Shown here one piece after another: positions 1 through 64,000 of a DNA stretch of 64,000 bases. The notes below the pieces were generated by a model. The model saw only the letters and a list, made by a program, of their open reading frames with translations, made no database searches and had not been told where the DNA came from. Within the stretch, counting starts at the first letter, position 1; each line of letters opens with the position of its first letter. A program made the translations under genes and the position numbers. The stretch is from Bacteroidota bacterium. GTDB taxonomy: Bacteria > Bacteroidota > Ignavibacteria > Kryptoniales > JAKASW01. The DNA is taken from contig JAJYIT010000013.1 in the NCBI GenBank assembly GCA_021789975.1, positions 31,864 through 95,863 on the forward strand, in the 5' to 3' direction.

Positions 1-1725
1 CTCGACTGCAACGCGACACGTGGTGAATTGGTCCTGTCGCTCGGCTTTGGACGGACTGCCTATGAAGCGGCGCACCAGGCGCTCGCATCGATCTATGATG
101 GTTTCGAAGATTCGCTGGAGAACTACATAGCGTTCTGGGAAAACTGGAATAGAGATAACTGGATGCCTAAACAAAAGGCCGCGCTCTATAATAGCAGCAA
201 AGTGGTGCTGAAATCCCATATGGACACTTACACCCCCGGTGGATTGATTGCGAGTCTTTCAATACCGTGGGGATTCTCAAAGGGGGATGATGACCTCGGC
301 GGGTATCATCTTGTGTGGCCGCGTGACATGGTTGAAGCGGCGGGAGGTCTCCTGGCAATCGGAGCAAAAGACGAAGTTCGCCAGGCACTTACGTATCTCG
401 AAGCGACGCAGGAAGATGACGGCCACTGGCCTCAGAATATGTGGATGGATGGGCGGCCCTATTGGGGGGGAATCCAGATGGACGAGTCGGCTCTGCCGAT
501 ACTTCTTGTCGACCTCGCCTACCGAAAAGGCGCGATATCAAAGGATGAGTTGGGCCGCTTCTGGCCGATGATGAAACGTGCTGCAGCTTTTGTTGTTAGA
601 AACGGTCCGGTTAGCCAGCAGGACAGGTGGGAAGAAGACCCCGGCTATACGCCTTTCACACTGGCCGCGGAAATTGCCTCGCTCGTTGTCGCAGCCGACT
701 ACGCACTCGCGATGGAAGAGGAGGAATTGTCGGACTATCTTCTCCAAACTGCGGACACCTGGAACGAGTCCATCGAGAGGTGGATTTATGTTACCGACAC
801 GAGCCTTGCAAAGAAACTCGGTATAGAAGGCTATTATGTTCGTATCTCGCCGATAGATGTCGCTGAAGCGGGATCGCCGAAAAACGGATATGTGCCGATA
901 AAGAATCGTCCTCCGGATGCTACAAATGTGAAAGCGACGCACATCATCAGTCCCGATGCGCTGGCACTCGTTCGTCTCGGACTGCGCGACGGCAACGACC
1001 CGAGAATGAAGAATACCGTGAAAGCGATTGATGAGATCCTGCTGGTCGATACTCCGACAGGGCCGTCATGGCACAGGTATAACGATGACGGCTACGGCGA
1101 GCACGAGGATGGCAGCCCGTTTGACGGGACGGGTGTGGGAAGGGCATGGCCCCTTTTGACGGGAGAACGGGCGCTCTACGAACTTGCGTGCGGCAACACT
1201 GCCGGTGCAAAAAAGATGTTGAAGACCATGGAATCATTTGCAGGCGACGGCGGCTTGCTGCCAGAACAGATCTGGGACTCGGATGACATTCCGGAAAAAG
1301 AGCTTTACTTCGGCAAACCGTCCGGGTCAGCCATGCCGCTCGTCTGGGCACACGCCGAATATGTCAAATTAGTCAGGTCACTGGAAGAAGGCTCGGCGTT
1401 CGACACCCCACCTCAAACAGTGAAAAGATACCTGGAGGAAAAGCACCCTGCCGAACATTCGTTCTGGAGATTCAACCATAAAATAAGGACTACACCGAGG
1501 GGCAGGAAGCTTCGTATCGAGGTTAACGTGCCTGCCGTTGTCCATTGGTCGCTGGATAATTGGAAGACTTCCGGAGACACCGAAACGCGAGACACCGGCA
1601 TCGGGTTACATATAGCAGACATAGACAGCTCTAAGCCGAACGAAGGCGGCAAAATTTTGTTTACCTTTTATTGGAAGGATTCAAAGAACTGGGAAGGATC
1701 GAATTTCTCGATATCAGTTGAATAA
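1..1725 (+). CDS. Glycoside hydrolase family 15 glucoamylase/glucodextranase-like enzyme, 5' end cut by window edge
   Basis: Frame 1 is open from nt 1 with no upstream stop; the ORF track starts it at TTG 28. Contains GH15-type motifs LVWPRDM and QDRWEEDPGYTPFT. Only about 565 aa are present, so the N-terminal domain lies outside the window. Confidence 0.85.
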   Translation, partial: LDCNATRGELVLSLGFGRTAYEAAHQALASIYDGFEDSLENYIAFWENWNRDNWMPKQKAALYNSSKVVLKSHMDTYTPGGLIASLSIPWGFSKGDDDLGGYHLVWPRDMVEAAGGLLAIGAKDEVRQALTYLEATQEDDGHWPQNMWMDGRPYWGGIQMDESALPILLVDLAYRKGAISKDELGRFWPMMKRAAAFVVRNGPVSQQDRWEEDPGYTPFTLAAEIASLVVAADYALAMEEEELSDYLLQTADTWNESIERWIYVTDTSLAKKLGIEGYYVRISPIDVAEAGSPKNGYVPIKNRPPDATNVKATHIISPDALALVRLGLRDGNDPRMKNTVKAIDEILLVDTPTGPSWHRYNDDGYGEHEDGSPFDGTGVGRAWPLLTGERALYELACGNTAGAKKMLKTMESFAGDGGLLPEQIWDSDDIPEKELYFGKPSGSAMPLVWAHAEYVKLVRSLEEGSAFDTPPQTVKRYLEEKHPAEHSFWRFNHKIRTTPRGRKLRIEVNVPAVVHWSLDNWKTSGDTETRDTGIGLHIADIDSSKPNEGGKILFTFYWKDSKNWEGSNFSISVE

Positions 1726-1736
1726 GGAGATCTAAA

Positions 1737-2645
1737 ATGAAAATAGGATTGATCGGGCTGGGGAAGATGGGTGCGAACATGGCGCAGCGACTGCTCAAAG
1801 GCGGGCACCAGGTAATCGGTTACGATAGAGATAAGGCAGCTGTAAAGAAAGTTGCAGACCAGGGAAATGAGGGAGCCGATTCGATAGACGAATTAGTAGA
1901 CCGGCTTCCTTCTCCGAAAGCAGTTTGGATAATGGTACCGGCGGGCAAGCCGGTCGATGATACCATCGACCTCCTTATGAAGAAGCTTAAGACCGGAGAT
2001 ATTTTGATTGACGGTGGAAATTCATATTACAGAGATTCCATTCGCAGAGCGGAGAAACTGAAGCAGGCCGGAATCGGCATGGTGGACGCAGGCGTGAGCG
2101 GCGGGATATGGGGCCTCAAGGAAGGCTACAGCATCATGGTCGGCGGCGAGCCCCGATTTGTTAATCTGCTTAAACCTATATTTGAAACTCTCGCTCCAGG
2201 AAAGGAACTTGGCTGGGGGCACGTCGGTCCCTCAGGTGCCGGGCATTTCGTGAAGATGGTACACAATGGGATTGAGTACGGCTTGATGGAAGCCTATGCC
2301 GAAGGGTTCGAATTGATGAAGAAGAAAACCGATTTTTCAATCGATCTTCACCAGGTTGCGGAGATATGGAGATACGGCAGCGTGGTCAGAAGCTGGCTTC
2401 TTGACCTTACCGCCTCCGCTCTGAATGATGACAGAGATCTCAAGTCTGTCGCTCCCTATGTTTCCGATTCAGGTGAAGGAAGGTGGACGACTCTTGAAGC
2501 GATTGAACTCGGTGTGTCCCTGCCTATTATCGGACAGTCTTTGTATGAGCGATTCGCGAGCCAGGATAGAGAGCAGTACGGAAAGAAATTACTGGCGATG
2601 ATGCGTCATGAGTTCGGCGGTCACGCTGTCGTAGAGGAGAAATAG
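1737..2645 (+). CDS. gnd: 6-phosphogluconate dehydrogenase (decarboxylating), short ~300-aa form
   Basis: N-terminal Rossmann motif MKIGLIGLGKMGANMA. The GHFVKMVHNGIEYG motif is typical of 6PGDH. AAGGAG lies 7-12 nt upstream, and the gene starts 12 nt after the GH15 stop. Confidence 0.85.
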   Translation: MKIGLIGLGKMGANMAQRLLKGGHQVIGYDRDKAAVKKVADQGNEGADSIDELVDRLPSPKAVWIMVPAGKPVDDTIDLLMKKLKTGDILIDGGNSYYRDSIRRAEKLKQAGIGMVDAGVSGGIWGLKEGYSIMVGGEPRFVNLLKPIFETLAPGKELGWGHVGPSGAGHFVKMVHNGIEYGLMEAYAEGFELMKKKTDFSIDLHQVAEIWRYGSVVRSWLLDLTASALNDDRDLKSVAPYVSDSGEGRWTTLEAIELGVSLPIIGQSLYERFASQDREQYGKKLLAMMRHEFGGHAVVEEK

Positions 2646-2646
2646 A

Positions 2647-4089
2647 ATGAACGGAAAGAAAATACCCCCATACCTTCTCGTTATTGTCGGCGGTACAGGC
2701 GACCTTGCGCGAAGAAAACTTCTTCCGGCAATTTGGAAATTGAGAGAAAGGCATCTTTCTGAGTTCAGGTTGATCGGCTCAGGCTCAGGTAAGCAGCACA
2801 ATGACGAAACATACAGAGACTTCGTCGCAAGATCGATTGAAGAGCAGGGGGTGGATCTGCGCGAGTCAGGCGATTCCTTTGACTGGTGCTACTATCAGTC
2901 CGTGGGTAGCGGGACTACCGCGGAATTTAAAGCTTTGGCTGATCGGGTCCTCCAGATCGAAAAGGAAACCGGCCTTCCCGGGAACAGGGTCTTTTATCTG
3001 GCAGTCCCGCCGGCCGTTTTTCCTAATGCCATCAAAAATCTTGGCGAAGTCGGACTCAACAAGAGCGCCGGCGAAATCAAACTTGTCGTTGAAAAGCCGT
3101 TCGGGCAGGATTTGAAGTCTGCGCGCGAGCTAAATATACTGGTACATCAATATTTCGAGGAATCGCAAATCTACCGGATCGATCATTACCTCGGCAAAGA
3201 AACGGTCCAGAACGTGCTGGCTTTCCGTTTCAGCAACGCCATGTTCGAGTCGCAGTGGAACCGCGATAGGATTCAGCGCGTGGAGATTACCGTTGCTGAA
3301 ACCGTCGGTGCCGAACACAGGGCAGGCTACTACGATCATGTCGGCGCGCTCCGCGACATGATTCAAAACCACCTTACGCAGCTGCTCACTCTGACGGCCA
3401 TGGAGGTCCCCACTGCGATTGATGCCGATTCTGTACGTCACGAGAAAGTTAAAGTGCTCCGTGCGGTGTCGCCGCTCTCACCTGAGAATGTTGTCTTCGG
3501 ACAGTATACCCGCGGGGCAGTTGGCGGCAGAGAGGTGGAAGGTTACTCGGAAGAGGAGAGAGTCGCGAAGGACTCACAAACGGAAACCTATGTCGCATTG
3601 AAATTGAACATCTCAAACTGGCGGTGGCAGGGAGTCCCGTTCATACTCCGTACAGGCAAGCGGATGTTCAAAGCGATTACCGAAGTCGCGATAACTTTCA
3701 ACAGCCCACCGGTCTCGATTTTCAGGCAGTTTTCCATAAATGAAATTCAGCCGAACAAGCTCGTTATGACCCTTCAACCGAATGAAGGTTTCGATCTTTC
3801 ATTCAAGGTAAAGGAGCCGGGTGATGTGTACAGGCTTTCATCCCAGAGACTGCATTTCCAATACTCAGAAGTTTTTGGCCGGGTGCCTGATGCCTATGAG
3901 ACTCTACTGTTTGATATTCTAAAGGGCGACCAGACGTTGTTTGTCCGGTCGGACGAAGTGGAAGCATCATGGGAACTCTACACGCCTCTTCTGTCCAGGA
4001 AGTTTCCCGTGCACAAATATGCGTCAGGAACATGGGGACCGACGGAAGCTGAACAATTGCTCGACGGTAGCAAGTGGACGACAATTTGA
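2647..4089 (+). CDS. zwf: Glucose-6-phosphate 1-dehydrogenase
   Basis: Contains the G6PD signatures GGTGDLARRKL (NADP binding), EKPFGQDL and YRIDHYLGKE. Starts 1 nt after the gnd stop. Confidence 0.95.
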   Translation: MNGKKIPPYLLVIVGGTGDLARRKLLPAIWKLRERHLSEFRLIGSGSGKQHNDETYRDFVARSIEEQGVDLRESGDSFDWCYYQSVGSGTTAEFKALADRVLQIEKETGLPGNRVFYLAVPPAVFPNAIKNLGEVGLNKSAGEIKLVVEKPFGQDLKSARELNILVHQYFEESQIYRIDHYLGKETVQNVLAFRFSNAMFESQWNRDRIQRVEITVAETVGAEHRAGYYDHVGALRDMIQNHLTQLLTLTAMEVPTAIDADSVRHEKVKVLRAVSPLSPENVVFGQYTRGAVGGREVEGYSEEERVAKDSQTETYVALKLNISNWRWQGVPFILRTGKRMFKAITEVAITFNSPPVSIFRQFSINEIQPNKLVMTLQPNEGFDLSFKVKEPGDVYRLSSQRLHFQYSEVFGRVPDAYETLLFDILKGDQTLFVRSDEVEASWELYTPLLSRKFPVHKYASGTWGPTEAEQLLDGSKWTTI

Positions 4090-4094
4090 CGCAC

Positions 4095-4817
4095 ATGAAA
4101 GAAGTATTGAAGTTCAAGACTCTTGAAGAATTGAGCCGTGCTGCCGCGAATGAAGTTCTCAAAGAAATAGAAGCGGGTATCCGTCGCAGCGGCAGGTTTA
4201 CGATTGCATTGTCAGGCGGGCATACGCCTTCCGGATTGTACAGCATACTTGCCTCAGATTATCGCGACAGGATAAAGTGGGATGCGGTCCACTTTTTCTT
4301 CGGCGACGAACGTTACGTCCCGCACACTGACAATCTCAGCAATTTCAAGATGGCTAAATTATCTTTGCTCGATGTCGTTCCCGTTCCCCGGGTGAACGTA
4401 CACGCTATACCCACAATGCTCGCAGACGCGGATGTCTCCGCAAAGAAATACGAGGAAGAGCTGCGAAAGACTTTCGCCGGAGGAACGCAGACGTTTGATC
4501 TGCTTCTCCTCGGAATGGGGAAGGAAGGGCACACTGCTTCTCTATTCCCCCGTTCTCCGGCGCTTGACGAAAAAGATAGATGGGTCTTACCCGTCGTCGT
4601 CCCGATTGTTCCGCCAGAGCGCATCACGCTGACATACGATGCTTTGAACCGGTCCCGTGCAACTTTCTTACTCGTCGCTGGCGAAGACAAGGCCGAAACC
4701 GTCGGTAAGGTGCTCGGTCGTGATGCAGATTACCACACCTTTCCTGTCAAAGGCATCCACCCGATGAGCGGGAAACTTGTGTGGTATCTCGATGCGGCAG
4801 CGGCATCGCGCCTGTAG
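4095..4817 (+). CDS. pgl: 6-phosphogluconolactonase
   Basis: ALSGGHTP and FFFGDERYVP motifs. ATG 4095 lies 5 nt after the zwf stop (4087-4089). The ORF-track start GTG 4074 would overlap zwf by 16 nt, so the start is ambiguous. Confidence 0.85.
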   Translation: MKEVLKFKTLEELSRAAANEVLKEIEAGIRRSGRFTIALSGGHTPSGLYSILASDYRDRIKWDAVHFFFGDERYVPHTDNLSNFKMAKLSLLDVVPVPRVNVHAIPTMLADADVSAKKYEEELRKTFAGGTQTFDLLLLGMGKEGHTASLFPRSPALDEKDRWVLPVVVPIVPPERITLTYDALNRSRATFLLVAGEDKAETVGKVLGRDADYHTFPVKGIHPMSGKLVWYLDAAAASRL

Positions 4818-4940
4818 CCCTAGCTCCAAAGATTTCTGAATTATTCTATCCGGAAATTCCATAAATCTCCCTCAAACTTTGAAGTCAGAGTGCTAAATTG
4901 TCTGCTCAAGCTTATCTAGTCGACGAAGAAAGATATGTAA

Positions 4941-6413
4941 ATGGGACTTCTGGATTATCTGGTGATCGGCATATTCTTCCTGTTGATGGTTTTCATAGGA
5001 TTCTATTCTTCACGGAAGGTCAAGAACTCGAATGACTTCTTTGTAGCCGGAGGGAAAGTGCCGTGGTGGTTGGCAGGGATTTCCCACCATGTATCGGGGT
5101 ACAGCGGTGTCGTGTTTGTGGCATTTGCGGGAGTAGCCTACACCTATGGCTTTACTATATACATCTGGTGGGCCGTGGGGATCACCATTGCTGTGATCAG
5201 CGGGGCGTACCTGATCGCGCCGAGATGGTGCAAGCTCAGACAGAATCTTAATATTAAGTCGCCCACCGAGTATCTGCAATCGAGGTACAATGTACCTACA
5301 CAACTGGTCACCGCGTTCAGCGGGTCTTCTTTGAAGCTGTTCGATGTGGCAGCCAAGTGGGCATCCATCGGGATACTCCTTAATGTATTTACCGGGTTGG
5401 ATGTTTTTGTTGGCGCCATGGGCACAGCGATGATCGCGCTTGCGTATACCACCGTCGGTGGGTTGTGGGCCGACCTGTATACAGATTTCGTTCAGTTCCT
5501 GATCCAGATCGCGGCGGGCATCCTGATGTTCATAACTGTCCTGGGAAAACTCGGGGGTGTGGGAGGCATTTTCGGCGTGTGGGACAGACTTCCGAAAGGA
5601 CACGGAAGTCCGTTCAATGGGCCTTACACTTTTGCCTTTTTTCTCGCCTACACATTGGTTTGCATGTTCAGCTACAACGGCGGTACCTGGAGTCTTGCGA
5701 CACGATACATCGCGTCGCCGGACGCCGAGAGCGCGAAGAAGTCCGGAGTTTTGTCAGGCGTGCTGGAGCTGGTGTGGCCACTGATTCTTTTCTTTCCTAT
5801 GTGGGCTGCACCATTGTTCATGCCGAAGCTTGCCGATCCGACAGATTCTTACGCACTGATGGTACGGGAATTCTTGCCCGCCGGCCTCGTCGGACTTGTA
5901 CTCGCCGGCATTTTCTCCGCGACACTTTCTATGGTCACTTCTGATGCAAACACAATCTCAGCCGTCATCACCAAAGACATCCTTCCGTTTTTGTCAAAGA
6001 GATTCAGAAACATGGAAGCAAAACGGGAGCTGCGGATGGCGAGGATCACGACGTTTACCTTTGTTTTCCTTACCCTAATCATTACGGCTTTCTATCGCGA
6101 GTTCGGGGGCGTTATAGGACTAATAATAACCTGGTTCGCTGCTCTCGTTGGTCCGACAGCGATTCCGATGATATTGGGCTTAATACCGTGGTTCAAGCAC
6201 AGCGACTCGAGGGCGGCAATCGCTTCTATCATCACGGGCGTTGCAGTGTTCGTTTTGATTAAAGCCGTCGGGTATCATGGAAGTGAGGCATTGACGATGT
6301 CAGCTCCGACTATCGCATCGTCACTTGTCTACATCGGAATGGGGTGGGCAAACCGGAAAAAGAAACTTCCGGAAAGGGTAGAGCTTCTTCTCGAAGGGCT
6401 TAGGTTGAAGTAG
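4941..6413 (+). CDS. Sodium:solute symporter family (SSF) transporter
   Basis: 490 aa and highly hydrophobic, with about 12-13 predicted TM segments. The N-terminus (SSRKVKNSNDFFVAGGKVPWW) is typical of SSF carriers. Substrate is unknown. Confidence 0.75.
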   Translation: MGLLDYLVIGIFFLLMVFIGFYSSRKVKNSNDFFVAGGKVPWWLAGISHHVSGYSGVVFVAFAGVAYTYGFTIYIWWAVGITIAVISGAYLIAPRWCKLRQNLNIKSPTEYLQSRYNVPTQLVTAFSGSSLKLFDVAAKWASIGILLNVFTGLDVFVGAMGTAMIALAYTTVGGLWADLYTDFVQFLIQIAAGILMFITVLGKLGGVGGIFGVWDRLPKGHGSPFNGPYTFAFFLAYTLVCMFSYNGGTWSLATRYIASPDAESAKKSGVLSGVLELVWPLILFFPMWAAPLFMPKLADPTDSYALMVREFLPAGLVGLVLAGIFSATLSMVTSDANTISAVITKDILPFLSKRFRNMEAKRELRMARITTFTFVFLTLIITAFYREFGGVIGLIITWFAALVGPTAIPMILGLIPWFKHSDSRAAIASIITGVAVFVLIKAVGYHGSEALTMSAPTIASSLVYIGMGWANRKKKLPERVELLLEGLRLK

Positions 6414-6480
6414 GAGAGTCGTTCGGACAAGATTCACCTATTTCCCCGGCGTAATATGGTGTACCACTTTGTTGAAAAAT

Positions 6481-7212
6481 CTATTCGAACTGAAGCTCGC
6501 CGAAGAATTGCGGCAAATGGAAGTTGGGCGCCGGAGAAGTAATCGGTGCCCAGCTAAGCCAGTGAGGGTGTGAGTTGTTCTCGGCACACTTGTAGAAATT
6601 AGCTTTCCATTTGCTGCCCGGATGCGGAACGAAGACCCGGGAGTAATTCTTCAGAATTTCAAATGGGATTGCGATCTCGAGAGTCCATAACGTCGGCTCT
6701 TTGATCTCTTCTTTGATGACCGGGGCCAGCGAATGGACTACTCTTATCCTGTCGCCGTCTTCCTTTCGCACGAGAACTATGTCTGTGTTCGGCGCGCTCT
6801 GATGTCCGAGCCTGACTGCTCCGCCGCAATTGACTTCCAGATTATAATAGCTTGTCGGTCGGCTGCCCTCCGGAGCGAAGAAGAACTCGACGCACGCATC
6901 TTTCCAAACCTCGCCGTTCAGCTCGCTTGCCAGGCAACGGATGAAGTTATCCCTGACCTTGAAAAGTATGTGAATGGAATTCTCATCGTAACAGATCTTG
7001 GCGCTCGTGTCCGGTTCAAAATCCATCGCCCAATGGTTGCTGTTTCCGATTTGAAGTGAGGGGCAGGAATTCCACACACTATTGTCCACAGTTCCGTCGG
7101 CTGCCGCAGACGCGTCGATCTTCTTGACTCGCCAGACGGACGGGTGAACTCCATCAGATGAGGGCAAGGGGTTTGGTCCTAATTTTTGAAGCTCTCTTTC
7201 CGTTGTTGCCAA
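6481..7212 (-). CDS. Carbohydrate-binding family 9-like (DOMON-like) protein
   Basis: 243 aa. Motifs KICYDENSIHILFKVRD, EFFFAPEG and YYNLEVNCGGA resemble CBM9-like domain proteins. The family call is from memory. Confidence 0.5.
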   Translation of the reverse strand: MATTERELQKLGPNPLPSSDGVHPSVWRVKKIDASAAADGTVDNSVWNSCPSLQIGNSNHWAMDFEPDTSAKICYDENSIHILFKVRDNFIRCLASELNGEVWKDACVEFFFAPEGSRPTSYYNLEVNCGGAVRLGHQSAPNTDIVLVRKEDGDRIRVVHSLAPVIKEEIKEPTLWTLEIAIPFEILKNYSRVFVPHPGSKWKANFYKCAENNSHPHWLSWAPITSPAPNFHLPQFFGELQFE

Positions 7213-7286
7213 ACTTGTTCTCCTTGAATGGTTAAGACATCTTCTAAGACGTCCGACAATATATCACTTTTTCTTTAATAATTTAC

Positions 7287-7315
7287 TTGACTTCCGCATA
7301 TTGTTTATGTAGCTT
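7287..7315 (+). promoter_or_regulatory. Putative sigma-70-like promoter (TTGACT-N17-TAGCTT) for the ROK regulator gene
   Basis: cTTGACTTcc at 7286-7295 with TAGCTT 17 nt downstream, 56 nt before the TTG start at 7371. The same cTTGACTT motif recurs at 23570, 28214 and 32576. Confidence 0.3.
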
Positions 7316-7370
7316 ATTTCGTGCTTCGGAATAAGTTACCACTAAATCGCGACTCGGCTACAGGCTTATT

Positions 7371-8600
7371 TTGAAAAAACAAATAAGGCGCCCTCACCAG
7401 CTATCGTCGGTCTCTAAGGGGAATGCCTCCAAGGTATTCGCCCATATTTTCCGGAACGGCAAGATTACCCAGAGGGAGATTTCTACCACGACAGGTCTCA
7501 GTTTCACCACGGTGACTTCCGTGGTATCTCGACTCGAGAAAATCGGCGTCGTGAAAAGAACCCTTGAGTCCTCCACAAACGGTGGCCGACCCGCTGCACT
7601 TTATGGATGTAATCCCGGTTACCGGCACGTGATAGGAGTGGAGGCGCGGAAAGACAAATTGTTCGTGGTTGTCTCGGATCTTGAAGGGACAGTACTGAGC
7701 CGGACCACGTTGCCGTTCGACAAGAAGATCGGGAAGGATGGCTTTCTCACGGTCCTTGTTGATGCGGTAGATGAACAGATTAAGAAATTCAAAGGCAAAC
7801 AGAGTACGTTTCTCGGAGTAGGCGTCGGAGTCGCGGGTCTTGTCAACCCGAATGATGGCAGCGTTACGATGCTTTCTCATCTTGCCAACTGGGGGACGAT
7901 TCAACTCAAGGATGTGATGGAGAAGAGATTCAGACTCAAGATCTCCGTTCACAATTTGGCCGCGGCAGCCGCGTTAGGTGAACTTCGTTACGGGTCCGGA
8001 AAGGGGAAAGGAAATTTCCTGCTCCTCAACGTCACCGATGGAGTCGGCGGTGGAATCGTTTTGAATAGCCGTCTCTACACCGGCATTTCGGGCACGGCGG
8101 GCGAGTTCGGCCATATAAGCGTAGATGATCACGGTCCTGTTTGCACCTGCGGGAATATTGGGTGCCTCGAAACCTTGACAAGCGTACCGGCCCTGGTGCA
8201 AAATGCCAGGAGGGCACTTTCGCAGGGAATTACATCTGCAATAAAAGACATTGCCGGCGGCGATCCGGATGCCGTGACTTTTCAAGTCCTTCTGGATGCC
8301 GCGAGATTGGAGGACAAGCTTGCGTACAATCTATTCACGGATGTTGGCAGATATCTGGGGGAAGGTATTGTCAGTCTCGTAAACCTGCTAAATCCGGAAA
8401 TGATTATAATAGGCGGCGACCTCGTTCAGGCGGGCGATCTTATTCTTAATCCCGTTAACGACGTTCTGAAAAGACAGGCTCTCGAAGTTCCAAGAAGGTC
8501 GGTTGAAGTGGTTTTCAGCCAACTCGGTGACAGCGCCAGCGCGCTTGGCTCTGCCGTACCACTGATCGAGGACTTTGTCGGATCGCCTTTGGACGATTAG
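7371..8600 (+). CDS. ROK-family transcriptional regulator (NagC/XylR type)
   Basis: N-terminal wHTH (ITQREISTTTGLSFTTVTSVVSRLEKIGVV). ROK sugar-kinase-like body with GVGVAGLV, the GTAGEFGH motif and the zinc motif CTCGNIGCLE. TTG start; there is no in-frame ATG near the N-terminus. Confidence 0.85.
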   Translation: MKKQIRRPHQLSSVSKGNASKVFAHIFRNGKITQREISTTTGLSFTTVTSVVSRLEKIGVVKRTLESSTNGGRPAALYGCNPGYRHVIGVEARKDKLFVVVSDLEGTVLSRTTLPFDKKIGKDGFLTVLVDAVDEQIKKFKGKQSTFLGVGVGVAGLVNPNDGSVTMLSHLANWGTIQLKDVMEKRFRLKISVHNLAAAAALGELRYGSGKGKGNFLLLNVTDGVGGGIVLNSRLYTGISGTAGEFGHISVDDHGPVCTCGNIGCLETLTSVPALVQNARRALSQGITSAIKDIAGGDPDAVTFQVLLDAARLEDKLAYNLFTDVGRYLGEGIVSLVNLLNPEMIIIGGDLVQAGDLILNPVNDVLKRQALEVPRRSVEVVFSQLGDSASALGSAVPLIEDFVGSPLDD

Positions 8601-8687
8601 ATATAAAATCTGAGCGCAATGTTGCCGTTCCACGGGACGGCAATGCTGAAGCATCGACGAACTACAAACAAACGAGAGGAGAACAAC

Positions 8688-10763
8688 ATGTCCAAAAGGT
8701 ACTATGTCTTGGCGTTCCTGCTTATCTGCAGCCAAATCGCGTTTTCTCAAAACATCATGGTTGATGATTTTGAGCAATATGCAAACACGGATAGCCTTAA
8801 GACTATGTGGAGAGTCTTCGGGTACTCGTCTCTTGATTTCGGTCTGGTGAGCGACACTGTCAATTCACCACACGGCAACCAGTATCTCGAATACGTCTAC
8901 AGCGGCAATTCTCAGACTACCTGGGGGGGTGCTGTCGATATGAAAGGACTCGCGAACGCACCGCTAAATCTTTCTTCTGCGAACGCCGGATTGGAGTTTT
9001 ACGTGAAGGGAGACGGCAGCAGCAACAAGTTCTATGTTCAGATCAAAAACGGAACCAGCGCGTGGGTGTCAAACCTCTTTTCATTGAGCGATACAAACTG
9101 GCATCCGATTATTGTTCCGTTCGCAGTGGACACTTCAAACGGCTTCACTAACGGGAGTAAGAACCTTGCGAGCTTACAGGCTGACCTCATGCACGTCACC
9201 GATCTTGCCTTCTATGTGAGTCACCCGACGATCGACAATGTTACCCGCAGGATCTACTTCGACGCGATCTATGCCGTTCAACACTTGCCCCCTTCCAACG
9301 CAATCACGTTAGAAAACTGGGAGTCGTACCAGAATACCGATTCGCTCAAATTAGCTTGGCAGTTCTTCGGCTATTCGACTCTGGACTATGAGCTCCTTAA
9401 TGATCCGCAAAACGCTCCCACCGGCTTCAAGTATATCGACTACATGTACCAGGGTAACAACCAGACAACCTGGGGAGGGGCGATGAGAACTCGACATTTT
9501 ACTCCCACCAACCTGGATTCAATGAAGGGCATCCAATTCTATCTGAAGGGTGACGGCAGTACGAACCGCCTGAATTTTGTCTTCTACAGCGGCACGGACA
9601 TGTGGTCTTCATACTATACTCCGCTTGCAGACACGACCTGGCACCTGATCCGAATCCCGTTCATCGTCGACTCCACCAAAGGGTTCCGCTATCTTGGGAA
9701 TAACACGGGTTCTCCTGTGTACGGCTCTAACATCGGCACTATTGCCAAGCTCGATTCGGATTTGGCAAACGTCACTGAAATACGAATGTATGTTTACTTC
9801 CCGGTAATTGATTTTGTAAAGAACGTGATCTATGTCGGCGGCATATATGCCGTCAATCAATTCTCTCCGTATCCGCCTGTGACAGTTGACGACTTCGGAT
9901 CCTACGGGAGCACAAGCGATCTCCTTTCGGTATGGCAGCCGCTCGGTGATGCTAATACATCGCTTACGCTGACCTCGAATCCGGATTCCGTTGCTGTAGG
10001 AAGCGTCAATGCTGCCGTGATGACATACAAATGTGCACCCGGAACTCACTTCTCCTCCATGAACAAGGGAAACATTCTGCCTGCACTGAACTTGTCAACC
10101 TTGAGCGGAGGAATGCAATTCTGGCTGAAAGGCGACGGGACTTACAACAAGATTATCCTCAGGCTGTTTAACGGTTCTGAGATGTGGGCATCCAATGCGA
10201 TCACGCTGCACGACACAACCTGGCAGCTTCTGGGCATACCGTTCACCGCCGATTCGACCAGCGGTTTCAGATACCTGGGCAACGATCCGAATAATCCGAC
10301 ATGGTCGAGCAACGTAGGCACCACCCAGCAGTTGTATGGTGATCTTGCCAGCATCGATCAGGTTGTGTTTGAGGTTTTGAATCCCGCACCTGACAATACA
10401 CCGCACTCGGTTGTGATTGACGCCGTGCAGGGAGTTGACGCTTTCGCTTCGAACGCTGTCGCGACTGCGATAAATGGAACTCCGGTCCCGTCTGTGGCGA
10501 AACAGTTTTCGCTCCAGCAGAATTATCCGAATCCGTTCAACCCGAGCACGATTATTCAATACAACCTGCCGCAGCGCGGAGTGGTAACACTAAGAGTCTA
10601 CAATGTCCTGGGCCAGCTGGTTACAACTCTGGTCAACGGCATGCAGCAGGCCGGGGTACATACCGTTGCCTTCAACGGCGAGAGGCTCGCGAGCGGTGTC
10701 TACTTCTATTCGATCAGAGCCGGAAGCTTCATGTCCACGAAAAAGATGTTGTTCCTTAAGTAA
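8688..10763 (+). CDS. Secreted protein with three tandem ~190-aa CBM11/CIA30-like beta-sandwich repeats and a T9SS C-terminal sorting domain
   Basis: ATG 8688 is preceded by GAGGAG and followed by the signal peptide MSKRYYVLAFLLICSQIAFSQ. Three repeats begin DDFEQYANTDSLK, ENWESYQNTDSLK and DDFGSYGSTSDLL. The C-terminus is [15 protein letters not shown]...SGVYFYSIRAG...MLFLK. Confidence 0.8.
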   Translation: MSKRYYVLAFLLICSQIAFSQNIMVDDFEQYANTDSLKTMWRVFGYSSLDFGLVSDTVNSPHGNQYLEYVYSGNSQTTWGGAVDMKGLANAPLNLSSANAGLEFYVKGDGSSNKFYVQIKNGTSAWVSNLFSLSDTNWHPIIVPFAVDTSNGFTNGSKNLASLQADLMHVTDLAFYVSHPTIDNVTRRIYFDAIYAVQHLPPSNAITLENWESYQNTDSLKLAWQFFGYSTLDYELLNDPQNAPTGFKYIDYMYQGNNQTTWGGAMRTRHFTPTNLDSMKGIQFYLKGDGSTNRLNFVFYSGTDMWSSYYTPLADTTWHLIRIPFIVDSTKGFRYLGNNTGSPVYGSNIGTIAKLDSDLANVTEIRMYVYFPVIDFVKNVIYVGGIYAVNQFSPYPPVTVDDFGSYGSTSDLLSVWQPLGDANTSLTLTSNPDSVAVGSVNAAVMTYKCAPGTHFSSMNKGNILPALNLSTLSGGMQFWLKGDGTYNKIILRLFNGSEMWASNAITLHDTTWQLLGIPFTADSTSGFRYLGNDPNNPTWSSNVGTTQQLYGDLASIDQVVFEVLNPAPDNTPHSVVIDAVQGVDAFASNAVATAINGTPVPSVAKQFSLQQNYPNPFNPSTIIQYNLPQRGVVTLRVYNVLGQLVTTLVNGMQQAGVHTVAFNGERLASGVYFYSIRAGSFMSTKKMLFLK

Positions 10764-10773
10764 CCCGAGCAAA

Positions 10774-10806
10774 ATGTGCGACTCACTCAAAGGGTGAGTC
10801 GCACAT
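10774..10806 (+). terminator. Perfect 13-bp stem-loop between the cargo gene and the TonB-receptor gene (no U-tract)
   Basis: ATGTGCGACTCAC (10774-10786), 7-nt loop, GTGAGTCGCACAT (10794-10806). It lies 11 nt after the stop at 10763 and 24 nt before ATG 10830. Confidence 0.35.
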
Positions 10807-10829
10807 GTCATATCAGGTGGTGATGTTTC

Positions 10830-13784
10830 ATGACAGGTAAACAATCCGGGATTTTGCCGATGGCTCGCTGGCTCATTATTATCGCTTGCTTTGTAATGAT
10901 TCCAGGTTACATCCTTGCAGGACAAACCGGAAAGATAGCAGGCGTTGTCAGAGATGCGCAGACCGGCGAGGTGCTCGTCGGCGCGACAATTTCCGTTCAG
11001 GGTACACGATACGGAGCTTCGTCGGATGTCGATGGCAAATACTTCATTGTCGGCGTGCCGGAAGGCACCTACTGTGTAAAGGCGTTGTATGTCGGCTATG
11101 AATCAGTCCTGACTACAAATGTGGCCGTCAGCATCGACAGAACAACTCAGCTCGACTTCAAGCTTTCACCCAGCCAGTTATCAGGTAAAGAGGTGGTGGT
11201 TGTTGCGAAGCGACCGGCGATCGCGCTCGACGTAACTTCGAGCAGGCAGGACATAAGCCTCAAGACCGTCGAGAATGCGCCGCTCACGGACTTCAACAGT
11301 ATGTTAAACCTGCAGGCGGGGGTGGTATTTCAGAATACTGCAAACGACGTCGCGGAGCAAATGACTCCCAGACTGTCGATACGTGGTGGTACAAGTGTCG
11401 GAGTCTACGTCGATGGAATGAATACTACCGAGGGGATCTACAGCGGAAGCCTGACGAACTTCAACCTGAGCGAGGTAAAGTCCGTCGAGATACTGACAGG
11501 AGGCTTCGATGCTGAGTATGGCAACGCTCGGTCCGGCATAATCAACGTCATAACAAAGGACGGCGGAAGCAAATATCATTTCAGCTTCGATTACAAAATT
11601 ACTCCGGCCCAACTGAAATACTTCGGTCCAAGCATCTATGACACGAGGTATGCACCCGAATGGCAATTGTACGGCACGCCGCAAGCTCTGAATACTTACT
11701 GGAAATTGTGGGCGGCAAGTCCTCTCGATACGACATTTCACTTTACCCCAGCCCAGGCCCAGCAAGTCTGGGAATGGCAGCATCGTCCGAGAGCAGATGG
11801 GAACAAGCCGGACCAGATCGTCGACGCATCGGTAAGCGGCCCTTTCCCGATTATCAGCCAGCTCGGATTGGTGAAGAACGTCTCGTTCTTTACGAGCCTG
11901 AGATATTCCTACATTTATTTCGCGGTGCCGCTCGCGCGCCCGGGCGATGAAAACCTGAACTGGTTTTGGAAAGTTACCTCACAGCCGACGGGTACTACGA
12001 AGCTGACTCTCGAAGGCGGCTACCAGGCGGACTACTCCGGTACTACTTACAACACACCCGAAGTCTCGGTCAGCTCCCCGATTCAGGCGATCTACTATCT
12101 TCAATATTACGGCAACAAGTACAACGACGGCAAGAATTCCGATGCCGACCGTTACAGGAATCAATTCGGGTTTTCGTTGAACCAGGTGTTCTCCCAGAAT
12201 ACTTATATGGACCTCAATGTGAATTACACTTTGAGGCGATCTTACGCTTATCCGCCGCCGTTCAGGACAAACGCTCCGACGTTCAGCATCGGGGGCTTTA
12301 CGTTCGATGGCGCTCCCCAGGAGGGATGGAATCCATATCCGAAGTACGGCGACTTCGGCGGCCAGGAGTCGCTAATCGGCGACACCACCCAGGGCTACTA
12401 CTTCAGCATGGGAGGCGGCCAGCAAACCCAGCGGGACTCTTCGAGAGAAATACTCCTGACTTCAAGAGTCGATCTCGTTAGCCAGATCGGCGACTACAAC
12501 CAGGTCAAGACCGGGCTCCAGTTCAACATGGATGACATGCACGAGAACAGTGGAATTGTTATCCTTTCGCCTCCCCTCATCAAATTCAACGTATTCCATC
12601 GTACCCCGATAATCGCCGCGTATTATGCCCAGGACAAAATCGAGTTCAAAGGAATGATAGCGAATCTCGGCATCAGGCTCGATTACATGGACCGGGGCGG
12701 CGGCTATTACACCGACCCTTACTCGGCCGACTTCTATGTCGACAGCTTGAATCTTGTACCAACCGCCAATATCAAACCGTTCTTCTTCGTGAGTCCCAGG
12801 ATCGGCATTTCGCATCCGATCACCGACAGGAGTAAGCTATTTTTCAACTACGGCTACTTCTACAGCGAACCTGATGTCAACTATCTTTATGTGCAGGGAG
12901 AGACGAGCGGGGGAGTCATCAACATCGTCCCGAACGCCAACCTTAAGCCCGAGAGGACAATAGCTTACGAAGTCGGATTTGAACAGCAATTGGGGAACGA
13001 TTATCTGTTCCATATCTCCGGGTACTACCGCGACATAACGAACCAGATACTCGAGGTCCAGTATGCTTCGATGGCAGGGAACGTGATTTCTTCCTATGCG
13101 AACGGAAGCTATTCCAACGTCCGCGGATTTGATGTCGATCTGGAAAAGAGTCTGGGCACATTCTTTACCGGCAGCCTGAGTTTGGATTATTACCTGATGT
13201 CTTCCGGAAGCGTGGGAAACGACGTTGTCTACCAGAGTGTTCTGCAGACTCCAACACCGGCGACTGCACAGCAGGCGACGCCCGGTTCGAATTACACTTT
13301 CCTTGCAGATGTCGACCTGCACACTCCTCAAAAATGGGGACCGAAAGTCCTCGGTTCGTACCCATTGTCTGAGTGGACATTGAGCATAACGCATCAGTTG
13401 AGAAGCGGTCCGACATTTACCTGGAATCCTAACAACCTCCCTTATGTCCAGAACAACGTGAAATGGAGAGATCATCAGGAGACGGATCTGAAGCTTACAA
13501 GGACATTCGCATTTGGTGGACGATCATTCAGCCTTTATGCCGACGTGTACAACGTCTTCAATCGGAAGGAGCTGACATGGTACATGCGCTCGCTTCTTCT
13601 CCCGAATCTTAGAGACTGGACTAACTATATGAACTCACTTCACCTGCCGGGTGATGGTGGAACTGATGAGCCGGGCGATTATAAGCAATCATATATCCAG
13701 CTTCCGCCTCCGGGGGACTTCCCGACCCAGCTCCTTTTCCTTAACCCAAGGACCTATGATCTTGGAATACATGTGGCGTTCTAA
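10830..13784 (+). CDS. TonB-dependent outer-membrane receptor with N-terminal carboxypeptidase-regulatory-like domain
   Basis: Signal peptide, then the CarboxypepD_reg motif GKIAGVVRDAQTGEVLVGATISVQGT..DGKYFIVGVPEGTY. A plug region and a long beta-barrel follow, ending in a terminal aromatic residue (..GIHVAF). Confidence 0.85.
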   Translation: MTGKQSGILPMARWLIIIACFVMIPGYILAGQTGKIAGVVRDAQTGEVLVGATISVQGTRYGASSDVDGKYFIVGVPEGTYCVKALYVGYESVLTTNVAVSIDRTTQLDFKLSPSQLSGKEVVVVAKRPAIALDVTSSRQDISLKTVENAPLTDFNSMLNLQAGVVFQNTANDVAEQMTPRLSIRGGTSVGVYVDGMNTTEGIYSGSLTNFNLSEVKSVEILTGGFDAEYGNARSGIINVITKDGGSKYHFSFDYKITPAQLKYFGPSIYDTRYAPEWQLYGTPQALNTYWKLWAASPLDTTFHFTPAQAQQVWEWQHRPRADGNKPDQIVDASVSGPFPIISQLGLVKNVSFFTSLRYSYIYFAVPLARPGDENLNWFWKVTSQPTGTTKLTLEGGYQADYSGTTYNTPEVSVSSPIQAIYYLQYYGNKYNDGKNSDADRYRNQFGFSLNQVFSQNTYMDLNVNYTLRRSYAYPPPFRTNAPTFSIGGFTFDGAPQEGWNPYPKYGDFGGQESLIGDTTQGYYFSMGGGQQTQRDSSREILLTSRVDLVSQIGDYNQVKTGLQFNMDDMHENSGIVILSPPLIKFNVFHRTPIIAAYYAQDKIEFKGMIANLGIRLDYMDRGGGYYTDPYSADFYVDSLNLVPTANIKPFFFVSPRIGISHPITDRSKLFFNYGYFYSEPDVNYLYVQGETSGGVINIVPNANLKPERTIAYEVGFEQQLGNDYLFHISGYYRDITNQILEVQYASMAGNVISSYANGSYSNVRGFDVDLEKSLGTFFTGSLSLDYYLMSSGSVGNDVVYQSVLQTPTPATAQQATPGSNYTFLADVDLHTPQKWGPKVLGSYPLSEWTLSITHQLRSGPTFTWNPNNLPYVQNNVKWRDHQETDLKLTRTFAFGGRSFSLYADVYNVFNRKELTWYMRSLLLPNLRDWTNYMNSLHLPGDGGTDEPGDYKQSYIQLPPPGDFPTQLLFLNPRTYDLGIHVAF

Positions 13785-13803
13785 TTCTGACAAGGTAATC
13801 GAA

Positions 13804-15759
13804 ATGATGCGACGGACGAAAATTCTCGGATTGCTGATCTTTGCCATTCTCGTCGATATCGGTCAGGCACAGACGAATTTTCAGTTTCACATTAACCACA
13901 TCGCCACCGAAGTCACAAACAACGGAGCGATGTTGTGGAGGAACAACGCCTACTTGCAGACCACCTGGCCCTACTACTCCCGGTACTTCGACCTGGCATC
14001 GAGAACTTACTACCAGGAGTCGTGGGGTGTCTGGGTCGGCGCGCAAAACTTTATCGGAGTAAACGACAGCATACCATCCACGGCAGTCGTCGCTTCCGGC
14101 AACTTCATGATAGACTATAACGACATAGTCCCGCTCAGCCTCCAGGAAAGGGTGAAGTACCCATACCCGGTCGTTCGCGTTACCGACGGAGTCAATTCCC
14201 AAAGTGAGGTATACGACAATGCCGTTGTCGTCCCATCTTTGACTTGCGATGAGCAAATTGAAAGCGATTGGACCACGTCGCTCGGCATCACCGTTCAACT
14301 GAAGACTTATGCTTACGCATCCGCGCCAAATCAGAATTACATCATATACGACTACAAGTTCATTAATACGGGCAACGTGGATTCCAATCCGAACACGAAA
14401 GAGCTTAAACGCAAACTTACGGGCGTCTGGTTTGGATTTCCCTTCTCGACAGACATCAAGCCGAAGTTCGGTGGAAAAGACTACAACGATTATTACCGGT
14501 ACTACGGAGCTTCCTTTGGAAATTGGGTGAACGGTGATAAGACTGCTGACTCTGCGAGAGTCTTGTATTGCTGGAACGGACCGACTGGGAGTACAAATGA
14601 ATACTATCCGGATCCGGTAACCAGGCAGCCGCAGATGCCGGGATTTTACGGAGTGGGAGTGTTGCACGCAGACAGCGTGGCAAATCTCGGGTTCGGTGCG
14701 AATGATGATGCGAGCCAGCCCCGCACCGTCTCGACGAGTTCTTCGGATGTTACCAGCGGTCCGAGCCGCTACCAGGCTCTCTCACAGGGCGGCAGCTCCG
14801 ATATCAACGGTATCGGCGCCGAGAATTTGATGCTGGGTTTCGGGCCCTACGACATGGGCATAAACCAGGATGTCGAAATCGTCCTGGTACAGATAATAGA
14901 CGGCATTTCACCCGAGGTCGGCAAGTCTCTCGGCATGCAGCTGCTCAGCGGACAAATTACGCAGGACCAGTATCTCCAGGAGATCAGAACGGGGAAGGAT
15001 TCACTTTTCAAGTCGTTGTATAACGCACAACTGGCTTACAATCACGGCTACAGGATTCCACTCCCCCCGCCTTCGCCGGATTCATTGACCATAACCACGG
15101 GAATCGGCAGGAATACCCTGAACTGGTCATCGAATGCAGAGAACTCGACCGATCCGCTGACGCATGTCAGAGACTTCAGTGGTTACCGTGTCTACCGGGC
15201 CGCGATCTCTCCCGAAAACACATGGGAGAAAATTTTTGAATGCGGTGGAAATAGCGGAGTGCCGATCACCCATACTTTCGTCGATACAAATCTGATTCTC
15301 GGGTTCAATTACTATTACGCAGTTACTGCATTCGATGATGGAAGACAAAATAGCTTTTATCCCGGAGTCTCGCTTGAAAGCTCGTGTCTGACTTCGACGG
15401 CCTACATCGGAGCTGCGGCTGCAAGACCGCCTGCGACAACAGAGCAAGGATTTCAGCAAAATATCAGAGTGGTTCCGAATCCGTTCAACATCAAATCCCA
15501 GAACTTTGGCAATCCGTACGATCCCAACAGCACGGAGAATAACAAGCTCCTCTTTGTCGGTTTGCCGGGACAGTGTACCATCAAGATATACACGGTTTAC
15601 GGGGACCTCGTGAAGACGATTTACCATACAAACGGCCTCGGGTCCGAGTCGTGGAACCAGATTACAGACTCCAATCAATTTATCGTGAGCGGACTCTACA
15701 TAGCGGCGATCCAGTCAAAACTTGGCAACGCCATCGTCAAATTTGTGGTGATAAGATGA
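13804..15759 (+). CDS. Hypothetical secreted protein partnered with the TonB receptor; C-terminal FlgD-Ig/T9SS-CTD-like beta-sandwich
   Basis: ATG 13804 gives the signal peptide MMRRTKILGLLIFAILVDIGQAQ; the ORF-track start 13651 lies inside the receptor gene. The C-terminus VVPNPFNIKS...CTIKIYTVYGDLVKT...SGLYIAAIQ resembles a CTD-like fold. There is no SusD-like TPR signature. Confidence 0.7.
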   Translation: MMRRTKILGLLIFAILVDIGQAQTNFQFHINHIATEVTNNGAMLWRNNAYLQTTWPYYSRYFDLASRTYYQESWGVWVGAQNFIGVNDSIPSTAVVASGNFMIDYNDIVPLSLQERVKYPYPVVRVTDGVNSQSEVYDNAVVVPSLTCDEQIESDWTTSLGITVQLKTYAYASAPNQNYIIYDYKFINTGNVDSNPNTKELKRKLTGVWFGFPFSTDIKPKFGGKDYNDYYRYYGASFGNWVNGDKTADSARVLYCWNGPTGSTNEYYPDPVTRQPQMPGFYGVGVLHADSVANLGFGANDDASQPRTVSTSSSDVTSGPSRYQALSQGGSSDINGIGAENLMLGFGPYDMGINQDVEIVLVQIIDGISPEVGKSLGMQLLSGQITQDQYLQEIRTGKDSLFKSLYNAQLAYNHGYRIPLPPPSPDSLTITTGIGRNTLNWSSNAENSTDPLTHVRDFSGYRVYRAAISPENTWEKIFECGGNSGVPITHTFVDTNLILGFNYYYAVTAFDDGRQNSFYPGVSLESSCLTSTAYIGAAAARPPATTEQGFQQNIRVVPNPFNIKSQNFGNPYDPNSTENNKLLFVGLPGQCTIKIYTVYGDLVKTIYHTNGLGSESWNQITDSNQFIVSGLYIAAIQSKLGNAIVKFVVIR

Positions 15760-16787
15760 AGAACCTTCCGGTACTCATTGCTTGTGTAGTTTCTCTTTCG
15801 ATCGTCGTTCTGCCGGATGCCCTTAAAGCACAGGGCAACTTCACCCAGGTGGCTCAAAGTGGAATGCAGTATCTGAAGATCGGCGTGGACGCCGCCATGG
15901 TTGGTAGAGGTGAGGCTGGAATCTCTTACGTCAAGGGAGTCCCTGCTATCTTCTGGAACCCGGCGGGTCTTGCAGATCTGCAGGGCAAAGAGTTTTACTT
16001 CTCTCACAATTTGTGGATTGCCGATATCTCGATGGATGCCGTTGCCCTGGGTCTAAACATGGGCAACAATGGAGCTTTCGCATTGAGCGCGATATGGATG
16101 GATTATGGAAAGCTGAATGCGACTGCCGTTGCGAATTCCGTTGCGGGGGCGAACCAGCTCGGGTACGTGGATGAGGGAACGTTCTCACCTACGGACCTCG
16201 CCATAGGGCTGGCATACTCGCTAAGAATCTCCGAGCAGTTCTCAGTCGGTGGTCAGGTCAGGTTCCTTTACGAAAACTACGGACAAAACACGATCGTGAC
16301 TCAGAGCGGCGCGAGCCAGAATGTCAGCAACATAGTGCAGACTTTTTCCTTCGACATGGGCACTCTCTACTACCCGGGGTTCAAGAGTTTTGCCTTCGCC
16401 ATGTCGATCCAGAACTTTTCACCCGCGATCAAGTACCAGGAAGAAGCCTTCAGCACGCCGCTCACCTTCAAGCTTGGCGTGTCGATGAACATGCTCGATC
16501 TGCTGGAAGAGAAACCTAAAAGCTCGCTCCTCCTCGCCGTAGATGCGATCCATCCGCGGGATTATTCCGAAAGGTTGAATGTTGGACTGGAGTACAGTTA
16601 TCTTGGACTCTTCCAGGTCCGTGCCGGCTACAGGTCGAACTACGACGTCGGCAATTACACGACCGGAGTCGGAATAAGGTATTCGTTTTCAAATGAGACT
16701 CAGATCAATCTTGACGTGAGCTACATGATTAACGCCACCGGGATATTCTCCAATCCGCTTCAGATAACTGCAGGATTGATGTTCTAG
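15756..16787 (+). CDS. PorV/PorQ-family outer-membrane beta-barrel protein (T9SS-associated family)
   Basis: ATG 15756 overlaps the preceding stop as ATGA. Signal peptide MKNLPVLIACVVSLSIVVLPDALKAQ. MQYLKIGVDAAMVGRGEAG...IFWNPAGLA matches the PorV/PorQ N-terminal pattern (from memory). Terminal F. Confidence 0.6.
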   Translation: MKNLPVLIACVVSLSIVVLPDALKAQGNFTQVAQSGMQYLKIGVDAAMVGRGEAGISYVKGVPAIFWNPAGLADLQGKEFYFSHNLWIADISMDAVALGLNMGNNGAFALSAIWMDYGKLNATAVANSVAGANQLGYVDEGTFSPTDLAIGLAYSLRISEQFSVGGQVRFLYENYGQNTIVTQSGASQNVSNIVQTFSFDMGTLYYPGFKSFAFAMSIQNFSPAIKYQEEAFSTPLTFKLGVSMNMLDLLEEKPKSSLLLAVDAIHPRDYSERLNVGLEYSYLGLFQVRAGYRSNYDVGNYTTGVGIRYSFSNETQINLDVSYMINATGIFSNPLQITAGLMF

Positions 16788-16950
16788 ATGTGTCGTCGAA
16801 TGTTTTGGAAAAAAAATCCTGGGGCATAATGTTTTGCTGAGAATGCACAGAGTCACACCAGAGGTTGTTGATTGTGAAACTTGAAACGTGCTTCGTGCGA
16901 CTTCTTAATGTGTCTTCCCCGAAGTTCCGCTGTTAGTCAACAGAGCCGCA

Positions 16951-18672
16951 ATGAATGGAATCAATACGATGCTTTTCACGAAGAGCAAGTCTGTAAGTGT
17001 CCTCCTATGCGCTTTGACTCTCTTTGTCTCAGCAGCGACGGCCCACCCCACCGATAAGCTTCCACGCAAGCCTCTGATCGTGTTCCATCTCGACATGAAC
17101 TCGGTCGCTCTTAGACCGGAATACATTCGCAAGTGGCTGAAGCGCGCAGCAGACATGGGATATAATGCGGTATTGTGGGAAGTCGAAGGCAAAGTGAAGT
17201 GGAAGACCTGCCCCGAGTGTGTCAGCCCTGACGCGTTTTCAAAGAAGACTTTCCGAAAGCTGCTTGCTTATTCCAGGTCACTCGGGCTGGAGCCGATACC
17301 GCTTCTACAAACCGTCGGTCATGCCGAATACGTGCTTAGACATAAGAAGTACTTTTCATTCAGAGAGGACCCGGAAAGGTACGACTGTTACGCTACGTGC
17401 AAACCGGAGGTGAGGAAGTTCATCGAGAAGTGGATCCATGAATATCTCCGATTGTTCGGTCACGTAAAGTATTTCCACCTGGGCGGGGATGAAGCTTACG
17501 CCTTCGCCACCAGCCCGGCATGTGCCCGCGACGCAAAGACAATCGGGAAAGGGAAACTTTACGCGGAGTACATGAAAAAGATTGCAGCTCCGCTTATCAA
17601 GAGAGGGATTCGCCCGTGCATCTGGGGCGACATGGCATTGAAGTACCCGGACGCCTTCACAGTTCTGCCCAGGAATTTCGTCATATGGGATTGGAACTAC
17701 TGGGATACTGACACTTCTCCTCGAAAGGTCATGCTATGGAACCAAAGCAGGATGGTGACTGCGGAACAGCTCACTCCGCAAGACAAAGAACTCTTCCCCC
17801 AGATAATCGATCATGATGGGAACCTCAGACCATTCTACACCGCAGACTATCTGATGAATCTTGGATACGACGTGGTACTCAGCAGCTCGGCAAGATCGTA
17901 CGGCGACGGAGTCTTTGCCGGGAGAGAATATGTCCACGCGTTGAATATTATCGGAGCAGCGAAAAAAACAGTCGCGGACAACTTGCTCGGGACATGCGTG
18001 ACGAGCTGGGCAGTGCGAATTCCAAACTACGAAACACAGGAGACATGGCTGTATCTCGCTCCCCTTACGATGGCGAACAGCCGCCTGTCCGACGAACAGC
18101 TCATTGCACGAAGTGCCGAGTATGTCTTCGGGGACTCCAGCAATGAAATCGTTCGCGCCCTCGCGGATGTCGGCTATCCCTTTCCGTTCGGCGATGACAA
18201 CACGACCGGGATAATGTGGACCGGGATGAAAGACTCGCGTCCTGCGCCACCGGGGTACATCGACAGCCTGATCGGAGCATGGAGGAAATTGGACGACGGA
18301 GCGAGATGGGATGAAAACGTGCGAACAATTGACTCGGCCGGAAAGAAGATCGAACGTGGTATGGAAGAGCTGGATGATTTTATACCGAAAGTGACAAAAG
18401 GTTTCGATGCACTCTATTCATGGAGGAAAGCCGCATACTTCCAGTATTGGGGATGGGTAATTGCGAACGATATCGTCAGGAATGAAAACGGCCATCTCCA
18501 TTCAAATCCGAGAAAGATTATTGCCTTGTTGAGACGATTGAAATCCGACTACATTCACTGGGCGAAATCATGGATGACTCCAGCATCAGCAAATCAGAAC
18601 GCCGGTCTTATATATGATGCACTGATTGACTATTTCTCAAATGTGCCGGCTGGAGGAACGAAACCTGAATGA
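16951..18672 (+). CDS. GH20-like (beta-N-acetylhexosaminidase-like) TIM-barrel glycosidase, secreted
   Basis: Signal peptide present. FHLDMNSV...GYNAVLWE and the GH20-type catalytic motif YFHLGGDEA. Confidence 0.6.
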   Translation: MNGINTMLFTKSKSVSVLLCALTLFVSAATAHPTDKLPRKPLIVFHLDMNSVALRPEYIRKWLKRAADMGYNAVLWEVEGKVKWKTCPECVSPDAFSKKTFRKLLAYSRSLGLEPIPLLQTVGHAEYVLRHKKYFSFREDPERYDCYATCKPEVRKFIEKWIHEYLRLFGHVKYFHLGGDEAYAFATSPACARDAKTIGKGKLYAEYMKKIAAPLIKRGIRPCIWGDMALKYPDAFTVLPRNFVIWDWNYWDTDTSPRKVMLWNQSRMVTAEQLTPQDKELFPQIIDHDGNLRPFYTADYLMNLGYDVVLSSSARSYGDGVFAGREYVHALNIIGAAKKTVADNLLGTCVTSWAVRIPNYETQETWLYLAPLTMANSRLSDEQLIARSAEYVFGDSSNEIVRALADVGYPFPFGDDNTTGIMWTGMKDSRPAPPGYIDSLIGAWRKLDDGARWDENVRTIDSAGKKIERGMEELDDFIPKVTKGFDALYSWRKAAYFQYWGWVIANDIVRNENGHLHSNPRKIIALLRRLKSDYIHWAKSWMTPASANQNAGLIYDALIDYFSNVPAGGTKPE

Positions 18673-20021
18673 GTGACATAAAACTTATAAAGAACGGGCT
18701 TGTTCTGTTGCCTTACGGGCTGGACGAAGCAGATCTGGAAATAGAAAACGGGACCATCTCGCGTATCGAGCAAGATATTCCCATTCCCAAGGGTGTTGCG
18801 GTCATCGATGCCGACGGGAAATATGTATTGCCCGGTTTTATCGATATACATACGAACGGGATAAACGGGTTTGACCTGACAAACGGAGTTTACGATCTTC
18901 AAACGGAGAGCTTCGACGCGTCTCGTGAAATCTATCTTGAGGGCCTTGATCGTGCCTTGAGAAAATACGCAGAGACCGGGACGACCCGGGTGGTTCTTGC
19001 GAGTCTGGCATCTCCGTTAGAGAAGCTAAAGTTGGCGTTCGAGTACGTCCGGGAGTACATGAGTAGACCGAAAGATGGGGCGTGGAATGATCTGCTGCAC
19101 GGTATACTTGTGGAGGGAACGTTCATGAAGCTGCCTGAATTCAGCGGCGCACACAACACCGAGTATTTCAACGAGCCATCCATAAAATTGTTCGATAAGC
19201 TTCAGGAGGCGTCCGGCGGTCTTATAAAGATTGTCAATATCGTTCCCGAATGGCGCGATGCGGCCATTGAATTGATAAAATATGTTTCCGAAAAGGGCAT
19301 TGTCTCCGCCGCCGGCCATACAGGCGCCACCGGCGATGAATACAATCTCGCATTGAAGAACGGGACCAAACTGGCGATTCACTTCCTGAACGGGCCGACC
19401 GGTTCCTCCTTCAAACCTTTCGACGGCGGAGGAGCAGTCGAGAGCGTACTTCGTGCCGAGGGAATATTCCTCGAGATAATCGCAGACGGATACCACGTGG
19501 ACAAAGCCTACGTCCTCGACGTAATAAAGAGAAAAGGATTTGATAAGGTAGTCATTATAACGGACAGTATGTTTGCCACCTCGTTTGATGGACCGAGCCG
19601 ATTCAACATGCTCGGCGTTGAAGGAAAAGTCAGCGAGAATGGAGGATACCTGCAGATAGCCGACAGGAGCAACGCACTTTTCGGAAGCCTGTTGACGATG
19701 GACGTGGCATTCGCAAACGTGCTCAACTGGCTGATGACTCCTGTCGAGGGAGTGTGGAGCAGGGTTCATCATCCACTAAGCTTCGAAGATGCCCTCTCGC
19801 ATGTTTCGGCGATGTGCAGCGCAAATCCCGCTAAAGTACTAGGCTTGTATAGCCCCGATCCGGGGAAAAAGAACGCCATCCGGGACGGGTTCACCGGAAG
19901 TATCGAGGTCGGCAAGATCGCAGACGTGATACTTGCGGACATACCAAATATAGATGGGAAATATTCGCTTGAGATTGAACAGGTCCTGGTAAAAGGGCGG
20001 TCGGGAAAAGAGGAGCCGTGA
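18669..20021 (+). CDS. Amidohydrolase, N-acetylglucosamine-6-phosphate deacetylase-like
   Basis: ATGA overlap with the GH20-like stop. YVLPGFIDIHTNGINGFD metal-binding region, AAGHTGA and HFLNG motifs as in NagA. At 450 aa it is longer than classical NagA. Confidence 0.65.
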   Translation: MSDIKLIKNGLVLLPYGLDEADLEIENGTISRIEQDIPIPKGVAVIDADGKYVLPGFIDIHTNGINGFDLTNGVYDLQTESFDASREIYLEGLDRALRKYAETGTTRVVLASLASPLEKLKLAFEYVREYMSRPKDGAWNDLLHGILVEGTFMKLPEFSGAHNTEYFNEPSIKLFDKLQEASGGLIKIVNIVPEWRDAAIELIKYVSEKGIVSAAGHTGATGDEYNLALKNGTKLAIHFLNGPTGSSFKPFDGGGAVESVLRAEGIFLEIIADGYHVDKAYVLDVIKRKGFDKVVIITDSMFATSFDGPSRFNMLGVEGKVSENGGYLQIADRSNALFGSLLTMDVAFANVLNWLMTPVEGVWSRVHHPLSFEDALSHVSAMCSANPAKVLGLYSPDPGKKNAIRDGFTGSIEVGKIADVILADIPNIDGKYSLEIEQVLVKGRSGKEEP

Positions 20022-20059
20022 ATTCCGGTCATGCCCGATTTGCATTCTAAAGGAGAAAA

Positions 20060-21601
20060 GTGTTGAGAGGTCTTGTAATAGCTGTCGTAGTAACCGTCTG
20101 TTCTTCGTTCTCCGCTTATTCACAAGCTAAAGTAAGGGCGATGTGGGTATGGGGGAGCGGAACGAGTATAATACAGGATTCAAGCTCACGGGCGGAATTC
20201 TTTCATTTCTGCGCCAATCCGCCCGGCTCAAAAGACCCGAATGCCGTGGCAGGGTTTCCAGGAGCTGTCAACATGGTGTACCTCTATGCACACAGCTTCG
20301 TCAACGGAGATTCGACTCACAAAGCCGAGCTTCACTCTTTTCTGAAGGATGCCCACTCGCTGGGAATCCGAGTGGACTACCTGGACGGAGACACGACCTG
20401 GGCAACGACTGACAGTCTTTATGCCGAGCAATACGTGCGCTACGTTCTCCAGTTCAACTTGCAGACGAGCGATCCATCGGAAAGATTTGATGGCATCCAA
20501 TTCGATGTTGAGCCGTATCTGCTGTGGGGCTGGAAGCAAGGTGTGACTCAGCAGATACAAATATGGAACGACTTCATGGACCTCCTTACTTACTGCAAGA
20601 AAGAAGTGGATTCTGCTAATGCTGGTACACAGTTCGGAGTTGCAATACCTCGATGGTACGACTCAACACCCGGCATCAATTATCTTCATCAGCTCCAGAA
20701 CATTGTTGACTATGTAGCGATTATGGATTACCAGAACACGTCTGCCCGTATAATCAGCGGCGCTGGAGCCGAAATTCTATATGCCACCCAAATAGGCAAG
20801 GCTGCATATATCGGTGTTGAGACATCGAACCAGGATGCGGCATTGACATTCTACGGACTGGGTTGGGGTAACATGGAAGGTCAGATGTACCAGGTCGATG
20901 AATATTTCCGCGGCTATGGCGGATACGCAGGGATTGCAATCGAACACTACGATTCCTACGATGTCCTCCCCAAGTGGGGGACCGGCGGGACAGACACAAC
21001 TCCGCCCGCGCTTATTGGCGGCAGATATATTCAGGATAGTGCCGGCGGCTACTTTCAGTTTCATGTGGTAGACATTTGCGGCAGCGGTTTGAACGAAGAC
21101 AGCACCGAAGCAGGATCGCGTGCCGTTAATCTCTCGTCGGGCAGTGAATCAGTAGCGGGAAGCTGGGTTACGGATTCCACAAACTATATCTCGTTCCATC
21201 CTGTGCCTGGTGCGCAGGCCCTGGCTAAGTATCTCTTCACAATCCATGCAGTAGACTCTGTCGGAAACTCGCTGGACACTAAGGACACGATTGCAGCGGT
21301 GCCCACTGAGATTGAGGAAGGGAGGACCGGCTACCTGAAAAATTTCGATCTTCTACAAAACTATCCCAACCCGTTTAATCCGACGACGATTATCGCGTTC
21401 GATGTTCAAAGTTCAGGGTTCGTCGCACTGAAAGTCTACGACATACTTGGTAGAAGGGTCGCAACCCTGGTGGACGGACGGCAAAGCGCGGGTAAGCATT
21501 CGGTGGTATTCGACGGCAGCAGGTTTGCAAGTGGCGTTTACTTCTACGCATTGCAGCAGGGATCTCTTGTGCTTAGAGACAAGATGCTGCTTCTCAAGTG
21601 A
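20060..21601 (+). CDS. Hypothetical secreted protein with T9SS C-terminal sorting domain
   Basis: GTG start with AGGAG 5 nt upstream. Signal peptide MLRGLVIAVVVTVCSSFSAYSQA. C-terminus [16 protein letters not shown]...SGVYFYALQQG..MLLLK. The N-terminal ~380 aa were not recognised. Confidence 0.7.
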   Translation: MLRGLVIAVVVTVCSSFSAYSQAKVRAMWVWGSGTSIIQDSSSRAEFFHFCANPPGSKDPNAVAGFPGAVNMVYLYAHSFVNGDSTHKAELHSFLKDAHSLGIRVDYLDGDTTWATTDSLYAEQYVRYVLQFNLQTSDPSERFDGIQFDVEPYLLWGWKQGVTQQIQIWNDFMDLLTYCKKEVDSANAGTQFGVAIPRWYDSTPGINYLHQLQNIVDYVAIMDYQNTSARIISGAGAEILYATQIGKAAYIGVETSNQDAALTFYGLGWGNMEGQMYQVDEYFRGYGGYAGIAIEHYDSYDVLPKWGTGGTDTTPPALIGGRYIQDSAGGYFQFHVVDICGSGLNEDSTEAGSRAVNLSSGSESVAGSWVTDSTNYISFHPVPGAQALAKYLFTIHAVDSVGNSLDTKDTIAAVPTEIEEGRTGYLKNFDLLQNYPNPFNPTTIIAFDVQSSGFVALKVYDILGRRVATLVDGRQSAGKHSVVFDGSRFASGVYFYALQQGSLVLRDKMLLLK

Positions 21602-21632
21602 ACAGACGAATTTCAAGAAAAGAGAGAATGTA

Positions 21633-22403
21633 ATGCTAGGGATGATTTCAAATTTCATGACGGACAAGTTGAATACGGAAGTCTATATCGACAGGAAGGA
21701 TCTGGGGCAGCGTGCTTCGTCTGTGGTGGCCGAAAAGTTGAAGGAGCTACTGAGAGCCAAGCAAGATGTCCGTATGATATTTGCTGCCGCTCCTTCGCAA
21801 AATGAATTCCTCGACGCACTCTCCTCTGCAAACGGAATAGACTGGTCGAGAGTAACCGGATTCCACATGGACGAATATGTCGGCTTGAAGAGCGATGCGA
21901 GCCAGTTGTTCGGCAACTTTTTGAAGGAGAGAATTTTTGGTCGAGTGAATTTCAAGGAAGTACATTACCTGAATCCGAATCCATCCTATGTCCGGCAGGA
22001 ATGCGAACGCTATTCCGCACTTCTCACTGAAGGGCCGATAGACATCGTCTGCATGGGCATCGGTGAAAACGGCCATATCGCCTTCAATGACCCGGCGGTT
22101 GCGGACTTCAACGATCCAAAAAAGGTGAAGGTCGTGGAATTGGATCAAAAATCCAGGCAGCAGCAGGTGAATGACGGCTGTTTCTTTGCCATAGAAGAAG
22201 TGCCGACGCACGCGATGACGCTAACCATTCCCACTTTGTTATCGGGCCACTTCCTTTGTGTGGTTGTACCGGGACCGACAAAGGCTGAGGCGGTTTATCG
22301 GACCTTAAGGGGAGAAATAAGCACGAAGTGCCCTGCATCGGTGCTCCGCCGTCACGACAACGCCATGATGTTTCTGGACCGGGATTCGGCTTCAAAAATA
22401 TAA
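21633..22403 (+). CDS. nagB: Glucosamine-6-phosphate deaminase
   Basis: IFAAAPSQNEF, FHMDEYVGL and GIGENGHIAFNDP motifs of the NagB/6-PGL family. ATG 21633 is used; the ORF-track start 21447 lies inside the upstream gene. Confidence 0.8.
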   Translation: MLGMISNFMTDKLNTEVYIDRKDLGQRASSVVAEKLKELLRAKQDVRMIFAAAPSQNEFLDALSSANGIDWSRVTGFHMDEYVGLKSDASQLFGNFLKERIFGRVNFKEVHYLNPNPSYVRQECERYSALLTEGPIDIVCMGIGENGHIAFNDPAVADFNDPKKVKVVELDQKSRQQQVNDGCFFAIEEVPTHAMTLTIPTLLSGHFLCVVVPGPTKAEAVYRTLRGEISTKCPASVLRRHDNAMMFLDRDSASKI

Positions 22404-22569
22404 TAACTTACTCACCTCTCCAGACTTCATAGGAAAGCTCCGGCATTTATAGAAGGGGACGGGGCATCCCTACCGGTAGGCGGCGGTGAGTATCTCTTGA
22501 AGCTTCAACACCGATGTCATAAGTTTTATGGTCGTTTTGAAGTCGAACCAATACGGAAGGGGAATTGAA

Positions 22570-23121
22570 ATGCGAAACTGCGTGAACCATCCGGATGTGA
22601 AAGCGATTTCCACATGCCATAACTGCGCAAGACCATTCTGTGCATCATGTCTCGTCGAAGGGGGAGAATATTACTACTGCAAGGAACCTGCGTGCCAGGA
22701 AGCATTGAAGACATCGATGGCGATTGACGGATTGCCGCCGCGCCTGCTATGCCCAAACTGTTCCTCCGACCTGGAGCTTACTAAAGCAGAGAGGGAATCC
22801 CGCAAATTCAGGTGTTCCGATTGCGATGCCCTGGTCGATTATACTGTGAACCCGCCTCACGTCAAAAAGCATGAAGAATACGCTCTCTTGCTGGCGACGC
22901 GAAACGAGGGAGACGTTGCCGTGATCAAATCTGTACTCGACGATCTGGAGATCGACTATTTCGTCTTCGACGAGTATTTCATGGTACTCGATCCATTGAT
23001 CCAACCCACAAGGTTTTACGTTCTTAAGAGCCAGGTCGAAAGAGCTAAATTAGGCCTGAAGGATTTCAAGGTGCATCTGCTCGGTGTTTCGATGAACAGC
23101 GGCCCCGAGGGTGTAGAATAA
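22570..23121 (+). CDS. B-box-type zinc-finger / zinc-ribbon protein with C-terminal DUF2007-like domain
   Basis: CVNHPDVKAISTCHNCARPFCASC and CPNC..CSDC cysteine pairs. The C-terminal ALLLATRNEGDVAVIKSVLDDLEIDYFVFDE is DUF2007-like. ATG 22570. Confidence 0.55.
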   Translation: MRNCVNHPDVKAISTCHNCARPFCASCLVEGGEYYYCKEPACQEALKTSMAIDGLPPRLLCPNCSSDLELTKAERESRKFRCSDCDALVDYTVNPPHVKKHEEYALLLATRNEGDVAVIKSVLDDLEIDYFVFDEYFMVLDPLIQPTRFYVLKSQVERAKLGLKDFKVHLLGVSMNSGPEGVE

Positions 23122-23486
23122 TGTTCTGTCCGAATTGCAAGACTGAATACCGCCCTGGCTTCACAAGGTGCGCGGACTGTGGTGCCGAGCTTGTGGACCT
23201 ATTGCCGGAAGAAGAGGAAGTGACTGAGAACCGGGAACCCGACAATGATGAGCTTGTGCCGGTCCTTCAAACCTGGGACCGTGCGGATGTGCTGAGTATT
23301 CGAACGGCGCTCGACCCCGTGGGCATCGAGTACTTCATTCAGGGAGAGATGCTTTCTGCTTTCCGGAAAAGCGATCCGTTCGTTTTGATCGTGAAGGAGA
23401 AGGACGCCGAGCAGGTGCGGGAACTTCTAAAAGGCATTAAGCTCAACTATTCGACTTCTTCGTTCAACCGAAATCCGAGGGAATAG
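23121..23486 (+). CDS. Zinc-ribbon + DUF2007 (putative signal-transducing) protein
   Basis: MFCPNCKTEYRPGFTRCADCGAELV followed by a DUF2007-like domain. The start overlaps the previous stop as TAATG. Confidence 0.6.
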   Translation: MFCPNCKTEYRPGFTRCADCGAELVDLLPEEEEVTENREPDNDELVPVLQTWDRADVLSIRTALDPVGIEYFIQGEMLSAFRKSDPFVLIVKEKDAEQVRELLKGIKLNYSTSSFNRNPRE

Positions 23487-23569
23487 AAGCTCGTCGACTG
23501 GATCTGCCGAAGCGTTTCTCAATCCTGGATCGGTTTTTCCTCGTAACGATTGATTCTGCAAACGCGACA

Positions 23570-23598
23570 TTGACTTTCCAATTTTGACGGACTACATT
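23570..23598 (+). promoter_or_regulatory. Putative promoter TTGACT-N17-TACATT
   Basis: aTTGACTTtcc followed 17 nt later by TACATTTTG, in the 252-nt non-coding gap upstream of the T9SS cargo array. Confidence 0.3.
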
Positions 23599-23738
23599 TT
23601 GACCGATAGGGACGCTTCGGAACTTCGGAGGTTAGAAGGCCTTTGAAAGATAACGGAGGAAGCGACGAAAGTACGATTACTTAATGTGAGAGCCGCGGCG
23701 GTCGCACCAGTACTGAGGGCGGGTAATGCATTTGGGGG

Positions 23739-24011
23739 ATGGACTCAAATTCCCAATTCTCTTCCAACAGCCAAACGATATCGGATTTCTCCCGGTGGGA
23801 TGCCTTCGGCAGGCTTGCGAATCGTGGGTTTATCACATTGAAAGTCTACGGTGTCCTCGGAAGGCTGGTCAGAACTTTAGTGAATAAAGTGGAACAGCCT
23901 GGAAGCTACTCGGTTACTTTCAGCGCAAGCGGTTTGGCGAGCGGAGTGTATTTCTACAGACTGGACGCTGGAACTTTCACCGAGACGAAAAAGCTCTTGC
24001 TTATTAGATGA
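23739..24011 (+). pseudogene. Orphan T9SS C-terminal sorting domain remnant (no cargo domain, no signal peptide)
   Basis: The 90-aa ORF has an intact CTD as its last ~60 aa ([59 protein letters not shown]). The upstream [10 protein letters not shown] box is eroded to NSQFSSNSQT. It ends 1 nt before the next gene. Confidence 0.6.
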
Positions 24012-24012
24012 G

Positions 24013-26076
24013 ATGGACCAAGAGATGAGGAACGTTGTTCTCACTTTGACTTTCATCTGTTGCACGGCGCCAACTGCTCGTAGCCAGTGGGTCCAAACAA
24101 ATGGGCCTGATGGCGGCCGTGTCGCTTGCTTTGTCATCACCGGAACGAACGTCTTTGCCGGGACAGCCGGGAGCGGAGTCTTTCTCTCCACAAACAACGG
24201 TACGAGCTGGACCGGAGTCAATACCGCACTTACGAATCTCTATGTGAATGCACTTGCCGCGAGCGGCACAAATCTTTTCGCCGGGACCAATGGCGGAGTT
24301 TTTCTCTCGACCAACGCCGGCACAAGCTGGACTGCTGCCAACTCAGGTTTGACGGATAGTCTTGTGACTTCTCTTGCTGTGATTGGCAAGAATCTGTTTG
24401 CCGGTACAGATGGCGGCGGCGTTTTTCTTTCTACGGATAACGGTACAACCTGGACGGCGACGATAACGGGCGATCCCACTTTAGCGGGTAATTATGTTAA
24501 TGCTCTCGCTGTAATCGGCACGAATCTTTTTGCTGGCACTGCTGGCGGAATTTTTCTGTCGACCAACAACGGCACGAGCTGGACGCCGGTAAATGACAGC
24601 TTAACGAAGGCGGGTGTTTATACACTTGCCGCGGGCGTCACAAGCCTTTTTGCCAGTAATAACAGGAGTGTTCTTCTCTCGGCCGACAGCGGGAAAACCT
24701 GGACCGCGATCAATGCAGGCCTGACGAATCTTGGTGTCAATACTTTTGCCGCAAGTGGCACAAATGTTTTTGCCGGGACTGATGGCGGCGTCTTTCGCTT
24801 GACCAGGCGCGGCTGGACAGCGGTCAATTCCGGCTTGACAAATCTTGGTGTTAGTGCTCTTGCGACAAACGGGACAAGTCTATACACCGGAACCAACGGC
24901 GGCGGCATCTTCCTTTCTACCAACAGTGGTGCAACCTGGACATCGGTCAATACTGGCCTGACGGGTTCTTACGTTTATGCGCTTGATACCAGCGGTACTA
25001 ATCTCATCGCCGGGACAGACGGTGCAGGTATCTTTGTATCTACCAACGACGGCAAAAGCTGGGAGGACGCGAGTACCGGCCTGACGAATTCCTTTGCCTG
25101 GTCTCTCGCCGTGGTGGGCACGCATGTTTTTGCAGGAACAGATGGTGCCGGCGTCTTTCTTTCCACCAACAGCGGCACAAGCTGGACGGCGGTCAATGTC
25201 GGCTTGACGAACCTTGTCGTCAATGCTCTTGCCGCAAGCGGCACAAATCTTATTGCCGGAACTGATGGTGGCGTCTTTCTTTCTACAAATGATGGGACGA
25301 GATGGCAGAACGTTGCCCTGTCAGGTGCTCAGATCCTGGCACTTGCCGTCAGCGGCGCGAATTCGTATGCGGCGACTTATGGCCAGGTTTATGTATCCGC
25401 GAACTACGGTGCAAGCTGGCAGGAGGCAAGTTACGTCCACACGGATGCCGGGATCTGGTCTCTCGCTGTCAGCGGAGCGCATCTTTTTGTTGGGACCGAT
25501 GGCAGTGGCGTCTTAGTCTCAACCGACAACGGGACGAACTGGCAGGCCGCAAATACCGGCCTGGCAAATACTAGCGTATGGGATTTCGAAGTCATCGGCA
25601 CGCGAATATTTACCGGGACCAGTGGCGGCGTCTTTGTATCAACTAACTACGGCGCGAGCTGGCAGGGAGTGAGTGCCGGCTTGCCGAATACTATTGTCTG
25701 GTCTCTTGCTGTAAGCGGCCCGAATCTCGTCGCAGGAACCGGAGGCCTCGGCGTTTGGCTCCGACCTATATCGGAAATACTGGCAATAAAAGATCGCTCA
25801 CCTGAAATACCGAGCGGTTTTACTCTAAGCCAGAATTATCCCAACCCATTCAATCCTTCCACGGTTATTCAGTTCAGCGTTCCACGGTCTGGATTGGTAA
25901 GCTTGAAAGTTTACGATGTGCTTGGGAGGCTGGTCAGAACACCAGTTGATAAGATGGAACAGGCGGGAAGCTATTCGGTTACTTTCAGCGCGAGCGGTCT
26001 GGCGAGCGGAGAGTATTTCTACAGACTTGAAGCCGGAACTTTCACCGAGACGAAGAAGCTCATGATTATCAGATAA
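24013..26076 (+). CDS. Asp-box (BNR/Sortilin-Vps10-like) beta-propeller repeat protein with T9SS C-terminal sorting domain
   Basis: 13 units of ~45-47 aa of the form GVFLSTNNGTSWTxVNxGLTNxxVxALAxSGTNLFAGTxGG (S-x-D/N-x-G-x-x-W). [19 protein letters not shown]...SGEYFYRLEAG. The start could be ATG 24025 (MRNVVLTLTF..). Confidence 0.85.
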   Translation: MDQEMRNVVLTLTFICCTAPTARSQWVQTNGPDGGRVACFVITGTNVFAGTAGSGVFLSTNNGTSWTGVNTALTNLYVNALAASGTNLFAGTNGGVFLSTNAGTSWTAANSGLTDSLVTSLAVIGKNLFAGTDGGGVFLSTDNGTTWTATITGDPTLAGNYVNALAVIGTNLFAGTAGGIFLSTNNGTSWTPVNDSLTKAGVYTLAAGVTSLFASNNRSVLLSADSGKTWTAINAGLTNLGVNTFAASGTNVFAGTDGGVFRLTRRGWTAVNSGLTNLGVSALATNGTSLYTGTNGGGIFLSTNSGATWTSVNTGLTGSYVYALDTSGTNLIAGTDGAGIFVSTNDGKSWEDASTGLTNSFAWSLAVVGTHVFAGTDGAGVFLSTNSGTSWTAVNVGLTNLVVNALAASGTNLIAGTDGGVFLSTNDGTRWQNVALSGAQILALAVSGANSYAATYGQVYVSANYGASWQEASYVHTDAGIWSLAVSGAHLFVGTDGSGVLVSTDNGTNWQAANTGLANTSVWDFEVIGTRIFTGTSGGVFVSTNYGASWQGVSAGLPNTIVWSLAVSGPNLVAGTGGLGVWLRPISEILAIKDRSPEIPSGFTLSQNYPNPFNPSTVIQFSVPRSGLVSLKVYDVLGRLVRTPVDKMEQAGSYSVTFSASGLASGEYFYRLEAGTFTETKKLMIIR
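24085..25770 (+). repeat. Array of 13 coding Asp-box repeats (~135-141 nt each)
   Basis: I counted 12 clear S(T/A)(N/D)xGxxW motifs plus one degenerate unit (LTRRGW). Confidence 0.8.
25831..26076 (+). repeat. CTD-coding module, copy of a dispersed ~245-nt direct repeat family
   Basis: Shares long identical runs such as ttgaaagtttacgatgtgcttgg and gcgagcggtctggcgagcgga with the copies at 23.8, 28.0, 32.3 and 33.8 kb. Confidence 0.75.
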
Positions 26077-26149
26077 TACGGAGCAGAACGTGAAGAACAT
26101 CATTCTCTCATTGGCGATGGTATGCTGTGTTGCATCGAGTGCCGCCGGT

Positions 26150-27860
26150 CAATGGGTGCAAACCAACGGCCCGTACGGGAGCAATATTCTGTGTCTTGCT
26201 GTCGGTCGTTTGGGTCTCTTTGCAGGGACTAAGAACGGCGTCTTTCTGTCAACGAACAACGCGAATAGTTGGACCGCTGTGAGCAATGGCTTGACGGACT
26301 CCTATGTTGTGTCTCTTGCCATCAACGGCACGAATATTTTTGCCGCGACTTCAAGCGGCGTCTTTCGTTCCACCGACAGCGGCACAAGATGGACTGCCGT
26401 CGATTCAGGCATAACGAACTCTTATGTCCTGTCTCTTGCCGTCAGCGGCACAAATCTCTTTGCGGCGACCTATGGCGGCGTGTTTCGTTCAACGAACAAC
26501 GGGACAAGCTAGGTTGCGGTAGACACCGGGTTGACCACCTCCTGGCTCAATACCCTTGCTGCGAGCGGCACCAATGTCTTTTTAGGAACCAGTTACGGCC
26601 TCTTTCGCTCCACCGACAATGGCAATCACTGGACTGCGGTGAACACAGGGCTGTCGAGTATCAATGTTGATGCGTTCTGCGTCACCGGCACGTATCTCTA
26701 TGCCGCAACTGTTATGGGGACTTATAACGGCGTCTTTCGTTTCGGTGGCGTTTACCGTTCCACCAACAACGGCAACAGCTGGACTCATGTCGATTCGGGT
26801 TTAACCGATCCTGAGGTCAACGCTCTTGCCGTCAGCGATACGCTCCTCTTTGCTGGGACTCAGGTCGGCGGAGTTTTTCGTTCCACCGATAACGGGACTA
26901 GCTGGACTGCCGTCAATTCAGGCCTAACCAACCCTGTGGTCAATGCTTTTGCGGTTAGCGGTACGAATCTGTTTGCAGGAACTTCCGGCGGCGTCTTTTT
27001 TTCCACCGACAACGGCACGAGTTGGGCTGCGGCCGATTCAAGCTTGGGGTATTCTAACGTACTGTCTCTTGCAGTCAACGGCGCGTATCTCTTTGCCGGA
27101 ACTCCGGGTGACGGTGTTTTTCGTTCCAGTGACAACGGTGCTAGTTGGAGTGCGGCCAGCACGGGGCTGACAAACACTTTTGTCGGTGCTTTTGCGGTCA
27201 ACGGCACGAACCTGTTTGCCGGAACATATCTGAACGGCGGTATTTTTCGTTCCACCGACAATGGCACCAGTTGGACTGCTGTCGATTCAGGCATGGCAGC
27301 ATATTCTAAATCCAGTGTTCTATCTCTTGCTATCAGCGGTACGAGTCTCTTTGCCGGAACCGGTATCGGTGTCTTTCGCTCCACGAACGATGGCACCAGT
27401 TGGACTATCGTCAATTCCGGATTAACGTACCCTGATGTCTCGTCCTTCGCCGTCAGGGACACAAATCTCTTTGCGGGGACTTACGTCGGCGTCTATCGTT
27501 CCACCGACATGGGCGCAAGCTGGAGCGCGGTCGGCATGGGAGTGACGAACCCTGGTGTCTCTGCGCTTGCCATCAGCGGTGCGAATCTCTTTGCAGGAAC
27601 TAACAGGGGTGTCTTCCTTTCTACCGACAACGGCACCAGTTGGGCTGCAGTCGATTCAGGACTTACAAACGCTGATGTTAACACTCTTACCGTCTGCGGC
27701 GCAAATCTCTTTGCAGGAACTAACGCTGGCATTTTCGTTTCCACTGACAATGGCAATAGCTGGACCGCAGTCAACACGGGACTAACGAGCCCCATTGTTG
27801 ATGCGTTTGCTGTAAGCGGTATGAACCTCTTTGCCGGGACTCTGGGCGGCGGAGTCTGGC
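26150..27860 (+). repeat. Array of 13 coding Asp-box repeats
   Basis: STNNANSW, STDSGTRW, STNNGTS*, STDNGNHW, STNNGNSW, STDNGTSW (several), SSDNGASW, STNDGTSW, STDMGASW, STDNGNSW. Confidence 0.8.
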
Positions 27861-27934
27861 GCAGACCGCTTGCGGAGATGATTTCGGCAGTCGAGTCTGT
27901 CGGCAAGAATATGCCAGCAAAATTCTTGTTGCGC

Positions 27935-28180
27935 CAGAATTATCCCAACCCCTTCAACCCTTCCACGGTAATCCAGTTCGAAGTTCCACGCTCTGGGTTC
28001 GTCACTTTGAAAGTTTACGATGTGCTTGGGAGGGTGGTCAGAACACTGGTTGATAAGATGGAGCAGCCTGGAAGCTACTCGGTTACTTTCAGTGCGAGCG
28101 GTCTGGCGAGCGGAGTGTATTTCTACAGGCTGCAAGCAGGTGCATTCAGCCAAATGAAGAAGCTCTTGCTCCTGAGGTAG
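27935..28180 (+). repeat. CTD-coding module copy
   Basis: [70 protein letters not shown]. Nucleotide-level similarity to the other copies. Confidence 0.75.
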
Positions 28181-28213
28181 CCTTTACAAATGTTTTTCGG
28201 AGGCAGCATGACC

Positions 28214-28242
28214 TTGACTTTACCTCAAGCGAAGTCTAACTT
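28214..28242 (+). promoter_or_regulatory. Putative promoter TTGACT-N17-TAACTT
   Basis: cTTGACTTta and TAACTT 17 nt later, 89 nt upstream of GTG 28331. The leader shares TAGAAGG(T/C)CTT and TAGGGACG with the 23.6-kb leader. Confidence 0.3.
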
Positions 28243-28330
28243 CTTTCATTCGCGGTAGAAGGTCTTCGGGATCAGGTGATCCAACCGTTAGGGACGACGG
28301 TAAGACTTACGATCAGCGTGGAGGTGTGAT

Positions 28331-30883
28331 GTGAAAATTGTAACGGCATTCTTCCTTATCGGAATCTTTTCCTCAGCGGCTACCGCACAACAACTGTTCA
28401 GTGTCTCTGCCTATGAACAGTTCCTGGCGGCCCATCAGGACATGACAAGCTCGCAACTTATGTCGCTCTATTCGGCAGGACTCTTCAAGTCGCAGTCACA
28501 AACGAACTACGCCTCGGCTGCCTACTTCGACAGCATCGATACGAAATACAGTCTCACTCCCGATGAGAAGACTCTCCTGGGTGTGCATGGCTTCATGATT
28601 ACCGAGAGACTCGACAACAGCAACTTCGGCGGTTCGTTCGGCGATGCCTTTCTTGATATCTACCATAAAGACCTGCCGGTCTTCGTCTCGACCGATGCCA
28701 TCCTTCAGTCGATCCACATGTCATACGATCAGATCCTTATGTCCGTAGAAATGCAAACCCTGATCCCCGACGTCAAGAATCTGCTCGCCCAACTTCAAGG
28801 GCAGCTTCCAGCCCTCGCATCAAAGTACGCAGCCTATCCAGCCATGAAGCCGATGCTGAACGACGTAGACGTCTATCTTTCCGTCCCGCGTATGCTTCTC
28901 GGCGCTGCAACGGGTCCCACTTTCAATGAGAACACCGGGACTGTCGATACACTTCTCAGTCTTATAGCAGCGGAACAGCCCGCAAACTATCCGCTCTTTT
29001 CTGCAACTCCGAGGGCAATTGACTTCAGCCAGTTCACTCCGCGCGGTCATTACACGGCAACGCGGGAACTGACGCAGTACTTCCAGGCTATGATGTGGCT
29101 CGGAAAGATCGAGATTTACCTTATACCGCCGGTATCGGCCGGGTTGCCGCCTCAGTCAGATGCCGACATTCAGCGCCAAACTATCGACGCCATGCTGATA
29201 AAAGAGCTGGTCGATGCGAGCAGCTCAGGACCACTCTATGTTGAGATGGACAGCATTCTCACGTTCTTTGTAGGCAAACAGGATAACGTCACTTTTCCCG
29301 AAATCGACTCGGTTGCACAGAACGCTGGAATACAAAACGCGAGCGACCTGCTGAATACACTCCGGTGGAGAGCGTTCCAGGACACACTTTCGACGAAGCC
29401 GTACGCATTTCAAAGTATTCTCTCGCAAATTCTCGGATCAGATCCTTACAGTCCGCAGAGGATCAAGACCGCTTCATCGTTCCTTCTTTTCGGGCAACGG
29501 TTTGTCGTCGACTCATATATAATGGGGAACGTCGTCTATGACAAGATCGTGGTGAACGGCGTGCCGATCAGGCGAATGCTCCCCTCGTCTCTCGATGTAC
29601 TGTTTGCGGAAGGGAATGACGCGGCCGCCCAACTTCTCAAGCCTCAATTGGATGAATACGATTACTCGACCAACCTCGCAGCACTTCGGTATCTTATCGA
29701 TTCTTACAGCCAGAACTTCTGGCAATCATCGATGTACAACCTGTGGTCGAATGCTATCCGGTCATTAAATCCGCCGGCGACTCGCGATTCACTTCCCGCA
29801 TTCATGCAGACCGCCGCATGGTGGCAGGAGAAGATGAATACCCAGCTCGCATCATGGGCTGAGCTGAGACATGACAATCTCCTCTATGCGAAGGAATCAT
29901 ACTCTGGTGCCGTGGTGACCTGTTCGTATCCCGAGAGCTACGTCGAGCCGGATCCGCAATTCTACGACGCAGTCAAGACTTATGCGGCGGTTGCCCAACA
30001 GGAATTTGAGAAGCCTTTTCTTCAGGACTATGCTGCCTCCAGTTACTTTGGATACGTCGAGGCAATTGCCGACACGCTCGGAAATATTTCGCGCGAAGAG
30101 CTTTCGGGTACTCCGCTTAGCCAATCTGAGAGAACCTTTCTGGAAAACATGATGTACACGGTCCACAGCGGTGAATGCGGATCTTTGCCGTATGATGGGT
30201 GGTACCCGAAATTGTTTTATCAGGAGACCTCGGTCGTAACCAGGAATTTTGTGGTGGCAGATGTTCACACCGCGCCGACAGATTCGCTGGGTCATCCGGT
30301 TGGATGGGTGTTCCATGTCGGCACGGGCCCGATAAACCTCGCGGTCGTGATTGCAACTCCGCCCGGTGGTGTGCCAACTGCTTTCGTCGGACCGGTCATG
30401 AGTTACTACGAGCATCTCAGCACGAATTTTCAGCGGCTGACGGATCAGGAATGGCAGAGCATGTACAATGTCTATCCTTCTCTCAGGCCATCATGGGTCA
30501 ACGTCTACCTTGCCGATACCACGGGCACTGCTTTGCCTTCGGGAGCGTCATTGCTGACGGGCATTAATGATAGTCATACCGGGAAGACGTTTCCTGCGAC
30601 GCTGACATTGGATCAGAATTTCCCAAATCCTTTCAATCCCTCTACGATCATTGCGTTCACTATACCGGCTTCTTTGGCTGACACGCATGTTGAGGTCACT
30701 GTCTATAATGACCTGGGACAGGCTGTGAAGACTCTTCTGTCGGAGCAACTTCAGGCGGGTAATTACACGGTGCGCTGGGACGGAACAAATGAAGCTGGTG
30801 CCGCTGCGGCAAGCGGAGTGTATTTCTATCGGCTCCAGGCTGGAGCACTGACTTTTACGAGGAAAATGCTGTTGCTCAGGTGA
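28331..30883 (+). CDS. Large secreted protein, DUF3160-like, with T9SS C-terminal sorting domain
   Basis: GTG start after GGAGGTG, with a signal peptide. FTPRGHYTATRELTQYFQAMMWLG resembles DUF3160 (from memory). C-terminus DQNFPNPFNPSTIIAF...[16 protein letters not shown]. Confidence 0.7.
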   Translation: MKIVTAFFLIGIFSSAATAQQLFSVSAYEQFLAAHQDMTSSQLMSLYSAGLFKSQSQTNYASAAYFDSIDTKYSLTPDEKTLLGVHGFMITERLDNSNFGGSFGDAFLDIYHKDLPVFVSTDAILQSIHMSYDQILMSVEMQTLIPDVKNLLAQLQGQLPALASKYAAYPAMKPMLNDVDVYLSVPRMLLGAATGPTFNENTGTVDTLLSLIAAEQPANYPLFSATPRAIDFSQFTPRGHYTATRELTQYFQAMMWLGKIEIYLIPPVSAGLPPQSDADIQRQTIDAMLIKELVDASSSGPLYVEMDSILTFFVGKQDNVTFPEIDSVAQNAGIQNASDLLNTLRWRAFQDTLSTKPYAFQSILSQILGSDPYSPQRIKTASSFLLFGQRFVVDSYIMGNVVYDKIVVNGVPIRRMLPSSLDVLFAEGNDAAAQLLKPQLDEYDYSTNLAALRYLIDSYSQNFWQSSMYNLWSNAIRSLNPPATRDSLPAFMQTAAWWQEKMNTQLASWAELRHDNLLYAKESYSGAVVTCSYPESYVEPDPQFYDAVKTYAAVAQQEFEKPFLQDYAASSYFGYVEAIADTLGNISREELSGTPLSQSERTFLENMMYTVHSGECGSLPYDGWYPKLFYQETSVVTRNFVVADVHTAPTDSLGHPVGWVFHVGTGPINLAVVIATPPGGVPTAFVGPVMSYYEHLSTNFQRLTDQEWQSMYNVYPSLRPSWVNVYLADTTGTALPSGASLLTGINDSHTGKTFPATLTLDQNFPNPFNPSTIIAFTIPASLADTHVEVTVYNDLGQAVKTLLSEQLQAGNYTVRWDGTNEAGAAAASGVYFYRLQAGALTFTRKMLLLR

Positions 30884-30946
30884 AAATGAAAAGTTGAGAA
30901 ATCCTCGGTACAATCCTTTCGTGAAACTAATTCAACGAGGGATGCG

Positions 30947-32473
30947 ATGAGAACCTTGATTACGATCCTTCTTCTTGCATCGGCTGCCACTGTTCACGCA
31001 CAGGGTGCCTGGGGCAAAATCGATACTGTAACGACCGGTAATTTTGAGGACCTCAATCCACAGCTCGACCATGGAGGATTAGGTGCCCCACGTCCCACAA
31101 CTCCTTTTTATTGGCTTGTCTTCGAAAGATGGAACGGCCCCCAGGGCATGATATGCGCAAAGAAAGTGGAACCGTCGGCCACTGCCATATCACAGGTGCA
31201 ATTCGACTCGACAGTCGAGATTTCACCGCCGACGATAAATCTCCTCCAGGAACATCCGGACATTTGTACCGAGTTTGCCAAGGACACATTCACAGTCGCT
31301 GCGTGGGAGGAGGATGACTCCCGTTCCGCAACTCCTTTCCTTACCTGGAATATTTATTACAGCTATGCTTCAGGGAATGAGACTCAATGGTCAACTCCGC
31401 AGATGCTGATCGGTGCAGGAGGTAGTCCCATTCTCCAGGATGTAATAGTGCGGCCACTTTCCGACTCAACTTTCATCCTCATTTGGAGAAGCGCCGGCGT
31501 CCTTATGTTTTCCACTTTCTCTAACGGGCAAATGTCAAGTCCCGACACCCTTGTTGTCACAAACTACGACAGCACTGAGTTCGATTGCGAGTCTCCATAT
31601 TCCCATCAGCCGACTCTGGCATGGACCGGCAAAGATCCAAGTGGTAGGATCGTTTGTTTCGTGGCACAGGTGACGAGTCTTAGTCCCGTCGTGCTATCTC
31701 AAATGGACACGATCAGCTCCGACGGCAACATCTCAGATCCACGGTTTATTACTTCCGAAGTGAAAGCAATGACATTCAACGTCGAGGATGGAGGAAGATT
31801 CAAGAGTGTATTGGCTTCGTCCGCAAGTTGGTATCAAGAGGATCTTGCCTCCGATTCGCTTTCGGACAATTTGAATGGAACGGGTATTTCGGTCCCGATC
31901 GCAATCGATCAGTCTAAACGACGTCCAAACATGACGGTAAGTTCTCAACCGTTTGGGTGGTTCACGTGGGAGCGGCGGTCCGCAACCGATACTTCATTGG
32001 TGTTTGCGGAATCGTTAGGTCCAAATACTGACACTGTCAGATCGGCCGGCTACAACCGCAATCCTTCGGTCAGCACTTATCTTTTGCAGCAGGGCTTTTA
32101 CCAGGTATTTACATGTGTATGGGAAAGTGACAGGACCGGCGAGTCTCATATTTATGCGAGAGTCGGAGCCGTTGGTGGAGACGCAATAAATGAGCCGGTA
32201 GACCAGGCGCGGGATTTCGTTCTCCAGCAGAACTACCCAAATCCGTTCAACCCGACAACGGCTATCAGCTATGAGCTATCAGATAATGGGTTTGTCACTT
32301 TGAAAGTTTACGATGTGCTTGGAAGGCTGGTCAGAACACTGGTTGATAAGATGGAACAGCCGGGAAGTTACGCGGTTACTTTCAACGCCAGCGGCCTGGC
32401 GAGCGGAATGTATTTTTACAGATTGCAGGCCGGAAGCTACAGTCAGACACACAAGATGATACTTTTGAAATGA
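30947..32473 (+). CDS. Hypothetical secreted protein with T9SS C-terminal sorting domain
   Basis: Signal peptide [19 protein letters not shown]. The cargo region was not recognised. [19 protein letters not shown]...[11 protein letters not shown]. Confidence 0.75.
32228..32473 (+). repeat. CTD-coding module copy
   Basis: gtcactttgaaagtttacgatgtgcttggaaggctggtcagaacactggttgataagatggaacagcc is nearly identical to the 28.0-kb copy. Confidence 0.75.
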
Positions 32474-32575
32474 AATTCTAACGCTTCTCCATGCTTTACG
32501 CGGAGAGCCATTTCAGAAAACCCGGAACCGTTACTCCAAAGAAAGCCGTCAACTTGAGATCATTTGAATCCGGTC

Positions 32576-32605
32576 TTGACTTCTTATCAGATTACCGGCT
32601 ACGTT
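32576..32605 (+). promoter_or_regulatory. Putative promoter TTGACT-N18-TACGTT
   Basis: cTTGACTTct and TACGTT. This position argues for ATG 32636 rather than TTG 32564 as the start of the downstream gene. Confidence 0.3.
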
Positions 32606-32635
32606 AACCGAAAGAATAGGATTGAGGGATGCAGC

Positions 32636-33943
32636 ATGACTTCAACCAATAGCGGATCGGATTACCTGTCAGTTAACCAAAAAGGTTTGTCGATAATCTT
32701 CGGCGTGCTCGTGATCGCCTTTGGGCTGCGCCCTTGTAAGAGTGAGGCCCAGTGGATTAGAGCCACCTTACCGGATAGCGGCGCGGTGGCTACCAGGCTA
32801 ACCGTCCTGGGGAACAAGCTCTTTGTCGGTACTGAAAACGACGGATTGTTTTATACTACAGACGACGGTTCCACATGGGAATCGCCTGACAGCACCTTTC
32901 TCGATTCAGGGCGAGTTTGGTTTCTCAGCGTAGTTGGAACGCAACTGTTCACGCAGGTGGGCAACTTAGCCAATTTTATTTCTTCTTCCGACAGCGGCCG
33001 ATCCTGGCAAATTCGGTACATACCATTCGCGGATGATTGGTTCGGCTTAGTGCAGCACGGCACTCAGTGGTTCACCGTGGTTTCAAATTCGATCATCGTG
33101 TTGAACGACAGCGGCAAATCATGGAAGACGTACAGTTCGTATTTCTATAGCAAGCAACTGAATGTGCTCTCACTTGCGTTTAATGATTCGGAGACTTTTG
33201 TGGGTACCTCGAATGGAATCTATGTATCTGCGGATAGCGGGCAAACCTGGCAATTATCGAATTACAATTACCCAATTTACAATGTGGTATCGATTTCTGT
33301 GGTTGGCTCAACCATTCTTGCATCGACCCAATATAGCGGTGTTTATCGGGCAGACTTGTATCCTCAGTCGAGGACTCGGAACCCATGGGCGAAGTCGGAC
33401 TCCGGAATCACTAATCCATATGTAGTAAACATTATCGAAGCTGGTAATGGGCTTGCCCTTCTTACTTACAATGAGTACCCGTTTTCCAGCGATGTTTTCT
33501 TCTCCACAGATGCGGGTATTTCGTGGGAAGACATAAGCTTTGCACTTGTCGACACCGGAGTCTCTTGCATTGCGGCTTCGGATTCGGATCTCTATGTCGG
33601 CACGTATGGTGGTACAGTTTACCGGCGACCTCTATCCGGCCTGCTCACCGCGGTGAAGCCGATCCCCCAGGTCAGACGGTCTACTTTTTCCCTTTTCCAG
33701 AACTACCCAAACCCATTCAACCCAACTACGGCTATCGGCTATCAGCTATCAGCCATCAGCTATGTTACTCTGAAAGTTTACGATGTACTTGGAAGGCTGG
33801 TGAGAACTCTGGTTAATAAGGTGGAACAGCCCGGAAGTTATTCGATTACCTTTAACGCAAGCGGTCTGGCGAGCGGAGTGTATTTCTACAGAATTGACGC
33901 GGGTGACTATAGTCAAACTCACAAACTCATGGTTTTGAAATGA
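32636..33943 (+). CDS. Beta-propeller-like repeat protein (degenerate Asp-box units) with T9SS C-terminal sorting domain
   Basis: TTDDGSTWES, SSDSGRSWQ, LNDSGKSWKT, SADSGQTWQL and STDAGISWED motifs. [19 protein letters not shown]...SGVYFYRIDAG. Confidence 0.75.
   Translation: MTSTNSGSDYLSVNQKGLSIIFGVLVIAFGLRPCKSEAQWIRATLPDSGAVATRLTVLGNKLFVGTENDGLFYTTDDGSTWESPDSTFLDSGRVWFLSVVGTQLFTQVGNLANFISSSDSGRSWQIRYIPFADDWFGLVQHGTQWFTVVSNSIIVLNDSGKSWKTYSSYFYSKQLNVLSLAFNDSETFVGTSNGIYVSADSGQTWQLSNYNYPIYNVVSISVVGSTILASTQYSGVYRADLYPQSRTRNPWAKSDSGITNPYVVNIIEAGNGLALLTYNEYPFSSDVFFSTDAGISWEDISFALVDTGVSCIAASDSDLYVGTYGGTVYRRPLSGLLTAVKPIPQVRRSTFSLFQNYPNPFNPTTAIGYQLSAISYVTLKVYDVLGRLVRTLVNKVEQPGSYSITFNASGLASGVYFYRIDAGDYSQTHKLMVLK
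33698..33943 (+). repeat. CTD-coding module copy
   Basis: Shares ggcgagcggagtgtatttctacag and ctgaaagtttacgatgt with the other copies. Confidence 0.7.
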
Positions 33944-33968
33944 GCTGAAGAGCACCTTTCCTTATTCT

Positions 33969-34874
33969 TTACTTGTTCCGTGCGTCAACGGCGGCTTCAA
34001 TTTCCGTCGATGATGGAACAGTGGGGGGAATCCAGCCGGGTCGAACATAAGACGCCAGTTTGACGTCTATGCTCCCGACAAGGATCTTCATTTTGAAAAT
34101 CAACGGGACGGCTGCTGAATGGGCGCTGACCCATCCGGTGACCGTCGCATGCGCCCCGTCGGCGTACTTGTCCGACCAGTTTCCCATCGACTCGAAGCGG
34201 TGTGCCAGGATCCGTCCTTTGAACGCAGGTACCCTGATCGCTTCTGTCCCCCGAGGGAATTTCAGCTCGATTGACTTGAGCTTGTAGTCCACGACCACCG
34301 GAACTTTTACTTCCAGTCCAGATCCTGAAAGCTCCCGGATCAGCATGAAGAGTCCCAACGCATCATAGACCGGCGACTTCTCATCAAGAGTTTTAGTTAC
34401 ACTGTCTTCTTCCTGATCGCAACCCTTCATCAACAGGGAAGTAGAGCCGGAGTCATGAGAGTAAGTAGCCCAACTTTTCGACCTGTTGTCGACAAAATGG
34501 AACCAAAGGTTCGAGGGATGGTCCGATCTTAAGAGTGCCGAATCTTCAAAATCGACATGTACAAACGGAAGCCATGGAGCAGATTGCGTCTGGGCGGAAA
34601 GACAGAACATATCATCGCCTGCGTCTTGCAGCAGTCCCTGACTCACCTCGGCCGATCCGAGGTTGAAAAACCCCCATTTCACTTTGTATTTCAGTTTCTC
34701 GCCATTCATGAACGGCTTCACGTCAACAGGTGAAATAGCTTCGTATGTTTGTGCATTGACAGGTTCGGATCGGTCCATCATCAGAAAAAATAGAACTGCA
34801 AAGCACCCCACTATCTGGGGAATGCTTCGCATTCTCGACCGCCATCGCAGGTAGTGCGAGTTACGCGGTTTCAT
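33969..34874 (-). CDS. DUF3108-like secreted protein
   Basis: Signal/anchor segment, then GEKLKYKVKWGFFNLGSAEV, which resembles the DUF3108 N-terminal pattern (from memory). Confidence 0.55.
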   Translation of the reverse strand: MKPRNSHYLRWRSRMRSIPQIVGCFAVLFFLMMDRSEPVNAQTYEAISPVDVKPFMNGEKLKYKVKWGFFNLGSAEVSQGLLQDAGDDMFCLSAQTQSAPWLPFVHVDFEDSALLRSDHPSNLWFHFVDNRSKSWATYSHDSGSTSLLMKGCDQEEDSVTKTLDEKSPVYDALGLFMLIRELSGSGLEVKVPVVVDYKLKSIELKFPRGTEAIRVPAFKGRILAHRFESMGNWSDKYADGAHATVTGWVSAHSAAVPLIFKMKILVGSIDVKLASYVRPGWIPPTVPSSTEIEAAVDARNK

Positions 34875-35290
34875 CTATCCGATTTGACTTCATACGTAAA
34901 TGTAAACAGCTACTGCGAACGATTCGTTTCATTAATGTGAAGAAAGAGTTAAAGAGAGTGATCTGGAGGAGAGGATGGTGGAACACGTTTCGAATCTAGA
35001 CTCGATACAGTCAAAAGCATATGAAATTCTGCCTCTACGTGTCCATCATGGACAAGCACAATTCCGTTGGAAGGTTCTCGCACACAATATCGTTCAACCG
35101 GAAATCTTTCTCATGGCAGGATCGTCCTTGTCAAGAAACCACTATCTGTTCGTATCATTTCCTATAACCTGTGTCTTTTTCCGGGAATTCCTTCCATTGT
35201 TCTTGACCGGCGAGTGTATTTCTTGGGGATAGATTGAACTTTCCAGTGCCAGTGATTGTCTAAGTAATTAACGACTAAGGAGGTATTAGA

Positions 35291-35713
35291 ATGAAATCCG
35301 TAATGTCGGCTATTACACTGCTACTGTTAAGCGCGTTCGGGCTATCGAGTTGTTACTCGGTCTCAGAAAGTGCTTCCCCCCCACCAAATAATCCCCCTCC
35401 TCAAATTTATTACCCTCCTTATGTGCCGCCGTCGGCGCCGAATGAGGGGTATTACGGCTATGGCTATCGCAATCAAGTTCCGGGATACATGCCTGCTCCT
35501 CAGCCTTATGTTCAGCCATCTGCTACATATGTGCCTATGTACAATCAGCCGCCTGCTGTCAGGCCGGCCGTACCAGGTTACGTCGCCCCCCCTCCGCCTC
35601 AGCCGCAGGTCTATGGATCACCAGCACAGCCGGCGCGGCCTCGCGAACAATCGCCAGGCCCGGTTCCCACACCTCCTCCTCAGCAAGCGCCGGCTCCCAG
35701 GATAAGGCGATAG
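35291..35713 (+). CDS. Proline-rich lipoprotein
   Basis: AAGGAGG RBS. Lipobox LLSAFGLSSC. The remainder is low-complexity P/Q/Y/V-rich sequence (PPPNNPPPQIYYPPYVPP...). Confidence 0.6.
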   Translation: MKSVMSAITLLLLSAFGLSSCYSVSESASPPPNNPPPQIYYPPYVPPSAPNEGYYGYGYRNQVPGYMPAPQPYVQPSATYVPMYNQPPAVRPAVPGYVAPPPPQPQVYGSPAQPARPREQSPGPVPTPPPQQAPAPRIRR

Positions 35714-35877
35714 TGTGAGTTGTATTTCGGATAAATATCACATAACTGGTCCGTCACAGCTCCCGGATCATCGTTACTCCGGAATGATCCTCTTCGTAAT
35801 CTCGGTGGACAGCAGCCACAGGAAGACCTGGAGAGTGTGACTCAGATAACCATCATCGTTAACAACGACAGGACTTT

Positions 35878-36972
35878 ATGATAACAAAACAGCATGGGAC
35901 ACTCAAAGCAAAGAGTATTTCTCTTTTATTCTTATTGTCTCTTTTCTCGACAACTGCAACGACTTATGGACAGAATGCAAGCAATCTTTTTGACTTCTCC
36001 GAAGACGTCAGAGTCTTCACCGCGTATGCCATGATGAATGCGGCCGGAAATGGCGGCGAATGGCGCAGGGCAGGAATGGATGCCATTAGGAGCCAGTTGC
36101 GCTCCGACCTCGCAGGTCGTGTCGATTCTTCCTTTGAAGCGAAGCTAAGAGCTTTCAACCAGAGCCACGGAAGAATTTTGGAAACTTATGAGGCTGCTCT
36201 CTTGACTTCCGGGCCGCCTGATTTTCACTGGAGCTACGATCGAAAGACCACAGGGGAAATTGGGGAGGATGTTTCGTCGGATTCCGCGTTGACGGCTCTT
36301 CTGGCGGAGTTTTATAATAAAGCGAACGTGGCACAGCTCTGGGACGAGTACCAACCGCTAATCCAGGCTGAGAACGATAAGTACAAACCGTTTGCCGATA
36401 AGGCAATGGAAGAAGTCCTTTCGTATTGTCGCCTCGACAGCAATTACTTCTATTCTGATAGCAGACTGATCCATTTTGAGTACATGCCGATTCTCCCATA
36501 TTTCACTTCTATGACTGCATGGATAAACGGCCAGGTCTACTTCATCGTGGGGCCGCAGGAACAAAAGCCCGACCAATCGATTTTTTATTATCTTCTTTTG
36601 AACCGCGTGACTTTTCCGCTTGTCAAGAAAAATTCCCGGGATGTGCAGCGGCTTGCCGGGCTGTTTAACGCCGTGAAGTCAAAGCTCGATATGAAAGACG
36701 GCAACTGGAATAGACTTGTCGCGGAATGCTTCTCCGAGGCGATGGATATGAGACTTCAGAAGAGACTCTATGACCTGAGCGACTCCACGGTTCAAGCGTC
36801 TCTCATGACCGAGTACAAATATGGTTTTATACTATGTCCGACAATCTACAGTGACCTGGCTAAGTACGAGAGCTCAGGAGTGAGTTTCACCGAATACTTC
36901 ACGAAGATTCTGAAGTCCGTAGATTACCACCACGAGATTGAAAAGTGGAATAATTTCTGGGGAAAAGAGTGA
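35878..36972 (+). CDS. Hypothetical secreted protein
   Basis: 364 aa with a signal-like N-terminus (SISLLFLLSLFSTTATTYGQ). No recognised family. Confidence 0.65.
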   Translation: MITKQHGTLKAKSISLLFLLSLFSTTATTYGQNASNLFDFSEDVRVFTAYAMMNAAGNGGEWRRAGMDAIRSQLRSDLAGRVDSSFEAKLRAFNQSHGRILETYEAALLTSGPPDFHWSYDRKTTGEIGEDVSSDSALTALLAEFYNKANVAQLWDEYQPLIQAENDKYKPFADKAMEEVLSYCRLDSNYFYSDSRLIHFEYMPILPYFTSMTAWINGQVYFIVGPQEQKPDQSIFYYLLLNRVTFPLVKKNSRDVQRLAGLFNAVKSKLDMKDGNWNRLVAECFSEAMDMRLQKRLYDLSDSTVQASLMTEYKYGFILCPTIYSDLAKYESSGVSFTEYFTKILKSVDYHHEIEKWNNFWGKE

Positions 36973-37313
36973 AGAGGTGTCGCGTGAGATTCTTGTGGTC
37001 TGCGAAGTATATATAGCTTGAGAAGTTCGCGCCCAATTTTAAATGGTCATAACGGAGATGAGTTTTAGTACGACTTAGAAACCCAATGCCTTTGGCAGTG
37101 GTGATGTAAGGATGGCTTTGCCGGCGACTCGCTCGGAGAGTCAAAGTTATAGCGAGCCATCCATTGAAATGGACGGCTGTCCAGATCAAGAATCCGCCGA
37201 CGGCGGATTACCGCTTTTCGCGTGGCGTCCGTCTTCGATGGATGCCTCTCAGAAGCCACCGGCTTCGCCGGTTGTTGTTCACATAACCGATCATGTATTG
37301 TGAGATTCTTTGT

Positions 37314-37568
37314 CTATTTGTGCCTTATCTTCATTCCCAAAATGGAGAGTGTAAGACCCAATGTTGCGGCATTCGCTAGAATTATCGGGAGGGACCGCAG
37401 CCGAATTCCATAAACCAGCCAAAGAAGCACACCGGAGCACATCATCAGGTACATTCTGGAGCTGATGTCCTTCGTGGAATGTGTCCTCCAGACTTTTGCG
37501 AACTGTGGAATATATGCTGCGGTCGTAAGAATTGCCGCCAGAAATCCGGTTGCTTCCGTAAGTTTCAT
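37314..37568 (-). CDS. SemiSWEET (PQ-loop, 3-TM) sugar transporter
   Basis: 84 aa with three hydrophobic helices and the PQ motif in AAYIPQFAKVWRTHSTKDIS. Confidence 0.8.
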   Translation of the reverse strand: MKLTEATGFLAAILTTAAYIPQFAKVWRTHSTKDISSRMYLMMCSGVLLWLVYGIRLRSLPIILANAATLGLTLSILGMKIRHK

Positions 37569-37592
37569 TCAGCGCTTTTCTAATCTATCTTT

Positions 37593-38210
37593 CTATTTCC
37601 CTTTTCCCTTCATCTTTTCCGCCACCATCTTCGCGCTGTAGTCGTTGAGTTTCTCAAGCTCTGTGATTATGCTCGCATAATCCTTATCGCTTCGGTTCTG
37701 GCTCATCTTATATGCTGCTTCGACTCTTTCGATCTCGATCTCGAATCCGACAATTCCGCCGATCTGCTTATCGATTTCGCCGCGCAGGACTTCATCCGTC
37801 AGTGGATGCGAAGAGATTTGATCGTGGTGAAGTGTCGTTTCCTCCAGCGATTTCCTGAGTCTTTCGCCTTCGACAATTTGCAGGCGCCCATAGATGTGCA
37901 CACTCATATAGTTCCAGGTTGGCACGTTGGGATGGCCGTACCATGACGATGAAACATAGTGCTGGATAGGTGACAGGAAAATAACAAGTACATCCGGCTG
38001 CGACTCGAAGAGTCCGCACTGGGGATTACCTCTTGCAACATGCCCGGTCAATACCGATTTGTCTCCTTTGTTTGTCTCAAGTTGGAACGGGACGTGAGTT
38101 GCCACAGGCGCCTGGTCGCCGCGGCTCACGAGTGTGCCGAGCGGGTTGGTACGGATAAACCGGGAAATTTCCGTCCAGTCAGTTATCTCGAAAAGTTTCG
38201 GAACGTACAT
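37593..38210 (-). CDS. FMN-binding negative transcriptional regulator, PaiB family
   Basis: MYVPKLFEITDWTEISRFIRTNPLGTLVS and HVARGNPQ are typical of PaiB-like proteins. 205 aa. Confidence 0.8.
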   Translation of the reverse strand: MYVPKLFEITDWTEISRFIRTNPLGTLVSRGDQAPVATHVPFQLETNKGDKSVLTGHVARGNPQCGLFESQPDVLVIFLSPIQHYVSSSWYGHPNVPTWNYMSVHIYGRLQIVEGERLRKSLEETTLHHDQISSHPLTDEVLRGEIDKQIGGIVGFEIEIERVEAAYKMSQNRSDKDYASIITELEKLNDYSAKMVAEKMKGKGK

Positions 38211-38731
38211 CTGATTGTCGCTTTCGATTCTTCTAGTTAGTGCGATTCTTTACCCGGACAAGATAGTCACCGAGCTGCATTGTATTCAAATATCAAGAAT
38301 TGAATAGATGATGAGTTACCCATCAGGTTTCACCCAATCGCGGTTGTTTCAACTGGGTACTGTCTGGACGGCTGAAGGAAGCCAAACACCGCATTGCATA
38401 GGCGGGCCGTTATGGCCTGGGTACTGCGAGAGTGAAATCGAGTTTTCCTATGCCTCTTCTCGACTCCGCAGTTTACGCTTGGTTTGCAAGTCAGGCCCCG
38501 GTATTCTACATTGTCAAAAGATTGGGCAAGGTTCGTATGTACATAGTGCTTCCCGCGAGACCTTTCGATTCAGAAGCCGAAAGCCGCTATCGGCACCTAA
38601 ACCACCGGACTGCCTCCTTCCTTATAAATAGAACTCCAACTCAAAAAGTCTTCCCGCGAAATACACGAGATACGCGAAACACTTTTCCGATAGAATATCA
38701 ACCACACTCGAGAACCGGCGAACGGATCGAG

Positions 38732-38760
38732 GCGGATTACGATTGACAGAATCCGCTTTT
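38732..38760 (+). terminator. Terminator-like hairpin GCGGATT-N11-AATCCGC followed by TTTT
   Basis: Stem 38732-38738 / 38750-38756, T-run 38757-38760. The 3' arm can alternatively pair with CGGAT at 38763-38767. Confidence 0.25.
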
Positions 38761-38800
38761 CACGGATGACGAAGATCAGGGTATAGAAGACGCGCGTATT

Positions 38801-38835
38801 CGGACGGAATAGAACAACTATTCGTCCGGACTTTT
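38801..38835 (+). promoter_or_regulatory. Leader hairpin (11-12 bp, one bulge) plus TTTT just upstream of the TlpA-like gene
   Basis: CGGACGGAATAG (38801-38812), loop AACAA, CTATTCGTCCG (38818-38828), TTTT at 38832-38835. It lies 30 nt before ATG 38865. Confidence 0.25.
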
Positions 38836-38864
38836 GCTGCTGGAATTTTGCAACATAAGAATAA

Positions 38865-40550
38865 ATGGAGGCTGTGATGTCAAGAACCATTTCACTTTTC
38901 ATGTCATTGTTTGCAATCGTTGCCGCCGCTAACGCACAGGTCAGGGTGACCGGGACGCTTATCGGGCAGGATGGCAAACCGATGCCCGCGGCGAACGTAT
39001 TCCTTACTCTCCCGACCGACAATATCATGTTAAAGACAGTCACGCCGGCACCCGACGGAAACTATTCCATGACAATCGACTCGGCCGGTATATGGCTGCT
39101 CCGCTTTGCGGGTGTGAATCACTACATTCACGATGTAGCGGTCTACATAGACTCGGCAGAGATAGCGCGTGGCATCTCGAAGCCGGTCACGATCGATGTG
39201 CGTCTGAAAGGCTACACTTACTTAGACACGCTGAACGATGTCAAGGTGGTCGGCGACTTCAACAAGTTTTCGTTCACAACTGCCATCCCGATGAAGAAGA
39301 TGGCCGACGGGACTTACGCCGTGGAAATTGAGACGAAAGCAGATTCTATGGCGTACCAGCTTGTCAATCTTGAGAGCACCGGCCGCAGCATCAATGGCAC
39401 GGACGCCGTACGGTATGTATACGACGGCGGCGGAGATTACAAATCGATCGTGGTGCCGAAAGATGGCATGGCCGACATCATATTCGACCCATCCAAACTC
39501 GACAGAACCAGTAAGGAAGCTGTGGTGACGTTCGGCAACTCGAAATCCGTTACGGCAAGATTTGCACAGGTATATGACGAGATGCAGAAGAACCAGGTCG
39601 CATTTTCCGATGCGCTGGTTAAATACAGAGCATCAGGAAAGGATATGAAGGATTTCAAGCATGATCTTTCAGGCAAGCTGCAGTCCCTTAAGAACAGGAT
39701 CGAAAAGGAGAAGGTACCGATACTCCGACAGGAGCTGATGCTTGCATATTTCTTCGTCGGCAGCATGAGCGTAAATAAGCAGGCGATTCTCGATTCGACG
39801 ATCAAAGTTGAGGCACTGGGCGAGATTAGTCCGGCATCGGTAATCTGGTCGCTGAACCCGATCATGGTCATCGAAGTTGTGCAATACATGTCTGATCTGC
39901 CCCAGGCGGACAAGGATGCTTACATACGGAAACTGCTCGACGAGAATCCGAGCGCGATAACGAAGTCGACGGTCCTGTATGTCAAGTTCATGAACGCTAA
40001 GATGATGAACGACAACGCAAAGTCGACAAGGTACTACAATCTCCTGACGACTGAATATCCCGGGACTATGTACGGAAAAATGGTAAAGGAGCGGTTTCCG
40101 GCAGTGAGCAATCTCGCGGTAGGGAAGCCGGTGCAGGCATTCTCAGTAGTCTCGATGGCCGATTCGACGAAGGTCATCACGAACGAGACTTTGAAGGGGA
40201 AGTATTACATCATGGATTTCTGGGCGACATGGTGCGGGCCGTGCGTGGCGGAAATGCCGAACCTCGACAAGGCATACAAGGAATTCAAGGACAAGAACTT
40301 CACGATACTTAGCCTCTTGCTCGATACTTCGCCCGCGGACGTCATCGCATTCCGGAAGGACAAATGGCCGATGCCATGGCTTCACACGTTCATCGGCCGC
40401 GGCTCGAAGAGTAAAATCCTGAAAGACTTCGAGGTCGCGTTCATACCGAAGCCGTTCCTCATCGACCCGACCGGCAAGATCATCGCCATGGGCGATGATC
40501 TTCGCGGAGATAAGCTGGAGAAGACGCTGGAGAAGGATTTGGGGAAGTGA
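38865..40550 (+). CDS. TlpA/ResA-family thiol:disulfide oxidoreductase with long N-terminal beta-sandwich-type extension
   Basis: Signal peptide. Carboxypeptidase-regulatory-like segment VRVTGTLIGQDGKPMPAANVFL. C-terminal thioredoxin fold with YYIMDFWATWCGPCVAEMP. Confidence 0.8.
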   Translation: MEAVMSRTISLFMSLFAIVAAANAQVRVTGTLIGQDGKPMPAANVFLTLPTDNIMLKTVTPAPDGNYSMTIDSAGIWLLRFAGVNHYIHDVAVYIDSAEIARGISKPVTIDVRLKGYTYLDTLNDVKVVGDFNKFSFTTAIPMKKMADGTYAVEIETKADSMAYQLVNLESTGRSINGTDAVRYVYDGGGDYKSIVVPKDGMADIIFDPSKLDRTSKEAVVTFGNSKSVTARFAQVYDEMQKNQVAFSDALVKYRASGKDMKDFKHDLSGKLQSLKNRIEKEKVPILRQELMLAYFFVGSMSVNKQAILDSTIKVEALGEISPASVIWSLNPIMVIEVVQYMSDLPQADKDAYIRKLLDENPSAITKSTVLYVKFMNAKMMNDNAKSTRYYNLLTTEYPGTMYGKMVKERFPAVSNLAVGKPVQAFSVVSMADSTKVITNETLKGKYYIMDFWATWCGPCVAEMPNLDKAYKEFKDKNFTILSLLLDTSPADVIAFRKDKWPMPWLHTFIGRGSKSKILKDFEVAFIPKPFLIDPTGKIIAMGDDLRGDKLEKTLEKDLGK

Positions 40551-40572
40551 AAAGCAGATGAAAGGCAGAGAC

Positions 40573-41006
40573 ATGAAACATAGCACCGTCTTTGATGCAA
40601 CCCGTGGCGCACAAATATGCAGCGCATGTTTGGGGCAGTTAGGCGAAAGCGCACGCATATTCGTATATTATAGCGGGAGATTCTCAATGCGCCCAAGCAT
40701 GTCCAGGAAGTATTGCTTTCTATACCGAGCAACGTTCTGGAAAGAGTTTAATTGACTGAGGAAATATTTTCGTTGCATGAGGCTTACCTTTCAGCCGAGA
40801 TAGTATCTCCACGATGGAAGGACGATGCGCTCCACGTTGCCGCAGCTACCGTCGCCCGCTCTGATGCGATTGTCTCATGGAATTTCCATCATATCGTTCG
40901 TCTTGACAAAATGCGTGCTTACAATCAAGTGAATTTGGCGAATGGCTACGGCATTTTGACAATCATTTCTCCCAAGGAGGTGAACTACGATGAGCCCGAG
41001 CAGTAA
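40573..41006 (+). pseudogene. Decayed PIN-domain (VapC-like) toxin gene
   Basis: The C-terminal 84 codons (40752-41006) carry DDALHVAAATVARSDAIVSWNFHHIV, a PIN-like C-terminal motif. The same frame continues upstream as REILNAPKHVQEVLLSIPSNVLERV but is cut by TAA 40749-40751 and TAG 40671-40673. A PIN-like N-terminus, MKHSTVFDAT, starts at ATG 40573 in another frame. This implies at least one frameshift and one nonsense codon. Confidence 0.45.
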
Positions 41007-41190
41007 GAAACATATCGACTCTATTGCGATAAAGCGTGATGCTCAGAATCGAAAATACGAGGAGACCAGGGGGTTGTCCCCCAAACAGGAAATTGAATAT
41101 TTCCGTGAAGCCGTGCGAAACAGTCAATTCAAACAATGGTGGGAGCAAGGGAATACTATCTTGGCAAGACGAGCTAGCAAAGCGTCATGA
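40990..41190 (+). CDS. Small 66-aa protein, possible cognate partner (antitoxin-like) of the decayed PIN gene
   Basis: Overlaps the PIN remnant by 17 nt. Charged helical sequence KKHIDSIAIKRDAQNRKYEETRGLSPKQEIEYFREAV. Confidence 0.35.
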   Translation: MSPSSKKHIDSIAIKRDAQNRKYEETRGLSPKQEIEYFREAVRNSQFKQWWEQGNTILARRASKAS

Positions 41191-41408
41191 TGTGGCGCGC
41201 GCCTTCGCCTAACAACGAGAAAACACACGCTCATCATTGGATATATATCGAGTTCGCTTCATGCCGCGCTCATGGGAAAAACGTGGATGCGTCGGCGCCG
41301 ACTCTCTTCCGCAATACGTTAGCCGCATTTCGCAAAAGAAAGGGGAATAGGATGTTCGGGTTCGTCGAGCGCCGAATCGCAGCATACATTGACAGAGAAG
41401 TTGAGTGA
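41187..41408 (+). CDS. Hypothetical 73-aa ORF
   Basis: ATGA overlap with the preceding ORF. No recognisable family; coding status uncertain. Confidence 0.2.
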   Translation: MMWRAPSPNNEKTHAHHWIYIEFASCRAHGKNVDASAPTLFRNTLAAFRKRKGNRMFGFVERRIAAYIDREVE

Positions 41409-41682
41409 ATATGTCACCTTCGAGAGATTAGACAAGACGACTGTGGAATGCCAAGACCTGACCGCAGCGCACATTGCATACCTCTCCTTGAAGGTGGATG
41501 CAATTGCCAAGCAACTCAGGCTGCAAGAGACTATTGCGGCCTTTGAGGCCGAGGACCTTGATGGCATATTTGATAATGACACCGAGTTTACGGCTAAATT
41601 CCGCATGTATGGCATGTGGCGGAATAAACTCCTGAGCAGAACTCGTGCATACCGTACGCAGAACGCTCGTACAGCTATTTGA
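41389..41682 (+). CDS. Hypothetical 97-aa protein
   Basis: TTG start overlapping the previous ORF by 20 nt. Helical, coiled-coil-like composition. No recognised family. Confidence 0.3.
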   Translation: MTEKLSEYVTFERLDKTTVECQDLTAAHIAYLSLKVDAIAKQLRLQETIAAFEAEDLDGIFDNDTEFTAKFRMYGMWRNKLLSRTRAYRTQNARTAI

Positions 41683-42139
41683 CCAGGGGTGAGTCGTCGA
41701 TAATGAGAGCTTTTTCGAGTCTACGCCGCCTTCTCTTGTGGCTCAGCCCAGATAGCTCAGCGTCAAGGCGCCACCTTTCCTTGCTGGCGCCGTACTCAAG
41801 GGGGATGTCCCCGTGCCGTTCTTCAAAACCCATATTGAAAGGGAGAGTAGATAAGAAGTGCAGTGAATGATAGCGCTGACAAATAACTCACTTAGTACGA
41901 TGTTCGGCTTTCCCGCAGTCCTGTTTGCGAAATTTCCGGAATGGACGGCTGGTTGCTTTTCGTTATGCAATTGGCTCCACGCTGCAATCCCGTGAGTATG
42001 GAACAGCCCGCGGGTGATTGCAGTGATCGTGAAGAATTCTTCTTGGCAGGACCCATTCACGATTTCGTGGAGGTTCCCGGAGGTGGATGGTCGAGTAATT
42101 CGGAATTAACTATGATTCATCAGCAGTAGGTAGAATGTC

Positions 42140-45100
42140 ATGTCTGATAAAATAGAGATGCAGGAAACTCCGTTGGACCACTATGCGTCGACAGAATCGG
42201 GGCAGGAAAAGCTGGAGATCGAAATTGAGTATGATCAGTGCATAAACTACGCGATTCAGCAAAATGCTGTTCCAGTGGTGAAGAGAATCAAGCTATTGAA
42301 TGCGACCCCTTTACCGCTTCTCAATGTCCTAGTAAAGATTACAGGCGATCCGGCGTTCTGTGATCCATGGGAATTGAGAATTGCCGTCTTGGAACCAGAA
42401 CGAGAATCTCTGCTGAAGGATGTTGACATCAATCTCTCCGCAACTTTTCTCGCGGGGCTTCGAGAGAAGAGCACGGGTCAGATCAAAATTAACGTTTCGT
42501 CTGATGACCTTCCGTTGCGAACCGCTAATTATCCAATCGACCTCCTCGCGTATGATGAGTGGCCGGGAATTCGCACAATACCGGAGATCCTTGCAGCTTT
42601 CGTCATGCCTAATCACCCTTCTATAGAGCCAATCCTGAAGGATGCAGCATCGCTCCTCAAGACATGGACTGAGGATAGCTCACTGAGCGGATATCAGACC
42701 GGCAATCCAAAACGCGCATGGCTTTCAGTTGCAGCAATCTACACGGCACTTAGCAAGCTCGGCATTTCCTATATCAACCCTCCTGCAAGCTTTGAGAGAA
42801 GTGGTCAGAAGGTGCGGACACCGGATAGAATTCTGGAGACACGACTCGGAACATGTTTTGACTTATCTCTTCTATGTGTCTCATGTATTGAGGCGGCTGG
42901 TCTAAATCCGATTGTGGTCTTACACAATGGACACGCTTACCCCGGTGCCTGGTTGAAAAACGAAACCTTTTCTCCCGCGGCCATTGATGATATCCAAACC
43001 CTTCGTAAGAGGAGTGAACTCGGAGAAATTGTTTTTTTTGAATCTACTTCCCTCACGAGTGACATCCCGAGAGAATTCAACCAAGCGGTATTGGACGCTG
43101 CACCTAGATTGGAGATGGATGACGAATTCATATTAGGTATCGACATAAAGTCTGCGAGAAGAGAGCGCATACGTCCGATTCCGCTGCGTGCTCATGGAGT
43201 CGAGGCGTTTACACATCAAGAAGAGAAGCAAGATAACGGAGGCATCGACAGTGTACCCCAAGTTCCTCTATCAATCGTGCAGGAGGAAACTGCGAAAGAC
43301 AAGACCGCAATCTCCCCGCAATCAAGAGTGGACCAGTGGAAACGAAGACTCCTGGACCTTTCTCTGCGCAACCGGCTTCTTAACTTCAGAGACACTCAAA
43401 AGACGGTGCCTATCCTGTGCCCTGACCTGCCTGCTCTGGAGGATGCTCTTGCGGCCGGTGAGGAATTCAAGTTCGCTCCAGGGATAAAAGTCATGTCGGA
43501 AAGTGATCCGCGCAGCGCCGCTGTGCACCACACGCGTACCGGTGAAGATGCTCAGGAAGAGTTTCTGAAGGAGGAGATGGCAAGTAGAAGGCTGCATACG
43601 ACTCTCTCGGAAGCGGAGCAGAACAAACGCTTGCTTGAAACGTATCGCTCCGCTCGCACTGCTGAAGAAGAGGGTGGTGCAAACATATGTTACCTCGCGC
43701 TCGGGTTTCTCGAATGGACTCAACGAGACGCAGGGGACCAGGTCTACTCAGCACCCATACTTCTTTTGCCGGTTGAGCTGACGAGAAAATCGATTCAGCA
43801 AGGATTCCATCTTCAGGAGCACGACGACGAACCCCGTATCAATATCACGCTACTCCAAATGCTGGAAAAGGATTTCAATCTTCAGGTAACGGGCCTCGAC
43901 CCGCTTCCACGTGACCAATCCGGCATCGACGTGCAATCGGTACTGCAGACATTTCGCACTGCCGTCCGTGACATAAAAGGCTGGGAAGTAAAAAACGTGG
44001 TTCGCCTCGGTTTGTTTTCCTTCACCAAGTATCTCATGTGGAAGGACCTTGAAGATCGCACTGAGGATTTGATGAGGAATAGTGTGGTGGAGCATCTGAT
44101 CAAGAACCCGGAAACTCCGTATCCGTTCCAGGGGGAAAAGCCGGATGCTGACAGAATCGATGATGAGCTGCGACCGGCTAATACTTTTTGCCCACGGGAC
44201 GCGGACTCCTCCCAACTTGCATCAGTACTTGCCGCGTCAAGAGGTATTAGCTTTGTGATGGAAGGTCCTCCCGGAACTGGGAAGTCGCAGACGATAACAA
44301 ACATCATTGCACAATCTCTGGCTGAAGGCAAAACCGTTCTCTTCGTAGCCGAAAAGATGGCGGCACTGAACGTGGTTTACGATAGATTGCGCGGTGTCGG
44401 ATTGGCGCCCTACTGTCTGGAACTTCACTCCAGCAAAGCTAAGAAAACGGACGTGCTCCAGCAACTGGCAGCACGAGCATCTGCAGTTTCCAATACTGAC
44501 GTCGATGAGTGGGAACAGTTAGGAAGAAGTTTGGGATCGTTGCGTACAGAACTAAATCAGTACGCGGCACTCCTTCACAGAGTTTACCCGAACGGACTTA
44601 CCGCATTTAGTGTGACTTCGTCTCTTGTTGGAATGCGAGATGAACCTGTTGTCCCGATCAGCTGGCAGAGTGTCGATATACATACCCGGGCCGACCTTCA
44701 GAATCTAAAAGGCGCAGTTGACGAGCTTGCCACAACCGCACGTCCGTGTGGATCGATCGCCGATAATAGATGGTTCGGTTTTGAGCACACCGAGTGGAGC
44801 CCTGGCTGGGCACAAGAATTGGAATCGCAAGTAGATACATTGGGAAAGTGCATAATCAAACTTGAGGAATCCATTCGCGAACTAGCGCCTCGGTTTGGAA
44901 TCGAAGGAAGAGGGTTTACGTTCAGAAGCTTGAAGCGCATAGAAGCCTTGGGTGCTGTGATGCTTCGGTCTCCCGGTGTTTCCAAGCCAATGCTTGATAT
45001 TGGCGATTGGGAAGACTTCAGACACCGAGTAGCAGAAGTTGGCGTCGTCGGAAGGAAGAGGGATTCACTGCGGACAAAGTTGTTCTCCGAATACTCCACC

Positions 45101-48100
45101 GAAATCGCGAACGCCGATGTAAGTAATCTGAGAGATACTTGGATGAGCGCCAGTGAATCCTGGTGGGCGCTCAGATGGATCAGGCGCCACAAAGTTAAAA
45201 CGGCATTGAAAGCACTCCACAAGGTGCGAAAAGTGCCCGCCGATGAGACGATCGCTGGGATACTCTCAGACGTTGAAACTCTCCAAGAGCTGCATAGCCA
45301 TGTCGCGTCAGTAAGTGGATCCGTCGGAGGTCCGCTTGGCAGGTTCTGGCGGGGAGGAGATCCCGATTGGGAAGAAGTTGACAAAATGTGTGAGTGGGTG
45401 AATTCGTTCCGGGAAGGAGTCTATTCGGTAGCGGACGGTGACGCTCAGAAGTCATCCATCATGTGCCATCAGCTGTCTGAGACCGTTACTACTCTCAACG
45501 ATCAATTGAAGCTGGATGGTCAGATTGGGAATTCAATCATCTCGTTCACGCAGTCGCTTGCAGAGTTTGAGTCAGCGCGTGAAGCGTTGTCCAGGACAGG
45601 CGGCGTAAACGATGCGAAGGTTTGGGGGGACGGTGCCGCTGTTGACCTTATTTCGGTGAGCAAGAAACTGGTGGATCAATGGAAGCCCGCGGTTGGCTCA
45701 CTTCGCTACTGGTGCGCGTGGCAATCGGCACGGTCAAATGCAAAGAAGTTGGGCTTAGCCGCGATTGTAGATGCTATTGAATCGGGGAGTATCAGGACAG
45801 AAGGTCTGGAGCGAGTGTTCACCAAGAGTTACTATCTGTGGTGGCTCAATTCGCTTACCGATCAAGAACCTTTGCTACGCCAGTTTCTGCGCGAAGTACA
45901 CGAAAAGAAAATCGAGCGATTCCGGAACACTGATGCTGCATTCGTGACGAAAACAAAAGGTGCCGTTACAGCAAAACTATCTGAGGAACGGCCTGATCCG
46001 TCATCGACGCGTGCAAGCAGCACATCTGAAATGGGGGTGCTGACAAGGGAGCTTCGGAGGGTGAGACGCCTCATGCCGGTTCGCACACTTCTGTCAAAGA
46101 TTCCTAATTTACTTCCTCGTCTCAAACCGTGTCTCTTGATGAGTCCTCTATCTGTTTCTCAGTACCTTCAAGCCGGACGGCAGCCTTTCGACGTAGTAAT
46201 CTTCGATGAGGCCTCCCAGATACCGGTGTGGGATGCAGTTGGAGCAATAGCAAGGGGCAAGCAGGTAATCATTGCAGGTGACCCCAAACAGTTGCCCCCC
46301 ACAAATTTCTTTGTGAAGGCAGAAGAAGACGATGAGATCATTGAGGAGGATTTGAAGGTTGAAGACCTGGAGAGCGTTCTTGACGAATGCATGGGAGCTG
46401 GCCTGCCACCCATGCGTCTTAACTGGCATTACCGAAGCCGTCACGAGAGCCTCATCGCCTTTAGCAATTCCCAATATTACCAAAATTCACTTCAGACTTT
46501 TCCATCTGCAGTAACCAATGACAGCGCCGTTTCTTTCCGCCATGTTCCGAGCGGAGTGTACGATAAAGGGAAAACAAGAACTAACCGTGAAGAAGCGAGA
46601 GCCATAGTATCGGAGGTAATCGAGCGGCTAACCGATCCAACGACCTGCAACGAAACGATGGGAATCGTAACGTTCAATCTAGCTCAGCAGAGACTGATCG
46701 AAGATATGTTAGAGAGCGAAAGGTCGCTACATCCGGAGATCGAAAAATACTTTTCTCCAGAGGTTGAGGAGCCAGTGTTTGTGAAAAACTTGGAGAACGT
46801 CCAGGGTGATGAAAGAGACGTAATTTTCTTTTCGGTCTGTTATGGACGTGATCTTAGCGGAAAGGTATCTCTCAATTTTGGACCCATGAATAAAGACGGA
46901 GGTCAAAGGCGTCTGAACGTTGCGATCACCAGGGCCCGAAACGCTGTTCGAGTTTTCTCGTCAATAACCGGTGATGAAATTGATCTCCGCAGAACTCAAG
47001 CACGAGGTGTTGGCGATTTGAAGCTCTTCCTCGAATACGCTCAGCGAGGTCCCTCAATACTGGCTCCGTCCGTTTCATCGGAGGCCGGCGCAGAGTTCGG
47101 TTCGGTGTTTGAGCAGCAAGTCCATGATGCGCTGGCGGAACGGGGCTGGCAGTCGAACTTACAAGTCGGTTGTTCAGGTTTCCGTGTAGACCTCGGCATC
47201 ATCGACAAGCAGAACCCGGATCGGTATCTGGCAGGAATTCAATGCGACGGAGGAAACTACCACAGTGCGAAATCAGCTCGGGATCGGGACCGCCTTCGCC
47301 AAAGCGTGCTTCAAGGCCTTGGCTGGAAACTGATCCGCATCTGGTCCACCGATTGGTGGCTTGAACCGCAGCGAGAACTTGATCGGGTTGACGGGCTACT
47401 GCACGCAATAGAAGCTGGGCCTTCACAATGTGTAGAGAACGGGAATCAGAATCGAAAGGACCCGGATCCTGACTCCACTAAGATCATGGCTGCCCCTGCG
47501 GTCGGAAAACCTGAAACTGCAATGTCTCCTCACGGACGGCAAAATTCTGAGCCGACATACACTCACTATATAGCGTTCTCGAAGACCCCAAAGGATGGCA
47601 GTCAACTCAACTTCTACGACTCGTACCAGAACTCAGCCATTCGGGAAACTATAGTCAAAACTATTGCTTTGGAGGGGCCAATAAGTCTCGATCTGCTCGT
47701 TCACCGAGTAGGGATGCTATGGGGATTTTCCCGCGCTGGGAATGGCGTCCGCGGACGGGTCGTAAGCCTTATTCTAGAGGGGACAGTGAACCTGACACGA
47801 CACAACGGCATGATCTGGTATTGGCCGTTGAACCTGGGTCCCGAGCGTTACACCGATTTTAGAGTTTCCGTCCCCGGCGAGTCTGACGCTCGTGAGATTG
47901 CAGACATTGCACCAGAGGAAATCGGTAACGCCGCTTTGAGCATCCTGAAGCAACACATTAGCATAGAGCGAGATGAACTAGCCAGAGAGGTATATCAGCT
48001 TTTCGGATACAGCCGTCTTAGTGTGGCAGGCAAAGCTCACGCTGATTATGGTATTCATTTTCTTATCCTGAGAGGTTTTGCGAGGATGGATGGCAACATG

Positions 48101-48118
48101 GTTGTTCTAGAGCAATAG
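42140..48118 (+). CDS. Giant 1992-aa multidomain protein: transglutaminase-like N-terminal region, DUF4011, Upf1-like SF1 helicase (AAA_11/AAA_12), DUF559/MTES_1575-type PD-(D/E)xK nuclease-like domain, DUF3320
   Basis: A single uninterrupted ORF. Motifs: GTCFD...GHAYPGAW; WKRRLLDLSLRNRLLNF and ICYLALGFLEW..APILLLPVEL (DUF4011); Walker A GPPGTGKS; VVIFDEASQ; IIAGDPKQLPP; HYRSRHESLI; GIVTFN; VQGDERDVIFFS; RRLNVAITRAR; FRVDLGII..YLAGIQCDGGNYHSAKSARDRDRLRQSVLQGLGWKLIRIWSTDWW; and a DUF3320-like tail. Confidence 0.9.
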   Translation: MSDKIEMQETPLDHYASTESGQEKLEIEIEYDQCINYAIQQNAVPVVKRIKLLNATPLPLLNVLVKITGDPAFCDPWELRIAVLEPERESLLKDVDINLSATFLAGLREKSTGQIKINVSSDDLPLRTANYPIDLLAYDEWPGIRTIPEILAAFVMPNHPSIEPILKDAASLLKTWTEDSSLSGYQTGNPKRAWLSVAAIYTALSKLGISYINPPASFERSGQKVRTPDRILETRLGTCFDLSLLCVSCIEAAGLNPIVVLHNGHAYPGAWLKNETFSPAAIDDIQTLRKRSELGEIVFFESTSLTSDIPREFNQAVLDAAPRLEMDDEFILGIDIKSARRERIRPIPLRAHGVEAFTHQEEKQDNGGIDSVPQVPLSIVQEETAKDKTAISPQSRVDQWKRRLLDLSLRNRLLNFRDTQKTVPILCPDLPALEDALAAGEEFKFAPGIKVMSESDPRSAAVHHTRTGEDAQEEFLKEEMASRRLHTTLSEAEQNKRLLETYRSARTAEEEGGANICYLALGFLEWTQRDAGDQVYSAPILLLPVELTRKSIQQGFHLQEHDDEPRINITLLQMLEKDFNLQVTGLDPLPRDQSGIDVQSVLQTFRTAVRDIKGWEVKNVVRLGLFSFTKYLMWKDLEDRTEDLMRNSVVEHLIKNPETPYPFQGEKPDADRIDDELRPANTFCPRDADSSQLASVLAASRGISFVMEGPPGTGKSQTITNIIAQSLAEGKTVLFVAEKMAALNVVYDRLRGVGLAPYCLELHSSKAKKTDVLQQLAARASAVSNTDVDEWEQLGRSLGSLRTELNQYAALLHRVYPNGLTAFSVTSSLVGMRDEPVVPISWQSVDIHTRADLQNLKGAVDELATTARPCGSIADNRWFGFEHTEWSPGWAQELESQVDTLGKCIIKLEESIRELAPRFGIEGRGFTFRSLKRIEALGAVMLRSPGVSKPMLDIGDWEDFRHRVAEVGVVGRKRDSLRTKLFSEYSTEIANADVSNLRDTWMSASESWWALRWIRRHKVKTALKALHKVRKVPADETIAGILSDVETLQELHSHVASVSGSVGGPLGRFWRGGDPDWEEVDKMCEWVNSFREGVYSVADGDAQKSSIMCHQLSETVTTLNDQLKLDGQIGNSIISFTQSLAEFESAREALSRTGGVNDAKVWGDGAAVDLISVSKKLVDQWKPAVGSLRYWCAWQSARSNAKKLGLAAIVDAIESGSIRTEGLERVFTKSYYLWWLNSLTDQEPLLRQFLREVHEKKIERFRNTDAAFVTKTKGAVTAKLSEERPDPSSTRASSTSEMGVLTRELRRVRRLMPVRTLLSKIPNLLPRLKPCLLMSPLSVSQYLQAGRQPFDVVIFDEASQIPVWDAVGAIARGKQVIIAGDPKQLPPTNFFVKAEEDDEIIEEDLKVEDLESVLDECMGAGLPPMRLNWHYRSRHESLIAFSNSQYYQNSLQTFPSAVTNDSAVSFRHVPSGVYDKGKTRTNREEARAIVSEVIERLTDPTTCNETMGIVTFNLAQQRLIEDMLESERSLHPEIEKYFSPEVEEPVFVKNLENVQGDERDVIFFSVCYGRDLSGKVSLNFGPMNKDGGQRRLNVAITRARNAVRVFSSITGDEIDLRRTQARGVGDLKLFLEYAQRGPSILAPSVSSEAGAEFGSVFEQQVHDALAERGWQSNLQVGCSGFRVDLGIIDKQNPDRYLAGIQCDGGNYHSAKSARDRDRLRQSVLQGLGWKLIRIWSTDWWLEPQRELDRVDGLLHAIEAGPSQCVENGNQNRKDPDPDSTKIMAAPAVGKPETAMSPHGRQNSEPTYTHYIAFSKTPKDGSQLNFYDSYQNSAIRETIVKTIALEGPISLDLLVHRVGMLWGFSRAGNGVRGRVVSLILEGTVNLTRHNGMIWYWPLNLGPERYTDFRVSVPGESDAREIADIAPEEIGNAALSILKQHISIERDELAREVYQLFGYSRLSVAGKAHADYGIHFLILRGFARMDGNMVVLEQ
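42812..43039 (+). other. Domain: transglutaminase-like cysteine-protease-fold core (aa ~225-300)
   Basis: RLGTCFDLSLLCVSCIEAAGLNPIVVLHNGHAYPGAWL. Cys239 (TGT 42854-42856) and His265 are spaced as in the transglutaminase-core Cys-His pair, with Asp283/284 as a candidate third residue. Confidence 0.45.
43322..44059 (+). other. Domain: DUF4011-like region (aa ~395-640)
   Basis: DQWKRRLLDLSLRNRLLNFRDTQKTVPI and ANICYLALGFLEWTQ...YSAPILLLPVELTR. Confidence 0.6.
44192..46969 (+). other. Domain: SF1 (Upf1/DNA2-like) helicase core with ~640-aa insertion between Walker A and motif II
   Basis: Walker A at 44264-44287 (K715). DEAS begins at 46205 (D1356). Motifs III-VI lie downstream. Confidence 0.85.
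47093..47365 (+). other. Domain: DUF559/REase_MTES_1575-like restriction-endonuclease fold
   Basis: FEQQVHDAL..FRVD(1684)LGII..IQ(1701)CDGGNYHS..RDRDRLRQ..GWKLIRIWSTDWW. Confidence 0.65.
47597..48109 (+). other. Domain: DUF3320-like C-terminal region
   Basis: IRETIVKTIALEGPISLDLLVHRVGMLWGFSRAGNGVRGRV and ELAREVYQLFGYSRLS. Confidence 0.5.
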
Positions 48119-48396
48119 GGAATCGTAAGATGCCTATTCTCGGATTCAGTATCGTTGCTCGGCTAATTCAGAGTCGGAAGGGGAGTGAGCTTGTACCACC
48201 ACTCTGTACCTTCGGAACTGCGAGAGATTACTCACGAGCTTTACGGTTTCGTCGCTTCCGCCGGCAGGTTCGGTTCCGCGCGACTTTCATGGCGACCGAC
48301 CGCGACGGCTACTACCAGGATTACGTCGGGGCAGGTTTTTTGTGTCGCTGGGCTGTGTGCAATGCTCGCTAGATTAGATTTTAGAGGCTGACTCGG

Positions 48397-48879
48397 ATGA
48401 GATTAAGATCAATCTCTACGATACTTCATGAAGTCTTTGACAGGGCTCCACATTGGCTTGCGCACCGAAAGAGCTGGTGGAACTTGCTCCTCATCCCCTT
48501 GGGATTAGGAGGTGTCGGTGTCATCACTTCTGGGCTCTTTCATTTTATGTGGTGGGTGCATCTGTTGTTTTACCCTGTCCATGCCGGCCATCAGGGCGAA
48601 TTTTGGAATTCAGGGATTTCACTTAGTGCTTTCGTCCCCAGTTTATTATTCGTTGTCCCCCCTTTTTTTGCTTCAATGCCTCTTGCAGCCCTTATGAGCA
48701 ATGGTATCCTTTGGTTGGTGCCAACGATTAGAGAGGTATTCGAAAAAGAGGCCAAAGCTTTACCGCGAACTTCTTTTGGGGGAACGATGGAAAATGTTCT
48801 CAATACAACTGTGGTACTGGTGCCGATTTGTATGCTGCTCAGTTTTCTTGGCGCAGTGAGTTTGAGCAGCTTGAAATAG
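48397..48879 (+). CDS. Hypothetical integral membrane protein (about 4 TM)
   Basis: 160 aa with four hydrophobic segments. No recognised family. Confidence 0.55.
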   Translation: MRLRSISTILHEVFDRAPHWLAHRKSWWNLLLIPLGLGGVGVITSGLFHFMWWVHLLFYPVHAGHQGEFWNSGISLSAFVPSLLFVVPPFFASMPLAALMSNGILWLVPTIREVFEKEAKALPRTSFGGTMENVLNTTVVLVPICMLLSFLGAVSLSSLK

Positions 48880-49061
48880 GCCTCGATCGCGCTGCCCATA
48901 ACACGGCAAATAACGATATTGGAAGAAGTCATGACTAATACAATCCTCATTGAATACTTCTGTTCGGTCAAAGGAGATTGTCATGCTCACGAGAGTTTTG
49001 TGGCGTTTGCAGAGACGTTATACGAAACCACGCGAACTCAATTTTGAGAAAGGAGACAAGA

Positions 49062-49703
49062 ATGAGGTTGACCAAGTACATGGTGGTGCTTTATTGTGTC
49101 ACTTTGATTTCGGCCACACTGGCGTTCGCTCAAAAATCGCAAGACACGTTACGGGCTACCGTGGGCAACCCGCAACTTCAGAAGGAACTTCTTGACATGG
49201 AGGTCAACGACCAAAATGTCGAACACCTCTTCGTAGACACGATGTCCCAACATCCCAACGATACTCTTGGCATTATCGCTTTTATTAAGAAGATGGATTC
49301 CGTATTCAATCGCAATACAGCGGCTCTAAAAAAAATACTCCAACGCTACGGCTGGCCGGGCATCGATTTGGTTGGTCGAGAGGGCGCTGAGGCAGCATTC
49401 CTTATTGTCCAACATTCAACTGATACTCTCTTCCAAAGAGCTTGTTTGCCACTGCTCAGAACTGCATGCGAACATGGTCAAGCATCCGGCGATAATCTCG
49501 CTTTGCTCACCGACCGAGTCCTCGTGCGTGACGGAAGACCTCAACTTTATGGCACTCAGACGAAGATTGTTAATGGGAAGATAGTCCTGGAGACAATTGC
49601 CGACAGCGCAGACGTGGACGCTCGCCGTGCAAAACTCGGTCTAATGCCTCTATCTAAATACCTGGAGTTGTTGCGAGAGACAATTCACCTTAAGGACAAA
49701 TAA
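49062..49703 (+). CDS. Secreted DUF6624-like protein
   Basis: AGGAG RBS and signal peptide MRLTKYMVVLYCVTLISATLAFAQ. YGWPGIDLVGREGAEAAFLIVQHS...LLTDRVLVRDGRPQLYGTQ...RRAKLGLMPLSKY resembles DUF6624 (from memory). Confidence 0.55.
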   Translation: MRLTKYMVVLYCVTLISATLAFAQKSQDTLRATVGNPQLQKELLDMEVNDQNVEHLFVDTMSQHPNDTLGIIAFIKKMDSVFNRNTAALKKILQRYGWPGIDLVGREGAEAAFLIVQHSTDTLFQRACLPLLRTACEHGQASGDNLALLTDRVLVRDGRPQLYGTQTKIVNGKIVLETIADSADVDARRAKLGLMPLSKYLELLRETIHLKDK

Positions 49704-49973
49704 TATGTGGCTACCCCGATACTCCACGTGCCGTCCGCCAACATCCAAGAACAAGACGTTTCCCGACATAGCACATGTCGAGACAGGCTCAATTGGAAGC
49801 TCGCTTCATTGCCTTTGCCCGCGGTCTCGATGCTTCTTCGGTCACCGGCCGCTCTTCACATTCTTCGATAGATGTTTCGCAACTTTTGTAGCGGGCGTCG
49901 GCGCCGACTTCTTTTTGACGGACATTAATTGGAATTGTGTTTGTGCAGAACAATCGCAGAAACGAGAAATGCA

Positions 49974-51266
49974 ATGCTGAAGAATCTTCTGATTGGAATT
50001 CTAGTCCTCTCAAGTTCCGTGCTACTATATGCTCAGCAGCCGTCTTTTGCGGACACCTTAGCCACATATTTTAATGAAGTCAAAACAGCCACGACGGAAA
50101 ACAAAAATCTATGGAACTACGATACCTATGCCCCAATTTTGTTGGTACAGCCAGATACGCGGGAAGTCTTTGCGAACAGCCCCGACAGTGCAGGTTCACT
50201 GAAAAAAGAGGGAACGATATTTACCGGAAAACTGCCCGACTCAATCACAATTGCGAACACTTCGATTCGTTGGAGTGGCGTCACCTGGGCGATGGTGATG
50301 CTTCCCCTTCCCGAAAATAAATACGAGAGGCTGGACCTTCTAACTCATGAACTCTTTCACGTGGCGCAGCCTCATTTGGGTTTCACACCTTACAATCCCG
50401 AAAACAACCAGCTCGACCAAAAAGACGGAAGAGTATATTTGAGGCTCGAATTGGAGGCTCTGAAAGCTGCTCTGCTTACGGATTCGCATGCCGAGATGGG
50501 AAAGCATATAGCCGACGCCCTGACCTTTCGAATGTACCGCTATCAGATCTATCCCATTGCGGACTCCACCGAAAATCTACTTGAATTAAACGAAGGGCTT
50601 GCTGAATTCACCGGAGTCATGATGAGCGGAAGAAACAGACAGCAAATGCGCGATCACTTTGTAGAGAGCATGAATGAGTTTTTGAAGAATCCGACTTTTG
50701 TGAGATCCTTTGCCTACCAGACAATCCCGATGTATGGTTACCTGCTTCATGAAATAGAACCCGGCTGGAACAAGGACATTACAGATAGGACAAACCTTAC
50801 GGCATATTTCCTGCGGGCTTTTCACATTAAACTACCGCACGACTTGAAAAGCGCAGCGGCAAAGATATCCGGCGAGTATAATGGTGCAAGAATTATTGCT
50901 GAAGAAACTGAGCGGGCAGCAAGAATCGACAAGCTCAAAGCAGAATACAGACGGCTATTTTTCGGGCTGCCGCACCTTACTATCCATCTCCACAAGATGG
51001 GTATTGCCTTTGACCCGCGCAATATTATGCCTCTCGAAAACAAAGGAACCGTTTGCCCGTATCTTAGGGTAACGGACGATTGGGGAATGTTGATCTCGAC
51101 AAAAGCCGCACTTATGAGTCCGACATGGAACGAGGTAACGGTCACTGCTCCGACTCAGATAGGGAAAGAAAAAGTCGTCGGTGATGGTTGGACTATAGAC
51201 TTGAAGGAAGGCTATGTCGTGCAGAAAGACACAGCAACGAATAGTTATATATTGAAAAAGAAATAG
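49974..51266 (+). CDS. Secreted putative gluzincin-type metallopeptidase (HExxH)
   Basis: Signal peptide MLKNLLIGILVLSSSVLLYAQ. HELFH at 50346-50360 and a downstream LNEGLAEFTG, a possible third-ligand Glu motif. Confidence 0.55.
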   Translation: MLKNLLIGILVLSSSVLLYAQQPSFADTLATYFNEVKTATTENKNLWNYDTYAPILLVQPDTREVFANSPDSAGSLKKEGTIFTGKLPDSITIANTSIRWSGVTWAMVMLPLPENKYERLDLLTHELFHVAQPHLGFTPYNPENNQLDQKDGRVYLRLELEALKAALLTDSHAEMGKHIADALTFRMYRYQIYPIADSTENLLELNEGLAEFTGVMMSGRNRQQMRDHFVESMNEFLKNPTFVRSFAYQTIPMYGYLLHEIEPGWNKDITDRTNLTAYFLRAFHIKLPHDLKSAAAKISGEYNGARIIAEETERAARIDKLKAEYRRLFFGLPHLTIHLHKMGIAFDPRNIMPLENKGTVCPYLRVTDDWGMLISTKAALMSPTWNEVTVTAPTQIGKEKVVGDGWTIDLKEGYVVQKDTATNSYILKKK

Positions 51267-51462
51267 GTCAATAATGTGGAGGAAACAAGCGCAACTTCGT
51301 CTAAGGAGCGGGCGCGGCGATTCTATATGTGGAGATCGCCCGACGTCGCTGCCGCTTTGTCGGATCCCATCTTTCGTTTCCTTCGGCCCCGTTCTCGACG
51401 GTCACGACTTCGATAGCGAACGGCCGGGCGCGGTTCGTGTGTAACTTTCTAAACAAGGAGAT

Positions 51463-51999
51463 GTGATGTTCAGAACAGATAATAAGAAAGACATGCTGAC
51501 AGTTTTTCTGTCTGGCGGTGTCACTGTTCTTTTCCTGATACCGCTGCTATATCCCATTCCTTTATGGGCCAAACTCGTTTCCGTCCTTTTCGCGGTTTAC
51601 GTGGTCTACCTGACGTTGAAACTGGCGTGGTGTCTTTCTGAACCGGCCGACGCGTCGGTCTCTCTGAAGCCCCGGGCAATTGAGGCTGAACAGAAGTGCC
51701 TCTGTTCAGTATGCGGGAAAGACCCGCAAGGCAGCCGGACCCTGGAAGTCGGATACCGCGGCAAATCCTTGGCGGCTAATTACCTGGGAGTCCTTATCGG
51801 TGGATACATGGAAGATGCCATCCACTTGTCCGTTCCGATTTGCGAACACTGCGCGAGGCGGTATGCGGCTCTTTCTAAACTCCAGCTCCTCCCTCTGCTC
51901 GGTCTCGATAGAAGCTTCAGGGTTTTGAAGAGAAAACCTGGATACCTAAGGGGCCTGGAGCATCCGTTCGATCGCTCAAATCTCAGAACGGTTCACTGA
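51463..51999 (+). CDS. Membrane-anchored zinc-ribbon protein
   Basis: Two N-terminal TM helices, then CSVCGK...CEHCARRY cysteine pairs. GTG 51463 or ATG 51466 start after AAGGAG. Confidence 0.5.
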   Translation: MMFRTDNKKDMLTVFLSGGVTVLFLIPLLYPIPLWAKLVSVLFAVYVVYLTLKLAWCLSEPADASVSLKPRAIEAEQKCLCSVCGKDPQGSRTLEVGYRGKSLAANYLGVLIGGYMEDAIHLSVPICEHCARRYAALSKLQLLPLLGLDRSFRVLKRKPGYLRGLEHPFDRSNLRTVH

Positions 52000-52154
52000 C
52001 GTGAGTATCCGATCATGGCGTGTTGCTCGGGAGAGATTTGCGGCCTCGGGGCTCACAAATGCAGGAAATCGAATACAGTTGCAGGATTAGAACTTCCCAT
52101 GACAAAAGAAAAACTCTACGTGCTCTGGATTTTCATTCTTCTTAGAACGTCCCG

Positions 52155-52406
52155 ATGGCTCTGAATCTTCTTCCACCGAACGGAGCAATTGGATTCAGGA
52201 CCGCCAGGATATTATCCAGTCCCGTAGTATGGAGTGAGGCAAATACTTTTTCAGGGTGGGTGTTCATTGCGACTGCGATGATCGGAATCGGGATTACATA
52301 CTTTAAACCGGACATTGCAAAGAAATACGGCACGCTTCTATTTTTTAGCATGCTTGCACTCGCACTCACAATCTCGTTCATCTATGTGAATTTCCTTCCC
52401 GGATGA
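52155..52406 (+). CDS. SdpI/YhfL-family small membrane protein (immunity-protein family)
   Basis: LLPPNGAIGFRTARILSSPVVWSEANTFSGW followed by two TM helices. A short ORF from ATG 52099 (MTKEKLYVLWIFILL..) in another frame may be a displaced N-terminal TM segment. Confidence 0.5.
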   Translation: MALNLLPPNGAIGFRTARILSSPVVWSEANTFSGWVFIATAMIGIGITYFKPDIAKKYGTLLFFSMLALALTISFIYVNFLPG

Positions 52407-52545
52407 ACCCGTATATGCGAGTATCAAGCCAACTATGGTGCGAAGGATCAAACTTGGGTAGAGTAACTTCCACGGATGCGCTTGAAGACGCGGTTCGCGG
52501 ATTACTTTCGATTGCCACAAAGAAGAAATGGAGATATAGTAGGAC

Positions 52546-54096
52546 ATGAAGAACGGCTTGTTAACGAAATGGCTTCGTGCAGCTATCGTGGTTCTGGTTT
52601 GCGCTTTCTCATCGGTCAACTCGTTCGGACAGTCGCAGCGGGTTGCCGATCTGACAGCACTGATCAAGCAACATGCAGATTGGAATCCGGGAAATTTCAT
52701 TCTGAACAAACTGGAGACAAATCGGATTGTCATGGTGGGCATTGAACGCTACGGCGATCCGATGTATTCAAGAGTGATAGTGAATGCGCTGAACGATTGG
52801 GTAACTCAATGGGGTCAGAATGGGCCGCAAGAGAAGGCAGGGAAGCTGCCGTCTAAGCTCTTTCTCATACTCGAGATGGACTCTGTGCAGGCAGACGGTG
52901 TTAAACAATATTTCAGAACCGGTGATCCGGTACAGACGATCACACCTTTCAGTTTCATAGGGGACCAGTTTACGACCGGCAAATTTGAGTTCTGTGATGA
53001 CCTGCGTCTCATCAGGCAGCGTGTCGATTCGCTCAACGAACATCGTCCCTCTAACGATCAAATACTTTTCGACATAGTCGGCCCGGAAGAGATAATCACT
53101 CCCGCTACCTGGACAACGGCAAAGAGAGATTCCTTATACGTCCATGGACGTGACGAATATTCTTCCTCTAGAATTGAGAAGCTTCTTGATGAATCGCCCA
53201 CCGCGAAAGCTCTGGTTTTTTACGGACAGCAGCATCTTTACACCGAAAAGATGGAAAAGTTTCAGGGCAAACCGCAGTCGATGGGGTACTATCTCGCCCA
53301 TTACCTTGTGCAATACTTCGGATCCAAAGGTGGTGTCTATACCTGTGAGCAAATCGACGTCAATGCGGATCGCGCAAGGATGGACGAATCAATCAAAGCG
53401 ATAGGTAAGACGTTTGCCATCGACGGCTCAGTCTTCGACGGGGCGGCAGTTGGAACCAATGCATACATTCCCTGGCTGGACGGTGCGATCTTTTATTTTG
53501 TCCCACCGCGATATACGAGGCAGCTTTCGATGCTCTATTCACAAAGACTGGTTGACTACGTGCTGAAAAATATCGATTCTTACAGGAACGTGTCGGAAGA
53601 ATATAACAGGTGGGTCGTGTTATCGTGGATCTACTATCTCTCAAACGCGGCTGGCGTACCATTTCAAGGAATTAATTACAGAAACCAGGTTGTCATTGAT
53701 AGCGCCGTCGCCGCCTGGAAGGAATGGGGAAGATCGACGAAGCTGGACATTGTCGGAAAGATTACCAGCCTTGAATATTTCAAGAAGTATGTCGATATGA
53801 TGAAAAGCTCAGATCCGCGCGCAACGATGGAATATGAACAACATCTCTCAACATTGGTTGGATTCAGAGACTGGTTCCCCATGGGGACTTCGCCGCAGGT
53901 GCGTGCCGACAGTATGTGGGCGCATATTCAAAGATACCGGAAGTCTGTCATAACGGAGAACCTGGTTTATCTTCTTTGGGTCGCAACGAAGTCCGAAAAA
54001 GAGAAGGCGATGGCTGTTCTTGAGAAGGAAACAGGAATGAACTTCAAGACTGCCGGTGAATGGACGAAGTGGTGGGAGAGTCAGAAGGCGAAGTAA
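52546..54096 (+). CDS. Hypothetical secreted protein
   Basis: 516 aa with signal peptide MKNGLLTKWLRAAIVVLVCAFSSVNSFGQ. No recognised family. Confidence 0.7.
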   Translation: MKNGLLTKWLRAAIVVLVCAFSSVNSFGQSQRVADLTALIKQHADWNPGNFILNKLETNRIVMVGIERYGDPMYSRVIVNALNDWVTQWGQNGPQEKAGKLPSKLFLILEMDSVQADGVKQYFRTGDPVQTITPFSFIGDQFTTGKFEFCDDLRLIRQRVDSLNEHRPSNDQILFDIVGPEEIITPATWTTAKRDSLYVHGRDEYSSSRIEKLLDESPTAKALVFYGQQHLYTEKMEKFQGKPQSMGYYLAHYLVQYFGSKGGVYTCEQIDVNADRARMDESIKAIGKTFAIDGSVFDGAAVGTNAYIPWLDGAIFYFVPPRYTRQLSMLYSQRLVDYVLKNIDSYRNVSEEYNRWVVLSWIYYLSNAAGVPFQGINYRNQVVIDSAVAAWKEWGRSTKLDIVGKITSLEYFKKYVDMMKSSDPRATMEYEQHLSTLVGFRDWFPMGTSPQVRADSMWAHIQRYRKSVITENLVYLLWVATKSEKEKAMAVLEKETGMNFKTAGEWTKWWESQKAK

Positions 54097-54101
54097 AACA
54101 A

Positions 54102-54560
54102 ATGACTGTCTTGAAATATCGCCTTACTTGGTTGCTTATTCCAATAGGTGGTTACACAGGCTTATGGCTCCTCGGTAGCATAGCTTTCCTTGTCTACTTT
54201 AGAATATTTAATATCTCAATGGAATTGAAGTACGTCGATATGATCCGAAAAATACCGGCACCTCTCGCGATTTTCACAGTTCCGGTGTGCAGTTTCATTT
54301 CGTTCTTTACAACGAGTAAGATAGTACTCGCAAAATTTGAGAGGCCAGTCGGCGAAAAGTTAGCTCTTCGCGTCGCTCTTCTCTCTCTTCTCTTCACGAT
54401 TTGTCTGGACATAGTAATCACCGTCATCATCCAACGGATGAACATATTGCTATTTCCCGTTAACGTGATGTACCTGCTTGCCTGGGGCAGCATCGTTCCG
54501 GGCGTCCTCCTGGCAGGAAATCGAAAGTCATTTCAGCGAAAGGTCCACCATGGGAAATGA
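54102..54560 (+). CDS. Hypothetical integral membrane protein
   Basis: ATG 54102 lies 6 nt after the previous stop. About 4 TM segments. Overlaps the next gene by 11 nt. Confidence 0.5.
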   Translation: MTVLKYRLTWLLIPIGGYTGLWLLGSIAFLVYFRIFNISMELKYVDMIRKIPAPLAIFTVPVCSFISFFTTSKIVLAKFERPVGEKLALRVALLSLLFTICLDIVITVIIQRMNILLFPVNVMYLLAWGSIVPGVLLAGNRKSFQRKVHHGK

Positions 54561-55491
54561 AATATCTCCGCTTCCGGAACGTCCTTCGTTAATCCACCGG
54601 ATATTTATCGGCAAGCAAGGCATACGAGCCGGGTGGAGTATCGGGATATTCGTAATCATTTCCGCGGTGCTCTCATTCGCTGCACTGTTTTGTGTACGGT
54701 TCATAATTCAAGGCATGCATCCCACGGTTAACGGAGTGCTCCCGCCGGCTCCCTTAGCCATCAGAGAATTCGGATTGTTCCTGGCGCTTTTGGCGGCTTC
54801 GATCATCATGACCCGTATCGAGCACAAGCCGATTATCTCATACGGCTTCGAAGGTGAGCACCGTCTACGATATTTCATTTACGGATTCCTCTTCGGCTTC
54901 ATCGCACTCTCTGCACTTGTTGGGGCTATGATGCTCTTGGGGTTCATCCGGTTCGATGGAGTGCATCTCTACGGTTGGGGAATTCTCAGGTATGCCGTCG
55001 TTTGGGGAGGTGTGTTCGTGATAGTAGGTTTGTACGAGGAATATCTGTTGAGGGGATATCTACAGGCGACTCTGTCGCGCGGAATAGGGGTTTGGTGGAG
55101 TGCCATCATACTTTCGATTGCCTTCGGAAGCCTTCATCTCTTCAACCCGGGAGAATCGCGCATTGGGATCATCTCAGTGGTGGAGGTCGGTCTGGTATTA
55201 TGCCTGAGTCTATGGTACCTGAAGACGCTCTGGTGGGCGATCGGGTTTCACGTGGCCTGGGACTGGGCAGAGTCGTACTTCTGGGGTACCGCCGACAGCG
55301 GGCTGGTGATGAAGGGACATCTGTTCGACGTTCAGCCTCACGGGAACATTCTATGGAGCGGCGGAGCGACAGGACCTGAAGGGAGTTTGCTGGTGATAGT
55401 GCTCTTGTTAATTGCAGCCGCGCTGATGTGGATTACCTGGCACAAAAAAACAGCTGCGACGGATTTGTCAGGAGGAACCACTGTACCATGA
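54550..55491 (+). CDS. CPBP-family intramembrane glutamic endopeptidase (CAAX protease / bacteriocin-processing, Abi family)
   Basis: Multi-TM protein with motifs EEYLLRGYLQ, FGSLHLFN and GFHVAWDW, characteristic of the CPBP family. Confidence 0.8.
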   Translation: MGNEISPLPERPSLIHRIFIGKQGIRAGWSIGIFVIISAVLSFAALFCVRFIIQGMHPTVNGVLPPAPLAIREFGLFLALLAASIIMTRIEHKPIISYGFEGEHRLRYFIYGFLFGFIALSALVGAMMLLGFIRFDGVHLYGWGILRYAVVWGGVFVIVGLYEEYLLRGYLQATLSRGIGVWWSAIILSIAFGSLHLFNPGESRIGIISVVEVGLVLCLSLWYLKTLWWAIGFHVAWDWAESYFWGTADSGLVMKGHLFDVQPHGNILWSGGATGPEGSLLVIVLLLIAAALMWITWHKKTAATDLSGGTTVP

Positions 55492-55571
55492 TCAATTCGT
55501 TGTTCTATTAAAAGACCGATTCTCGGAAGAGAACTCCAAATGAACAGAATTAACTAACGGGAGATAATACA

Positions 55572-55865
55572 ATGCCGGCACTTTTTCTCCATACCTTTGC
55601 ACTGATCATTACCTTGTTAATCTTCGGCTATGTCGGCTACAAAGTATCGAAGAAGCTGAAGAGTGTGCTCTCTTTTGTCGCGTGGATATTGATGATCGCG
55701 ATAGCACTATATGCGGGAAACGCTTTGAACATCGGCATCCTTGTCGGCATCTTCCAATTCAAGATTTACATATCGACTTCGCTTACCGCACTCGGCTTAG
55801 GTATAATCGTCGGACTTGCGATGCAGGAAATACGCCGAAGGGCAAATGCCGGCGCAAAAGTATAG
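55572..55865 (+). CDS. Small integral membrane protein (3 TM)
   Basis: 97 aa with three hydrophobic helices. No recognised family. Confidence 0.45.
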   Translation: MPALFLHTFALIITLLIFGYVGYKVSKKLKSVLSFVAWILMIAIALYAGNALNIGILVGIFQFKIYISTSLTALGLGIIVGLAMQEIRRRANAGAKV

Positions 55866-55970
55866 GTGTGTGTTATCGAACCCACTTCAGTCATTCTGAG
55901 GTGAGGATAACTGCAGGGGCTGTTATTTTTCACGGGTATGGCACCAACGAGAATTGTCAACATGTCGCAC

Positions 55971-55999
55971 CTACGGAGCGATGTTCAAGTCCCGTAGGG
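55971..55999. terminator. 7-bp perfect stem-loop in a convergent intergenic region
   Basis: CCTACGG (55971-55977), 15-nt loop, CCGTAGG (55993-55999). It lies between the + gene ending at 55865 and the - gene ending at 56061. No U-tract. Confidence 0.2.
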
Positions 56000-56060
56000 A
56001 CGAAATGCTTGTAGAACTTCTTCTGTCGACAATCACAATGCCAAGGATTTATCGGCTACT

Positions 56061-58736
56061 TCATCTTACTTCCACTATCTCTCTCTTCACATTCCACCCG
56101 CTGATCGTGACAGCGGCATCGGTTAGATCGCTCGGATTCCCATAGTCGATATAAACCCTTTTCTCTCCGCCAGGCAGAACCGAGACATAGTTGTCGCTGT
56201 AGAAAACGGGAAGAATCCGTTTGTTAGTCACCGTGTCCAGAAGGGAGATGCGATTGAAGAACGCAAGCGGGCCGCCTGCCGGATTCTTTATCACAACCTC
56301 GATTCTGTCCGGTGCAACCTGCTCGGCGGTAGCCTCAATATTCGCTTGCGACATATGCTGGAGTCCTGAATAGTTGCCCGTCGAATCGGGGAACCAATAC
56401 AGGTTATCACTTATAACGGAGTCCTGATTTCTCAGGAGCCTGAGGTCGAGGAACCCGCCTTCTGCCTTGAAGAAGCGGTCGAGCACTCCCGCCGTCGGAA
56501 TCAGATTTTGTACGGTGGTCGGGCTGATATCCATGAACCACTGGGTAAGAAGTGAATCTTTTCCTCCTATTCCGATCACTCTGAGCTGGATCATAAGATC
56601 ATGGTACGACCTGAAAGTCTGGTTGACCACAGTCACCATTCCATCAACAGGATTGTACATGACGTGGAGCAGCTCGTCGGCGGCGCGCAGTCCGTAGAGA
56701 CATCCGTTCGGGTCGAGGTAGTAATCGTACATCTGCCCGCGAAGCGCGGTCCAGGGGTTCTGCGTTTTCCAGATGATGACTCCCGTGTACCAGTCCCACA
56801 TGTGTGCGAGATGGCCCTCGATCAGTCCACGGTACTGGTTGTAATTCACCAACTGTGCTGTTTTTGCCCACTTCTTCAAACTCGTCGGAATGCCGTACTT
56901 GTCTATGTGGTCGCCATATCCCTGGTACTCGTGATATCTCCATACAGAGTCGACCTGGCTCCAAACGGAATCGGGGATGACGAGATCTTTTGGCGGAATG
57001 AACCTTTCAAGCGATCGGTAATCTCCAATTCCAACCGAACCGACTTCCGTGTTGAAAGGGAAAGAGCGGTGTTTCCAGAAATATTCGATCGGCTGGATCT
57101 GGTAGGGCCCGTCGCCATTGCCGCCGATAAAATTGTACGACATGCTATCGACGTTCGAGTACTCGAAGAAATATCTCGTGCTGTCGAGGTCCGGCATGAG
57201 CGAGTCCTGCATCGCGTGAAGGATGTCTATCGGAGGAGTGATCTCGTTTCCACCTAAGTAGAAGGCGAGTGACGGATAATTTCTGAGCATCCTGACCTGG
57301 TCGGCCACAGATTCGAGGAAGAGCTTGTGATTGTCCGGATACTTGCGCCGGATCCACTGGTTTTGTTTTTTCATCGGATCGAACCACTTTCCGTTGCAGT
57401 CACCGGTGATCCAGAATTCCTGCATGACCAGCAGCCCGTATTTGTCGCACTCTCTGTAGAAATCCGGCCTTTCAGTAATTCCACCTCCCCAAACGCGGAG
57501 GAGGTTCAGTCCCATTTCATGTTGAAAACGTATCTCGGCATTGTATCTCTCTTTTGAAAACCGAAGCATCTCGTCCGAATCGATCCAGTCCCCACCTCTG
57601 ATGAAAATCTTCTGACCGTTGACGAAAACCATCCGGCTCTTTGTGTGGTCATCCCACTTTGTCTCGATCTGACGAATGCCGGTGGTGATTTCCTTGTCAT
57701 CGAGAATTTTTCCGCCATCCGTGACGAATTGGAAATCGACATTGTAGAGCGACTGCTGACCGTATCCGTTTGGCCACCAGAGTCTTGGATTGTTCATAAC
57801 GTAATCGGGGAGCTGGACTTTTTCGTTAGACCGGGGTCCGATCTCGACTTTACGTCTCACTATCGTACTGTCAATGATGTATTGCACCGTACCATTTAGT
57901 GTGTTGTCTGTGGGGTTATCGACATTGACACTTGCTTTTATGATCGCTGGTGCCTGCGGTTCATCCGGATATCTCTTTCCAGTTACTATTGTGACGAGGT
58001 GAGGATATTTGAGATAGACCGTGTTCGTTCTGACGATCTCGACTCTGTCCCATATCCCGGTGTTGCGGTCAGGGATGGGCCTGATCCAATCCCAGCCGGC
58101 AGCATACTGGTTCGTGACGCTGTGAGCAATCGTACCATCACCGCCTTGCCCGCCGTTGCCGTTCCCGGGAGGGTTCGGAGGATATACGATTACCGCAAGC
58201 CGGTTATTGCCGTTCTTTGAAAGGAATGAAGTGATGTTGTAAGTCTGACGGAGGAACATTCCGTAGTGAGTCTTTTTGTTCAGCTTGTGACCGTTAAGAT
58301 AAAGATCGCATCCGTAGTTCACTCCTCTCAGTTTGAGCCACACCTGATCTTTTGCCACCGGAGGCGTCTCATGAAAATCCTTAATGAACCAGTAGGTGTA
58401 GTAGTCCACGCCGGTGTCAAATATGTCCGGGATTTTTTTGTTGTTCATGCCGTAGAAAGGGTCCGGCACCAGTTTATCGTTAAGCATAGTTGTCAATACA
58501 GTCCCCGGAACTGTGGCAGGGAGCCAGCCGGTCAGTGAATAACCCGGCGTGGAGAGTTCTTCGCCAGTGGCCTGCACTTTCTTGATGTTCTGGCACACCC
58601 ACCCGGAGTCAAGCAGGAATCGAGTGCGTGGACGCGTCTGTTCAGCTTCCTGCAGTGTGATATAAGATGGTACACAGCCGGATAGGGCTGAAGCAATGAT
58701 CATGACGATTATGACTGCCGGTATTCTCTTGTACAT
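56061..58736 (-). CDS. Glycoside hydrolase family 2 lipoprotein (beta-mannosidase / exo-beta-D-glucosaminidase-like)
   Basis: ATG at 58736 gives the lipobox signal MYKRIPAVIIVMIIASALSGC. WLPATVPGTVLTTMLNDKLVPDPFYGMNN is a GH2 N-terminal sugar-binding pattern. YLGGNE and WITGD motifs. Confidence 0.8.
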   Translation of the reverse strand: MYKRIPAVIIVMIIASALSGCVPSYITLQEAEQTRPRTRFLLDSGWVCQNIKKVQATGEELSTPGYSLTGWLPATVPGTVLTTMLNDKLVPDPFYGMNNKKIPDIFDTGVDYYTYWFIKDFHETPPVAKDQVWLKLRGVNYGCDLYLNGHKLNKKTHYGMFLRQTYNITSFLSKNGNNRLAVIVYPPNPPGNGNGGQGGDGTIAHSVTNQYAAGWDWIRPIPDRNTGIWDRVEIVRTNTVYLKYPHLVTIVTGKRYPDEPQAPAIIKASVNVDNPTDNTLNGTVQYIIDSTIVRRKVEIGPRSNEKVQLPDYVMNNPRLWWPNGYGQQSLYNVDFQFVTDGGKILDDKEITTGIRQIETKWDDHTKSRMVFVNGQKIFIRGGDWIDSDEMLRFSKERYNAEIRFQHEMGLNLLRVWGGGITERPDFYRECDKYGLLVMQEFWITGDCNGKWFDPMKKQNQWIRRKYPDNHKLFLESVADQVRMLRNYPSLAFYLGGNEITPPIDILHAMQDSLMPDLDSTRYFFEYSNVDSMSYNFIGGNGDGPYQIQPIEYFWKHRSFPFNTEVGSVGIGDYRSLERFIPPKDLVIPDSVWSQVDSVWRYHEYQGYGDHIDKYGIPTSLKKWAKTAQLVNYNQYRGLIEGHLAHMWDWYTGVIIWKTQNPWTALRGQMYDYYLDPNGCLYGLRAADELLHVMYNPVDGMVTVVNQTFRSYHDLMIQLRVIGIGGKDSLLTQWFMDISPTTVQNLIPTAGVLDRFFKAEGGFLDLRLLRNQDSVISDNLYWFPDSTGNYSGLQHMSQANIEATAEQVAPDRIEVVIKNPAGGPLAFFNRISLLDTVTNKRILPVFYSDNYVSVLPGGEKRVYIDYGNPSDLTDAAVTISGWNVKREIVEVR

Positions 58737-59024
58737 GTCCCGCGATTCCTTATTTTGGGTTTTACGACTTTGCAACAGAACGAAGTTAGGACATTGCAGG
58801 TGAATCCACAAATTTCCAAATGTTGTCGCCTAACGATGGCAAACACTCAAGTCGCTTTTCAAAAGATTGCCCGACTGGACATCCGAGCACCTATAAGTGG
58901 GGCGCAGTCGTCGTACTTTCGCGGAGCGACGACGACAAGACATATTGGCCGCAATTCTTTATATTGGTTTTAATGAAACCAACGAACCGGAAACCAGCTC
59001 CCACGAAATTATGAAGGAGGCAGC

Positions 59025-61070
59025 TTGAAAGAAATTCTACTTACCATCATCGCCTTGTATTGGAGTTTCACCAGTCCGTCTGCTTTTGCCCAGGGTACGA
59101 TCACGCGCCCCCCCGCCATACCGCTCATGACCGCCGATCCATACTTCAGCGTCTGGTCGTTCGCCGGCAATCCGGCCAACGATTACACCCGACACTGGAC
59201 AGGAAAGACGATCGGAATGTGTCTCATGATAAAGATAGACGGCAAGACATATCGTGTCGTCGGCAAGAACGAGAACTCGCTGCCCGCGCTGGCCTTAAAG
59301 CAGACAACCGTCAATCCAACTCAGACAATTTATGTTTTCGACGACGCAGGCATTGAACTCAGGCTGATCTTCACGACGCCTCTCCTCCCGGATTCGCTCG
59401 ATCTCATTTCGGAAGACGCTTCTTACATAACGTGGCAAGTGCATTCCACCGACAACATGGAACACCAGGTCTCCTTGTACTTCGATGGCGATGCAGAGTT
59501 TTGTGTGGATAACCCGAACCGCCGCGTCGAGTGGGGAAGACTGGATCTTCCAGGCATAGAGGTAATGAAAATGGGTGCACAAAGACAGGATGTCCTCGGC
59601 GAAACCGGCGACAGAGTGAAAATCAACTGGGGTTATGTTTATTATTGTTCCCCGACCGATCAGCATCCTGAAAGCGCAATCGTCCCGGCCGACGAGGCGA
59701 GAGAATCGTTCATGAACGACGGCAAACTCCCGGCAGCCGACGACTTTGACATGCCGGTCCAAGCAGACGATGGATGGCCAGTATGCTCTTATGTGCTCAA
59801 TCTAAGGAATGTCGGTTCGCAGCCGGTTGAGAGATTCATGCTGGTTGCGTACGATGAAATATATTCGATAGAATTTTTCCACAGGGAACTCGCTGCATAT
59901 TGGAAAAGGAAGGGCGCGACAATCAGCGATTTGATCAGAGACCGAATTGCGGATTACGGGCCACTGATGTCAGAATGTAAGAGCTTTGATAGTCGTCTCG
60001 TGTCAGCCGCTGCCGCGAAAGGTGGGAAGGATTACGCTTCGCTGTGTGCGCTTGCTTATCGCCAGACTTTCGCCGCGACTAAACTCGTTGCGAATGTCGA
60101 TGACAAGCCGATGCTCTTCACAAAAGAAAACTCCAGCAACGGATGTATCGCGACGGTGGATGTGATTTACCCGACGGCACCATTCTTCATTTACTTGAAC
60201 AACGATTTGGTGAAGGCTCTTCTTCGACCGGTGTTCGAGTATTCCGAAATGCCGAGGTGGAAGTTCCCGTTCGCTCCGCATGACCTCGGAACGTATCCGA
60301 AAGCGAATGGACAGGTTTACGGCGGAGGTGAAAAGAGTGAAGTAGACCAGATGCCTGTCGAAGAGTCCGGTAATATGATCATACTTACCTATGCAGTGTG
60401 CCGTGCGGACCATAACGCTTCGTTCGCTGAGAATTACTGGAGCAGTCTGCAAAAGTGGGCTGACTACCTGAAGAAGGAAGGCCTCGATCCGGCAAATCAG
60501 CTCTGCACCGACGATTTCACGGGTCACCTGGCGCACAACGCCAATCTCTCCGTCAAGGCCATCGTCGCGCTCGGATGTTTCTCGAAGATTTGCGAGATGG
60601 CAGGAAAGCCTGAGGAAGCAAGAACCTTTGGTGAATTGGCGAAGGAGTACGCGAAGAAGTGGGCCGTGATGGATCTTGACGGGGATCATTATAAACTTGC
60701 GTTCGATAAGCCTGGCACATGGAGCATGAAGTACAACATGGTCTGGGACAAAATTTTCAAACTGGATCTCTTCTCCCCGGATGTTTACAGAACGGAACTG
60801 GCTTACTACAAAACGAAGCTGAATGAATATGGCTTGCCCCTAGACTCGCGAGCAACTTTCACGAAGCCGGAGTGGGAGACTTGGGTCGCAACGATGTATC
60901 CCGACAGAGCCGATTTTGAATTGTATATGCACAAGATGGTGGAATACTTGGACAATACTCCCGACAGGGTTCCGTTCAGCGATTTGTACGACACGAAAAC
61001 TGCGAAGCAGGTTTTGTTCCAGGCCCGGAGCGTCGTCGGGGGGATATTCATGAAAATGCTCGAAAAGTGA
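59025..61070 (+). CDS. DUF5127/DUF4965/DUF1793 glutaminase-A-like glycosidase-fold protein
   Basis: TTG start 5 nt after AGGAGG, with a signal peptide. RPPAIPLMTADPYFSVWSFAGNPANDYTRHWTGK and KYNMVWDKIFKLDLF are typical of this family (from memory). Confidence 0.7.
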   Translation: MKEILLTIIALYWSFTSPSAFAQGTITRPPAIPLMTADPYFSVWSFAGNPANDYTRHWTGKTIGMCLMIKIDGKTYRVVGKNENSLPALALKQTTVNPTQTIYVFDDAGIELRLIFTTPLLPDSLDLISEDASYITWQVHSTDNMEHQVSLYFDGDAEFCVDNPNRRVEWGRLDLPGIEVMKMGAQRQDVLGETGDRVKINWGYVYYCSPTDQHPESAIVPADEARESFMNDGKLPAADDFDMPVQADDGWPVCSYVLNLRNVGSQPVERFMLVAYDEIYSIEFFHRELAAYWKRKGATISDLIRDRIADYGPLMSECKSFDSRLVSAAAAKGGKDYASLCALAYRQTFAATKLVANVDDKPMLFTKENSSNGCIATVDVIYPTAPFFIYLNNDLVKALLRPVFEYSEMPRWKFPFAPHDLGTYPKANGQVYGGGEKSEVDQMPVEESGNMIILTYAVCRADHNASFAENYWSSLQKWADYLKKEGLDPANQLCTDDFTGHLAHNANLSVKAIVALGCFSKICEMAGKPEEARTFGELAKEYAKKWAVMDLDGDHYKLAFDKPGTWSMKYNMVWDKIFKLDLFSPDVYRTELAYYKTKLNEYGLPLDSRATFTKPEWETWVATMYPDRADFELYMHKMVEYLDNTPDRVPFSDLYDTKTAKQVLFQARSVVGGIFMKMLEK

Positions 61071-61080
61071 GGAACACGAA

Positions 61081-63510
61081 ATGATCATGCCCGTGACTTG
61101 CCCGAATGGTATCACAGAGTCGCATAGAGTGGTTCACAGAGTTGCACCAAGTGGGAATTGCTTGTGTAACTCTGTGCGTACTTTTGCGACTGAGGCGCAT
61201 CAGCCTCCGGATGAGCGGGAATCTGCGTCGCATTTCTTTTCTTGGGGGCATCGAAACCTGCGATTGTTTGCGAGGGCAGTCGTGCTGATCCTGCTTATGT
61301 CCACCGCAAATATCTTTGCCCAGTCCGCAAAGGAGCCGGTCGACTACGTCCATCCCTCTATCGGCGGCGTAAGCATACTCCTCACAACCACGCGACCGAT
61401 AGTTGCTCTCCCGCATGGCTATCCTCAAGTGACGCCGGTACTTAATCCGGGGATCACCGATTCGTATTTGGCCACGAAGATATACGGCTTTCCCGCAGGG
61501 GGAGTGACGATCATGCCAGACACCGGCGATATCGAGACTGACCCGAACAGGATAGCCTCCGATTTTGACCGCGACTTCGAGATTCGTACTCCGTATTATG
61601 AACAGGATTTGCTCGAAGATTACAGCATAGAAGCGTCTTACACTGCCGGACACTTTGCGATCTTTTACCGCTTCGACTTCCCGTCGGCAATTCAAAAGCA
61701 TGTGAATGTTATGATGGACGACAGCGGATGGGTGGAAGTTGTTTCTCAAAATGTCGTGCAGGGGCACACTATGATTCACGATGTTCCATATTATTTCTAT
61801 CTCGACTTCTCAAAGCCAATCACCAGCGTATCATCATGGAAGTACGGTGGAGCGCCGGGGAATGAGCGTCGTCTTGAAGGTGAGAGAAATGGATTCAGCT
61901 TAGGATTCTCCGGAACCGGGAAAGAGGTGGTGCAGGTGAAAGTCGGGTTGTCGTTCATCAGTCTCGACCAGGCTAAGAAGAACTTGAGCGAAGCTGTCCA
62001 CGGGTGGGATTTTGATGGAATGAAGAATCGTACAAAGGCTGCTTGGAACAGTCTGCTCGGGAAGATCGATATACGGGGCGGAACTGAGAAACAGAAAGTC
62101 ATATTCTACACCTCGTTGTATCGCGCGGAGCAAAATATGTACGACATAACAGAGGACGGCAGGTACTACAGCGGGTTCGACAGGAAAGTCCACGATAGTT
62201 ATGGCAGAGACTTCTACACACACGACCAGATGTGGGATACATTCCGCTGTGAACATCCGCTCCAGCTTCTTCTCGACCCGAAACAGCAGGAAGACATGAT
62301 TGAGTCGTTGGTGCGAATGTACGAGCAATCCGGCTGGCTCCCGTCATTCCCTCGATTGTGGGGTGAGTTTGCAGCGATGATTGGAGACCATGCGGATGAA
62401 GTGATCGCCGATGCTTACTTCAAAGGGTATCGGAACTTCGATGTGGAGAAAGCTTACGAAGCGATGAAAAAGGAAGCGCTTGAAGGAACGATGATCCCGT
62501 GGCGAAGAGGGCCGATGACCGATTTGGGAAGAGTCTATTTGGAGAAAGGCTTCTTCCCTGCATTGAAGGAAGGTGAGAAAGAGACCAATCCTGAAGTCCA
62601 TGGATTCGAAAGACGGCAGGCGGTATCTGTAACTCTCGAAGCTTCTTACGACGATTGGTGTGTCGCCCAGATGGCGAAGGCGCTCGGGCATAATGCCGAC
62701 TATGAGCGGTTCATTAAGATGGCATACAACTACAAAAATGTTTTCGATAAATCTATCGGGTTCATGGCGCCAAAGTCTGCAGATGGAAAGTGGGTGGCGG
62801 GGTTCAACCCGACTCTTCCGAGCGGAGTAGGCGGCCGCGATTATTTTGCCGAGATGAATGCCTGGGTGTGGACCTTCAATGTGCCGCAGGATATTCAGGG
62901 ACTCATCGATCTATTCGGCGGAAGAAAACCCTTCCTTGAAAAGCTGGACTCCGTCTTCGAAGCGACCTATGGCGGGTGGTCAAAGTGGTCTTTTCTGGGG
63001 AAGTTTCCCGACATGACCGGACTCATTGGTGATTACGCTCAAGGAAATGAGCCGAGTTTTGACGTGGCTTATACCTACGACTTCGCGGGTGAGCCATGGA
63101 AGACTCAGAAAATGATCCGTGAAATAATGGAAGTGTGGTATGGCGATGTACCCCTTGGCATCCCCGGTGATGACGACATGGGTGCGATGGGAGCATGGTA
63201 CGTCTTCTCCGCGATGGGGTTCTATCCGTTTTGTCCCGGCAATCCGTATTACGTTATCGGCAGTCCGGTATTCCGCGAGACCTCAATCCATCTTCAGAAT
63301 GGAAAGACGTTCACTATCAAAGCCGAAGGTGTATCAGTGCGGCACAAGTATATACAGTCTGCGAAGTTAAACAGAAGGCCGCTTGACAAACCGTGGTTTA
63401 CACAAAGCGAAATCGCAAATGGTGGTACACTCGTGCTTCGGATGGGACCGAGACCGAATAGGCAGTGGGGGAGCGCGGTCGGTGATGCGCCTCCGTCGAT
63501 GAGCAAGTAG
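61081..63510 (+). CDS. Glycoside hydrolase family 92 alpha-mannosidase
   Basis: GNEPSFDVAYTYDFAGEPWKTQ, DDMGAMGAWYVFSAMGFYP and other GH92 motifs. The signal peptide (FARAVVLILLMSTANIFAQS) begins only at about aa 62, so the true start is probably TTG 61264 rather than ATG 61081. Confidence 0.9.
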   Translation: MIMPVTCPNGITESHRVVHRVAPSGNCLCNSVRTFATEAHQPPDERESASHFFSWGHRNLRLFARAVVLILLMSTANIFAQSAKEPVDYVHPSIGGVSILLTTTRPIVALPHGYPQVTPVLNPGITDSYLATKIYGFPAGGVTIMPDTGDIETDPNRIASDFDRDFEIRTPYYEQDLLEDYSIEASYTAGHFAIFYRFDFPSAIQKHVNVMMDDSGWVEVVSQNVVQGHTMIHDVPYYFYLDFSKPITSVSSWKYGGAPGNERRLEGERNGFSLGFSGTGKEVVQVKVGLSFISLDQAKKNLSEAVHGWDFDGMKNRTKAAWNSLLGKIDIRGGTEKQKVIFYTSLYRAEQNMYDITEDGRYYSGFDRKVHDSYGRDFYTHDQMWDTFRCEHPLQLLLDPKQQEDMIESLVRMYEQSGWLPSFPRLWGEFAAMIGDHADEVIADAYFKGYRNFDVEKAYEAMKKEALEGTMIPWRRGPMTDLGRVYLEKGFFPALKEGEKETNPEVHGFERRQAVSVTLEASYDDWCVAQMAKALGHNADYERFIKMAYNYKNVFDKSIGFMAPKSADGKWVAGFNPTLPSGVGGRDYFAEMNAWVWTFNVPQDIQGLIDLFGGRKPFLEKLDSVFEATYGGWSKWSFLGKFPDMTGLIGDYAQGNEPSFDVAYTYDFAGEPWKTQKMIREIMEVWYGDVPLGIPGDDDMGAMGAWYVFSAMGFYPFCPGNPYYVIGSPVFRETSIHLQNGKTFTIKAEGVSVRHKYIQSAKLNRRPLDKPWFTQSEIANGGTLVLRMGPRPNRQWGSAVGDAPPSMSK

Positions 63511-63724
63511 AAGAAGAGCAGCAGAAACGGAGAGACGCAAAGGAGGATTGTCAGATCCGAGGGGTCGCTTCGGGACGGACCCTGCTGGGGAGAAAATTCC
63601 TCGTCATTGCGGCCATGGCGTCGTCGCCAGCAAATGATCGTGAGACCGACCTGCCATGCTGCTGGAGGTAGTTGGCGGGTCAGTTGTCAATCAAGACACA
63701 TGGAAGTCAATTTCCAGAAGGGAT

Positions 63725-63758
63725 CTCCCCCAAATGCTATGGCATTTTTTGGGGGGAG
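63725..63758 (+). terminator. Imperfect 11-12-bp hairpin downstream of GH92
   Basis: CTCCCCCAAATGC / GCATTT(TTT)GGGGGGAG with loop TATG, about 215 nt after the stop. The function is uncertain. Confidence 0.2.
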
Positions 63759-64000
63759 GGCCATCGCTGCAAAATGAGTTACCCGGGAATCGCAAAAGAA
63801 TGGAAGTGGACAGGGGCGGAATCTGCGCCGAAGGTGCATGAGCCTACGGCTCAGAACCGCCGACGCAGGGATTGTCAGACTGATTCATACACCCCTGATC
63901 TGCAAAACTTGAGCGGATACGCCTTTTTTGGCAATACTTATGCGTATATTTGCGTAGTTTTAAGGCCTTTCTCAACCAAATTTTGTTTGTTTTTGTCAAG

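Follow-up and report, generated by a model that had tools for sequence, protein, structure and literature searches.

In the window analysed here, that is, the whole 64,000-nucleotide stretch of DNA, a giant open reading frame (ORF) of 5979 nt starts at an ATG codon and runs without interruption from 42140 to 48118 on the forward strand. The next longest ORFs in the window encode 984 and 916 amino acids, so that its first-pass annotation as a single frame, two to ten times longer than the other genes, holds. The host of the gene is an uncultured T9SS-bearing (FCB-group) bacterium, and no anomaly in base composition is seen at the gene within the window. Over the entire gene, four independent assemblies run colinear with the window (99.65–100% identity), and full-length colinear homologs are found in many phyla, ruling out an assembly chimera. 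The encoded protein presents, in this order, a beta-sandwich, a transglutaminase-like domain, DUF4011, an Upf1-like SF1 helicase with a large insertion, a Vsr-like endonuclease and DUF3320, with all catalytic motifs conserved. The features of the locus are as follows:

40752..41006 (+): truncated PIN_3-family toxin remnant, upstream and not part of ProA (homologs, PF13470)
42140..48118 (+): ProA-family gene, 1992 aa plus stop (ORF; NCBIfam NF058533 and PADLOC PDC-S37 matches)
42212..42544 (+): beta-sandwich (Ig-like) domain, aa 25-135 (AlphaFold2 and Foldseek)
42581..43162 (+): transglutaminase-like/papain-like domain, aa 148-341 (AlphaFold2, Foldseek, conservation)
42854-42856, 42932-42934 and 43040-43042 (+): putative triad of Cys239, His265 and Glu301
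43187..43324 (+): disordered low-complexity linker, aa 350-395 (pLDDT < 50)
43346..44179 (+): DUF4011 domain, aa 403-680, with Pfam core at 403-575 (PF13195)
44207..44629 (+): first part of the SF1 helicase RecA1 domain, with Walker A GPPGTGKS at aa 709-716 (Pfam, PDB match)
44630..46039 (+): Trp-rich insertion of lower conservation (~470 aa; aa 831-1300), separating helicase motifs Ia and II
46040..47074 (+): remaining Upf1-like core, from motif II DEAS to motif VI VAITRAR (AAA_11/AAA_12)
47108..47389 (+): Vsr-like/DUF559-type restriction-endonuclease-fold domain (MTES_1575), aa 1657-1750 (PF18741)
47537..48115 (+): C-terminal region with DUF3320, aa 1800-1992 (PF11784 at 1825-1871)

All the motifs quoted in the first-pass annotation can be located in the 1992-aa translation, and the Pfam scan that it proposed matched DUF4011, AAA_11/AAA_12, MTES_1575 and DUF3320, as it had anticipated. 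The DUF4011 domain, which contains LLDLSLRNRLLNF (aa 404-416) and ICYLALGFLEW (aa 516-526), matches PF13195 over residues 403-575 with 170 bits; a confident AlphaFold2 model of aa 393-692 (pLDDT 83) retrieves no similar fold among solved structures in Foldseek (best E 0.18). The helicase motifs comprise GPPGTGKS, DEAS (1356-1359), GDPKQLPP (1380-1387), YRSRHESL (1431-1438), QGDERD (1555-1560) and VAITRAR (1594-1600). The Pfam AAA_30/AAA_19 families cover the Walker A stretch (~694-750), as does the PDB structure of IGHMBP2 over residues 676-750; AAA_11 is matched in two stretches (best 1341-1388), AAA_12 spans residues 1412-1607, and Sen1, Upf1 and NAM7 match residues 1347-1606 in a phmmer search of the PDB (E 1e-9 to 1e-8). 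Residues 709-719 are invariant among homologs, as are K715, DE1356-1357, R1432, QGDERD and R1598/R1600 in a set of 120, and conservation peaks in the motif II-VI region (0.93 at 1551-1600). Conservation falls to 0.46–0.58 in the insertion, which has no Pfam match and in which some Trp residues are invariant. On motifs I, II and VI, the intervening blocks and the similarity to Upf1, Sen1 and IGHMBP2, the SF1 helicase is Upf1-like and complete, as had been proposed.

The nuclease domain matches Pfam PF18741 (MTES_1575) with 115 bits against a cutoff of 38.2. Its D1684, D1703 and D1715 residues are invariant in 120 homologs and kept in 78–84 of 85 distant ones, among which R1714 is also near-invariant, so that the assignment to a DUF559/MTES_1575-type endonuclease fold stands. 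The DUF3320-like tail is likewise borne out by its PF11784 match, and DUF3320 overlaps the winged helix-turn-helix (wHTH), a winged-helix DNA-binding module in the description of Anantharaman et al. (2013; PMC3710099).

No Pfam model matches the transglutaminase-like core at the sequence level, and the Cys/His core noted on first reading is instead recovered through structure and conservation. In the AlphaFold2 model of the N-terminal region (pLDDT 82), aa 25-135 form all-beta strands (pLDDT ~90) resembling UNC119/PDE6D-type sandwiches and the N-terminal sandwich of transglutaminases. The top Foldseek matches of the following domain are TG3, factor XIII, TG2, protein 4.2 and PNGase, all of them weak (E ~3e-4, TM 0.2 over ~115–120 columns). 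All 120 homologs compared keep Cys239 and His265, and every one has an acidic residue at position 301 (E in 66, D in 54). The model and these residues support a transglutaminase-like fold with a Cys-His-Asp/Glu triad, for which catalysis is putative, and the N-terminal domain of proteins with such an architecture has previously been named a transglutaminase (Anantharaman et al., 2013). The linker that follows is poorly conserved (0.41 in the 351-400 block). The N-terminal module is absent in about one in seven related loci (11–14 of 80), which retain the helicase-nuclease core, and as judged from these sequences it appears to be an accessory, optional element across the wider family.

The protein matches the NCBIfam equivalog NF058533.1 (anti-phage protein ProA) with 2195.4 bits, above the curated cutoff of 1500 bits. 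The alignment runs end to end (residues 36-1959 against profile positions 1-1903 of 1903), taking in the N-terminal domain, DUF4011, helicase, nuclease and C-terminal region. Identity to most ProA-family members is about 43–47%, and 69% to the closest. The PADLOC check suggested on first reading was fruitful for the giant protein, which matches PDC-S37, a single-gene phage defence candidate, over residues 394-1969 (profile positions 7-1527 of 1550; E = 0, 1363.9 bits, judged without a curated cutoff), but not for its neighbours, among which neither PADLOC nor NCBIfam defence models found a match. The PDC-S37 profile begins at DUF4011 and lacks the ~390-aa beta-sandwich and transglutaminase-like module of the window protein; it fits the module-less forms.

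A related named system is Hhe, reportedly that of Gao and colleagues from 2020. Like the window protein, Hhe is a single large polypeptide in which DUF4011 is combined with an SF1 helicase and a Vsr-like endonuclease, and the window protein scores 865.8 bits against NF042953.1 (DUF4011 domain-containing anti-phage protein Hhe) and 574 bits against the PADLOC model, mainly over residues ~1100-1760. The NCBIfam match, however, falls well short of the equivalog cutoff of 2000 bits, is broken into three stretches (best 1105-1763) and does not extend to the N-terminal module, the insertion in the helicase or the DUF3320 region at the C-terminus, identifying Hhe as a relative only. Mokosh, Nhi and Hna also pair an Upf1-like/COG1112-type SF1 helicase with a nuclease in anti-phage defence, but the nuclease of the window protein is, unlike theirs, Vsr-like and C-terminal, and to our knowledge none of the three has DUF4011 or the transglutaminase-like module. 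Similarity to MkoA and MkoC is local and confined to the helicase core (85–88 bits in PADLOC), no PLD nuclease family occurs in the protein, as the first reading had noted, or in its neighbours, and Mokosh (MkoA+MkoB or MkoC) can hence be rejected; the PADLOC models of Nhi and Hna do not match. The combination of transglutaminase, SF1 helicase, Vsr-family REase and wHTH (DUF3320) was described in 2013 for MTES_1575-type proteins, with which the window protein has its architecture in common and whose Pfam family its nuclease matches (Anantharaman et al., 2013; PMC3710099). In MTES_1575 itself a HEPN RNase domain is present as well (PMC3710099); no HEPN family was detected by Pfam in the window protein at E ≤ 0.1.

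Taken together, the ORF is an intact ProA-family gene, and its product, a relative of Hhe, is very probably a helicase-nuclease directed against phages (or invaders more widely) that works alone and spreads horizontally. The curated assignment agrees with the original proposal of a single-protein helicase-nuclease defence module, and the accompanying view that no defined function is known for the DUF4011/DUF3320 architecture does not hold: an anti-phage name is now attached to the family, Hhe, a DUF4011 helicase with a Vsr nuclease, is a listed defence system, and the architecture has been in the literature since 2013 (PMC3710099). Because no primary paper on ProA was found in the literature searched, the anti-phage phenotype rests on the NCBIfam name and the relationship to Hhe, and the role of the window protein is a putative one.

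The surroundings of the gene do not form the defence island initially envisaged: for about 6 kb in each direction, no gene other than ProA could be recognised as a defence gene. The decayed PIN toxin reported upstream is indeed an N-terminally truncated PIN_3-family remnant: the frame 5' of it is closed by stop codons, and its homologs (120–144 aa, up to 85% identity) include two that carry PF13470, while the fragment itself has no Pfam match. Downstream, the description of membrane or immunity-type genes is apt, with SdpI-like and CPBP/Rce1-like genes and several small multi-TM ORFs, the small ORFs being mutually unrelated.

Across homologs, gene neighbourhoods yielded the opposite of the syntenic core gene with conserved housekeeping neighbours that the first-pass annotation had named as evidence against its proposal. 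Full-length homologs are spread over many phyla, and no conserved partner gene emerged from 64 species loci (997 flanking ORFs compared all-vs-all): the most frequent flanking family occurs at 9/64 loci at variable distance, and no family at rank ±1 is common to more than 3. Neighbours already differ for relatives at 66% and 57% identity, none is conserved in eight homolog loci with Pfam-annotated genes, and the nearest neighbours belong to 132 different Pfam families. At least 70 plasmids, including small Bacteroides and Pseudomonas plasmids, bear a copy that spans 80% or more of the protein length, and some copies lie within integrative elements. This non-syntenic, partnerless and often plasmid-borne distribution runs against a syntenic core gene and fits a mobile stand-alone defence gene. 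Some homolog loci display mobile elements or defence-like neighbours (serine recombinases, integrases, nSTAND, HNH and NERD, ParE, SMC-like), and many others lie amid housekeeping genes. The 133 nearest neighbours include strong defence matches (PycC, PDC-S06, HEC-01A, reverse transcriptases, MTase_II), few being seen among 133 ORFs 8–10 kb away. The nearest set matches 103 PADLOC families against 13 in the distant set, the larger count being inflated by redundant reverse transcriptase models, and the resulting enrichment, roughly 7–8 versus 2 proteins, is not statistically solid.

The carriage of full-length copies on plasmids and integrative elements is also what would be expected if the protein served mainly in competition between elements, by excluding or attacking plasmids, or as an abortive-infection toxin that, once triggered, degraded host and invader DNA alike instead of destroying phage DNA selectively, and abortive infection has been reported for related single-protein helicase-nucleases such as Hna. 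Sequence does not separate these modes, but the NCBIfam name is that of an anti-phage protein and the neighbouring toxin remnant is unrelated to the ProA homolog loci, leaving this as a possible, if clearly less probable, account. A housekeeping helicase-nuclease for DNA repair or genome maintenance, such as a Vsr-type mismatch or fork-processing enzyme, appears improbable. JGI annotates many homologs as very-short-patch-repair endonucleases, all P. aeruginosa isolates have a DUF4011 gene as part of their core genome (PMC10250203), and the housekeeping surroundings of many homologs and the lack of defence neighbours in the window would suit such a role; yet the protein scores above the cutoff of the curated ProA anti-phage model, its family is patchily distributed, with synteny lost even at 57–66% identity, copies are borne by plasmids and integrative elements, and conserved repair partners were not found in the 64 species loci. 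Least probable of all is a decaying or nuclease-dead copy, as might be read from lineage-specific substitutions in the nuclease domain, where 6 of 43 highly conserved columns deviate, E1701Q and Y1681F among them (median deviation of other sequences 0, larger in only 1 of 119 others), since among 85 distant homologs 26 have L/M/I/V at position 1701 and 36 have F at position 1681, D1684, D1703, R1714 and D1715 are retained, and the ORF is intact, colinear in four assemblies and endowed with all its helicase motifs.

For an anti-invader protein of the ProA family, the mechanism that we infer, with its substrate, polarity, trigger and roles for the transglutaminase-like and DUF4011 domains, would have the Upf1-like motor load onto the invader's single-stranded or branched nucleic acid and use ATP to translocate. 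Translocation would deliver or license the C-terminal Vsr-like, Mg-dependent endonuclease, which would then nick or cut DNA, with the DUF3320 winged-helix modules helping to hold it. The transglutaminase-like domain and DUF4011 would constitute the probable sensing or gating part, keeping the nuclease off host DNA until infection. That the N-terminal domain has catalytic activity, whether as protease, deamidase or cross-linker, and acts as an infection sensor or switch is a rather doubtful extension; it might, for example, process ProA itself or a phage protein and thereby release the helicase-nuclease.

Given that the family is already curated as anti-phage, the window gene is an ordinary new member and not a new kind of system; the system is already known, and a claim of novelty for the giant helicase-nuclease is not supported. 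With it, a very widespread single-gene defence family of uncharacterised mechanism gains an intact member from an uncultured, T9SS-bearing bacterium. For bench work, the protein offers an N-terminal beta-sandwich and transglutaminase-like domain with an almost universally kept putative triad, in a module that is optional in the wider family, and a confidently modelled DUF4011 domain with no Foldseek match among solved structures. If the sensor reading were true, the transglutaminase-like domain and DUF4011 would represent a so far undescribed gating of a helicase-nuclease immune protein.

The giant open reading frame at 42140-48118 (+ strand), which had been singled out by the first-pass annotation, is uninterrupted and encodes 1992 aa, with every quoted motif at its position; the second and third longest ORFs of the window encode 984 and 916 aa. 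Exactly the same protein is encoded in four other assemblies, among them the MAG GCA_027342745.1, and the contigs of all four are colinear with the window over the whole gene at 99.65-100% identity. Because these assemblies are colinear and colinear full-length homologs are known from many phyla, the possibility that the ORF is an assembly chimera is excluded. The encoded protein matches the NCBIfam equivalog model NF058533.1, 'anti-phage protein ProA', with 2195 bits against a cutoff of 1500, and its residues 36-1959 align to all 1903 positions of the profile. The PADLOC single-gene candidate PDC-S37 is likewise matched, with 1364 bits over aa 394-1969. Judged by these profiles, the gene is a member of an already catalogued family, which lends support to the proposed defence interpretation and removes the suggestion that the architecture has no described function; the combination of transglutaminase, SF1 helicase, Vsr REase and wHTH had in fact been described in 2013 (PMC3710099). 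The Hhe defence system is related, but the protein is not a member of it (866 bits vs a cutoff of 2000 in NCBIfam, and 574 bits in PADLOC), and its likeness to Mokosh MkoA/MkoC is limited to the helicase core, the PLD domain being absent. A full-text literature search for ProA anti-phage work or PDC-S37 returned nothing relevant, and the anti-phage label is hence the name of a curated model.

A Pfam search of the 1992-aa protein recovered five domain families, all of which had been anticipated from sequence motifs:

aa 403-575, DUF4011
AAA_11, with AAA_30/AAA_19 on the Walker A stretch
AAA_12
aa 1657-1750 (window 47108-47389), MTES_1575, a Vsr-like nuclease domain
aa 1825-1871, DUF3320, a C-terminal domain reported to overlap winged-helix modules

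Unlike the MTES_1575 protein, which carries a HEPN domain, this ProA shows none by Pfam. The DUF4011 region was modelled with a pLDDT of 83 (aa 393-692), and Foldseek detected no solved structure resembling it (best E 0.18). The helicase core is split between motifs Ia and II by an insertion of ~470 residues that is less conserved, yet contains invariant tryptophans, and the only solved structures similar in sequence are those of the Upf1-like helicases Sen1, Upf1/NAM7 and IGHMBP2. Conservation extends to the Walker A lysine, the motif II DE and the motif IV and VI arginines, as well as to D1684, D1703, R1714 and D1715 in the nuclease.

In its nuclease domain, this copy departs from the norm at six of 43 highly conserved columns (V1656, F1681, V1683, D1694, Q1701 and G1705, including the substitution E1701Q), each with over 93% conservation in close homologs, and relatives at 57-69% identity carry only 0-1 such substitutions. 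A dead nuclease was considered on these grounds and rejected: several of the six states are not unusual in distant branches of the Bacteroidota and Firmicutes, 26 of 85 more distant relatives have a hydrophobic residue at 1701, and the invariant acidic residues are retained. From this comparison, the nuclease is not considered inactivated.

The N-terminal region (aa 1-400) contains no Pfam domain. Its AlphaFold2 model, for which 23 sequences were used (pLDDT 82), places a beta-sandwich (25-135) before an alpha/beta domain (148-341) and a disordered linker, and the recurring top Foldseek matches in the PDB are TG3, factor XIII, TG2, protein 4.2 and PNGase, all of them weak (E ~3e-4). All 120 of the homologs compared have Cys239 and His265, with either Glu or Asp at position 301. 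Together, the model, the weak structural matches and the conserved residues support the transglutaminase-like Cys/His core that had been read from the sequence. Of 74 species-level homologs with this domain, 64-65 retain both Cys and His, and ~9 very divergent ones do not. Used as the sole query against 1.84 billion cluster representatives, the domain matched 1078 clusters at E <= 1e-30; among the best 150 of these matches it lies at the N-terminus in nearly all proteins, most of which are of ProA length, the shorter ones resembling fragments. At this depth, a promiscuous module was thus rejected. The domain is missing in 11-14 of 80 loci, and no separate gene for it occurs within 10 kb of them, which makes it an accessory module of the helicase-nuclease core. 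That it plays a catalytic, gating role appears rather unlikely.

More than 2291 proteins match ProA at E <= 1e-10, and at least 596 species-representative genomes contain a relative, spanning the Proteobacteria, Verrucomicrobia, Planctomycetes, Bacteroidota, Firmicutes and Actinobacteria, plus one Methanosarcina. Copies spanning >=80% of the protein are present on 70 plasmids, and phage records almost never contain one. A full-length ProA-like gene with ~36% identity resides on a 45.8-kb Bacteroides finegoldii plasmid (NZ_OY725931.1), and another lies on an 11.4-kb contig from human faeces that bears the label 'Bacteriophage sp.' (MT836269.1).

The gene does not behave as part of a syntenic core. 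Relatives with 66% and 57% identity already differ in their neighbours, and 997 flanking ORFs from 64 loci, compared all-vs-all, revealed no conserved partner gene. The 133 nearest neighbours are spread over 132 different Pfam families. The small ORF immediately downstream (48130-48372) was discarded as a partner, its counterparts in other loci being unrelated and one of them being the frameshifted C-terminus of its own locus's ProA. At one homolog locus (L007:10001-15918), a ProA of 1895 aa is followed by a 77-aa ORF matching the ProA C-terminal end, so that this copy probably carries a frameshift near its 3' end; it lies within an element that also encodes serine recombinases, an integrase and N6/N4 methyltransferases. 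At some loci, the homolog adjoins integrative elements, transposases, nSTAND, HNH + NERD, ParE and SMC-like genes, and at others plain metabolic genes. The strong PADLOC matches among nearest neighbours (PycC, PDC-S06, HEC-01A, reverse transcriptases and a type II methyltransferase) are rarer in ORFs 8-10 kb away at the same loci; the counts are small, and the enrichment of defence genes around homologs is suggestive only. In P. aeruginosa, a DUF4011 gene is reported to be core in all isolates, to flank a defence hotspot and to adjoin a radical SAM gene (PMC10250203). An NTP_transf_3/radical-SAM protein also lies directly upstream of the 66%-identical relative (L093:127-2088), a shared adjacency that may be coincidence, since the comparison of 64 loci shows no recurrence of such a family.

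In the window, the thioredoxin-like gene ends at 40550 and is separated from ProA by 1.6 kb of small ORFs. The surroundings are as follows:

24013-33943, four T9SS C-terminal sorting-domain proteins, three with BNR/sortilin repeats, a DUF3160 protein among them
40752-41006, PIN_3-family remnant of 84 aa (C-terminal ~60%, N-terminal half missing)
40990-41190, 66-aa ORF overlapping the end of the remnant
48397-55865, small multi-pass membrane proteins of 160 aa, 178 aa, 83 aa (SdpI-like), 166 aa, 337 aa (CPBP/Rce1-like protease) and 97 aa
48397-55865, interleaved signal-peptide proteins (DUF6624, 445 aa, 516 aa), secreted and, like the membrane proteins, lacking any NCBIfam match
56061-63510, GH2, a glutaminase-A-like protein and GH92

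The decayed PIN toxin was thus correctly recognized, and the downstream membrane or immunity-type genes were aptly described. Full-length homologs of the remnant measure 120-144 aa, with up to 85% identity, and the 66-aa ORF could be a former partner of the PIN_3 protein. Contigs of the four independent assemblies start at 40673, 41232, 41259 and 41259, within this toxin-remnant region; the 40673-41259 segment is not repeated elsewhere in the window, and at this junction the recurrent start suggests strain-level variation or a further genomic copy. Searches around ProA for Rfam families, tRNAs, promoters or terminators and repeats gave nothing of note. Since no gene in the ~6 kb flanking ProA on each side matches a PADLOC or NCBIfam defence model and base composition is unremarkable, the presumed defence-island setting does not hold here. 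The T9SS cargo proteins upstream and the glycoside hydrolases downstream indicate that the host is a T9SS-bearing member of the FCB group.

The gene encodes an intact member of the ProA family, in which a complete Upf1-like motor is joined to a Vsr-like endonuclease that keeps its acidic residues, C-terminal modules of DNA-binding type and a conserved N-terminal Cys-His-acid triad. In such a protein, ATP-powered translocation along invader nucleic acid would deliver or license the endonuclease, leading to DNA cutting, while the N-terminal domain and DUF4011 might sense infection or restrain the enzyme. As an outcome, the sequence is compatible both with an enzyme that destroys invader DNA selectively and with abortive infection. 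The ProA gene described here hence represents a further member of a catalogued defence family, rather than a new system.

What the first reader, a model, noticed from the sequence alone, without database searches (positions are those of the whole stretch)
42812..43039. Transglutaminase-like Cys-His core embedded in the N-terminus of the helicase-nuclease
The segment RLGTCFDLSLLCVSCIEAAGLNPIVVLHNGHAYPGAWL resembles the G-x-C-x-D...G-H-A-W layout of transglutaminase-core / papain-like cysteine protease folds. The candidate residues are Cys239, His265 and Asp283/284.

A protease or peptide-modifying module on a helicase-nuclease would suggest either a sensor or effector step, or autoprocessing. 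The preceding ~220 aa (INYAIQQNAVPVVKRIKLLNATPLPL...) look like beta-rich repeat modules of unknown function.

I have a vague memory of similar N-termini in other DUF4011 proteins, so this may define a conserved subfamily rather than a unique fusion.
Basis: inference. Interest (0 to 1): 0.6.

Follow-up and report, generated by a model that had tools for sequence, protein, structure and literature searches.

The report
Transglutaminase-fold thiol domain on ProA helicase-nuclease
The flagged stretch is a real, strongly conserved transglutaminase/papain-type cysteine-enzyme domain at the front of a 1992-residue helicase-nuclease of the curated anti-phage family ProA; the gene is an ordinary member of that family, but what this domain does is not known from anything I could find.

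Summary
Window 42812-43039 encodes aa 225-300 of one ORF (42140-48118, +, 1992 aa), with C239, H265 and D283/D284 as stated. Cys and His are invariant or nearly so in 84 database homologues and invariant in 64 full-length orthologues from many phyla. AlphaFold models are confident (pLDDT 90.9 and 95.9). C239 opens a helix and H265 opens a strand. Foldseek returns almost only transglutaminase-fold proteins: PNGase, putative cysteine proteases 3kd4 and 3isr, LapG, PeiP, Rad4/XPC, menin. About half of the homologues give weak Pfam hits to transglutaminase-like families.

The protein scores as an equivalog of NCBIfam "anti-phage protein ProA" over the whole model. Its nearest named relative, Hhe, starts directly at DUF4011, so the ~345-aa module (beta-sandwich plus transglutaminase-like domain) is a ProA feature that Hhe lacks. 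The fusion is not unique: 3695 cluster representatives match, there is no conserved partner gene, and homologues sit on plasmids.

- The third catalytic residue is unresolved (D283/284 at canonical spacing; E301 better conserved).
- The upstream region is one beta-sandwich plus helices, not repeats.

Function (peptidase or isopeptidase acting in sensing or regulation) is inferred, not shown. This window's nuclease motif carries Gln where most orthologues have Glu.

The parts
42140..48118 (+). ProA-family gene (1992 aa): beta-sandwich, transglutaminase-like domain, DUF4011, SF1 helicase, MTES_1575 nuclease, DUF3320
   Evidence: ORF. NCBIfam NF058533 'anti-phage protein ProA' equivalog scores 2195 bits against a cut-off of 1500, aa 36-1959 matching model positions 1-1903. 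Pfam domains. The exact protein is found on 5 contigs of other assemblies.
42212..42544 (+). N-terminal Ig-like beta-sandwich (aa 25-135)
   Evidence: AF2 model with pLDDT 90.9 has strands 25-31, 47-54, 60-70, 77-84, 89-93, 111-121 and 124-135. Foldseek hits of ~115-120 columns to TG2/FXIII/protein 4.2, UNC119, PDE6D and glycosidase Ig domains vanish when only aa 140-350 are searched. Mean identity to orthologues is 33%.
42581..43174 (+). Transglutaminase-like (papain-type) thiol-enzyme domain (aa 148-345)
   Evidence: Domain model pLDDT 95.9, pTM 0.93. Foldseek against the PDB returns transglutaminase-fold hits; against BFVD it includes phage psiM2 pseudomurein endoisopeptidase. Of 84 homologues, 40 hit PF04473 and 19 hit PF01841 weakly. 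Mean identity to orthologues is 50%, as high as for DUF4011 and the nuclease.
42854..42856 (+). Cys239, candidate nucleophile (motif G-T-C-x-D)
   Evidence: C in 82/83 and 65/65. It is the first residue of helix 239-252 in the model. Codon TGT.
42932..42934 (+). His265, candidate general base (motif G-H-A)
   Evidence: H in 84/84 and 65/65. It is the first residue of strand 265-271. C-to-H spacing is 26, against 27 in mouse PNGase (sequence verified).
42986..42991 (+). Asp283/Asp284, candidate third triad residue at canonical spacing
   Evidence: H-to-D spacing is 18/19, against 17 in PNGase and 23 in TG2. The pair follows the short strand 281-282. At least one of the two is acidic in all 65 orthologues, but not in 4 of 84 remote homologues.
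43040..43042 (+). Glu301, alternative third residue or additional active-site acid (consensus f-E-T-T, resembling the canonical l-D-P-T)
   Evidence: E57/D8 of 65. E68/D9/N6 of 84. It follows strand 297-299.
43175..43345 (+). Poorly conserved flexible linker (aa 346-402) after the conserved IRPxP motif
   Evidence: Mean identity 21%. pLDDT 61-70. Conservation map.
43346..43864 (+). DUF4011 domain (aa 403-575)
   Evidence: Pfam PF13195, E 4.9e-50. Hhe begins here: query 395-447 aligns to Hhe 22-76.
44165..46960 (+). Upf1-like SF1 helicase (aa ~676-1607) split by a ~530-aa variable insertion (801-1330); Walker A 709-716, DEAS 1356-1359, motif VI 1590-1600
   Evidence: Pfam AAA_11/AAA_12/AAA_30. 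PDB sequence hits to Sen1, Upf1 and IGHMBP2. Motifs are invariant in 65 orthologues and the insertion is 26% identical.
47108..47389 (+). MTES_1575 / Vsr-like PD-(D/E)xK nuclease domain (aa 1657-1750), with Gln1701 in place of the usual Glu
   Evidence: Pfam PF18741, E 1.7e-33. The IQCDG motif reads IECDG in 56/65 orthologues and in Hhe. Codon CAA 47240-47242.
47612..47752 (+). DUF3320 (aa 1825-1871)
   Evidence: Pfam PF11784, E 5.8e-11.

Best explanation
The gene is an orthologue of the single-gene anti-phage protein ProA, a DUF4011 / Upf1-like SF1 helicase / MTES_1575 nuclease / DUF3320 protein.

Its first ~345 residues form a two-domain module: an Ig-like beta-sandwich followed by a transglutaminase-fold (papain-type) domain. 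That domain keeps a complete thiol active centre: Cys239 at a helix N-terminus, His265 on the following strand, and an acidic third residue (Asp283/284 or Glu301).

- Shown here: the fold, the conservation, the family assignment, and that Hhe lacks this module.
- Inferred: the domain is catalytically active. Most likely it works as a cysteine peptidase, isopeptidase or amidase on a protein substrate, as most bacterial transglutaminase-like domains are annotated.
- Also inferred: it serves as an accessory sensing, licensing or anti-inhibitor step tethered by a flexible linker to the DNA-translocating helicase-nuclease, rather than being needed for the core DNA chemistry. Hhe defends without such a module.

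The substrate is unknown.
For: Family:
- NF058533 ProA equivalog, 2195 bits against a 1500 cut-off, full-length coverage.

Fold:
- AF2 pLDDT 90.9 and 95.9.
- Foldseek top hits are transglutaminase-fold proteins with probability 0.95-1.0: 3kd4_A, 3esw_A, 2f4m_A, 3isr_A, 8z4f_A, 4fgo and Rad4.
- 3kd4 and TG2 align over 385-392 columns of the two-domain model.

Sequence:
- 40/84 homologues hit PF04473 (best E 4.6e-5; P0005 at 21.7 bits exceeds the 20.5 cut-off) and 19/84 hit PF01841.

Active centre:
- C239 82/83 and 65/65; H265 84/84 and 65/65; D241 and E251 invariant; E301 always D/E/N bar one.
- C-to-H spacing 26 and H-to-D spacing 18, against 27 and 17 in PNGase.

Selection:
- The domain is 50% identical across orthologues, equal to DUF4011 and the nuclease, while the linker is 21%.

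Accessory status:
- Hhe (1911 aa) starts at DUF4011 and has no match to aa 1-394. PDC-S37 matches only from aa 394.
- Hhe is reported as an active single-gene defence.

Single-gene system:
- No conserved neighbour in 65 loci.

Breadth:
- 3695 representatives match, and the top 150 all have the same placement of the domain.
- 71 plasmid records cover at least 80% of the protein.
Against: - No activity was or could be tested.
- The query itself gives no Pfam hit even at E<=10. A profile of the family finds no PDB chain by sequence.
- The transglutaminase fold also hosts non-enzymes (Rad4/XPC, menin) and non-peptidase chemistries (cross-linking, deamidation, acyl transfer). 'Peptidase' is therefore a prior, not a result.
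- I could not find the paper that defines ProA, so its authors may already have shown something different.
Confidence: 0.6

Rival explanations
1. Autoprocessing zymogen. The thiol domain cleaves ProA itself, in cis or in trans between protomers, within or near the linker. Cleavage would release or unlock the helicase-nuclease once infection is sensed.
For: The domain is joined to DUF4011 by a low-confidence, poorly conserved linker (pLDDT 61-70; 21% identity). That linker is preceded by a strongly conserved IRPxP motif (P346 65/65), which could be a processing or docking site.
Against: No conserved motif lies inside the linker itself. The short ORFs carrying only the N-module are frameshifted or IS-interrupted genes, not evidence of separable parts. 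Nothing here tests cleavage.
Confidence: 0.12
2. Non-peptidase chemistry on the same fold. The domain could be a protein cross-linking transglutaminase, a Gln/Asn deamidase or PNGase-like amidase, or a NAT-like acyltransferase that modifies a phage or host protein.
For: PNGase is among the best structural matches (3esw, 2f4m, 1x3w). Arylamine N-acetyltransferase and TglA also appear. The Cys-His-acid centre is common to all these chemistries (established knowledge of the transglutaminase/papain superfamily).
Against: The closest bacterial matches (3kd4, 3isr, LapG, PeiP, CPR-C4) are annotated or shown as peptidases or isopeptidases. No cofactor or acyl-donor binding feature was identified. The comparison cannot discriminate between these chemistries.
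Confidence: 0.15
3. Catalytically silent scaffold. The domain would bind DNA or a partner protein, like the transglutaminase-homology domain of Rad4/XPC or menin, with the Cys and His kept for structural reasons.
For: Rad4/XPC and menin recur in the Foldseek list. Rad4 uses this domain in a DNA-damage sensor, which would fit a helicase-nuclease that surveys DNA (established knowledge).
Against: Rad4/XPC has lost the triad (established knowledge). Here C, H, the C-x-D aspartate and an acidic third residue are kept in essentially all of 148 sequences spanning many phyla. That pattern is typical of active enzymes.
Confidence: 0.12
4. Chance resemblance: a G-x-C ... G-H-A-W string with no structural meaning.
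For: The query alone has no Pfam hit.
Against: Invariance of the residues, a confident fold prediction, a coherent list of structural neighbours, and recurrent weak Pfam hits in 40/84 homologues.
Confidence: 0.01

Closest known systems
ProA (NCBIfam NF058533, 'anti-phage protein ProA', equivalog)
   Same: Full-length, above-threshold match (2195 bits against 1500; model positions 1-1903 against aa 36-1959), so the N-terminal module is part of the family model. The same architecture is seen in 64 orthologues and in the top 150 of 3695 representatives.
   Different: None in architecture. This copy, like 8 orthologues (7 Bacteroidota, 1 Bacillota MAG), lacks the nuclease-motif Glu (Q1701). I found no paper describing ProA or its N-terminal domain in the library searched.
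Hhe (Gao_Hhe; NCBIfam NF042953, PADLOC PDLC02194)
   Same: DUF4011, Upf1-like SF1 helicase with a long insertion, and MTES_1575/Vsr-like nuclease. Identity is 30-35% over aa 484-937 and 1115-1758. It is a single-gene defence, and a nuclease-motif mutation is reported to abolish its activity.
   Different: Hhe starts at DUF4011 (its residue 22 aligns to query residue 395) and has no beta-sandwich or transglutaminase-like module. The query scores 866 bits against the Hhe cut-off of 2000, so it is not Hhe.
PADLOC candidate PDC-S37
   Same: Strong match of 1364 bits over aa 394-1969.
   Different: The profile begins at DUF4011 (profile position 7 = aa 394), so the N-module is not part of that model.
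Bacterial transglutaminase-like cysteine peptidases (Pfam PF01841 / PF04473; PDB 3kd4, 3isr; LapG; PeiP/PeiW)
   Same: Fold, Cys at a helix N-terminus, His on the next strand, G-x-C-x-D and G-H-A motifs, and near-canonical spacing. 3kd4 also shares the arrangement of an N-terminal beta domain followed by the core.
   Different: Sequence similarity is sub-threshold for the query. There is a ~15-residue helix between the D283/284 position and the E301 strand. The domain is fused to a helicase-nuclease instead of standing alone or being secreted.
Rad4/XPC transglutaminase-homology domain
   Same: The same fold within a protein that inspects DNA.
   Different: Rad4/XPC lacks the catalytic residues (established knowledge), whereas ProA keeps them.

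Membership tests
ProA (NCBIfam NF058533) | Whole-protein score above the curated equivalog cut-off, with end-to-end model coverage | tested here: met
   2195.4 bits against 1500; aa 36-1959 against model 1-1903
ProA (NCBIfam NF058533) | Architecture: N-module, DUF4011, SF1 helicase, MTES_1575 nuclease, DUF3320 | tested here: met
   The same layout is seen in orthologues.
ProA (NCBIfam NF058533) | Anti-phage activity | not testable with these tools
   It rests only on the family name. No primary paper was found.
Hhe (NCBIfam NF042953) | Whole-protein score above the cut-off | tested here: not met
   865.8 bits against 2000. Hhe lacks the N-module.
Transglutaminase-like / papain-type fold superfamily | Three-dimensional fold | tested here: met
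   The model has pLDDT 95.9. Foldseek neighbours are nearly all of this fold, probability 0.95-1.0, E 1.5e-3 to 7e-2.
Transglutaminase-like / papain-type fold superfamily | Nucleophilic Cys at the N-terminus of a helix and His at the start of the next-but-one strand, both conserved | tested here: met
   DSSP of the model shows helix 239-252 and strand 265-271. Conservation.
Transglutaminase-like / papain-type fold superfamily | Third residue (Asp/Asn/Glu) hydrogen-bonded to the His | tested here: inconclusive
   There are two candidates: D283/284 (canonical spacing) and E301 (better conserved).
Pfam PF01841 Transglut_core / PF04473 DUF553 | Score above the gathering threshold | tested here: not met
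   The query has no hit at E<=10. Family consensus sequences score 16-18 bits against cut-offs of 20.5-23. One homologue (P0005) reaches 21.7 against 20.5 for PF04473. 40/84 and 19/84 homologues give weak hits.
Transglutaminase-like cysteine peptidases | Thiol-dependent peptide or isopeptide hydrolysis | not testable with these tools
   Needs biochemistry.

The most novel reading that the evidence does not exclude
In the clade to which this window belongs, the nuclease-motif Glu is replaced: Gln here, and Leu in 8 orthologues (7 Bacteroidota, 1 Bacillota MAG). That Glu is probably the residue whose mutation kills Hhe defence. The helicase motifs and the thiol centre stay invariant. ProA could therefore act there as a helicase-guided protease or protein-modifying enzyme. 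It would translocate on phage DNA and cleave or modify DNA-bound phage proteins (end-protectors, terminal proteins or nuclease inhibitors), making the thiol domain the real effector rather than an accessory.
Probability: 0.08. Interest if true: 0.8.

Novelty: new member of a known kind. Interest (0 to 1): 0.4.

Why it matters
ProA-type proteins are widespread: 3695 50%-identity clusters, many phyla, and plasmids. Yet Pfam and PADLOC leave their first ~400 residues unannotated.

Assigning that region to a transglutaminase-fold thiol enzyme with an intact active centre gives a concrete handle on what separates ProA from Hhe. The C239 and H265 point mutants, activity-based probes and substrate trapping are all direct tests.

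It would also add a cysteine-enzyme step to the repertoire of helicase-nuclease defences, which are otherwise explained by DNA chemistry alone. For this particular window the result is mainly a better annotation of an otherwise ordinary family member.

Tried and rejected
- Pfam on aa 1-400 of the query gave no hit even at E<=10.
- A profile of 84 homologues against PDB sequences gave no hit at E<=10.
- Foldseek with the two-domain model was dominated by Ig-like beta-sandwich matches. Its TG2/FXIII hits turned out to come from the beta-sandwich, not the core, because they disappear with the domain-only model.
- To map the third catalytic residue I tried hhalign of the family alignment against verified PNGase and TG2 core sequences. 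Only His-to-His aligned for TG2 and nothing useful for PNGase. MAFFT misaligned TG2 with PNGase.
- Regex searches for canonical transglutaminase cores in the window and 82 loci, to build a comparison profile, found none.
- All ten literature searches failed to find a paper naming ProA or PDC-S37, or linking a transglutaminase-like domain to a helicase defence system. Four papers checked by text search had nothing relevant.
- A conserved partner gene was rejected: no neighbour recurs in more than 9 of 65 loci.
- A defence island or foreign-DNA signal in the window was not seen. GC is flat at 0.48-0.53, there are no tRNAs, and the neighbours are housekeeping, secreted or of no known family.
- Stand-alone N-module proteins as evidence for a separable part were rejected. 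They are frameshifted or IS-split ProA genes, except for a remote 25%-identical family (P0120).
Full report
**Observation.** It lies in a single 1992-codon ORF, 42140-48118. With that start, Cys239, His265 and Asp283/284 are numbered correctly; the codons are TGT 42854-56, CAC 42932-34 and GAT GAT 42986-91.
- DUF4011, aa 403-575
- Upf1-like SF1 helicase (AAA_11/AAA_12; Walker A at 709-716, DEAS at 1356-1359)
- MTES_1575 restriction-endonuclease-like domain, aa 1657-1750
- DUF3320, aa 1825-1871

**Is it more than chance?** A search with aa 1-400 found 128 homologues.
- In an alignment of 84 of them (25-67% identity), H265, D241 and E251 are invariant and C239 is Cys in 82 of 83.
- An independent set came from a scan of one genome per GTDB species. 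It gave 377 confirmed loci, of which 80 were kept. They span Verrucomicrobiota, Planctomycetota, Desulfobacterota, Armatimonadota, Bacteroidota, Acidobacteriota, Bacillota, Actinomycetota and one archaeal MAG.
- In the 64 loci with an ORF of at least 1750 aa, C239, D241, E251 and H265 are 65/65 including the query.
- The domain is 50% identical on average across these orthologues. That equals DUF4011 (49%) and the nuclease (51%), whereas the following linker is 21%. The segment is therefore under strong purifying selection.

**Fold.**
- AlphaFold2 with the 84-sequence alignment gave a confident model of aa 1-400 (pLDDT 90.9, pTM 0.89). It shows a beta-sandwich (strands between 25 and 135) followed by an alpha/beta domain (148-345) and a low-confidence linker.
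- C239 is the first residue of helix 239-252 and H265 the first residue of strand 265-271. That is the hallmark geometry of papain and transglutaminase-type enzymes.
- A domain-only model (aa 140-350) reached pLDDT 95.9.
- Foldseek against the PDB returned a coherent list: transglutaminase-like axonemal proteins, the putative protease 3kd4, yeast and mouse peptide:N-glycanase, the putative cysteine protease 3isr, pseudomurein endoisopeptidase PeiP, LapG, CPR-C4 protease, TglA, Rad4/XPC, menin and arylamine N-acetyltransferase.
- E-values are modest (1.5e-3 to about 0.07 for the first fifteen) and TM-scores are 0.3-0.4, but probabilities are 0.95-1.0 and the list is almost purely one superfamily.
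- The BFVD viral library again returned the phage psiM2 pseudomurein endoisopeptidase.
- With the two-domain model, the many TG2, factor XIII and protein 4.2 hits of ~120 columns came from the beta-sandwich, since they vanish with the domain-only query. 3kd4 and open-state TG2 aligned over 385-392 columns, which suggests the same 'beta domain then core' layout.

**Sequence-level support.** The query alone gives no Pfam hit, and the family profile finds no PDB chain by sequence. When each of the 84 homologues is scanned, however, 40 hit PF04473 (transglutaminase-like DUF553, best E 4.6e-5), 19 hit PF01841 and 2 hit PF13369. The matches always cover the Cys helix and His strand, and one homologue exceeds the PF04473 gathering score.

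**The third catalytic residue.**
- For D283/284: using verified PNGase and TG2 core sequences, the C-to-H spacing is 26 here and 27 in PNGase. The H-to-D spacing is 18/19 here, 17 in PNGase and 23 in TG2. D283/284 follows a two-residue strand (281-282) that would pair with the His strand. This is the canonical position.
- Against D283/284: D283 is only 38/84 conserved, D284 is D/E/N in 81/84, and four remote homologues have no acid at either position.
- For E301: it follows strand 297-299 in a motif f-E-T-T reminiscent of the canonical l-D-P-T. It is E/D in 65/65 and D/E/N in 83/84.
- I could not access coordinates, and profile alignment to single canonical sequences was uninformative. This point stays open.

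**What the protein is.**
- NCBIfam calls it an equivalog of 'anti-phage protein ProA' (NF058533). The score is 2195 bits against a cut-off of 1500, and model positions 1-1903 align to aa 36-1959. The N-terminal module is therefore part of the curated family.
- The next best family, Hhe, scores 866 against a cut-off of 2000.
- PADLOC's candidate PDC-S37 matches only from aa 394.
- An annotated Klebsiella plasmid hhe gene (1911 aa) aligns to the query only from DUF4011 onward (Hhe residue 22 = query 395). It has no similarity to aa 1-394.
- So the beta-sandwich plus transglutaminase-like module is present in ProA and absent from Hhe and from the PDC-S37 model.
- A phmmer scan of 1.84 billion cluster representatives with the 211-aa domain found 3695 hits (2161 at E<=1e-10). 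All of the best 150 carry the domain near residues 120-350, and the complete ones are 1.9-2.3 kaa long.
- Seventy-one plasmid records cover at least 80% of the query. Those listed are mostly annotated only as 'DUF3320 domain-containing protein'.

**Context.**
- No neighbouring gene is conserved across 65 loci, consistent with a single-gene system.
- In the window, the listed flanking genes with a Pfam hit (FMN-binding protein, thioredoxin-like protein, DUF6624, T9SS cargo proteins, glycoside hydrolases) are not defence genes; several others have no hit. GC is flat and there are no tRNAs.
- The T9SS sorting domains point to a host in the FCB group.
- Short ORFs that looked like stand-alone N-modules are an IS66-split ProA beside a prophage integrase or frameshifted genes.
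- The only true stand-alone relative seen is a remote (25%) family in a two-gene operon.

**Mechanism.**
- Shown: fold, conserved Cys/His/acid centre, tethering by a variable linker, absence from Hhe, and absence of partner genes.
- Inferred: the domain is an active thiol enzyme.
- By analogy with its nearest bacterial structural neighbours, it is most likely a peptidase, isopeptidase or amidase acting on a protein.
- Hhe defends without it, so I take it to be an accessory sensing, licensing or anti-inhibitor step rather than part of the DNA chemistry.
- Rivals are autoprocessing, another chemistry on the same fold (cross-linking, deamidation, acyl transfer), and a silent Rad4-like scaffold. 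The last is disfavoured by the near-invariant catalytic residues.

**A side observation raises the stakes slightly.**
- The nuclease motif reads IQCDG here (Q1701), where 56 of 65 orthologues and Hhe read IECDG. Eight orthologues (seven Bacteroidota, one Bacillota MAG) have Leu.
- A preprint reports that Hhe E1731A abolishes defence. The motif Glu is residue 1727 in the 1911-aa annotation, so the equivalence is probable but not verified.
- In all nine variants the helicase motifs and the thiol centre are intact.

**Novelty and score.** The gene is a new member of a known, curated family. Assigning its N-terminal 345 residues to a beta-sandwich plus transglutaminase-fold thiol domain is absent from the Pfam and PADLOC results here, and from every paper I could search, but I could not find the ProA source paper. 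It is a useful, testable annotation, not a surprise of kind. Interest 0.4.

Noticed in passing
window 47240-47242 (aa Q1701), nuclease domain 47108-47389: The PD-(D/E)xK-type motif reads IQCDG, where 56/65 ProA orthologues and Hhe read IECDG. Eight orthologues (7 Bacteroidota, 1 Bacillota MAG) have Leu there. All nine keep D1684, D1703, the helicase motifs and the thiol centre. A preprint reports that Hhe E1731A abolishes defence; this is probably the same Glu (residue 1727 in the 1911-aa annotation), but the numbering offset was not verified.
   Followed up: partly
window 44540-46129 (aa 801-1330): A ~530-residue insertion sits between helicase motifs I and II. It is only 26% identical among orthologues and has no Pfam match. 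Hhe has an insertion at the same place.
   Followed up: no
L087 8001-16436 (Eoetvoesiella caeni): A ProA gene is split by an IS66 element into a 357-aa N-module ORF and a 1648-aa remainder. It lies directly beside a prophage integrase and phage structural genes.
   Followed up: partly
L084 6775-9155 (soil MAG; also L085, L086): A remote (25% identity) stand-alone homologue of the beta-sandwich plus transglutaminase-like module (P0120, 384 aa; weak PF04473 hit). Its gene overlaps by 4 bases an upstream 409-aa gene of unknown function that has a weak CHAT (caspase-like) hit, E 0.013. No helicase is nearby.
   Followed up: partly
L064 7656-14401 (Methanomassiliicoccaceae MAG): A ProA homologue occurs in an archaeal MAG, broken into three reading frames with a ~1 kb gap. 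It is either a pseudogene or an assembly problem. L004, L015, L048 and L060 also carry frameshifted copies.
   Followed up: partly
window 28331-33943: A DUF3160 protein with a CHU_C/T9SS tail and two proteins with Por_Secre_tail sorting domains. The host therefore probably belongs to the FCB group (Bacteroidota and relatives).
   Followed up: no
window 48130-51266: Downstream of ProA are ORFs of 80, 160 and 445 aa with no Pfam match and a DUF6624 protein (48978-49703). The 160-aa ORF and the DUF6624 gene recur next to the identical ProA on other contigs of the same organism, but nothing here recurs next to ProA in other species.
   Followed up: partly
L089 156-7204 (E. coli SCEC020022 chromosome): The hhe gene is interrupted near its 5' end by an IS3 family element. 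hhe-like DNA is present in 301 of 5426 complete E. coli genomes.
   Followed up: no
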